Assembly (NCBI GenBank): GCA_023140385.1 | Contig: JAGLLT010000005.1 | Location: forward strand, 1-34,877 | Direction: 5' to 3' | Source of the DNA: Candidatus Omnitrophota bacterium | GTDB lineage: Bacteria; Omnitrophota; Gorgyraeia; JAGLLT01 | Length of the DNA: 34,877 bases | Part shown: one piece after another, positions 1-34,877 of the stretch | Layout of the letters: every line of letters starts with the position of its first letter | How positions within the stretch are numbered: the first letter of the stretch is position 1 | The notes under the pieces: model-generated | Databases searched by the model: none | What the model saw: the letters and a program-made list of their open reading frames with translations, nothing else | What the model was told of the DNA's origin: nothing | Program-made: the position numbers and the translations under genes

Positions 1-833
1 TCGGCATAGTCAACCTTTCTTTTCAGGTTTCTAAACGCCGGCATGCTTAACAATCCTCCCAGCATTGTGAAAAGATTACTGCTTAACTGCTGTTTAAACA
101 AACCAGTCACCGTTTCAGCTACGCTCTCCAATACTTTGAGAATAATGTTGCCGGTAAAACCGTCGCAGACAATGACATCAGCCCTTCCCGAAAATATATC
201 TTTACCTTCAACATTGCCTATAAAGTTAAGAGAGCTTTTATCTATCAGGCTGTGCGTTATTTTGGTTAATTCAGTTCCTTTGCTTTTTTCTTCTCCGATA
301 CTTAAAAGTCCAACCCTTACCTCTTTCTTAGACAGTACATAACGGCAGTAAACTGACCCCATAATCGCGTATTGAAGGAGATGTTCGGGCTTACAGTCAA
401 TATTGGCGCCAACGTCAATTAGTAACGTCTGTCCCAGAAGAGTAGGCAAAACCACACTAATGCCCGGCCTGTCAATGGCCTCCAGGGTTTTTAAATTTAG
501 AGCCGCGCTGCAAACAACCGCGCCGGTGTTGCCGGCGGTTACCATGGCATCAGCCAATTTATCCCGCACCAGATTAACCGCGACGTTTATTGAGGAATCT
601 TTCTTTTTGCGGATTGTTACAGCGGGCGCTTCATCCATACCGATAATTTCAGAGGCATGCTTAATGGAAATCTTATCCGGTACAGCCTTATACTTACTAA
701 GCTCTTTTTTTAGAAAAAACTCCTCACCTACCAGAATTATCTCATAGCCGTATTCGTTAGCCGCCTGAATAGCTCCCTCTATAGTACTTTTCGGGGCAAA
801 ATCACCGCCCATCGCGTCAATAGCTATTTTCAT
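1..833 (-). CDS. plsX: Phosphate acyltransferase PlsX (3' end runs off the window)
   Basis: Not in the ORF track. Manual translation from ATG at 833 gives MKIAIDAMGGDFAPKSTIEGAIQAA, later MVTAGNTGAVV, IDRPGI, LIDVGANIDCKPEHLLQYAIMG, LLSIGEEKSKG, FIGNVEGKDIFSG. Lies directly downstream of rpmF. Confidence 0.96.
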   Translation of the reverse strand, partial: MKIAIDAMGGDFAPKSTIEGAIQAANEYGYEIILVGEEFFLKKELSKYKAVPDKISIKHASEIIGMDEAPAVTIRKKKDSSINVAVNLVRDKLADAMVTAGNTGAVVCSAALNLKTLEAIDRPGISVVLPTLLGQTLLIDVGANIDCKPEHLLQYAIMGSVYCRYVLSKKEVRVGLLSIGEEKSKGTELTKITHSLIDKSSLNFIGNVEGKDIFSGRADVIVCDGFTGNIILKVLESVAETVTGLFKQQLSSNLFTMLGGLLSMPAFRNLKRKVDYA

Positions 834-836
834 AAG

Positions 837-1040
837 TTACTTTTGTGTTTTATCCTTTTTCTTAACTTTTATCTCAAGCACCTTCTTGCCTTTATAATGG
901 CCGCAATAAGGACAAATAGCGTGCGGCTTTTTTGCCCGCCCGCAGTGGCCGCATTTCGCGAAACTCGGTATATCTAACTTCTTATGCGTCCTTTTTTTAT
1001 CGCGCCTTGCCTTGGAATGCCTTCTTTTTGGAACTGCCAT
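837..1040 (-). CDS. rpmF: 50S ribosomal protein L32 (zinc-ribbon form)
   Basis: MAVPKRRHSKARRDKKRTH, CxxC...HxxCxxCGxY; SD AGGAGG upstream; rpmF-plsX synteny. Confidence 0.98.
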   Translation of the reverse strand: MAVPKRRHSKARRDKKRTHKKLDIPSFAKCGHCGRAKKPHAICPYCGHYKGKKVLEIKVKKKDKTQK

Positions 1041-1087
1041 AATTAACCTCCTGATGAATTTTATTATTTATATTTGTTATCTATAAC

Positions 1088-1112
1088 GGACAGAGGCAAG
1101 CCCTGTCCCTAC
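1088..1112 (-). repeat. Solitary GTAG-type REP-like palindrome
   Basis: Minus strand reads GTAG-GGACAGGGC-TT-GCCTCTGTCC: a GTAG tetranucleotide at the foot of a GC-rich hairpin with one bulge, in an AT-rich intergenic gap. Confidence 0.7.
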
Positions 1113-1132
1113 GTAAACCTGCCTTGGTTTGG

Positions 1133-2308
1133 TTATTTTATTCCCTTTTGCTTTTTATTCTTTTTAACAATAGCAAAAGTATCCTGAGCGATTAACAGCT
1201 CTTCGTCAGTCGGGATAACCAAAATGCGCGTTTTTTTACCAATAAGCCGGTTTATACCGCATAGGGCTTTATTTTGTACAACCTCAACATTTTCACCTAT
1301 CCCGGCGGTAAAAATAATGGCATCAGCCCCTCCCATAACAGCCAAATAAGCGCCAATATATTTTTTTATTCTGTATATAAAAATATCAAAAGCGGTCTTT
1401 GCCAATTTATTGCCTCTTTTCGCGGCCGCCAATACATCCCTCATATCACTACTCACCTTCGAGACGCCCTTTAATCCACTTTTTTTATTCAACAAATCAT
1501 TCATCTCATCAGGGTTCAATTTTTCCGTTTTCATAATGTATAAAATAATCGCCGGGTCAATGTCTCCGCAGCGCGTTCCCATCAATAAGCCCTCCAAAGG
1601 AGTAAATCCCATTGAGGTATCAATAGATTTACCTCTGTTTACGGCGGTTATACTGCAGCCATTACCCAGATGACAGGTAATAAGCCGCAAGCTGTTTAAA
1701 GGTTTTTTTAGCTTTTTGGCCGCCTCGAGAGCCACATACCTATGACTTGTTCCATGAAAACCATACCTTCTAATATGATATTTCATGTAATACTTATAAG
1801 GCAAGCCATAGAGATAAGCATGCCTCGGTAAAGTTTGATGAAAGGCTGTATCAAAAACAGCTACCTGCGGCACCCCGCCAAATATCCTTTTGACGGCGTT
1901 GATGCCGGCCAAATTCGGCGGATTATGCAGAGGCGCCAACCTGCTTGAGCGCTTGATTGATTTAACAACATCATTAGTAATTAACGTAGACCCCGTAAAC
2001 TCCTCCGCCCCGTGCACAACACGGTGGCCTACAGCTCCAATCTCGTCTTTTGATTGCAGTATTCCGCGCCTGCCATTAGTTACGAGAGCTTTAATTATCA
2101 GGGAAATGGCTTCTTGGTGATTGTGAATATTGACTTTTTTCTTCTTTAGGCCTTCTTCATCCGCCGGTATATGGGTAAATAATGAAACCCGCTGGCCAAT
2201 CTTTTCAATTAACCCCTTGGCTAAAAGCAGGAAATTCTTCGCGTTTTTAATGTCAAAAAGCCTGTATTTTACGGAAGAACTACCGCAGTTAATTACTAAA
2301 ATTTTCAT
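1133..2308 (-). CDS. ackA: Acetate kinase
   Basis: ILVINCGSSSVKY, GHRVVHG, LAPLHNP, VAVFDTAFH, RRYGFHGTSH, CHLGNGCS, DTSMGFTPLEG, FTAGIGEN, PTDEEL. Confidence 0.98.
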   Translation of the reverse strand: MKILVINCGSSSVKYRLFDIKNAKNFLLLAKGLIEKIGQRVSLFTHIPADEEGLKKKKVNIHNHQEAISLIIKALVTNGRRGILQSKDEIGAVGHRVVHGAEEFTGSTLITNDVVKSIKRSSRLAPLHNPPNLAGINAVKRIFGGVPQVAVFDTAFHQTLPRHAYLYGLPYKYYMKYHIRRYGFHGTSHRYVALEAAKKLKKPLNSLRLITCHLGNGCSITAVNRGKSIDTSMGFTPLEGLLMGTRCGDIDPAIILYIMKTEKLNPDEMNDLLNKKSGLKGVSKVSSDMRDVLAAAKRGNKLAKTAFDIFIYRIKKYIGAYLAVMGGADAIIFTAGIGENVEVVQNKALCGINRLIGKKTRILVIPTDEELLIAQDTFAIVKKNKKQKGIK

Positions 2309-2311
2309 AAA

Positions 2312-3304
2312 TTACTGAACCCTTAGCGCCGTTATGGCGATAGAGCCGATTATATCCTCTACGGTACAGCCGCGCGACAGGTCACTGCACGGTTTATTCA
2401 AACCTTGCAGCAAAGGCCCGATTGCCTTTGCCCCGGCCAGTCTTTGGACTAACTTGTATGAGATATTCCCCGACTCTAAATCAGGAAATATTAAAACGTT
2501 CGCCTGCCCGGCTATTGGGCTTAGCGGCGCTTTAATTTGCGCTACTTCCGGAACAATGGCCGCGTCTACCTGCAACTCTCCGTCTATCATAATATCCGGC
2601 CTTTGCTTTTTAATCAGAGAGACGGCAAAAGCAACCTTATCAATAAGTTTTCCCATAGCGCTTGATTTCGTAGAATAACTGAGCATAGCTACTCTGGGTT
2701 CTATATTAAAGACCTTATTCATTAAATCGGCCGTTGAAATAGCGATGCAAGCCAACTGCTCCGGTGAAGGGCTGGGTATTATCGCGCAATCGGCAAATAT
2801 AAATAAGCCTTTCGCGCCCAGAGCGCAATTAGGTACAATCATTATAAATGAACTTGATACTGTTCTAAACTCCGGTAGAGCGCCTACGCAATGAATGGCG
2901 GCTCTGGCTACATCTCCGGAAGTATTGGCCGCTCCGGCAACAAAGCCATCCGCCCTCCCATGCTTTAGCATCATGGCCCCATAAAAAAGAGAGTTGCTCA
3001 TAACCTCTTTTGCCCGGCTTATTGTTACTCCTCTATGCTTACGGCTTTTAAAATACTCCTGCGCGTAAAAATCAAACTCCTTTGATTTAAGGTGATTGAT
3101 AATTTTTACCTTTGAAATATCCAAACCGCGGCTCTCAGCTTTTTTTTCGATCTCTTCATTAGAGCCGACTAAAATTATTTCAGCCAGCTGTTCATCAGCC
3201 GCTATCTTAGCGGCGCTGAGAACTCTATCATCCAGGCTTTCAGGGAGTATTATTCTGCGCGTCTTTGTTTTAGCCTTTTCATAAATGTCTTTTAGTATTT
3301 CCAT
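2312..3304 (-). CDS. pta: Phosphate acetyltransferase
   Basis: IILPES, FIFADCAI, VAMLSYST, IDGELQVDAA, LIFPDLESGNISYKL, DLSRGC; adjacent to ackA. Confidence 0.97.
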   Translation of the reverse strand: MEILKDIYEKAKTKTRRIILPESLDDRVLSAAKIAADEQLAEIILVGSNEEIEKKAESRGLDISKVKIINHLKSKEFDFYAQEYFKSRKHRGVTISRAKEVMSNSLFYGAMMLKHGRADGFVAGAANTSGDVARAAIHCVGALPEFRTVSSSFIMIVPNCALGAKGLFIFADCAIIPSPSPEQLACIAISTADLMNKVFNIEPRVAMLSYSTKSSAMGKLIDKVAFAVSLIKKQRPDIMIDGELQVDAAIVPEVAQIKAPLSPIAGQANVLIFPDLESGNISYKLVQRLAGAKAIGPLLQGLNKPCSDLSRGCTVEDIIGSIAITALRVQ

Positions 3305-3330
3305 TTACCCCCGATAGAGTTAGCCCGGAT

Positions 3331-3822
3331 TTATTCATTTTTCAGCAACTTTCGCTTGAGAGCGTCAGCTACTTTTTTAGGCACAAAGTGCTCAACATTA
3401 GCCCCAAGAGAAACAGCCTCCTTGATTAATTTAGAGGAAAGATAGCAGTATGACTCACTGGGCATCAAAAAAATTGTTTCAACTTCCGGATTTAGCCGGC
3501 GGTTAGTAAGGGCCATCTGAAATTCGTACTCAAAGTCAGAAATCATCCGGATGCCTCTGATGACTACTTTAGCATTTACCTCTTTGACGTAGTCCGCAAT
3601 CAATGAGCTAAAGTCATCAACCCTGATGTTTTTTATATCAGTTGTAATGTTTTTGATCATGGCCACCCTCTCCTTAACCGAAAATAATGGCTTTTTATTG
3701 GGGGAGTGGGCTACCGCGACAATAACCTCCTCGTATATTTTACTTGCTCTTTTGAGTAGGTCCATATGCCCGTAAGTGATAGGATCAAAGGTTCCCGGAT
3801 AAACAACTCTTTGTTTTTTCAA
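3331..3822 (-). CDS. coaD: Pantetheine-phosphate adenylyltransferase
   Basis: YPGTFDPITYGHMD, RGIRMISDFEYEFQMALTNR, LSSKLIKE; TTG start overlapping rsmD. Confidence 0.98.
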   Translation of the reverse strand: MKKQRVVYPGTFDPITYGHMDLLKRASKIYEEVIVAVAHSPNKKPLFSVKERVAMIKNITTDIKNIRVDDFSSLIADYVKEVNAKVVIRGIRMISDFEYEFQMALTNRRLNPEVETIFLMPSESYCYLSSKLIKEAVSLGANVEHFVPKKVADALKRKLLKNE

Positions 3823-4372
3823 CCCGCTTCTCTTTTTTGTAGAATGATACTGAAGTTTTACCCGCTTGATATCTTCGTGTTAATTCAAATATTCCAATAA
3901 GCCGCGATAACTTATCGCTGCTTTTGTGTTCTACGATAATCAAACCATCGTGGCAGAGTATAGCATAGTCAGATAATATAATCAAGCACTTTTTAGCTAT
4001 ATCAGCATCATACGGAGGGTCAACAAAAATTATATCAAACTTAACGCTTTTTTTAGAGTATTTCTTTATGTAACGAAAGACATCTTTTCGGTGAATCTCT
4101 ATACGGCCGCTGTCTTCAATCGCCAAGGCGGCTATATTTTTCTTAATATCAGAAATTTCCCTGTCAACCATGGTTACCTTTTGGGCGCCTCTCGAAAGGG
4201 CTTCAAGGCCCAGAGAACCGCTTCCGGAAAACAGATCTAAAACCAATGAACCCTTAATTCTATCCTTGAGTATGTTAAAAAGAGACTCCTTAACAATATC
4301 TTTGGTAGGGCTAATTCTTTTTGAGCTAACCTTTAGGCGCCGGTTTTTAAGAGTTCCCGCGATAATTCTCAT
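3785..4372 (-). CDS. rsmD: 16S rRNA m2G966 methyltransferase
   Basis: MRIIAG, VKESLFNIL, LDLFSGSGSLGLEALSRGA, FDIIFVDPPY; rsmD-coaD synteny. Confidence 0.95.
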   Translation of the reverse strand: MRIIAGTLKNRRLKVSSKRISPTKDIVKESLFNILKDRIKGSLVLDLFSGSGSLGLEALSRGAQKVTMVDREISDIKKNIAALAIEDSGRIEIHRKDVFRYIKKYSKKSVKFDIIFVDPPYDADIAKKCLIILSDYAILCHDGLIIVEHKSSDKLSRLIGIFELTRRYQAGKTSVSFYKKEKRVEKTKSCLSGNL

Positions 4373-4465
4373 ATTTCAAAAGATAGTCCAATCCTGGTCC
4401 GGGCGCGAAAAACTGAAACAATATATTTCCATTGACGTAGTTATTCATCCATACGCCTTACTAAA

Positions 4466-4846
4466 TTAATAGTACTTCATGAAGCTGGAAATAACATCGT
4501 CTCTGGTTATGCAGCCGATGAGTTTGCCTCGCTTTATAACCGGAAGTTTTCTTAAGCTTTTGTCACTGAATATTTTAGCTACTTTTTCAAGCGCGTCGCT
4601 TTCTTTTACACAAGTAACATTTTTTGTCATAATATCTTTGGCTGTCATTTTCAGAAACTTGTTAGAATTGAAATTTTTTATAATGTCCTTTTCAGAAACA
4701 ACTCCCACCAGCTTCCCGCGGGAATCCACTACAGGCAGGCTTGTCAACTTCCTTTCCGTCAATATTTTGCTGATTTTTTTAACCGAAGCTTTTGAATCAA
4801 CAGCAAAACACTTGCGACCTGCAATTATCTCTTTAACTTTGGCCAT
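4466..4846 (-). CDS. Stand-alone tandem CBS-domain protein
   Basis: Two CBS motifs (LPVVDSRGKLVGVVSEKDII; LPVIKRGKLIGCITRDDV). ATG at 4846 preferred over 4855 because of the purine-rich SD upstream; overlaps the GH65 3' end. Confidence 0.9.
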   Translation of the reverse strand: MAKVKEIIAGRKCFAVDSKASVKKISKILTERKLTSLPVVDSRGKLVGVVSEKDIIKNFNSNKFLKMTAKDIMTKNVTCVKESDALEKVAKIFSDKSLRKLPVIKRGKLIGCITRDDVISSFMKYY

Positions 4847-7172
4847 ATGAACCACCCCTCTCTTTTCCTGTTTTTACAGTTACAACTTTACCGGCGGTTA
4901 AGTTATAATCCCTGCCAAGCACCTTAACTGTAAGTGGTTTGCGGACCCTCTTTTTTTGCCCGGTATCAACTAAAGTTATCTCAATCTTATTCCTTGATAT
5001 TTTAAAAGCGATAATTCTTCCGTGATGCTCTATTTTAAAAGAAAGCATTTTCCAGTGGCTTGGCAGATTAGGATGAAGGCTGATTCCCTGTTCGCTAACC
5101 CTCAAACCGCCAAAACCCTTTATAACAGCTTGATAGCTTCCCCCCAGCGAAGCCCCATGTATGCCATCGGCTGTATTGCCGTGTTTATTCTGCAGGTCAG
5201 CGAGAACGGAATAGATAAAGTAAACGTAAGCCCTCAGACTGTCGCCTATCCGGGCCGCGACCGCCGCGTGAACACTCGGGCTTAGGGATGATTTATGAAG
5301 AGTTCTTTCCGCGTAGTAGTAATAATTTTTTTTCACTTCATCAGATGAAAAGTTCTGGGGGAATAAAAATAAAAGCATAACAACATCGGCCTGCTTGACA
5401 AACTGGGTTTTGCCAATTTGCTTGAGCGGAATAGTCTTGGGAGAAGCGAGAACAAAATTTCTCTCCCATTCTGAGATTGTTATTGAGCGCTTCTTAAAGT
5501 AACCCTCAAACTGTTCAATCAGCTTTTTCTTGGCGGACCTGAGAATACATATCCCTTCGGTAATTTTTAACCATCCGGCAACCTCTTCGTCAGTTACCTT
5601 TAGGCGCGTTTTTAAACTTTTGAAACGGCGGTTTGACCTTGACCGGTATTTGTCGTAAAGAGTAACTGCGTAGAGTAAATTCCACTTGGCCAAATAGTTG
5701 GTAAAGGTGTTATTATTGACATCAATGTGGAATTCGTCGGGGCCGATTACGTGATTAATCTCATACCGCGCTTTTTCTCTATTATAGCTAACGCGGCTGG
5801 CATAAAAGCGAGCCGTTTCAAATATCATCTCCATGCCGTAGCGCAGCATAAAATCGTCATCGCCTGTCAGTAGGTGATACCTGTAAACGGCGTAAGCTAC
5901 ATCAGAAGAAATATGGTGCTCATAGTTATGCGTGTGTATCTCTATAATTGTGCCGTCAAGGTCTTTGGAATAACCGGGTGTGGTTTCAGCGCCGGTAGCC
6001 GCTGACTCCCAGGGAAAAAGAGCTCCTTTATAGCCAGTGGCAATTGCTCTTTTACGCGCCTCCCCCATTCTTCTATAGCGGTAAAGAAGCAGTTTCTTCG
6101 CGATCTGCGGATTGGTCATTGTGAAAAACGGCAGGATAAAAATTTCCGTATCCCAGAAAATATGCCCGCGATAGCCTTCACCGCTTAAAGTTTTAGCCGC
6201 GATACTTATATCCTTGCTCCACTTGCCGGCTGAAATAAGAAGGTGATAGATATTAAATCTCACCGCCCTTTGAATATCTTTGTCGCCGCCAATTACAACA
6301 TCTGACATCTTCCAGAGTTTACTCCATGACGCAGAGTGTTTCAGGAAAAGCTTATCAAAACCGGCGCGATAAGCCCCTTTAACGCTTTCGGAAGATATAG
6401 CCTTCAGCTTCTTTCTGCTTATATGCCTTGAGGTATGAATTGTTACGTATTTAGTAAGGGTTATACTTTGGTTCTTCTTTAATTTAACCGATAGTACCCT
6501 GGAGGAAGACAGCCTTTCTTTCTTATTTTTTTTTACTGAAAGCAGGCTTGAATATGCTATCCATGTCTTATATGTGTAACTTCGCACACAAAGGTAGTTA
6601 AAATGATTTTCAATATCAGCTTCAATTGCCCTGACGTGCCTTTTTTTACCTTCTAAAAGGCCGCCCTGATTAGTTATTGAATCATCAACGCACTCCTGTA
6701 TCATAAGATGTACAGGCGCGCCAACAGCCTTTAGTTTAACCTTCATCACCAGAAGGTGCGGGTTGTCGTAGCTTGCAAACCTGGCAGATTCATAGCTGAT
6801 TTTTCTGCCCCAGGCGTCTTTAAACAAAGTCTCCCTGAGAAGTATGCCCTTTTGCATATTTAGCGCCCTGCGGTGTTTTAATACCTGCATTCTTTTTACG
6901 TCAAGCTTTTCTCCGTCTGAGGCTACCCTGAAATCAAGCGGATTGGGAAGGTTGATTAACTCCTCTACCTGAGCTACACTTTTGTCATAAATACCCGCGA
7001 TAAAAGTTCCGGGCATACAGCCTTCCGGCGCTTCCTCCAAAATACCACGCAAGCCCATATAACCGTTGCCGATGGTAAAGATAGATTCGTCAACCTGCTG
7101 TTTCTTAGAGGAAAAGTTTTTTGATTTTCTTTCAATCAGCCATTGGCTGTCAGTTAAATATTTTTTTATCAT
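4833..7172 (-). CDS. GH65 glycoside phosphorylase, kojibiose/alpha-1,2-glucoside phosphorylase-like
   Basis: GNGYMGLRG, GEGYRGHIFWDTEIF, FPWESAATGAETTP, EHHISSD, GPDEFH (catalytic Glu), KQADV, HKSSLS. Confidence 0.92.
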   Translation of the reverse strand: MIKKYLTDSQWLIERKSKNFSSKKQQVDESIFTIGNGYMGLRGILEEAPEGCMPGTFIAGIYDKSVAQVEELINLPNPLDFRVASDGEKLDVKRMQVLKHRRALNMQKGILLRETLFKDAWGRKISYESARFASYDNPHLLVMKVKLKAVGAPVHLMIQECVDDSITNQGGLLEGKKRHVRAIEADIENHFNYLCVRSYTYKTWIAYSSLLSVKKNKKERLSSSRVLSVKLKKNQSITLTKYVTIHTSRHISRKKLKAISSESVKGAYRAGFDKLFLKHSASWSKLWKMSDVVIGGDKDIQRAVRFNIYHLLISAGKWSKDISIAAKTLSGEGYRGHIFWDTEIFILPFFTMTNPQIAKKLLLYRYRRMGEARKRAIATGYKGALFPWESAATGAETTPGYSKDLDGTIIEIHTHNYEHHISSDVAYAVYRYHLLTGDDDFMLRYGMEMIFETARFYASRVSYNREKARYEINHVIGPDEFHIDVNNNTFTNYLAKWNLLYAVTLYDKYRSRSNRRFKSLKTRLKVTDEEVAGWLKITEGICILRSAKKKLIEQFEGYFKKRSITISEWERNFVLASPKTIPLKQIGKTQFVKQADVVMLLFLFPQNFSSDEVKKNYYYYAERTLHKSSLSPSVHAAVAARIGDSLRAYVYFIYSVLADLQNKHGNTADGIHGASLGGSYQAVIKGFGGLRVSEQGISLHPNLPSHWKMLSFKIEHHGRIIAFKISRNKIEITLVDTGQKKRVRKPLTVKVLGRDYNLTAGKVVTVKTGKERGGSYGQS

Positions 7173-7828
7173 TGGTCAATAACTATTTTTTCGATCATCT
7201 CTAATGAAACCTGAGAAAAGTTGTTTATGATAAGGTCGGCTTTGCTTAATAGTTGAGGTTGATTGTGCCTATCAATTCCGATGCAGGCCATGTTGCCGTT
7301 TTTCGCGGCCTCTACACCTTTTTCCGCGTCTTCAAAAACCACGCAGTCAAAATAATCTAAGTTCAACAGCCTGGAGGCGTTAAGAAAGATTTCAGCATCG
7401 GGCTTGCCTTTATTAAAGCCGTATCCGTCAACAACAGCGTTAAACATAGAGCTCAGGCCGGTTTTTTGTAAAATATCTTTACAGTTTTTGCTGGATGAAG
7501 CCACGGCAATCTTCAGCGTGTCTCTATCCAGGCTGTTTAAAAACGCGAGAGTATCCTTATAGACCTCAACCTTTTCAGTTGTAATTAAATCCGTAAAATA
7601 TTCCTGCTTTTTATCCGCGGCTTCCTTCAGTTTTTCATCAGAAAAACCGGTTAATATAGCTCTGGTGCCGTCCAGTCTCGGTATGCCGTCAACCTTTTTT
7701 CTGTAATCGTCAAAATTAAACTCAACGCCGTAATCGGAAAACATCTTTTTCCAAGCTTCAAAGTGAAGCGGAACGGTGTTAACAATAACTCCGTCCATAT
7801 CAAAAATCAAACCCTTTAACTTAGCCAT
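7169..7828 (-). CDS. pgmB: Beta-phosphoglucomutase family HAD enzyme
   Basis: FDMDGVIVNT, HFEAWK, ASSSKN, GKPDAEIF, VFEDAEKGVEAA; ATGA-coupled to GH65, the usual partner. Confidence 0.88.
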   Translation of the reverse strand: MAKLKGLIFDMDGVIVNTVPLHFEAWKKMFSDYGVEFNFDDYRKKVDGIPRLDGTRAILTGFSDEKLKEAADKKQEYFTDLITTEKVEVYKDTLAFLNSLDRDTLKIAVASSSKNCKDILQKTGLSSMFNAVVDGYGFNKGKPDAEIFLNASRLLNLDYFDCVVFEDAEKGVEAAKNGNMACIGIDRHNQPQLLSKADLIINNFSQVSLEMIEKIVIDQ

Positions 7829-7831
7829 CCG

Positions 7832-9031
7832 CTAACATCCTTTCATTACCTGTTGATAAACATCGATTGTATCATCAACCATTTTTTCAATTGTAAAACT
7901 CCTTAGCACCATATCCCTTCCGTTACTACCCAATCTCCGCGCCGAGTCAGCATCTTTTAACAGCCTGATTATCCTGTCTGCCAGATCATTATGCTTTTTA
8001 ACCTTAACAATGTATCCGTTAAGCCCATCCTGTATTATCTCCGGCATACCCCCCGTTTCAGTCACTACCATTGGAACCGAACTCGACAATGACTCAAGCA
8101 TGGTAATCCCAAAAGGTTCGCATGCCGTGGAGGGATAAACTGAAACGGAAGCTAAATTATAGAACTTAGAGATAAGATTATGTGGTATCATATCAATATA
8201 AACGTTTTTCTCCAAATCGAGAGTTTTTATCAGGTGCAGCATATAGGCTATATCTTTTTGCTGAGTTGAATTCCAATCAATTATATTTCTTATCCCGCAC
8301 AAAATAAGCATAACTTCGGGCACCTGTTTTTTGACAATAGCTATAGCTTTAATGCTCGTGTCGCACCCCTTAGCCAAACCCATCCTGGCAGGGTGAAAAA
8401 TTACCTTTTTTCCTTTAAATTGGGGGTACTTTTTAATCAGCGCCTGAGCGGAAGCCGGCTTAAAGCGTTCCGTATCCACGCCGTGATAGACGACGCTAAT
8501 CCTGCTCTCTTTTACGCCTACGCTTTGGAGCTCCTCTTTAATGTAGTTGCTAACCGCGATGATATGGTTCCACTTGACAACTTCGTTCGTCAAGTCAAGA
8601 AAAAGACCGTCATCCCAGACATTATGAGCGGTAAGGATTAAAGGCACTTGATTGCTTCTGGCGTAATCATTCAGTAGTTTAGCGTGCACCCGGCTAAAAT
8701 AGTGCATATTGTGGGTGTGAATGAGGTCAGGTTTTATTTTATCGAGGTAACTAAATAGAAATTCGCGCAGTTCGCCCTCTATAGCCTCAAATCCGCGCTG
8801 TAAAAGCCAGTTAAGATCAAAATATGGAGTGCGGTAGACCTTCATGCCTTCGTACTCTTCTTCGTGCTCAGTGCCTTCAGGAAGGCCCGTTAATAGATAT
8901 ACCTTGTGGCCTCTTTTTACAAGTTCAGGGCCAAGCAGAGTAAGATGCGTTTCAACTCCTCCTATGGTCGGAGGAAACCCCCAATGCATCTGGAGTATTG
9001 TTAAATTTTTTTTCAAATTTTTTGTCCCCAT
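7832..9031 (-). CDS. GT4 (GT-B, retaining) glycosyltransferase
   Basis: FPPTIGGVETH, HGVDTERF, PARMGLAKG, YPSTACEPFGITMLE (EX7E), GGMPEII. Confidence 0.92.
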   Translation of the reverse strand: MGTKNLKKNLTILQMHWGFPPTIGGVETHLTLLGPELVKRGHKVYLLTGLPEGTEHEEEYEGMKVYRTPYFDLNWLLQRGFEAIEGELREFLFSYLDKIKPDLIHTHNMHYFSRVHAKLLNDYARSNQVPLILTAHNVWDDGLFLDLTNEVVKWNHIIAVSNYIKEELQSVGVKESRISVVYHGVDTERFKPASAQALIKKYPQFKGKKVIFHPARMGLAKGCDTSIKAIAIVKKQVPEVMLILCGIRNIIDWNSTQQKDIAYMLHLIKTLDLEKNVYIDMIPHNLISKFYNLASVSVYPSTACEPFGITMLESLSSSVPMVVTETGGMPEIIQDGLNGYIVKVKKHNDLADRIIRLLKDADSARRLGSNGRDMVLRSFTIEKMVDDTIDVYQQVMKGC

Positions 9032-9100
9032 AATTCTCCCCCCTGCAACTTTTTTATAACCTCTTGCTAAAAGAAAGGTTACCCCATTTCCACGTTTTTG

Positions 9101-9682
9101 TCAAGTAGAGGCGCGATTCTTATGCCGCCTTTTAATTATCTTCATTGTTTCTTCCCAGCTTGATACAGGATATATATTGGGGTGATTTTCTACACAGTCA
9201 TTCCAGGGATATGAAAACATAATTACCTTTATACCGCTGTCCGCGATGCGCCGGGTATAATTAGGGTGGTCTTCAATGAAAAAATCTACTTTTTCATTAT
9301 ATTTATCGGATAACAGATGCTTCTCGGAAAGAGTAAAATAAATTTCATCATAAGCTACCTTATACCTATTGAGCCACTTTAGAGTAACTCCTTTGGCTTC
9401 AAGAGGCCTGGCTGTAGCTATTATTATGCGGTTATCTTCAGCAAGTTTTCTTATTGAGTCAAGGGCGTTGTTCAACGGCTTCATATCAAACCATACACCC
9501 TCATCAAAAAAGATTTCGTAAAGCCGGCTTAGTTCATCCTTGCTGAATTCAAAGGAATCTTCATAGTGAAATGTCTTGACCTCACTTAAAGGAAAGTCGC
9601 GCTTAAAACGCTCCTTCATAACGCTTCTGAATTTAGTATCAGCGTCAGCAATCACGCCGTCAATATCTATGGCTATATTCAT
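9101..9682 (-). CDS. HAD phosphatase, 5'(3')-deoxyribonucleotidase/YqfW-like
   Basis: IAIDIDGVIAD (motif I), ATARP (II), K (III), FFIEDHP (IV), PWN. Confidence 0.85.
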   Translation of the reverse strand: MNIAIDIDGVIADADTKFRSVMKERFKRDFPLSEVKTFHYEDSFEFSKDELSRLYEIFFDEGVWFDMKPLNNALDSIRKLAEDNRIIIATARPLEAKGVTLKWLNRYKVAYDEIYFTLSEKHLLSDKYNEKVDFFIEDHPNYTRRIADSGIKVIMFSYPWNDCVENHPNIYPVSSWEETMKIIKRRHKNRAST

Positions 9683-9728
9683 ATTAATTCCAACTTACGC
9701 GTTAAAAAACTAACATCTTGGCGGCTTA

Positions 9729-9833
9729 CTAAGATTTGGCCGCTTTTTTGACTTTTTTGGCAAGCTTCTTCTCTTTTATCGTTTTCTTCGCTTTCTTTTT
9801 TACATCTTTTTTAATATCACGGTTTCTTGACAT
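9729..9833 (-). CDS. 34-aa lysine-rich small protein (below ORF-track cutoff)
   Basis: Manual translation MSRNRDIKKDVKKKAKKTIKEKKLAKKVKKAAKS*. Perfect AGGAGG (9840-9845) 6 nt before the ATG, immediately after the dtd stop. Confidence 0.8.
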   Translation of the reverse strand: MSRNRDIKKDVKKKAKKTIKEKKLAKKVKKAAKS

Positions 9834-9845
9834 CTCTTTCCTCCT

Positions 9846-10289
9846 TTATTTTTTCGAATTCAGGATGAGTGTTACAGGGCCGTTGTTTTCTAAACTAACT
9901 ATCATATGAGCGGCAAAAATGCCTGTTTTTACATCTAAACCTTTATCTTTTAACAAAGCTCCCGCATACTCATAAAGTTCTTCGGCCTTTTTGGGCTCAG
10001 CCGCTTTGCTAAATGAGGGCCTTAAACCTTTTTTGGTGTCTGCTGTCAATGTAAACTGCGATACAAGTAAAATCTGCGCGGAAACATCTTGAGCCGAGAG
10101 ATTCATCTTTCCTTTGGAATCTCCAAACATTCTTATATTTGCGATTTTCTTTGCCAAATATTCACAGTCAGTTCTATCGTCTTCCGCCTCAACTCCTAAG
10201 AAAACTAAAGCGCCCTTTGAAATAGAGCATATCTTTTGATTGTCTACGCTTACAGATGAGCTATTTACTCTTTGAAGCAAAGCTATCAT
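9846..10289 (-). CDS. dtd: D-aminoacyl-tRNA deacylase
   Basis: LLQRV, GKMNLS, SQFTL, RPSFS, NNGPVT signature motifs. Confidence 0.97.
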   Translation of the reverse strand: MIALLQRVNSSSVSVDNQKICSISKGALVFLGVEAEDDRTDCEYLAKKIANIRMFGDSKGKMNLSAQDVSAQILLVSQFTLTADTKKGLRPSFSKAAEPKKAEELYEYAGALLKDKGLDVKTGIFAAHMIVSLENNGPVTLILNSKK

Positions 10290-10296
10290 ACAAGCC

Positions 10297-10716
10297 TCAC
10301 TCTCCCATTATTTGCAGGTGGATCTTTCGATCGCGGGGGCGATTGTCAAAGTCAATAAAGATAATTTGCTGCCATGTTCCGAGATTCAGCTTTCCTTCAT
10401 TAAAGGGAACAGTTAGAGAAGGGCCGATTAATGATGCCCGTACATGAGAAAAGCCGTTACCGTCACCCCAGCGCTCATTGTGATGATAGGCCTCATTTTC
10501 AGGGATTACCTTTTCAAAAAAGCGCTTCAAATCCTCAATTAGGCCGCTTTCATACTCACAGGTGGTCAGCGCCCCCGTTGAGCCGGAGCAAATGATGGAG
10601 ATAATACCCGCCCGCAACTTACTTTCTTTAAGCGCTTCTTCAACTTCGGATGTTATATCTATAATGTCACTATAACCTTTCGTCTCGATCTGAAGCTGTC
10701 CGCTGATTGTTTTCAT
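10297..10716 (-). CDS. yjbQ: YjbQ/UPF0047 family protein (secondary thiamine-phosphate synthase-like)
   Basis: IDIT, GSTGALTTCEYE, DGNGFSHVRASLIGPS, LGTWQQIIFIDFD. Confidence 0.92.
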   Translation of the reverse strand: MKTISGQLQIETKGYSDIIDITSEVEEALKESKLRAGIISIICSGSTGALTTCEYESGLIEDLKRFFEKVIPENEAYHHNERWGDGNGFSHVRASLIGPSLTVPFNEGKLNLGTWQQIIFIDFDNRPRDRKIHLQIMGE

Positions 10717-10722
10717 AGAGCC

Positions 10723-13110
10723 TTATGAGTTTTTTTTGAAGTTAATTATGAGAGTTGCCGTGTTATTTTGCGGCCTAAAAGATACTAAATAGTTATTTTC
10801 ATTCTGTTTAGATTTGTACTTTTTGCCGTCTAAGACTATTTCTTTTACTCCCTTTAGCTTAAGATTTATCTCTTCATAGCCGTCGCGAGTAACCAGCAGC
10901 TTAATAGTAATTGTGTCTTTTTTGTTATCCGCAAGGCTGACTATCTGCGCGGTTGTCTTTAGGATGGTTAAACGTTCAGAAACAGTGAAATTTAAAGGCA
11001 GCATCCTTCCGCTTCTGGCAGGCAGGGTAAAATGCCCCCGCTGAGGCAAAATAACCTTTTTTCCGTTAAAATCGCGAAGGCTAAGTTTGACCTTTTTGTC
11101 AATCTGATGGTAGTTGACCGCGAAAAGATAGCCGCGTTTGCCGCTTATTCTTAACGCGGTCTGAATATCCCTATTACTCTTTTTCTCTACCATGCTTTTT
11201 ATATTGAGTTTGTCCAGCACTTTCTTGAGCATATCAACATGGTAATCAAATACGTGCCTAAAGCCAAAGCCGTGAACAATCAGCCTGCCCTTTTTATATT
11301 TTTTAAACACAGCCGCTTTTTGGCCGCTCTCAGTTTTAAAAAGAGCCTCAGCTTTACTTCTGAAAGTCCTGATAGGTTTATCAACAAACAATAAGTCACT
11401 TTTTTCCTTTATAAAAGAGTCCTCTGAAACGCGGGGAACAAAATTAAATTCCTCTCTTAAAAAAGCGCATTTCTTTAGGTCTATATCTTTTCGCGGCAGT
11501 TCGGGCCCAATAATTAAATTGCCGCCGTTTTTTACAAAAGCCGCTATTTTCATCTGGGTAGCCTTATCCATAAAGTCAAGACAAAAAACAAAAAGATTCT
11601 TTTTGCCGCTGAGAGAATCCGCCTGAAGATTTACTATATCATAATTATAACCGGCTAATTCAAGAAGCCGGCAAATACCGTCAAAGAAAAGACCGTTTCT
11701 CTTTTGTTCAAGGCCGCTGCCAAAACTACCTTGTAAAAACTCCGTCATATAATAAGGCAGGTAAAGCCCAATTGAAACATCCGCGTGTTTTTTTGTCTCT
11801 GAAAGGCCGGTGCCGAAAGTTTTAAGTATCCCGCCCCATTTGGCTATAGATTTATAATGCGGCCTGGGATTTCCTTCTAAGTCAACAGCCGCCTGCCAAT
11901 TATGCCTGGTTCCCATTGTTCCCATATCAGGCAGATTTCTTCCGGAAGCAAATAAATAGGCGTTGAGCCCGTTTAAACCGTGAGCAATTGATGTTAAAAT
12001 ATTTAAATCTACATCAGGCGGATATAAAACAGGCTTATCAAATATAACTCCGCTTTGCATCTCAACGCACATAACAGGAGCATTGCTATCGGAAACCATC
12101 TTTACTACTTCGGTAGTAACCGCGACATCATGAAAATTTTCGTAGTCAAGCCTTCTCATCTGGTAGGCTCCGCCTAACACTAAATTATCAACCTTTTTAG
12201 GAAAAGAGGTAAACATTGAAGAGGTCATCGGGCTCCAGATGCCTCGCCCGCGGACATCAAAGTCGGCAAAGTGGGCAATGTTGGCAATAAGGGGCACGTT
12301 AATACCGTGTACCTTAGCCTCTTTTGCCAAAAACCCGTAGTATGAAGCATAAAATTCCCGCATAAAGTCCACCCACACCCAATAACTGATGCCTGGCTGG
12401 TTATTATGTGTAAGAAGCGGATATTTAACCTGCGAAAAATTTTTATACCGTGAACCGAAAGCCGCGTTAAGCTCCTGAATAGAGCCGTATTTCTTCCGTA
12501 AAAAACTATGATATAATGACATTGCCGCTTTACTCGTGTCGGGCACCTTTGTAAGCCAGTTAATCATACTAATTTCATTATCTAACTGGACCGATATAAC
12601 CTTTCCGCCGGCAGTAATCTGACGGGCCGCAATTAAAGGTATTATTTTCTCATACCACTTTTTCACAAATTGAAGGTACGCTGGATGCAAAAAGGATATC
12701 ATGGCGCCCCTGAACAACGAGCCGTCAGTCTTTTTTAGTCCAATTTCAGGATAGTTATCAAGGAGCCATGCCGGCAGGCCATCATCTATGATTTCAGCAT
12801 GACACATGGGCCCGGCTCTTAAAACAACAAAAAGCCCTTCCTCTTCGCACTTTTTTAAAAAACCAAGTAGGTTTCTCTCTTTTATTGTTCGTCCGGTAAA
12901 GTCAAATTTACCCTCTTCGTATTCGTGCCAGCGCCAGGGAATATAGGTAGCAACTGTATTCAAGCCTGCCTTGCGCGCCATTTTTAAATAAGTACTCCAT
13001 TTTTCAGAGGGAGTCCTAAAGTAGTGAATTTCTCCTGAATATAAAAAGAAAGGCTTGTCGTTGAGATAATACTGGCCGCTCCTTAATACCATAGACCCAC
13101 TTTTTTTCAT
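10723..13110 (-). CDS. GH35 glycosidase of the GlmA-like clade (GH42-type trimerisation domain), cytoplasmic
   Basis: SGEIHYFR, AGLNTVATYIPWRWHE, GKFDFTG, RAGPMCHAE, QLDNE (acid/base E179), CVEMQSG (nucleophile E350), LDFMD...FVKNGGNLI; no signal peptide. Confidence 0.85.
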   Translation of the reverse strand: MKKSGSMVLRSGQYYLNDKPFFLYSGEIHYFRTPSEKWSTYLKMARKAGLNTVATYIPWRWHEYEEGKFDFTGRTIKERNLLGFLKKCEEEGLFVVLRAGPMCHAEIIDDGLPAWLLDNYPEIGLKKTDGSLFRGAMISFLHPAYLQFVKKWYEKIIPLIAARQITAGGKVISVQLDNEISMINWLTKVPDTSKAAMSLYHSFLRKKYGSIQELNAAFGSRYKNFSQVKYPLLTHNNQPGISYWVWVDFMREFYASYYGFLAKEAKVHGINVPLIANIAHFADFDVRGRGIWSPMTSSMFTSFPKKVDNLVLGGAYQMRRLDYENFHDVAVTTEVVKMVSDSNAPVMCVEMQSGVIFDKPVLYPPDVDLNILTSIAHGLNGLNAYLFASGRNLPDMGTMGTRHNWQAAVDLEGNPRPHYKSIAKWGGILKTFGTGLSETKKHADVSIGLYLPYYMTEFLQGSFGSGLEQKRNGLFFDGICRLLELAGYNYDIVNLQADSLSGKKNLFVFCLDFMDKATQMKIAAFVKNGGNLIIGPELPRKDIDLKKCAFLREEFNFVPRVSEDSFIKEKSDLLFVDKPIRTFRSKAEALFKTESGQKAAVFKKYKKGRLIVHGFGFRHVFDYHVDMLKKVLDKLNIKSMVEKKSNRDIQTALRISGKRGYLFAVNYHQIDKKVKLSLRDFNGKKVILPQRGHFTLPARSGRMLPLNFTVSERLTILKTTAQIVSLADNKKDTITIKLLVTRDGYEEINLKLKGVKEIVLDGKKYKSKQNENNYLVSFRPQNNTATLIINFKKNS

Positions 13111-13146
13111 CTTGTCACTCCATATATTTTTTATAAAAAGCTTTTT

Positions 13147-13713
13147 TTAAAAACTAACTTTAGGATTTTCTTTTGATGCCTCGTCCGCTTCAAAATATAT
13201 TTCAGGCTCCATTAGGCCTCTTTTTCCCGCGAAGAAACCGCCGAAGACGGTTCTTATATAGGTATTAAACCCTCTAACCTTTAAATTGTATCTCCTGCGG
13301 GCAACGGCAATCCTGTTTTCCGTTCCCTCAAGCTGGCTTTGCAAAGCTAAAAAGTTTTCACTGGCTTTTAAATTAGGATAGTTCTCCGCCACAAGCAGTA
13401 ATCTTGAAATCGCGCTTGAGGTTTTATTGGCGGTCTCTATCTGCTGTTCTCTGCCCGAACTCTCAGCCCATTGGCTTCTTAATCTGGCTACCTCTGAAAA
13501 AATCTCTTTCTCGTGCGCGGCGTACCCTTTTACCGTGCTAACCAGATTAGGAATTAGGTCATTTCTTCTCTGAAGCTGAGTTTCAACCTGCGACCACTCA
13601 CCGCTTACGGCTTCATGCAGGGTAACAACCTTATTCAACCCCCCTATATACCAGCCCACACCAATTGCAAAAAGAAGGGCAATTATAACTACCGCTACTA
13701 TAACACCTTTCAT
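13147..13713 (-). CDS. lemA: LemA family protein
   Basis: N-terminal TM, WSQVETQLQRRNDLIPNLVSTVKGYAAHE, ENYPNLKASENFLALQSQLEGTENRIAVARRRYN. Confidence 0.96.
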   Translation of the reverse strand: MKGVIVAVVIIALLFAIGVGWYIGGLNKVVTLHEAVSGEWSQVETQLQRRNDLIPNLVSTVKGYAAHEKEIFSEVARLRSQWAESSGREQQIETANKTSSAISRLLLVAENYPNLKASENFLALQSQLEGTENRIAVARRRYNLKVRGFNTYIRTVFGGFFAGKRGLMEPEIYFEADEASKENPKVSF

Positions 13714-13733
13714 AACATCTCCTTAATGAGGGC

Positions 13734-13908
13734 ATCTTTTACAACAACGAAGTTGGCGTAAAAGATAAACCCGAATTAATTCCGCCGAGAGTCGCAAAAT
13801 TGTCACCCTCTGGAATTTCACACTGTGAAATTCCCAGGATACAGTCCCGGGAATGCTTTGCATTCCATGGGAAAGAGAATTTTGCGACATCTTTCGAGAC
13901 GGAAATTC
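13734..13908. repeat. Nested palindrome cluster (REP-like or structured RNA)
   Basis: Hairpin 13734-13766; outer stem GTCGCAAAATT (13791-13801)/AATTTTGCGAC (13878-13888); inner GGAATTTCACA-C-TGTGAAATTCC (13812-13834) and GGAATGC-TTT-GCATTCC (13850-13866). Confidence 0.75.
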
Positions 13909-13921
13909 CTTTTACTGTTTT

Positions 13922-14701
13922 CTACCACGACCCGCTGGCGCCGCCTCCTCCTGAAAATCCGCCGCCGAAGCCGCCGAAGCCGCCGGAAAATCCTCCTGAA
14001 CTGCCTCCATAACCAGTGCCATGCCAATATCCGCCGCGCCGCCTAAAGGCTGAGCCGAAAAAAAGCAGGCCAAATAAACCCATACGCGAACTTACGATAA
14101 GGATAATAAATAACAGTGTAAATAGCATATCTAAAGGAGACGCTTTTTTATCCTCTTTAACCGCGCCACCAGGCAGTTTGACTGACTCTGAAAGAGAAAC
14201 ACCGTATTTCTTGGAGATAATACCGGATATTATTTTAATAGCTCCCGTAAGGCCGCCGGCGTAATCCTCTCTCTTAAATTGAGGGACAATTACTTCTCTG
14301 ATAATTCCTGAAGCCTGAGCGTCGGTTATCTCACCTTCCAGGCCGTAACCAACCTCTATCCTGACCTTTCTGTCTTTAATTGCCGCCAGCAGTAAAACAC
14401 CGTTGTCTTTATCTTTCCGGCCTATCTGCCACTGCTCAAAAACACCTACAGCATACTCTTCAACGCTTAAACCGTTTGTTGTTTTAACGGTTAAGACGGC
14501 AATTTGAGCCGTAGTAAGCTTTTCAAGTTCACCAAGGAAACTATTTAATTGTAACTCATCAGCGGAGGTCAGCACTCCGGCTTTATCGGTTACATAATTT
14601 TCATATTTGGGATATTTAACCTGACAGAAACCGGACGGAGTTAAAATAAAAAGTGAGGCCGCGACTCCTATCCAGCATAGAATATTAGAAATCTTTCTCA
14701 T
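13922..14701 (-). CDS. TPM-domain (YgcG-like) membrane protein
   Basis: Signal peptide, YVTDKAGVL, QIAVLTV, WQIGRKDKDNGVLLL, RIEVGYGLEG, TM helix and Gly-rich tail GGGFSGGGGASGSW. Confidence 0.95.
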   Translation of the reverse strand: MRKISNILCWIGVAASLFILTPSGFCQVKYPKYENYVTDKAGVLTSADELQLNSFLGELEKLTTAQIAVLTVKTTNGLSVEEYAVGVFEQWQIGRKDKDNGVLLLAAIKDRKVRIEVGYGLEGEITDAQASGIIREVIVPQFKREDYAGGLTGAIKIISGIISKKYGVSLSESVKLPGGAVKEDKKASPLDMLFTLLFIILIVSSRMGLFGLLFFGSAFRRRGGYWHGTGYGGSSGGFSGGFGGFGGGFSGGGGASGSW

Positions 14702-15441
14702 ATTTTATCTACAATATTCGCGAGTTTTTCAATCTGATTAAGGTAGTCTTTTAAAACATCTTCTACATCGCGGCCCGCGATTCTTTCATCATTTCTCACG
14801 TCCTTAAGAATGGTAAAGAAAAGATCGGAATTCAGGCTAAACTCTTCGCATAGCTCAACTATAATCTCTTCTTTGGCAACCGGCGGCTTTATTCCTTTTA
14901 AGCGTAGAAGGTTCCTAAAAACGGGTAAAAGTGATTTAAATGACTCCTTTAATAAGGCCTCCATGCCTTTAGCCTTAAATCCTACCTCCAGATAAGCCTG
15001 TCTAATCCTTATCAACTTGCCTTTTAACTGTTGTTCGCACTCCAGCCGCAGGTTAGACTCATTAATATCTATGGAACCCATAATGTCTTCACCAAAGACC
15101 GTAATGTGATTTTCTTTAATCTCCAAAAATTCAGCCGGAAAGACATCAAGAGAAGCCAAAATGTATTCATCGGTTAAAAACAAAGGAGCGCTTATCTTGC
15201 GCCTTATGCCTTTATTTATTACCTTCAAGGCTTTTTTAAAAAAACTGAAGTCCATCTTTCTAAAAATAACCAGCAGGTTGACATCAGACGACTTGACGGA
15301 AAAATCATTTCCGGCCGCGCTTCCGTAAATTACCACTGACATAATTTCATCCTCATAGAGGCTCAGCAGCTCCTTGAGGTACGGTTCAACTTTAGCCGCT
15401 ACCGCGGGCGGCAATTTCTCCAGATTAATTAGTTCTCGCAT
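14698..15441 (-). CDS. Nucleotidyltransferase-fold protein with helical C-terminal domain
   Basis: VVIYGSAAGNDF...SDVNLLVI, DVFPAEFLEIK, LRLECEQQLKGKLIRIR. Start reassigned to 15441 (TAGGAGGAGAT-ATG), which removes the overlap with the upstream gene. Confidence 0.8.
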   Translation of the reverse strand: MRELINLEKLPPAVAAKVEPYLKELLSLYEDEIMSVVIYGSAAGNDFSVKSSDVNLLVIFRKMDFSFFKKALKVINKGIRRKISAPLFLTDEYILASLDVFPAEFLEIKENHITVFGEDIMGSIDINESNLRLECEQQLKGKLIRIRQAYLEVGFKAKGMEALLKESFKSLLPVFRNLLRLKGIKPPVAKEEIIVELCEEFSLNSDLFFTILKDVRNDERIAGRDVEDVLKDYLNQIEKLANIVDKI

Positions 15442-15449
15442 ATCTCCTC

Positions 15450-15776
15450 CTATCTCCAGGCGGCTTCGCCGCTCCATTCCCGTCTTAAAAATCTTTTTTT
15501 TAAGTGTAAAATGCCGACTATATCTTTAATCAGGCCGCGAAGGGCTGCTGAAGGCAAAGAAATTATTACCCTTAAAACGTTAGTTGCCGCCAGCCTGGCC
15601 GTTATCTCAACCCCGCCCGAGACAACTCTGACCTTCACAATCTTTTCTAAAGGAATGTAAGTGCCGGCGGTATTTTTTTCGCCCTCAACATAAAGCCGGT
15701 TTTGATCAAGGCAAACATCCCCCTCGAAACGTTTATGCCTTTCCGTATAACAACCTCTTCCGTATTTTTTATTCAT
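15450..15776 (-). CDS. Hypothetical protein (beta-rich, possibly PH-like fold)
   Basis: 108-aa ORF with its own promoter and tight coupling to the next gene; RLYV...YIPLEKIVKVRV pattern. Confidence 0.7.
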   Translation of the reverse strand: MNKKYGRGCYTERHKRFEGDVCLDQNRLYVEGEKNTAGTYIPLEKIVKVRVVSGGVEITARLAATNVLRVIISLPSAALRGLIKDIVGILHLKKRFLRREWSGEAAWR

Positions 15777-15810
15777 CTTGTAGAATTTTATTTAACCGGT
15801 AATTTTAATT

Positions 15811-15839
15811 ACTTTATCACAAAAAATTCGAGGGGTCAA
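15811..15839 (-). promoter_or_regulatory. Putative sigma70 promoter for the hypothetical-NTase-TPM-LemA run
   Basis: Minus strand TTGACC-17 nt-TAAAGT with TG just upstream of the -10. Confidence 0.5.
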
Positions 15840-15855
15840 GAAAAAGAGGATGTCA

Positions 15856-18800
15856 TTAAAGAGCATTATTGCCATTTTTCTCAACGGTTGAATGGCCTAT
15901 GAGCTTTAGGGTGATGTCGTCGATGATGGCGTAGATGCAGGGCAGGGCGATTAATGTAAGCGCTGTAGCGCAAACTATGCCCCAGACGATTGTCAAAGCC
16001 AGGGGCTTAAGGAAGGGATCACCGCCTCCGATGCAGTAGGCTGTAGGAACTAAACCAAGACTGGTGGTAATTGTGGTAAGTATGACCGGCCTTAACCTTA
16101 ACTGGCCTCCCTTGATAATGGAATCGCGCCTGTCAACCCCTTTCCGGCGCAGTCCGTTTATAAAATCAACCAGGACGATAGAGTCATTAACGACAATGCC
16201 GGTCAGGCCGACTACTCCCATCATCGCGAAGAACCCCAGGGGCATGCCATGGAAAAAGAAGGCCCAGACTACCCCTATAATACCAAAAGGAATGGCCATC
16301 ATTACCACAAGGGGCTGAATCAAAGAGTTAAATGAAGCGGCTAAAATCATAAAGATAAGAAACATAGCCAGCCCAAAGGCTATCAAAAAATTCTTTGTCG
16401 TTTCAATGTTTTCTTTTTGCTCCCCTCCGAACTCTATCTTGCAGCCCGGATACCTCTGAGGAATATCCCTGAATTTCCCTGCTAAAAGATTATTGACTTT
16501 TATTGAAGTTATATTCTTATTATCAACTTCAGCCCTTATCGTAATTACCCTGCGGCCGTTTAAGTGGTTTATAGATACCGAAGATGTTCTTTTCTCCAGA
16601 CGCGCTACTTTTTTTAGCGGAACAAGGTGGCCATACTTATTGGGAATAGTTATTTTTTCAAAGGTAATTTCTTTATCGCGCGCCTCTTCGGGGAAGCGTA
16701 CCAGGACATCAATCTCCTCTTCCGCCTTGGTGGGCTTAATGGAGGTTGCTACCCCTCCCTTAAAGGCATATCTAATGGATGAGGCGATATCCTCTATAGA
16801 TAAATATGAACTGCTTGCCTTTTCTTCATCAACCACAATCCGTATCTCACTTCTGCCGGCTTCATAACTTGAAGCGATATCCGAGACACCTTTTATTCCT
16901 GCCAGATAAGCTGATACCTCATCGCCAATATCTTCTAACACCGTAAAATCCTCGCCCCTTATCTCAACGGCAACAGCCTTTCCTACCGGCGGCCCTTCCT
17001 TTTCTTTTTCAAAATATACCTTTTCAAAACCACTCACATCCTTTAACCCGCTTCTTAAATTCTCAATAATCTCAGATACTGTTTTATCTCTGGTATTAAA
17101 AGGTGTTAGATTAACCGTTACCTGAGCTACGTGGCTTCCCTGTTTGCCGTACTCATCAAACATCCAGCCCATCCCTATCATACCTACCTGAGTTATGTAA
17201 GAGTCAAGCTGGTCATCCGGTAAAACGGCAACCTTCTTTTCTATCTGACCGATAAGCTCATTAGTTTTATATAAATTTGTCCCCACAGGGGCTTCAGCTC
17301 TTATGTAAAACTGCTCTATTGCCTCCTCCGAACCAAAGAGGACAAAGTTCATCTTTTTTGCCAGCATAAAGGTGCCTAAAAGAATAATAATTAAACCAAA
17401 GATAACCCAGTAGCGTCTATTTAAGGCCTTATTTAACAATCGGGTGTAAGACTTCACCAGCCATTTAACGTGAGAAAGCTCCATGCCGGATTTCCCGGCC
17501 AACTTTTTACCGCGCGGGCGTTTTACAAAATCCGCAAAATGAGAAGGCAAAATAATTAGGGCCTCAAGAAGAGAGGCGCATAAAGCAATAATAACAATTA
17601 CAGGTATACCCCTAATGAATTTACCCATTATGCCGGGCAGGAATAAAAGAGGCGCGAAGGCGGCCATAGTCGTTAAAACGGCGGTTACGACAGGCTTTAA
17701 AACTTCCTCTGTGCCCTTTATAGCCGCGGCGCGCGGATCCATCCCCGCTTCCAGATAGCGGGAACAGTTTTCAGCTACAATGATGCCGTCATCTACCAAC
17801 ATACCCAGAACTATAATGAGGCCGAACATTGTAATCAGGTTAACACTTATATCAAGGTAACCCATAACAGCCAGGGTAGCGCCAAAAGCAATAGGAATCC
17901 CCAGGGCGGTTAAAAAGGCCGTTCTGTGATGCAAAAAAAACACCAGGACGCAAATCACCAGGGCGAACCCGATAATGCCGTTGTTTCTTAAGACACCTAA
18001 TCTTCGCCGTATATAATACGAGATATCGTTTGTATAATTAATTTCTAAGTTTTTAGGGGCATTTTGAATAAAACCGGCAGTTTCCCTTTTTACGTCATCT
18101 ACAATTTTAATTGTATCGCCGCTCGACCTTTTAATAACCGTAAGCATTATTGACCTGGTGCCAAAACTCTTATTTATAACATCTTCATCCTCAAAATAAA
18201 ATCTGACACCGGCTACATCTTTTATCCGCAGCCAGTTACCCATATCATTAGCGCGTATAATAACGTTTTCGATTTCTTCTACAGTATGAAACTCTCCTGT
18301 AGTCCGGATGATAATTTCTTCTTCTCCCCGCATTTTTCCCGCGGGAATACTGATGTTGCGCCTCTTAAGAGCCGTCATTATCTCTTTGAGGCTCAAGTGA
18401 AACTCCTCTAATTTATCAGGATCAACCTCCACCCACACCTCTGAATCACGCCATCCCTGACTGGCGATAGAAGAAACTCCTTTAATGTCCTCAAGTATAT
18501 CTTCCAGTTTCTCGGCACACTCCTGGAGCTCAAATTCCGTCAAATCACCACTTAAGGCTATTTTTATAACGGGAATTTCTCCCGAGGTAATTTCAGTTAC
18601 AAGGGGTTCTTCCGCGTCATCCGGCAAGCCTCTGGCCCTGTCAACCGCCTGCCGTATCTCATCGACCACCTTGTCTTTATCTTTTATATCCTGGCTGAGT
18701 TCTAATTGAATTGTGGAAAGATTATCAATTGAGGCTGAGCTCATATCCTCAACCCCGTCAACACCCCTCAGCTCCTTTTCAATAGGAACTGTTACGAGTT

Positions 18801-18987
18801 TTTCTACCTCGGCCGGCGAAGCGCCGGCATAGAAGGTACGAACCACGACCACGTCAAAAGATACATCAGGAAACGCCTCTCTCCTAATCTGATAAACAAA
18901 AATTGTCGCGAATCCGGCTATAAGAATAAATAGTGAGATTAGATTCACTAATAATGAATGTTTAACTGAAAACTCTGAAATCTTCAT
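15856..18987 (-). CDS. RND efflux permease (AcrB/AcrD/AcrF family)
   Basis: 1043 aa; GASPAEVEKLVTVPIE, GMLVDDGIIVAEN, GIVVNDSIVLVD, RLRPVILTT. Confidence 0.96.
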   Translation of the reverse strand: MKISEFSVKHSLLVNLISLFILIAGFATIFVYQIRREAFPDVSFDVVVVRTFYAGASPAEVEKLVTVPIEKELRGVDGVEDMSSASIDNLSTIQLELSQDIKDKDKVVDEIRQAVDRARGLPDDAEEPLVTEITSGEIPVIKIALSGDLTEFELQECAEKLEDILEDIKGVSSIASQGWRDSEVWVEVDPDKLEEFHLSLKEIMTALKRRNISIPAGKMRGEEEIIIRTTGEFHTVEEIENVIIRANDMGNWLRIKDVAGVRFYFEDEDVINKSFGTRSIMLTVIKRSSGDTIKIVDDVKRETAGFIQNAPKNLEINYTNDISYYIRRRLGVLRNNGIIGFALVICVLVFFLHHRTAFLTALGIPIAFGATLAVMGYLDISVNLITMFGLIIVLGMLVDDGIIVAENCSRYLEAGMDPRAAAIKGTEEVLKPVVTAVLTTMAAFAPLLFLPGIMGKFIRGIPVIVIIALCASLLEALIILPSHFADFVKRPRGKKLAGKSGMELSHVKWLVKSYTRLLNKALNRRYWVIFGLIIILLGTFMLAKKMNFVLFGSEEAIEQFYIRAEAPVGTNLYKTNELIGQIEKKVAVLPDDQLDSYITQVGMIGMGWMFDEYGKQGSHVAQVTVNLTPFNTRDKTVSEIIENLRSGLKDVSGFEKVYFEKEKEGPPVGKAVAVEIRGEDFTVLEDIGDEVSAYLAGIKGVSDIASSYEAGRSEIRIVVDEEKASSSYLSIEDIASSIRYAFKGGVATSIKPTKAEEEIDVLVRFPEEARDKEITFEKITIPNKYGHLVPLKKVARLEKRTSSVSINHLNGRRVITIRAEVDNKNITSIKVNNLLAGKFRDIPQRYPGCKIEFGGEQKENIETTKNFLIAFGLAMFLIFMILAASFNSLIQPLVVMMAIPFGIIGVVWAFFFHGMPLGFFAMMGVVGLTGIVVNDSIVLVDFINGLRRKGVDRRDSIIKGGQLRLRPVILTTITTSLGLVPTAYCIGGGDPFLKPLALTIVWGIVCATALTLIALPCIYAIIDDITLKLIGHSTVEKNGNNAL

Positions 18988-19002
18988 TTTTGAGAGTGCC
19001 TT

Positions 19003-20490
19003 TTAATCTTTTATAATTAATATATTTTGCCGTGAAAGATTGGCAAGCATAGCGTTTTTAGCCAACTCAAGCTCTATTTTAGAAACCCGGTATTCAAAGT
19101 AAGTCAGGGCAAGATTTAACTGGGCGCTTAGTAAATCATTTTGAAATCTTATTAGCGTATCGGAGTTTGAACGGCCGTACATAACCCGCTTATGCTCTTC
19201 ATCGAGTTTTGCCTGTTCAAGCTTAACAACCTTGCTCCATTTTTCTATTTTCTCGGCGTCAAGATTAACTCCTCTTACTTTATTATCCAATTCACTTACA
19301 ATAGTAAGCTCCAACTTTTTAAGGCTGATGAGCGCCTTTTTCTTTAATAGCCGGGCTTTTTTATATTGAGATCCGGCCTTTCTGTTTTCAAGGGGCAGGC
19401 TGATATTAACCCCGAAATAATAATCGGAGTTGTTCTCATCAAATACATCCCTGATTGCCTCGCGGCCGTCCGTATCAATACCGTTTCTTTTAAAGGAGGC
19501 AACTAAATCTATCTCCGGCCAGAGGTTATTCTTTTTTACAGCCACCTCTATCTCTTGCGCTTCTACCTTTTTAACGGCTGCCAGATAGTCGCGCCTTGAG
19601 TTTATTGCCTGCTTCATATTAGGTATCAACTCCACCTTTTGGGGCAATATCTCAATGGCATCCCGGGGCGTAAAAGAAGAGGCGAAATTTATGTTCAGGC
19701 TTAGCTTAAGAAGGTTTGAGGCGCTAAGTACCTCATTTTCAGCCACCCGGAGATCAATTTTCCGGATATTCACATTGGCTTTACTGGCAAAAAGGTCGGG
19801 TTTTTCAGATATTCCGCGAGAGAAGCGGTCGCTGTAAACTTCATATAAAAACTCCGCCTTATCAAGCATCCGCTTTTTTAGTTCCACAACCCGACAGCTG
19901 AAAACGATACTCCAGTACTCTATCTCAGCTTGAGCAAGAGCCTGTTCAATTTTATTTAGGCTCAGGAGGTCTGCCTGCTCGACATTTAACTTTGCGGCTT
20001 CTACATCGCCGCGGTCAGCCAAACCAAAAAAGTTCTTTCCCACAGGCTGACTCACAGTTAAAGCTATCGCCGATTCATGAGATGGATTGAGAGTTACAAA
20101 GGCGGAGTTTACGGAGCTTCTCTTGTTCGTAAAGTCAAGACCGACTGATGTTCCGCTTCCAAATTTTTTCGAAACGCCAAAATTATAGTTGGCGGTGTGA
20201 GACTCGCCGCCCAGAAAAGATGAGGCCGCTTTCAATGAATTGTCCTCATAATCAGCTCCCGCGGAAATTATAGCATCAAAGACACTCTTGGCGTCATCCA
20301 CATCCGTATATATATATTCCGCGTCAATTCTGGCTAGTTTAATATCAAGGTTGTTTTCTACAGCAAGACGCATAACCTCATCGCGGCCTAAACTGATAGC
20401 CGGCTCTTTCGCTTCAAGCCGGCAGGCGCATAAAACCGAACTCGCTAAATATAAAACTGTAAGGATAAAAAAGGCTTTTGTAATTTTCAT
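19003..20490 (-). CDS. TolC-family outer membrane factor
   Basis: Signal peptide, LAVENNLDIKLA, WPEIDLVASF, GVNISLPLENR, long coiled-coil helices; upstream of the RND gene. Confidence 0.92.
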   Translation of the reverse strand: MKITKAFFILTVLYLASSVLCACRLEAKEPAISLGRDEVMRLAVENNLDIKLARIDAEYIYTDVDDAKSVFDAIISAGADYEDNSLKAASSFLGGESHTANYNFGVSKKFGSGTSVGLDFTNKRSSVNSAFVTLNPSHESAIALTVSQPVGKNFFGLADRGDVEAAKLNVEQADLLSLNKIEQALAQAEIEYWSIVFSCRVVELKKRMLDKAEFLYEVYSDRFSRGISEKPDLFASKANVNIRKIDLRVAENEVLSASNLLKLSLNINFASSFTPRDAIEILPQKVELIPNMKQAINSRRDYLAAVKKVEAQEIEVAVKKNNLWPEIDLVASFKRNGIDTDGREAIRDVFDENNSDYYFGVNISLPLENRKAGSQYKKARLLKKKALISLKKLELTIVSELDNKVRGVNLDAEKIEKWSKVVKLEQAKLDEEHKRVMYGRSNSDTLIRFQNDLLSAQLNLALTYFEYRVSKIELELAKNAMLANLSRQNILIIKD

Positions 20491-20526
20491 TTTTCAAGTT
20501 AACCTGTTTAAAAAACACTGGGTTTC

Positions 20527-20964
20527 TTATGCTTTTTTATCATCAATAATTTTAACCAGTTTCCTCAAAATCCTGATATACGAACCGCGTTCCTTCTCTG
20601 ATAATCCCAGCGCGAGCCCTTCCCATTTTTTCCTTACTATCTCGATAATAACGATTACCGCCTTTTCTCCCTTGACGGTTAACTTAACAATTACCTCTCT
20701 TCTGTCGTTTTTACCGCGCTGCCGGCTGACATATCCGTTCTTTTTCAGGCGTTCGATAACACCGGTCATAGTCGGCACGGAAACCCCCTTTTCCCTAGCC
20801 AACACACTGATTGTACAGGCCTTAAGATCGCCCAATGTAATAAGAATAACAACCTGCGAAGCCGATAAGTTCAGGCGCGATAGCTTTCGGTCCTTAAGGC
20901 TGCGCATCAGCTTCATATACAAGAATACCATCTCCTGAGCTACCTGTTTAACGTTAGAATTCAT
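20527..20964 (-). CDS. MarR-family transcriptional regulator
   Basis: LSASQVVILITL, TISVLAREKGVSVPTMTGVIERL, DRREVIVKLTVKG. Confidence 0.95.
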   Translation of the reverse strand: MNSNVKQVAQEMVFLYMKLMRSLKDRKLSRLNLSASQVVILITLGDLKACTISVLAREKGVSVPTMTGVIERLKKNGYVSRQRGKNDRREVIVKLTVKGEKAVIVIIEIVRKKWEGLALGLSEKERGSYIRILRKLVKIIDDKKA

Positions 20965-20977
20965 TTGTCTCTCCTAA

Positions 20978-21022
20978 TAGTTAGCTTAACTAAATATTAG
21001 CATACCTTATTGTTTTTGTCAA
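20978..21022 (-). promoter_or_regulatory. marR promoter with palindromic operator candidate
   Basis: TTGACA (21022-21017)-17 nt-TAATAT (20999-20994) with TGn extension; TAGTTA-GCT-TAACTA inverted repeat at 20978-20992 over the predicted transcription start. Confidence 0.7.
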
Positions 21023-21047
21023 GGTTTGGCGCGAAATTTTATTTCTC

Positions 21048-21076
21048 TTGAATTTCAACGGGCTTTAATGGATAAT
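21048..21076 (+). promoter_or_regulatory. Putative sigma70 promoter of the MATE-helicase unit
   Basis: TTGAAT-17 nt-GATAAT, 11 nt before the ATG; no SD. Confidence 0.45.
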
Positions 21077-21087
21077 AGAGCCTGATT

Positions 21088-22449
21088 ATGAGAAAAATAA
21101 ATACCGATAGATTAATCAATGGTAGTATATCAAAAAGTATATTTATCCTAACCCTGCCTCTACTGGTGCGGGCCGGGCTCCAATCCACCCAGACTATCAT
21201 TGACATCTTCTGGGTGGGCAAGCTGGGGCCCGCCTCAATCGCGGCCGTAGCTATGGCCGCCACCGTCATTATGGCCTTTTTCCCTCTTTTAATAGGCATA
21301 GGTACGGGAGCCGCCGCTTTGGTCTCTCGGGCAATAGGCGCCAAAAATCAAGAGGCGGCGGATAATACGGCTACTCAGTCAATAATCATTGCCTTTCTTA
21401 CCGCTCTTTTTCTATGTATAGTCGGCCTAATTTTTTCAAAACCCCTACTCGTGCTTCTTCAGGCAAAAGGTACTGTCCTAACAGAGGGGCATCTTTATTT
21501 AAAAATTATATTTTTGGGCGGCATCACGACCACTCTTCTTTTTTTAGGCAGCGCTATTTTACAGGGCGCCGGAGATACCCTTGTTCCTATGTGTATCATG
21601 GGTTTCTGCGTCCTGGCTAATATTGTTCTTGACCCCATTTTAATCTTTGGCCATTTTGGTGTACCCAAGCTCGGTGTAAGCGGAGCGGCTCTGGCCACCA
21701 TTATAGCTGACGCTCTGGGAGCAATTATTCTTCTGCATATTCTTTTTAAAGGCAGGTCGCATATCCATATAAGATTTGACAAGTTTAAGATAAACACGGC
21801 TGTAATGTGGCAAATTATGAAGATAGGTATTCCGTCATCCGTCCAGATGTTTTTCAGAAACCTGATGGGTATGCTCCTGATGGGTATTGTAGCCTCCTTT
21901 GGCACTTACGCGGTCGCCGCCTACGGCATAGGCATGCGGTTAAGAATGATAATTCTCCTGCCCGCCTTCTCTTTTGGAACGGCCGCGGCCACTCTGGTAG
22001 GTCAGAACCTGGGAGCGAAAAAACCCCAAAGAGCCCAAAAGTGCGCCTGGCAGGCGGCCTTAATCAACGCCTCTATTATGGCCTTTGTTGGCCTGATTTT
22101 CTTTATTTTTTCTGATAATATTATCGGAATTTTTAACAGCAATCAGGAAGTTATCACGGCGGGAGGACACTATCTGAGAATCACTTCTCTGTTCTTTCCG
22201 GCTATAGCTTTTGGTGTAGTTTTAGGCCGGTCTATGAGCGGAGCCGGAGACACTATAACTCCTATGGTTATAACAATTTTATGCCTATGCGGCATACAGA
22301 TACCTTTGGCTATAGGCCTGTCCCGTTTCAGCAGCCAGGGATTAAGCGGAATATGGTGGGCTATAGCCGCGGCTTCGTTAATTCAGGGTATTTTAGCTAT
22401 AATCTGGTTTAAGGCCGGCAGATGGAAAAAAAGAAAACTTAACTTTTAG
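21088..22449 (+). CDS. MATE family efflux transporter
   Basis: About 12 TM helices, IIDIFWVGKLG, LQGAGDT, NIVLDPILIFG, GVSGAALAT, VGQNLGA, GLSGIWWA. Confidence 0.96.
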   Translation: MRKINTDRLINGSISKSIFILTLPLLVRAGLQSTQTIIDIFWVGKLGPASIAAVAMAATVIMAFFPLLIGIGTGAAALVSRAIGAKNQEAADNTATQSIIIAFLTALFLCIVGLIFSKPLLVLLQAKGTVLTEGHLYLKIIFLGGITTTLLFLGSAILQGAGDTLVPMCIMGFCVLANIVLDPILIFGHFGVPKLGVSGAALATIIADALGAIILLHILFKGRSHIHIRFDKFKINTAVMWQIMKIGIPSSVQMFFRNLMGMLLMGIVASFGTYAVAAYGIGMRLRMIILLPAFSFGTAAATLVGQNLGAKKPQRAQKCAWQAALINASIMAFVGLIFFIFSDNIIGIFNSNQEVITAGGHYLRITSLFFPAIAFGVVLGRSMSGAGDTITPMVITILCLCGIQIPLAIGLSRFSSQGLSGIWWAIAAASLIQGILAIIWFKAGRWKKRKLNF

Positions 22450-22473
22450 AAAACAAGGTAAAAATACAAAATT

Positions 22474-24636
22474 ATGACTATTTATGATATATGCAAAAAA
22501 TACAAGGTTGACCTGAAAGTTGCTGAAGTCCTAAATAAACACGGCTACAACCAGCTCTATCCTCCTCAAGAAACCGTCCTTAATGCCGGCGCCTTAGAAG
22601 GAAAAAACCTTGTTCTCTCAATGCCTACCGCCAGTGGAAAAACACTTATAGCCGAGCTTTGTATGCTGCGCTCAATTTTAGAAAGCGGCGGCAAGTGCCT
22701 CTACGTGGTTCCGTTAAGGGCCCTGGCTAATGAAAAATATGAAAATCTAAAGGACAAATACTCATCGCTGGGTATTAAAATAGCTATAGCAACCGGCGAT
22801 TACGACACTCCTTCAAAATACCTGGCCTCTTATCATATAATTGTCGCGACTTCTGAAAAAGTGGACTCGCTTTTGCGGTTTAAGGCGCGCTGGCTTTCTG
22901 AAAGCCTGACGGTAGCTGTTTTTGATGAGATACACCTTTTGAATGACGCATCAAGAGGGCCGACATTGGAAGTTCTGATTGCCAGATTAAAACAATTTAA
23001 TCACGCCCTGCAAATAATCGGCCTGTCGGCCACCATAAAAAATGCCGGGCAAATCGCCAAGTGGCTTGAAGCTGAGTGCTTTATCAGTGATTGGCGTCCG
23101 GTTAGCTTAAAAGAGGGGGTTTACTTCAATGAAGCAGTCAGGTTTGAAGACGGTCAAATCAGGCCTTTAAAGCACATCTCCTCTACACCAATAAATTCCC
23201 TTTGCATGGATACGGTAAAAGAAAGCGGCCAGGTACTTGTCTTTGTCAATACCAGACGTTCCACTCAGGCTGAAGCCAGGCGTATCGCGCCTAATATCAG
23301 AGGCGTCCTGACAGAAAATGATAAAACAAAATTGGAGGTTATCTCAAAAAAAATCACCACCTCAAACCGGGAGCCGACAAAGGTATGCAAAGAGCTAAGT
23401 GAATGTGTAAAAAATGGCGTTGCCTTTCATCATGCCGGCCTTACTCATCAAGAAAGGAAACTGGTAGAAGATAACTTCAAAGGTAATATTATAAAGGTAA
23501 TCTGCTCTACGCCGACCCTTGCCGCCGGCGTTAATCTTCCGGCCAGGCGGGTAATAATCAGAGATTATAAGCGCTACGATGTCAGCCTGGGCGGCTCCCA
23601 CAGCATAGCCGTCTTTGAATATAAACAGATGCGCGGACGAGCCGGGCGCCCTAAATACGACACCATAGGAGAAGCAATAATTATAGCCAAGTCCGAGGAT
23701 GAGCAGGATGTTCTTTTTGATGAATTTATTCATGCCGAACCTGAGCCCATCATATCAAAGCTGGGCAGTGAAAACGCCCTATGCATGCACATACTTTCAT
23801 CCATCTCATCAGGTTATATATGCTCACATAATGGCCTGATGGACTTTTTAAGCCATACCTTCTTTTCTCAGCAGGAAGATCCTGATGAATTAGAGTATAT
23901 TATTGAGCGTATAATCGACTTTTTGGGCTGTGAGGAAATGATTGCCGTTTCTAATAACAAATACGAGCCAACTCCTTTTGGCAGCCTGATATCACGGCTT
24001 TACATCAAACCGCATTCAGGCTTACTGTTAAAAAAGGGCTTAGAAAATTCATCGCGTATTTATCCTTCCGCCATAAACCTCTTGCATCTTATTTGCGCCT
24101 GTCCGGATATGGGAAACCTAAGATTAAGCAAAAAAACTCAGGATGAGGTTGAGATGTTCTTCGGGTTAAACAACGAGGATTTGCTTCTGCCCTTTGGAGA
24201 GTACTTCTCGCGCTCCGACTACAGGGTCTATTTAGAAATGATTTTAACAACGTTGATGCTTAGCAATTGGATGGAAGAAACTAAAGAAGACGAGATATGC
24301 GATAAGTTCCCGGTCGGCCCCGGAGACATAAGAAGATATATTGAAACGGCCAAATGGCTTCTTTATTCTACGGAACAGCTTGCCCGCCTCCTTAAAATGG
24401 AAACAATTATACCACTGCTCCAAAAACTGCAGACGCGCGTAAGGTACGGTATCAAAGAAGAGCTTCTAAATCTGGTAAGCCTGAAGGAGATTGGGCGCGT
24501 CAGGGCGAGAAGTCTTTATAAAAATGGTATTAAGCAATTACGCGATGTAAAAGCGGCCAAAACTGAAACACTGATGAGGGCGGCCAACATCGGCAAAGTT
24601 ATAGCCGCTAACATAAAAAAACAGGTTGAAAAATAA
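22474..24636 (+). CDS. hel308: Ski2-like SF2 helicase, archaeal Hel308/Hjm type
   Basis: LYPPQ, PTASGKT, VPLRALANEK, TGDYD, DEIH...RGPTLE, GLSAT, SDWRPV, AFHHAGL, TPTLAAGVNLPA, QMRGRAGRP, YGIKEEL...IGRVRARSLY, terminal HhH. Confidence 0.9.
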   Translation: MTIYDICKKYKVDLKVAEVLNKHGYNQLYPPQETVLNAGALEGKNLVLSMPTASGKTLIAELCMLRSILESGGKCLYVVPLRALANEKYENLKDKYSSLGIKIAIATGDYDTPSKYLASYHIIVATSEKVDSLLRFKARWLSESLTVAVFDEIHLLNDASRGPTLEVLIARLKQFNHALQIIGLSATIKNAGQIAKWLEAECFISDWRPVSLKEGVYFNEAVRFEDGQIRPLKHISSTPINSLCMDTVKESGQVLVFVNTRRSTQAEARRIAPNIRGVLTENDKTKLEVISKKITTSNREPTKVCKELSECVKNGVAFHHAGLTHQERKLVEDNFKGNIIKVICSTPTLAAGVNLPARRVIIRDYKRYDVSLGGSHSIAVFEYKQMRGRAGRPKYDTIGEAIIIAKSEDEQDVLFDEFIHAEPEPIISKLGSENALCMHILSSISSGYICSHNGLMDFLSHTFFSQQEDPDELEYIIERIIDFLGCEEMIAVSNNKYEPTPFGSLISRLYIKPHSGLLLKKGLENSSRIYPSAINLLHLICACPDMGNLRLSKKTQDEVEMFFGLNNEDLLLPFGEYFSRSDYRVYLEMILTTLMLSNWMEETKEDEICDKFPVGPGDIRRYIETAKWLLYSTEQLARLLKMETIIPLLQKLQTRVRYGIKEELLNLVSLKEIGRVRARSLYKNGIKQLRDVKAAKTETLMRAANIGKVIAANIKKQVEK

Positions 24637-24637
24637 G

Positions 24638-24997
24638 CTATAGAAACTTCCAGAAGGTAATTCCCAGGACAACTAATAGCGCGGCAAAAAAGCGCAGGTA
24701 TGCTTTTGGCATATTGCCTATCAAATCGTCAAATTTGGCGCCGGCCTTTTGATTAACAAATAAAAAAAGCTTAACGGCCATAATAATCCCCGCGGTAGTC
24801 AGCACCTTTAACCATATACCTTGTGCCTTAAAAAACAAGCTAAGGCCAAAGCTTCCCGCGAATAAAAGCAGAAAAATCAGGGTTTTAAACCGCTTCTTCC
24901 TCGCCTTCTTTCTGAAAAAACCCTGAATAAATCCCGGATACAATAAGCCCACAAACCCAATCAGAATCCAGAATATACCAATAATTTTATTAATCAC
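24638..24997 (-). CDS. Small hypothetical membrane protein (about 4 TM)
   Basis: Hydrophobic helices separated by a basic loop; convergent with the helicase, stops 1 nt apart. Confidence 0.7.
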   Translation of the reverse strand: MINKIIGIFWILIGFVGLLYPGFIQGFFRKKARKKRFKTLIFLLLFAGSFGLSLFFKAQGIWLKVLTTAGIIMAVKLFLFVNQKAGAKFDDLIGNMPKAYLRFFAALLVVLGITFWKFL

Positions 24998-25122
24998 AAT
25001 TAAAATACTTACCGATTAATAAGTTTAAAATTTAAAGCGAAAAACTTAAAACCATAGCTAAAAATTCAAAATTTTTTATCTTTTTACTTTTACGTTATAG
25101 TTTTACGCTTTTAGTTTTCTTG

Positions 25123-27171
25123 TCATTCAATCGCGTGCTGAGTCCAATTCGTCCAGTCTATGCTTTTCTCCCAGTTGGAGTCCTTCATAGGGGTAATAAT
25201 AATATCTATGGGTGCTGAAAAAACATCCCCGCAATTAAAGACGCACTCAAGATTTGTCCCATCGGTAAGTGAAAAGTAACCAACTTTCAGCATATCCCTT
25301 ATATCATTAAAAGTGTACTCATCGGCAATTGCAGCGCCGCTGTTATTAATTACGAAAAAGTCGGCTACCAGATTATGGCTGCCGCTGATACTGATTATAA
25401 AACCGTCGGTAGTCGTGCTGGTTGCCGCGTAACAAGCTGTGATAGTGTTAAACTCAACCGTACCATTAACCTTAAGTTCGTAACCGGATACCTGCTGTCT
25501 CCAATCGGCATCATATACTCTGTCGGCAAAAAACACCGTTTCTTCTATGGAATCATCATTGTGAGCCAGGTCAATTTCCATCTTCGTAGGATAGGCAAGC
25601 TTTGAGTTACTCTCCCCCACCTGATAATAAGTAGTATCAGTACTGGTTATTTTATAGGTTCCGCTATCATCAAAAACATTCAGGTAATCACTCCAGGGGA
25701 GTTCATTTACCTCATCTCCTTCAATATCACGGTTAAAGGTGGTAAGCCAGCTAAGGGTCGTTAGCCCTTCCCTGCTCTGGTTGGAAGCGTCGTTGGTTCT
25801 TAAATTAATATCTAATATCTGGATTTTTTTTGAATTTGGGCGCAAAATATACTGCTCAACCCTCACGCGGTTGCCCTCTCTGTCAGTCATCACCTTGTGC
25901 ATCTGGGCATCGGCGCGCTGGGTAAGACGAGCGTCCATATCGCGCCAGTACATATCGGTAGTATGCTGGGCTATATCATCCCTTAAGCTGCCGATTTCTA
26001 TTAAGTTGAGTATCTTCTGCCTTATCTCATGGCGGGAACCATAGCCTTTTACAGAACTGTCATCGTGAATAACAGCGTCACTTATAAAGGCATCCTCGTT
26101 ATTCCTTATACCGTCGCCGTCAGAGTCGGCGTAGTCATAATAGTCTCTGGGGTATGTATCGGCCGTGTTAAGATATCCGTCGCCGTCAATATCACTGTCA
26201 AATTCGTCATCTATGCCGTCGCCGTCAAGGTCATTACCGGAGGCGCGGCTTGAGTCATTAGGATACAAATCATCACTGTCTAAAACACCGTCGCCGTCCG
26301 AGTCAAGAAGGCTATCCTGTCTTCTTTTCTCGGCGCCCTGGCTATCCTGATCGCTCTCTTTATCGAGCACCGCGTCTTCCTGAGAATCATCCAAATTATC
26401 ACCAATATTATCAGTATCACCGGTTACATTATTGTCGCCTTTAGAAGAAGATCCTTCAGCGGGGGGATTATTGCCCATCATAGTTCCGACTGACTTTTTC
26501 CAACTCTTCCATTTATTTTTTTCCTGAGAGCTCAACTTTCTGTCCGGCCCGACAAAATCACGGCCTATCACTTTTTTAAAGCCCTCCTTGATCACATACT
26601 CATCACCGGACGGCTTTCCATCTTTGCCGGTTTGCTGAAAATAAATGTTGTGCTCAAAGCAGGAAGCCGTTGTAACGGGATTATGCTTAACACTAAAACC
26701 CGTACCCTTTGAACCGCAGATTGCCGTTGGCGTACGGACTTCAAACTTAGAACCCCCTTTAAAGCCCTCCAGGATACAAAACAGCTTTCCTTTGTCAAGC
26801 CCGAACTCTGTCCGCGCCGGTTCTATTTTGTTCATAGTAACAACCGTATCAGCGTCCACTTTTAGTACACCTTTTAAATCAGGTTCATTTTTACAGCTAA
26901 TGAGAAGCTCGGCGTAAGAGTTCTTTTTGCCGGTCTTTAACATATCTCCTTCAGACAACTCTCTGCCAACTTCCGCCGCCCGCCATAATTTTGCGCCATC
27001 CCGCTGAAATAAAACCTTGCCTTTAAGCCGGATGATTATAACTTTTTTATCAGCTGACAACAGTTGTCTTTGAGCTTCCGCGTAAGATAAATTAGTTAAG
27101 CAGACGGTTGTTGCCGAATAGACGGCCAGGGCAATAACAGCCAAAAGGGCTATTCTCTTTACCATGGTCAT
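25123..27171 (-). CDS. Secreted FecR-domain protein with thrombospondin type-3-like Ca-binding repeats (paralog A)
   Basis: Signal peptide; LSEGDMLKTG...FEVRTPTAICGSKGTGF (FecR-like); acidic linker; DSDGDG/DLDGDG/DIDGDG repeats; unassigned C-terminal domain. Confidence 0.85.
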   Translation of the reverse strand: MTMVKRIALLAVIALAVYSATTVCLTNLSYAEAQRQLLSADKKVIIIRLKGKVLFQRDGAKLWRAAEVGRELSEGDMLKTGKKNSYAELLISCKNEPDLKGVLKVDADTVVTMNKIEPARTEFGLDKGKLFCILEGFKGGSKFEVRTPTAICGSKGTGFSVKHNPVTTASCFEHNIYFQQTGKDGKPSGDEYVIKEGFKKVIGRDFVGPDRKLSSQEKNKWKSWKKSVGTMMGNNPPAEGSSSKGDNNVTGDTDNIGDNLDDSQEDAVLDKESDQDSQGAEKRRQDSLLDSDGDGVLDSDDLYPNDSSRASGNDLDGDGIDDEFDSDIDGDGYLNTADTYPRDYYDYADSDGDGIRNNEDAFISDAVIHDDSSVKGYGSRHEIRQKILNLIEIGSLRDDIAQHTTDMYWRDMDARLTQRADAQMHKVMTDREGNRVRVEQYILRPNSKKIQILDINLRTNDASNQSREGLTTLSWLTTFNRDIEGDEVNELPWSDYLNVFDDSGTYKITSTDTTYYQVGESNSKLAYPTKMEIDLAHNDDSIEETVFFADRVYDADWRQQVSGYELKVNGTVEFNTITACYAATSTTTDGFIISISGSHNLVADFFVINNSGAAIADEYTFNDIRDMLKVGYFSLTDGTNLECVFNCGDVFSAPIDIIITPMKDSNWEKSIDWTNWTQHAIE

Positions 27172-27223
27172 TTTTATTCCTCGTGTATAACAAAGCCTTA
27201 AAGTAATATATATCTTTTGAGAA

Positions 27224-27252
27224 AGTATACTTGAAATAAGATGTTATGTCAA
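27224..27252 (-). promoter_or_regulatory. sigma70 promoter of paralog A
   Basis: TTGACA-17 nt-TATACT on the minus strand. Confidence 0.75.
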
Positions 27253-27321
27253 GAACATCGCCGTTAAACATGGCTAACCCCCGAGGCTGGCCAAAGGCGG
27301 TTATTCGCGGGATTAAGACAC

Positions 27322-27362
27322 AAAAAAACCCGCACTGCGTATATATAAGTGCGGGTTTTTTT
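27322..27362 (-). terminator. Intrinsic terminator after paralog B
   Basis: AAAAAAACCCGCACT-11 nt-AGTGCGGGTTTTTTT, 11 nt past the stop. Confidence 0.88.
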
Positions 27363-27373
27363 AAATTATACTT

Positions 27374-29626
27374 TTAATCGTTCCACCAATCTGTCCAGAG
27401 TTCGTCGTTAACAGGAACGATAATAATATCTATAGGATTAGTGAATCTCGTGGTAGTGCCATCCGGCAGGCCGGTGAACTCCCACGGATCAGAGGTAACT
27501 GAGCCGCCTGGGCCCCCCACCCTTGTCTGCAGTCTGGTCTGATTATAGCCGTTGGTTACCTGAAGACAACTGAACAAAGCCTCTAAGTTACTCCCGTTTT
27601 CGAGGTCAAAGTAACCTACCCTTAACATATCCTTGAGGCCGGCTATCTCAACGTCACCTCCAACAATATCCCCGCTATTATTTATGGCGAAGAATTTGGC
27701 GAGGAGCGCTTCATTAACGGTTCTTGTCTGTGTGCGCGTCCATATCCAGGGCATCATAGGATTCGGATCCCAATCCGGGTCATCAAGACTGCTGTCAAGA
27801 GCTACAACAAAGTTGCCTGGATTTCCCGCGCTATAAACCAGGGCGTCTTTAAATGCCCCTAAATCATCAAAGATAGGAGTACCGTTTATAGCAAACTCAT
27901 AACCGATTATATCCTGCCAGTAATTAGTAACTACCTTCCTATGGTTCCCAAAATTCGTATATTCATAAATGGAGTCCGCGTTGTGCGTCAGCTCAAGCTT
28001 CATATCATCAGGGTAAGCGCAATTCGGATCTTCACTTGGCACCTGATAATAAGTTGTATCCGAACTGGTTATTCTGAAAGGATCAGCAGAACCGACAACC
28101 GTCAGATAATCCTCCCAGGGTAAAAGTGGTATCTCATCAGAGCTTATATGGCGGTTAAAGGTCATCGCCCAATTCAATGTAGTCAGTCCGCTGTACGGCG
28201 TATCACCCGTTCTCAGGTTAACATTGATTAACTGAATTTTCTTATCAGCCGGGCGAAGCACATACTGCTCAACTCTCACACGGTTGCCATGCTTATCCAT
28301 CATTACCTTGTGCATCTGGGCATCGGCGCGCTGGGTAAGGCGGGCATCCATATCGCGCCAATATATATCCTGAGTATGCTGGGCTATATCGTTTCTGAGT
28401 TCGCCCACTTCTATCAGGTCTAATATTTTCTGCCTTATCTCATGGCGGGAACCGTAACCCCTTACGGAAGTATCCGGATCAATCACCGGATCATTCTTAA
28501 AGGCGTCTTCATTATCTCTTATACCGTCGCCATCTGAGTCAGCGTGGTCATAGTAATCTCTGGGATAGGTATCGGCCGCGTTAAGATAACCGTCACCGTC
28601 AATATCACTGTCAAACTCATCATCTATACCGTCACCGTCAAGGTCATTGCCCGAAGCGCGGTTTGGATCGTTAGGGTATAAATCGTCTTTATCTAAAACA
28701 CCATCGCCGTCTGAGTCCAGCTCTGTACTGACGAGAGTATCTCCTCGAGGCTGATTACCCTGACTATCCTGCTCGCCTTGCTTATCCACATTCGCGTCGT
28801 TATGTGAATCCTTTGACCCTTTATTCAAACCGTCCGCGTCCTTGCCTAAATCGTCGGATGGCTTATCGGGAGGCGGCGTATAAGGGTCTGCTTCAGGGCC
28901 TTCATCACCTGATATATTTTTATTAAAGAAAGAACCTAAGTTTCTTCTCCACGAGTTCCACCTTCTCTTCTGCCACGGGCTGATTTTTCTAATAGGGCTC
29001 GCGTATTCACCTGAACCGATTGTTTTCTTATGCCCTTCATTAACGTTTTGTTTATCACCCGTAGGATTACCGCTGTCATCAAGAGGTTCCATATAAATGC
29101 TGTGTTCAAAACACGAACCGATTGTCTTTGAAGCATGCTTCACGACCCAGCCGGTTCCGCGCGCTCCGCATATGGCAACGGGCGTACGAACTTTAAAGGT
29201 CGAGCCTTTCTTCATCTTTTCGACTATACAGAACAACTCACCTTTATCAAGTTTAACTTCCGTGTCATTCGGCTTTATCTTCTCGAGCTTAATCTGTGTG
29301 CCCGCGTTCACCCTGATTACATTCTTCTTTTTTGATTCCTCGCTATAATTAAAACAAAGTTCGGCGAAAGAACCAACTTTTCCGGTTTTAACACTGTCAC
29401 CGCTCACAAGCTGCATAGCCTGACGCGCCTTTTCCCAGTCAGCCTCACCGCTCTTAAGAACTTTTACATTACCTTTTAAGCGAATAATCGTAGCTTCATT
29501 GCCTGAAAAAGTTATGCTCCTAAGGCCGTCTTCCGCCTCCGCCGGCGAAAAAAACATAATTGACGATAGAAAAGCAAAAGCAACAACCCCTGACAGCACT
29601 CTGCTTACTCTTTCTCTATAATTCAT
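27374..29626 (-). CDS. Secreted FecR-domain protein with TSP3-like repeats (paralog B)
   Basis: Signal peptide ending AEA; LVSGDSVKTG...FKVRTPVAICGARGTGW; same DxDGDG block and core as paralog A. Confidence 0.85.
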   Translation of the reverse strand: MNYRERVSRVLSGVVAFAFLSSIMFFSPAEAEDGLRSITFSGNEATIIRLKGNVKVLKSGEADWEKARQAMQLVSGDSVKTGKVGSFAELCFNYSEESKKKNVIRVNAGTQIKLEKIKPNDTEVKLDKGELFCIVEKMKKGSTFKVRTPVAICGARGTGWVVKHASKTIGSCFEHSIYMEPLDDSGNPTGDKQNVNEGHKKTIGSGEYASPIRKISPWQKRRWNSWRRNLGSFFNKNISGDEGPEADPYTPPPDKPSDDLGKDADGLNKGSKDSHNDANVDKQGEQDSQGNQPRGDTLVSTELDSDGDGVLDKDDLYPNDPNRASGNDLDGDGIDDEFDSDIDGDGYLNAADTYPRDYYDHADSDGDGIRDNEDAFKNDPVIDPDTSVRGYGSRHEIRQKILDLIEVGELRNDIAQHTQDIYWRDMDARLTQRADAQMHKVMMDKHGNRVRVEQYVLRPADKKIQLINVNLRTGDTPYSGLTTLNWAMTFNRHISSDEIPLLPWEDYLTVVGSADPFRITSSDTTYYQVPSEDPNCAYPDDMKLELTHNADSIYEYTNFGNHRKVVTNYWQDIIGYEFAINGTPIFDDLGAFKDALVYSAGNPGNFVVALDSSLDDPDWDPNPMMPWIWTRTQTRTVNEALLAKFFAINNSGDIVGGDVEIAGLKDMLRVGYFDLENGSNLEALFSCLQVTNGYNQTRLQTRVGGPGGSVTSDPWEFTGLPDGTTTRFTNPIDIIIVPVNDELWTDWWND

Positions 29627-29660
29627 ATTTCACCTCGTTTTTATAACTATTTTAGTCTAT

Positions 29661-29689
29661 AATATAACAAATTACGCAAAAAAAGTCAA
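29661..29689 (-). promoter_or_regulatory. sigma70 promoter of paralog B
   Basis: TTGACT-17 nt-TATATT with TGn extension. Confidence 0.65.
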
Positions 29690-29730
29690 GTAAATATAGT
29701 TGCTTTTATGATGTAATATATTGCTGGACA

Positions 29731-30342
29731 CTAATCTTCCAGATGAACATCGATGTATTGAGACAGTAACTCTCTTACCGTTGCCGGCGGCCTGACAATA
29801 AAATAGTGATTGACAAGGGCATGGCCTATCTCATGAGCCAATATATTTTGATTAACGCGGGACTCAGTTGTATAAATTGTGTTATTTTCATAGACATAAA
29901 AAGAGTATAAGTCAAGCCGCTCACCCATTATTTCTTCATAGGCATCAATAAGCATCTTTGTGCTTTCAAAGAAAACGATATTAACGTGAAAATCCGCCGG
30001 ATACATATCCAGTATCTGCTCAGACCTAAGCAGAATCATATCGCATTTAATGGCTATGCGCTCAAAAACGTCTCCCGCTTCCCTCAATGACCTTTTACCG
30101 CCATAACCAATCTCGATATATTTTATATCCAGCTTCTTATCTATCCTTGCCGGATTTACCATACCCTCAAAGTATAAGGTGCAATAATCAGAACTGACTT
30201 TCAATGAGCTATGACTACCGGCCGTATCCGCCCCGACTATACCCGCCGGTAAAAACGTAAGGCAGAAAAAACAAAAGGTACCGATAAGAAAATTTTTTTT
30301 AAAACTACAGTTTAAAGCAGCCAATTTCTTTATTGATTTCAT
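29731..30342 (-). CDS. Exported protein with HExxH zinc-metallopeptidase motif
   Basis: Signal-like N-terminus; NTIY...ILAHEIGHAL...RELL with a candidate third ligand Glu. Confidence 0.7.
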   Translation of the reverse strand: MKSIKKLAALNCSFKKNFLIGTFCFFCLTFLPAGIVGADTAGSHSSLKVSSDYCTLYFEGMVNPARIDKKLDIKYIEIGYGGKRSLREAGDVFERIAIKCDMILLRSEQILDMYPADFHVNIVFFESTKMLIDAYEEIMGERLDLYSFYVYENNTIYTTESRVNQNILAHEIGHALVNHYFIVRPPATVRELLSQYIDVHLED

Positions 30343-30892
30343 TTATCGTCTTTTTTATATTAGCTGTATTGTTTTTTTCCCGCGCCGCTTCCGCGTTATC
30401 AGCAAAGCTATTCAGCTCTGAGGCCATGTTTTTTATCTTCAGAACATGCTGGTTTAGCTTTTTTATCATATCGTTTAATTCATCCGCGATTGGCCGCAAC
30501 TGGTCTCCTGAACGCAGTCTGACCTCCAGGCTAAGATTGCCGTTACCTACAGCCTCAACAGCTTTTTCAAGATGGTAAGCGGGGCCGGCTATTTTATGGG
30601 AAATAAAGAGGGTTACCACAATCATAAATACACCCACAATAATGATTGTAGCAATAGAAGTGAGCGTTATTAGTGGCAAAAGGTAATCAGCGGTACTTTT
30701 AATGATAAGTCTTGAATTCTCAAAAGAGGTCGTTGTGGATTTAAGTGAAAGGAAATAAATCAACCCTCCAAACAAAACACAAGCAAGGATAACAAGAAGA
30801 CAAAACCTGATGATAAACCGGCTTTGAAATTTCTTATTAATATAGTAGTTCCTTCTCCTGTACGGTTTATTGACTTTTTGTCCTTTCATCAC
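30305..30892 (-). CDS. 2-TM HAMP-domain protein with no output domain
   Basis: RRRNYYINKKFQ, two TM helices, SHKIAGPAYHL...GNLSLEVRLRSGDQLRPIADELNDM, short coiled coil. Confidence 0.82.
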   Translation of the reverse strand: MMKGQKVNKPYRRRNYYINKKFQSRFIIRFCLLVILACVLFGGLIYFLSLKSTTTSFENSRLIIKSTADYLLPLITLTSIATIIIVGVFMIVVTLFISHKIAGPAYHLEKAVEAVGNGNLSLEVRLRSGDQLRPIADELNDMIKKLNQHVLKIKNMASELNSFADNAEAAREKNNTANIKKTINEINKEIGCFKL

Positions 30893-30923
30893 TTCCTCCG
30901 CGTTTTGTAAAAATCAGCGCGAC

Positions 30924-31499
30924 TTAATCAAGCGCTATGCTTTTTAAGGTTTCCTCATTTATAGAAATATAGGCTTTCTCTTTTAAGTTATCTATCCACG
31001 CGCGCATAAGCCCTGTTTCTTTTTCACGGCGCAAAAAACGTCTCAGCCGGCTTTTAATCTCTAAAAGCGGCTTAATCTCAGGATCCTCTGTTTTCAACTT
31101 GTTATAATAATCGGATATCTCATCATCGTAGATGTAAACGCTGTCTGAAATCTCGCGTGACTTTTTTTCGATTAGAGTTATCAAAAGTGTTTGTTTCCAG
31201 TAATTCTCAATTGTTTTCCTGAATCGCTCTTCCTTGTCAAGATTAAGCGACTGCGCCTCCTGAAGCAAAATCTCTTTTTCAATCAAGTCGTTGAGAAGTT
31301 CCATTCGGCCGCTAAAATCCTTAACGGTATCAGGCCGGTAGATAGAAAGCGCCTTTAAGTCCTGCCTGAGATCTTCTTCGCTCATATAATACGCGTTAAT
31401 CTGGGCAACCACTTTCTTTTCTTCTTCTTTTTTAGTACAACCAAAGCTAAGAAATACAAAACTACATAAAATAATAACAGTACAGCCTTTTAACATCAA
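30924..31499 (-). CDS. SurA/PrsA N-terminal-domain lipoprotein lacking a parvulin domain
   Basis: Lipobox SFGC; VVAQIN, LNDLIEKEILLQEA..LNLDK, DDEISDYY, WIDNLKEKAYISIN. Confidence 0.78.
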   Translation of the reverse strand: MMLKGCTVIILCSFVFLSFGCTKKEEEKKVVAQINAYYMSEEDLRQDLKALSIYRPDTVKDFSGRMELLNDLIEKEILLQEAQSLNLDKEERFRKTIENYWKQTLLITLIEKKSREISDSVYIYDDEISDYYNKLKTEDPEIKPLLEIKSRLRRFLRREKETGLMRAWIDNLKEKAYISINEETLKSIALD

Positions 31500-31578
31500 T
31501 TTCCTCCTGATATACGCGTATGAAAATAGATTGCAACCGTTACAAAAAAGTCTGAGCCTTTAAAGCTTTTATAATAAT

Positions 31579-31662
31579 ATTTTAATTCTTTAGAGGGCTC
31601 TTGTCAAGCGTGAAAAAAAATTTAAATTTATCCTTTACAGCGGGCGCGCATTGTAATATAAT
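31579..31662. promoter_or_regulatory. Back-to-back divergent sigma70 promoters
   Basis: Minus: TTGACA (31607-31602)-17 nt-TAAAAT (31584-31579). Plus: TTTACA (31634-31639)-17 nt-TATAAT (31657-31662). Confidence 0.72.
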
Positions 31663-31688
31663 ATAAAAAAATAAAAAAGGAGCGGGAT

Positions 31689-33005
31689 ATGATTAGGATG
31701 GGGCATAAAAATTATTTGTTGTTTTTTGTCTTACTAATAGTAATGGCTGCGCCTGCCGGGCTTTATGCCAAAGATGACGGCCTTACCGGCGAGGACACAG
31801 CTCCAAAGGCGGACGAGAAAACAAGCTTAAGATTTTTCGGAAAAAAAGTTATACCCATCATCAATTTGGACGCTTTGGGCACTTACTCCAAAATTCAGGG
31901 CTACAATGCCACTGAGGGAGCGCTTATTGACCTGCTTGTCTCACCCGCGATTAAAATAAATGATAATTATTATCTTATTCCCCTTTACAATTTTAATTAC
32001 AATCGCTCGCGCCAGATTATCGCTGAAGATGAAGGCGGCCATCTGATACAGGAAACTCTAATTCATAACGCCTATTTTACGAATAAATTACAACTAACGG
32101 ATAATCTGGTAAATAAAATCAGCATTTTTGGCAGTTGGGCTTATTACAAAGAGACCGCGGATGAAAAATGGTCAGAGGGCCTTTATGATTATACTGATGT
32201 TGGCGCCATAGTGGACTTCGAATATGTCTTAGGCAATCCAAAAGATAAAATTTATAAAGAAGCCGGGCTGGAATTCGAATATTATAAGCGCCAGTATTCT
32301 AATTTTCAGTCACTTATATCCCTTGCCCTACCCACAGCGCCTGAAACGGATGAAAAAGACTTTGACGGCTACAAAGCAACTCTTTCCTATCTGAGAGATA
32401 ACCCTGACGGCCTCTCCTTTGAAGCCTCATACCAGCCATTATTAAAGTACTATACCGATAAATTAATCATCGGATCGGATGGTGTTCTGGAATCAGGAAG
32501 CAAGAGAGAAGATAACCAGCACGCTTTTAATCTCAGTTTCAGTTATCCGGTGAGCAAAAGGCTGAAGGTATCGCTGGATAATGAGTTAGTTATAAATCGC
32601 AGTAATCAGAACTTTTATGACTCGATGGATACCGTAATATTATCAGACGATGGGTATATGCCGAACTACTATGATTACAATTCCTTCAGAATAAAGCCAA
32701 AAATCAGTTACGACATAGCCGTTAAAGAAGATAAAGACTTAACCGTCCAGTTGTCTTACGCCTATCTCGATAAGCGTTATACTGACCGCAAAGCTCAAAG
32801 TTCCGCCGGCCCGTATACGGGAAGCGATGAAGAGGATGAATTCCATACTTTCAGCCTGGGGCTTTCTTATCCGTTAACTGAGGCAATAAAAGCCGTAGCC
32901 ATATTTGATTACACCATCGCTCAATCCAATATGGAATACGAGAAGTACTACAGATACAACTACGACCTGATGAGTATAGCCTGCGGCATTTCCTGCCGCT
33001 TCTAA
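31689..33005 (+). CDS. Predicted outer-membrane beta-barrel protein, family unassigned
   Basis: Signal peptide (LYA), Tyr/Asp-rich, many alternating strands (FNLSFSYP, FSLGLSYP), C-terminal GISCRF with terminal Phe. Confidence 0.78.
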   Translation: MIRMGHKNYLLFFVLLIVMAAPAGLYAKDDGLTGEDTAPKADEKTSLRFFGKKVIPIINLDALGTYSKIQGYNATEGALIDLLVSPAIKINDNYYLIPLYNFNYNRSRQIIAEDEGGHLIQETLIHNAYFTNKLQLTDNLVNKISIFGSWAYYKETADEKWSEGLYDYTDVGAIVDFEYVLGNPKDKIYKEAGLEFEYYKRQYSNFQSLISLALPTAPETDEKDFDGYKATLSYLRDNPDGLSFEASYQPLLKYYTDKLIIGSDGVLESGSKREDNQHAFNLSFSYPVSKRLKVSLDNELVINRSNQNFYDSMDTVILSDDGYMPNYYDYNSFRIKPKISYDIAVKEDKDLTVQLSYAYLDKRYTDRKAQSSAGPYTGSDEEDEFHTFSLGLSYPLTEAIKAVAIFDYTIAQSNMEYEKYYRYNYDLMSIACGISCRF

Positions 33006-33011
33006 AATAAT

Positions 33012-33061
33012 AAAAAAAGGACGCTTTTATTTAAATTAACAAATAAAAGCGTCCTTTTTTT
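33012..33061. terminator. Perfect 21-bp inverted repeat; bidirectional terminator and/or REP-like doublet
   Basis: AAAAAAAGGACGCTTTTATTT-8 nt-AAATAAAAGCGTCCTTTTTTT between convergent genes. Confidence 0.75.
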
Positions 33062-33067
33062 GTTCAT

Positions 33068-33111
33068 TAAGGGGTCAAGTTAAAAGTTTGACCCCTTACT
33101 TGACCCCTTAC
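33068..33111. repeat. TGACCCC-type REP doublet with tandemly duplicated arm
   Basis: TAAGGGGTCAA-9 nt-TTGACCCCTTA; TTGACCCCTTAC occurs twice in tandem (33088-33099, 33100-33111); same motif as the transposase ends. Confidence 0.85.
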
Positions 33112-33115
33112 TTAC

Positions 33116-33736
33116 TTATTTTTTATCTCCTAAATATATACCTAACACTAAAGCAACACCTAAAAGGATATATTCTAAAAGTAAAATAGGTACAACTTTT
33201 TCTACTTGAGGAGTTCCTCCCATTGCCCAAATAGATAGACTATACAGCCATAAAAGAAAAAATGTTAGAGGATATACAATTAATAAAGCAATTGCCCCAC
33301 CTATCATAGCTCTTAGTGCTCTATGAAAAGACCTATGCATAATACCAAATGATAAACTTATAAATATAGCATAGACTACTGGGGTAAATGGTAGGCCGAA
33401 AAAAGCAATCAGTCCCGCCACAGATCCTAGAATATGTCCCTTACATATTTGGGTTATTAAATAAAAAACTACACCTCCTGCTAAGCCGCCTATAATTCCA
33501 TAAAAGGTTTTTCTAATAGATTTATCAGCTATACCCAAAGCTAAACCTAAGAATAGACCAGGGCTTAAGAAAATAATATATTTATAGTAAATGATATATT
33601 GTTCGTAATATAGAGGAAATGGCCGTGGAACCCTAGAAAAAATAAAACCACCCGCATAACTCGCAATTATCCCGCTAACCAATCCAAAAATACCGCCCCA
33701 TAAAATATGTCGAAGTATTTTATTTTTAGCTATCAT
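33116..33736 (-). CDS. Low-GC Gly-rich multi-pass membrane protein
   Basis: About 6 TM helices with GxxxG runs; SD AAGGAG; spot counts of three 60-nt lines gave 25-38% GC. Confidence 0.8.
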   Translation of the reverse strand: MIAKNKILRHILWGGIFGLVSGIIASYAGGFIFSRVPRPFPLYYEQYIIYYKYIIFLSPGLFLGLALGIADKSIRKTFYGIIGGLAGGVVFYLITQICKGHILGSVAGLIAFFGLPFTPVVYAIFISLSFGIMHRSFHRALRAMIGGAIALLIVYPLTFFLLWLYSLSIWAMGGTPQVEKVVPILLLEYILLGVALVLGIYLGDKK

Positions 33737-33832
33737 TTAAAATTTCTCCTTTTTACTGAAACCCACTATCAGGTAAAAAGAATGCGCAACCTTATTAGTT
33801 TTGACAGTCTCCCACTCATAAAGAGCAAGGGG

Positions 33833-34816
33833 TCAAGTCTTAACTTTTAACTTAAGCATCTTTACCATTTCTCTAAAATCCTGATAACACCCTTCTTTCT
33901 TTTTGATTTCCTCTGCTGCCAAACGAAATTGTTTTGAAAGCGCCGCGTATGATATCCCGCCCAGCACGGTGCATATATCACGACACGGTATATATAGATA
34001 TTGTCTGCATATATATGCTGCGGCTTTTCTTTTTAGAATGTATTTTTTGTTTTTCTTTCGCGCAAAAATACCTTTTTCTCCGATTTTGTTCTCAAGCGTC
34101 CTTATTGCATCGTTGGCTGAGATAGCTCTCATGCTCTCTTTATATTGCGGAATTTCTCTTTTTTCTATTCTCTTACCCCGCAGATTCTCTCGTATAGCAG
34201 CTTTAAATGCTTCTCCTCCAAGAATTGCCGGCCATTTAATCCCGTTTAGTATCGTAGATAATTCTTTCAGTGTTTCCTCTTTGACAAATGCGTCTAATTG
34301 CCGCATGGCTTCTTTTTCAAATTCGCTAAATTGCATTAAAACGTCTTTTGTTTTTAGCCATTGCGGACGCCTGCTTATCTTCATGTATGCAGAGTGGCTT
34401 GTCCACTCATGCTGGCCTATTTTTTCCTCAAGCTTTGCTCTATAAGGATTTCTGTGTATGTAGCGGATTAGCTCACTTAAATAGCTTTCTTTTTCTATTA
34501 GTATCGATTTAAACCGTCCCTTAAAAAGGCTTCCTTCGTTGTTATATTTTCTGTTTATTTTCTGAGTATAAACACCATTTAGGTGCCTCATACCTCGCGA
34601 TAGGTTGCCGTTAGGGGTACGTATAAGCAGGTGGTAGTGGTTTGGAATTAGCGAATAAGCGTGGATTTCGATATTAAATAATTCGGTACATTCTTCCAAT
34701 ATCTTCAAAAATAGTTTGTAGTCGCTATCGAAGAAAAATATGTTTTCCCGCCTTCTTCCGCGATTTAACACATGATACCATGCGCCGGGATATTCAATTC
34801 TTAATGGTCTTGCCAT
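33833..34816 (-). CDS. HUH Y1 transposase, REP-associated (RAYT/TnpA-REP type), with C-terminal HTH
   Basis: MARPLRIEYPGAWYHVLNRG, PNHYHLL (HUH), GSLFKGRFKS, RYIHRNP (catalytic Tyr), WTSH; C-terminal DnaA_C-like helix-turn-helix. Confidence 0.92.
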   Translation of the reverse strand: MARPLRIEYPGAWYHVLNRGRRRENIFFFDSDYKLFLKILEECTELFNIEIHAYSLIPNHYHLLIRTPNGNLSRGMRHLNGVYTQKINRKYNNEGSLFKGRFKSILIEKESYLSELIRYIHRNPYRAKLEEKIGQHEWTSHSAYMKISRRPQWLKTKDVLMQFSEFEKEAMRQLDAFVKEETLKELSTILNGIKWPAILGGEAFKAAIRENLRGKRIEKREIPQYKESMRAISANDAIRTLENKIGEKGIFARKKNKKYILKRKAAAYICRQYLYIPCRDICTVLGGISYAALSKQFRLAAEEIKKKEGCYQDFREMVKMLKLKVKT

Positions 34817-34824
34817 AATTTTCT

Positions 34825-34852
34825 ATTATACACAATGCTGAAATATCGTCAA
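34825..34852 (-). promoter_or_regulatory. Promoter of the RAYT gene, probably near-leaderless
   Basis: TTGACG-16 nt-TATAAT, with only 8 nt to the ATG and no SD. Confidence 0.65.
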
Positions 34853-34877
34853 GTTCAAAGTTAAGACTTGACCCCTT

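Follow-up and report, generated by a model that had tools for sequence, protein, structure and literature searches.

The occurrence of a gene for an archaeal-type Hel308 helicase on a contig of the bacterial phylum Omnitrophota raises the question of whether the protein is what it appears to be and, if so, by which route the gene arrived there and what it does in its host. The gene lies in a stretch of 34,877 nucleotides that was analyzed over its whole length and is referred to here as the window. A preliminary description of this DNA had proposed an archaea-to-bacteria transfer, on the premise that Hel308 is otherwise archaeal and eukaryotic, and the archaeal part of this premise was borne out in our control genomes, where the Hel308 domain-4 model PF21280 was detected in all four archaeal and in none of the ten bacterial genomes. 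A review (PMC13623763) speaks of Hel308/HELQ as being conserved 'from archaea to humans'. Our literature search found no paper joining Hel308 with Omnitrophica, Omnitrophota or the term 'bacterial Hel308', and the words 'helicase', 'Hel308' and 'Ski2' are absent from the body of both PMC10066038 and bioRxiv 10.64898/2026.06.07.730766, although their supplements could list the gene.

The open reading frame (22474..24636, forward strand) starts with ATG, upstream of which the frame is open for just four codons, and encodes a complete Hel308/Hjm-type, Ski2-like SF2 DNA helicase of 720 amino acids. In phmmer searches it matched Pyrococcus furiosus Hjm (2zj2) with an E-value of 4e-159 over residues 10-709, and the full-length matches to 2zj2, 2p6r and 2va8 ranged from 4e-159 to 1e-144, so that at the level of sequence the match to Hel308 is far above chance. 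The AlphaFold model (pLDDT 91.3) superposes over its full length on 2zj8, 2p6r and 2va8 (684-729 columns; 37-42% identity), with Foldseek TMq values of 0.88 for 2zj8 and 2p6r and 0.85 for 2va8, within a range of 0.85-0.89. Among the NCBIfam models PRK02362 gave the top match with 855.8 bits, narrowly below its whole-protein cut-off of 887, and the other Hel308 models were missed by a larger extent (PRK00254, 667.7 versus 1216; NF040935, 601.2 versus 1200; PRK01172, 503.3 versus 891). Note that these cut-offs are operational thresholds of models that were built from archaeal subgroups. As the scores fall just below the curated archaeal cut-offs, databases list the protein under the name 'DEAD/DEAH box helicase' alone.

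All five domains of Hel308 were recognized by Pfam in the canonical order: a RecA1 core with motifs I and II (DEAD, residues 30-190; 22561..23043), a RecA2 core with motifs IVa and VI (Helicase_C, residues 282-393; 23317..23652), the winged-helix domain 3 (HTH_61, residues 399-490; 23668..23943), the ratchet domain 4 (Helicase_dom4_arc, residues 535-659; 24076..24450, E 8e-33) and, as domain 5, a helix-hairpin-helix (HHH_5, residues 666-718; 24469..24627), all on the forward strand. This is the five-domain architecture given for Hel308 in PMC13623763. With an intact frame, all five domains and structures matched end to end, the gene is a true full-length Hel308 on a bacterial chromosome, as had been claimed initially.

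The SF2 core motifs are found in the translation as PTASGKT (motif I, residues 51-57), DEIH (II, 151-154), SAT (III, 185-187) and QMRGRAGR (VI, 385-392; nt 23626-23649), and across 75 homologues they are invariant with the exception of position 387. Motif I and DE[IV]H are present in all 110 locus proteins compared, a set that comprises 37 bacterial rows and 73 others, the latter being 71 archaea-labelled rows and L054 and L056, two public records labelled as bacterial that look like mislabelled archaeal contigs. The sequence AFHHAGL at 317-323, in which F318 to L323 are invariant in the 75 sequences, corresponds to the F/YHHAGL described as motif IVa in RecA2 of Hel308 in PMC10484726. The arginine in motif VI that had been singled out as unusual proved to be both real and rare, as Arg387 occurs in only 4 of the 110 proteins (L001-L004), which form the subclade of the window protein, and the remaining 106 carry A, C, M, F, S or V at this position. 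The form QCAGRAGR is found in 31 and QMRGRAGR in 4 of the 37 bacterial rows, and both are absent from the other 73. In domain 4, R621 and W628 are invariant in the 75 homologues and line up in a printed alignment with the RR...W stretch of Archaeoglobus fulgidus Hel308, which we take to be the ratchet-helix residues of that enzyme; in Hel308 this arginine and tryptophan stack on the strand being translocated. The RxRAR motif of domain 5, noted earlier within IGRVRARSLY, is present as GRVRAR at residues 674-679 (nt 24493-24510, forward strand), with G674, R675, R677 and R679 invariant in the 75 homologues; all 37 bacterial rows carry the form GR[VI]R[ASG]R, and 70 of the 73 others carry GRxRxR. 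Domain 5 is described as a brake in PMC13623763.

The surroundings of the gene are bacterial along the whole contig, in agreement with the first impression, and include an AcrB-type RND pump, an OEP/TolC-like channel, MarR and MATE proteins, FecR-domain proteins, PlsX, acetate kinase, Pta and Dtd. As the source genome is a metagenome bin of 57 contigs, the assembly itself had to be considered, and the even read depth and bridging contigs at both hel308 junctions exclude the chimeric contig that the preliminary description had held out as an alternative. The junctions are crossed by contigs that stem from four metagenome runs, all within a single study: X1 spans 18474-25921 and X2 18000-23448 as single contigs, X3 covers 21150-23450 and 24308-25665, and X4 covers 22367-24528 and 24522-25921. 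Two of the four runs are possibly the source of the assembly; X3 and X4 stem from runs not flagged as such and show no differences at the junctions. The composition of hel308 is host-like (GC z 0.58, GC3 z 0.67), and its codon-usage distance falls on the 39th percentile of 79 open reading frames of similar length. The host genome also encodes RecG (732 bits), a RecQ-family helicase (458) and PriA (444), each above its cut-off; as all three are retained, Hel308 is an addition, and the replacement of a resident helicase was rejected as an explanation. A search for bacterial SSB (PF00436) gave no match in the host genome (92.7% complete), but all five relatives searched have the protein, and its absence is taken as an assembly gap. 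In relatives the acidic tail of SSB reads …EEVPF. A binding prediction for Hel308 and SSB, carried out with alignments for the pair from genome G083, returned a score of 0.00, that is, 'no answer', and counts neither way.

The distribution within the lineage, a check that had been suggested from the outset, showed that the gene is no peculiarity of this genome. Hel308 was found in 59 of 401 sampled Omnitrophota genomes, whole families included (15 of 15 genomes in family f22, 5 of 5 in f18 and 3 of 3 in f30), as well as in 9 of 13 genomes of f27 and in a closed genome of 3.4 Mb in one contig (G357). At E<=1e-50 the count was 60; the match in G271, 30% identical, is a caspase-helicase fusion rather than Hel308 and was dropped. 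The 85% of genomes without the gene imply that a single gain would need many losses, or a later spread inside the phylum. In most Omnitrophota families the gene occupies a conserved site between recO and dtd, with dtd, the gene for D-Tyr-tRNA deacylase, as its direct divergent neighbor and recO, ybeY and phoH on the opposite side; among 10 loci of other families, dtd was adjacent or one open reading frame off in 8, and the same was true of all 6 named loci. In the lineage of the window (families f1 and f2) this context has changed. Here hel308 lies directly behind a MATE gene beside marR and RND efflux genes, and dtd (9846..10289, reverse strand) is still divergent from it, but 12 kb away. In genomes that lack Hel308, examined for a recO-dtd junction free of the gene, the query used recovered dtd in two of five cases (G008 and G012), where it stands in another context.

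The MATE-family efflux transporter (21088..22449, forward strand; Pfam MatE 3.1e-69; TIGR00797 292 bits, above cut-off) is separated from hel308 by a spacer of 24 nt (22450..22473), with AAGGT 14 nt upstream of the ATG and no promoter-like or terminator-like site found within it. The tight tandem reported previously (23-24 nt) is thus confirmed, and it is kept in three of three genomes of families f1 and f2. In the relatives the spacing is closer still, with the longest open reading frames overlapping by 1 nt in G083 and a gap of 4 nt in G292. These two genomes represent two other genera, their Hel308 proteins are 66-67% identical to that of the window, and both preserve the order OEP-MATE-hel308; G083 also retains the FecR-like gene and three more downstream genes. 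Divergent from the tandem is a gene for a MarR-family regulator (20527..20964, reverse strand; Pfam MarR 4.7e-15), followed by the OEP/TolC-like channel (19003-20490, reverse) and the AcrB-type RND permease (15856-18987, reverse), both identified by family profiles. A marR counterpart with 36% identity occupies the same place in G292, but none was found in G083, although the tandem is present there. Upstream of marR, a predicted sigma-70-like promoter for this gene, TTGACA-17-TAATAT (21022-20994, reverse strand), is overlapped by an operator-like inverted repeat, CTAATAGTTAG/CTAAATATTAG (20974-21000; whole element 20974..21022), and the block TAAATATTAGCATA together with TGTCAA is identical in G292. 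MATE is probably the first gene of a MATE-hel308 operon; from the spacing we infer co-transcription of the two genes, and from the conserved palindrome control by MarR. On the far side, a 119-residue open reading frame without family match (24638..24997, reverse strand) converges with hel308, 1 nt beyond its stop codon.

The phylogeny was calculated with 80 rows in a 'quick' search with SH-aLRT support only, and 30 of the 59 Hel308-positive genomes were placed on the tree. All 30 Omnitrophota loci and 8 bacteria-labelled rows form one clan of 38 with a support of 98, within which the rows group by taxonomic family code. By the terms of the preliminary description itself, membership in a widespread bacterial clade speaks against a transfer into this particular genome. 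In two trees the clan is sister to seven rows from Hadarchaeota/MSBL1 with a support of 99-100, the archaea being the best 80 of 602 stretches. Mean identities are 49.4% between bacteria and Hadarchaeota, 41.0% between bacteria and other archaea, and 46.7% between Hadarchaeota and other archaea. The window protein itself is 96% identical to an Omnitrophica record, 65-69% to others and 50-52% to the best archaea, and 50-51% to Hadarchaeota/MSBL1. All Hel308 rows are placed apart from the outgroups, the ASH-Ski2-like L121 and the Brr2-like L116 from a Halococcus genome, with branches of 3.7 and 3.2. With these very long-branched outgroups, rooting on the bacterial stem in a tree that keeps all archaeal rows together is only 1.47 lnL worse (AU p 0.44), so that the suggested nesting within archaeal Hel308 is not separable from this alternative, while the sister relation to Hadarchaeota/MSBL1 holds. 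It is thus the taxonomic distribution, and not the root, that indicates in which direction the transfer ran. A second Omnitrophota lineage, separate from the first, branches with another archaeon, and forcing all bacterial rows together is rejected (AU p 0.002), indicating that transfer does occur. Clan membership, grouping by family, the conserved site and the sister relation to Hadarchaeota/MSBL1 place any transfer early, at the base of much of the phylum.

The proposal of an archaea-to-bacteria transfer therefore holds in so far as an origin among archaea is the most parsimonious account, but not for an entry into this genome, given the clan, the 59 of 401 genomes and the conserved site. 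We consider it about 80% probable that the protein is a functional Hel308/Hjm-type helicase that was captured long ago from an archaeon by Omnitrophota and has been passed on since then like any other gene of the chromosome, most likely by one old capture followed by vertical descent. On the donor side the nearest relatives are Hadarchaeota/MSBL1 among the best 80 of 602 stretches, an assignment that is provisional, as this sample lacks Thermococci, Archaeoglobi, Methanosarcinia, Sulfolobales and most of the Asgard and DPANN lineages; 32 rows of Halobacteria were in addition left out of the tree. Omnitrophota include epibionts and predators of archaea.

The recent, lineage-specific transfer implied initially could appeal to the archaeal occurrence of Hel308 among the control genomes and to a local context of efflux genes and MATE that is unlike that of other Omnitrophota, and yet the nearest relatives are bacterial, the gene sits within the bacterial clan with a host-like composition, the OEP-MATE-hel308 order recurs in two other genera, and the ancestral neighbor dtd is still on the contig in unchanged relative orientation, all of which renders this reading highly improbable. 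An artefact in which an archaeal fragment was fused to a bacterial contig is less credible again, to the point of being negligible; a bin of 57 contigs and the resemblance of L054 and L056 to mislabelled archaeal contigs might have given cause for it, but the contigs X1-X4 cover the junctions, and the synteny recurs in other genomes, a closed one among them. The single clan formed by the bacterial rows, and the rooting on the bacterial stem that the AU test does not reject, would suit a gene that the ancestor shared by Bacteria and Archaea already carried and that Omnitrophota retained while nearly all other bacteria lost it. We nevertheless regard this as very unlikely in view of its absence from the ten bacterial controls and its patchy presence within the phylum, of the proximity of the clan to one particular archaeal lineage in tree support and identity, and of the second Omnitrophota lineage that sides with a different archaeon. 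The trees give a sister relation and no direction, and an ancestor of Hadarchaeota/MSBL1 might thus have swapped its own Hel308 for the Omnitrophota version, with the ultimate origin of the family still archaeal; this is distinctly unlikely, as it requires an additional, earlier transfer into bacteria, and as Hadarchaeota are nearer to other archaea than the bacteria are, as a derived bacterial clade would lead one to expect.

A separate matter is whether the enzyme has changed its job in bacteria, acting on RNA, as other Ski2-like helicases do, or together with the efflux genes in a module for stress or defence, instead of in fork repair. The new context beside MATE, MarR and RND genes, the fixation of the motif VI arginine in the window subclade only and the coverage of fork rescue by RecG, RecQ and PriA would fit such a change, but the retention of R621 and W628, of motif IVa and of GRVRAR in domain 5, the position beside recO in most families and the fold match to the DNA-bound Hel308 2p6r make it improbable. 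Unlikely, but worth stating, is a wider reading in which Omnitrophota took up archaeal Hel308 on two or more occasions and made it part of bacterial recombinational repair, in the main clade next to recO, and in which the lineage of the window recruited it into a MarR-controlled MATE-hel308 efflux regulon that would induce genotoxin export and fork rescue jointly, with the motif VI arginine marking the shift.

For the old capture with subsequent vertical inheritance, the conserved catalytic and DNA-contact residues, together with what is known of archaeal Hel308, suggest the following mode of action. The protein would be an ATP-driven 3'-to-5' translocase on single-stranded DNA that loads at stalled forks or gaps and unwinds or anneals DNA while the strand moves past domain 4's ratchet helix, with domain 5 (helix-hairpin-helix) and its GRVRAR motif presumably acting as a brake. 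It would work beside the bacterial RecG, RecQ and PriA without substituting for them, and in the window lineage its gene would probably share a transcript with that of the MATE pump, starting in the divergent promoter region between marR and MATE.

Within its lineage the hel308 of this window is an ordinary gene. That a bacterial Hel308 clade is stably kept in numerous families of a single phylum, side by side with RecG, RecQ and PriA, means that the enzyme can fit into a bacterial replisome and repair setting, and that a core helicase of genome maintenance, once transferred between domains, can stay fixed over long periods. Bacterial Hel308 is also tractable material to establish which activities need archaeal or eukaryotic partners, and if the reading with two captures and an efflux regulon were true, it would offer a natural experiment on Hel308 without RPA, PCNA and RadA. 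For annotation, such bacterial genes now carry just the name 'DEAD/DEAH box helicase'.

Compared with the archaeal Hel308/Hjm proteins of P. furiosus (2zj2, 2zj5, 2zj8), A. fulgidus (2p6r, 2p6u) and Sulfolobus solfataricus (2va8), the window protein is alike in length and in the order of its five domains and shares motifs I, II, IVa and VI, the ratchet arginine and tryptophan and the RxRAR of domain 5. It differs in its bacterial host, in its bacterial partners (RecG, RecQ and PriA, and bacterial SSB in the relatives) and in the arginine of motif VI, where the archaeal proteins have A, M, C, F, S or V. Archaeal Hel308 works with RPA, PCNA, Hjc and RadA, partners that are not expected in a bacterial host. 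The Hel308 proteins of Hadarchaeota/MSBL1 stand in an archaeal genomic setting and are without the forms QCAGRAGR and QMRGRAGR of motif VI that occur in the bacterial clade.

Metazoan HELQ and the helicase-like domain of POLQ have the Hel308 core fold in common with the window protein, and the POLQ helicase domain (5a9f, 5aga) matches with E 1.9e-64 over the RecA core and TMq 0.75-0.79. An N-terminal extension of about 300 residues is given for HELQ in PMC13623763; the window protein has neither this extension nor the polymerase fusion of POLQ. Lhr, RecQ and RecG are, like Hel308, SF2 3'-5' helicases of replication-coupled repair, and Lhr-core likewise consists of RecA1, RecA2, a winged helix and domain 4 according to PMC8301817. 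Similarity to Lhr (5v9x, E 2.4e-13) is nevertheless confined to the RecA core, a distant relation, and membership in the Lhr or ligase-associated DEXH families failed, with TIGR04121 covering no more than residues 20-267 and reaching 120.1 bits where 850 are required. Scores for the RecQ and RecG models fell far short of their cut-offs, and a Sec63 domain, which in Brr2-like Ski2 proteins follows the winged helix and is present in the halobacterial Brr2-like control L116, gave no Pfam match in the window protein.

For the neighborhood the closest analogy is lexA-dinF of E. coli, where a MATE pump lies within a DNA-damage operon. The MATE protein of the window matches the DinF model weakly (46.8 bits, cut-off 409). 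The two arrangements are alike in the probable transcriptional coupling of a MATE exporter to a gene of the DNA damage response, but the partner here is a helicase, and the regulator nearby is of the MarR type.

The hel308 gene (22474-24636, plus strand) is an uninterrupted reading frame of 720 codons with an ATG start, upstream of which the frame is open for just 4 codons, and homologues align with its product from residue 1. Five Pfam domains are recognized in the protein: DEAD (residues 30-190), Helicase_C (282-393), the HTH_61 winged helix (399-490), Helicase_dom4_arc (535-659, E 8e-33) and HHH_5 (666-718). The top NCBIfam models are four archaeal Hel308 equivalogs, among them PRK02362 with 855.8 bits, slightly below its cut-off of 887. 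In a search against solved structures the protein was matched along its whole length, by P. furiosus Hjm (2zj2, E 4e-159, residues 10-709), A. fulgidus Hel308 (2p6r, E 8.9e-159) and S. solfataricus Hel308 (2va8, E 1.3e-144). An AlphaFold2 model based on a 75-sequence alignment (mean pLDDT 91.3) fits the Hjm/Hel308 structures with query-normalised TM scores of 0.85-0.89 over 684-729 columns. The full-length Hel308 with an intact reading frame proposed in the preliminary description is thus confirmed, and all motifs named there were found. Invariant in the 75-sequence alignment are PTASGKT, DEIH, SAT, FHHAGL (motif IVa) and Q385/G388-R392 (motif VI) in the core, the ratchet-helix residues R621 and W628, and G674, R675, R677 and R679 of the domain 5 sequence GRVRAR. 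The remark on an unusual motif VI was likewise correct. Of 110 locus proteins, four read QMRGRAGR, and all four (L001-L004) belong to the subclade of the window's protein. The remaining 33 bacterial rows read QCAGRAGR (31), QMSGRAGR (1) or QFAGRAGR (1), and in the 73 other rows (71 labelled archaeal plus L054 and L056, see below) the variable position is A, M, C, F, S or V. The product is a genuine, complete Hel308 and probably active.

The gene lies in a bacterial setting, on a contig that is sound. The window is the whole of this contig (C45), which belongs to a 1.50-Mb genome of 57 contigs, estimated to be 92.7% complete, and a 96%-identical protein carries the source label Candidatus Omnitrophica. 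The window encodes PlsX, acetate kinase, Pta, CoaD-like and RsmD-like proteins, GH65, a GT4 glycosyltransferase, Dtd and LemA, together with an AcrB-type RND pump, an OEP channel, MarR, MATE and two FecR-domain proteins. The composition of hel308 is host-like, with GC z 0.58 and GC3 z 0.67 against 790 long ORFs and a codon-usage distance that ranks at the 39th percentile among 79 ORFs of comparable length. A chimeric contig, the objection considered at the outset, is not borne out, as the junctions are bridged and the synteny recurs in other genomes. The stretch is present in four cold-seep metagenome runs of one study, whose contigs bridge both hel308 junctions at even depth: record 2 of run X1 spans 18474-25921, record 7 of X2 spans 18000-23448, and X3 (21150-23450 and 24308-25665) and X4 (22367-24528 and 24522-25921) are not flagged as possible sources. 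Note that these contigs constitute limited independent support, two of the four runs possibly being the source and all stemming from one study; it is the synteny in other genomes that settles the linkage of hel308 to the bacterial contig as real.

Some further features of the contig were recorded. In X3 there is also a diverged variant of the OEP-marR region from a second strain (19862-21094; record 15, 43 differences), with 127 other letters in place of 20400-20527 and an identical MATE-hel308 part. Two paralogues in tandem, 682 and 750 aa long (25123-27171 and 27374-29626, both minus strand), begin with a FecR domain similar to Leptospira LipL45/Lsa33, and contigs of all four runs contain a repeat-induced joint between them (~25618-25921 and 27588-28000). 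A 327-aa ORF (33833-34816, minus strand) has an IS200-like Y1 transposase domain confined to its N-terminus; such transposases are usually about half this length.

For the phylogeny, named loci were taken as the best 80 of 593 confirmed stretches (602 listed), one genome per species; 9 of these 80 are labelled bacterial and the others archaeal. The first tree (80 rows; IQ-TREE quick search, LG+C20 PMSF, SH-aLRT support only) combined 30 Omnitrophota loci, the 9 bacteria-labelled loci and a Ratteibacteria protein with 31 non-halophile archaeal loci, 8 of 40 Halobacteria loci (32 were left out) and an MSBL1 protein. It contains a clan of 38 rows (support 98) formed by the 30 Omnitrophota loci, 4 named Omnitrophota, 2 'Planctomycetales', the Ratteibacteria protein and L035, an unclassified 'bacterium' record with hel308 beside an ExbD gene. 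Within this clan grouping follows family code (f18, f22, f27, f30, f32), and its sister is a group of 7 Hadarchaeota/MSBL1 rows (99), the two being joined with support 100. Mean identities agree with this placement, at 49.4% between bacteria and Hadarchaeota, 41.0% between bacteria and other archaea and 46.7% between Hadarchaeota and other archaea. L054 (Candidatus Acidoferrum sp.) and L056 ('bacterium') fall within Bathyarchaeota beside the near-identical archaeal L046 and L055, and are probably mislabelled or mis-binned archaeal contigs rather than bacterial Hel308. The labels of three other records look doubtful: L039 and L042 (uncultured Planctomycetales) show the Omnitrophota dtd-hel308-recO locus and are nested in family f27, and L031 (labelled Hodarchaeaceae) nests deep within Hadarchaeota.

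The preliminary description had proposed a transfer from archaea, to be supported by nesting within archaeal Hel308 and opposed by clustering with a widespread bacterial clade. A further tree was rooted with an ASH-Ski2-like and a Brr2-like protein from one Halococcus genome, whose branches are very long. Its 15 bacterial rows (93) again group with Hadarchaeota/MSBL1 (99), with the root among euryarchaeal rows, but a tree in which the 32 archaeal rows are kept as one group loses just 1.47 log-likelihood units (AU p 0.44). With this value and the long outgroup branches, the tree gives a specific sister relation and not a direction. The window's Hel308 does belong to a bacterial clade, the 38-row clan. 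Transfer from archaea to Omnitrophota is therefore inferred from distribution: PF21280, the Hel308 domain-4 model, is found in 4/4 archaeal and 0/10 bacterial control genomes, the family occurs in many archaeal phyla (best 80 of 593 loci), and among the bacteria examined Hel308 is restricted to part of Omnitrophota. An Omnitrophota species described in PMC10066038 lives as an epibiont on bacterial and archaeal hosts, which it apparently kills, a lifestyle that might offer a route for the uptake of archaeal DNA.

A recent transfer into the window's genome is not borne out, as dtd is still on the contig, related copies are many and composition is host-like. In 10 loci from other families, dtd-tatD(-DUF3352) is divergent from hel308 and recO-ybeY-(7TM-HD)-phoH lies on the opposite side; dtd adjoins hel308 in seven of them and is one ORF away in another, and recO is within the stretch in six. 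In each of the six named loci L037-L042, the two 'Planctomycetales' records among them, dtd likewise adjoins hel308. Such a housekeeping bacterial neighbourhood is an argument for a single insertion followed by vertical descent. In the window dtd (9846-10289, minus strand) is likewise divergent from hel308, with ~12 kb including efflux genes between them, and recO lies with ybeY and phoH on another contig of the genome (C39). The order OEP(-), [marR(-)], MATE(+), hel308(+) is common to the window, G083 (same family) and G292 (same order), and G083 has the downstream FecR-like gene and three more genes in common with the window. MATE and hel308 are 24 nt apart in the window, matching the 23-24 nt first reported, overlap by 1 nt as longest ORFs in G083 and are 4 nt apart in G292. 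The simplest reading is a rearranged ancestral site and not a new acquisition.

Within the 24-nt spacer no promoter-like or terminator-like site was found, and the nearest upstream plus-strand promoter-like site (21048-21076) lies before MATE; such sites are not above chance in the region (10 found, 9.1 expected). Co-transcription of hel308 with MATE is plausible from this arrangement. The marR gene (20527-20964, minus strand) is divergent from MATE, and the 123-nt region between them contains an inverted repeat, CTAATAGTTAG/CTAAATATTAG (20974-21000), overlapping a TTGACA-17-TAATAT site for marR. The core TAAATATTAGCATA and TGTCAA are unchanged in G292, whose MarR is 36% identical to that of the window, and in G083 the MATE-hel308 tandem occurs without marR. 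Control of the pair by MarR is possible.

Among 401 genomes of the phylum, the window's included, 60 gave a match at E<=1e-50, in 43 of 282 genera. One was rejected: the G271 match (30%) is a 1008-aa fusion without Hel308 domains, leaving 59 of 401. In this fusion (L152:4542-7568, plus strand) a caspase domain (Peptidase_C14) at the N-terminus precedes an SF2 helicase core (DEAD and Helicase_C). A Ser/Thr protein kinase gene (L152:7643-9286, plus strand) follows directly, and this may be a defence or signalling module. The distribution check proposed initially gave a divided answer: hel308 is universal in several families (f22 15/15, f18 5/5, f30 3/3, f1 2/2; f27 has 9/13), yet only 59/401 sampled genomes are positive, and in this search many families had no match, such as f4 (0/25), f24 (0/17) and f3 (0/16). 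A one-contig 3.4-Mb genome is among the positives. The gene is cut off at contig ends in G288, G363 and G384, divided between two contigs in G324 and G335, and in two adjacent pieces with one TGA in G371.

The two weakest full-length Omnitrophota matches, from G226 (f14; L150:5913-8042) and G201 (f31; L151:915-3062), are 40-42% identical to the window's protein; both contain PF21280 and are true Hel308. They pair with each other (100) and then with the archaeal record L087 (99), whose contig carries an archaeal GatD, apart from the main clade. A tree constrained to unite the 17 bacterial rows is 59.8 log-likelihood units worse (AU p 0.002, for a group named after the tree was seen), and with this rejection at least two separate lineages of Hel308 exist in Omnitrophota. 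On L087 an ORF with LAGLIDADG and ArsR-type HTH domains (4640-6004, plus strand) precedes hel308 and overlaps its start at 6001. In G201 a SNase-like nuclease gene and then a MshEN-PilZ gene lie 3' of hel308, and in f22 (L142, L144) recO and hel308 are separated by a SNase-like nuclease gene (cluster c29). The pairing of helicase and nuclease may be a recurrent one.

The conserved core, motif IVa, the ratchet Arg and Trp, the domain-5 arginines and the fold of DNA-bound Hel308 point to the archaeal mechanism. The enzyme would translocate 3'-5' along single-stranded DNA at the expense of ATP and part the strands at the RecA2 hairpin, domain 4 would act as a ratchet, and domain 5 might serve as a brake or annealing switch; the domain roles and a switch between annealing and translocation follow a review (PMC13623763). 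The genome also encodes RecG (732 bits), PriA (444 bits) and a helicase of the RecQ family (458 bits), each scoring over its cut-off, so that Hel308 adds to these enzymes and does not replace them. In most families hel308 lies next to recO, which hints at a part in repairing gaps or forks, but the two genes converge and are not co-transcribed. All 5 relatives examined have one or more bacterial SSB genes, their products ending in an acidic ...EEVPF tail; that none (PF00436) was found in the window's 92.7% complete genome most likely reflects an assembly gap.

Our literature search found nothing linking Hel308 with Omnitrophota or Omnitrophica, nor the term 'bacterial Hel308', and the word 'helicase' is absent from the main texts of two Omnitrophota genome papers. 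Bacteria are not treated in the sections available of a survey of archaeal Ski2-like proteins (PMC10946056), and the 2026 review (PMC13623763) describes Hel308/HELQ as conserved from archaea to humans. The window's hel308 is an old resident of its bacterial lineage. Its product matches archaeal Hel308/Hjm structures better than those of Brr2 and POLQ, with bacterial Lhr as a distant match (E 2.4e-13). It adds a member to a known family in a domain of life where this was not expected, and is ordinary within its own lineage.
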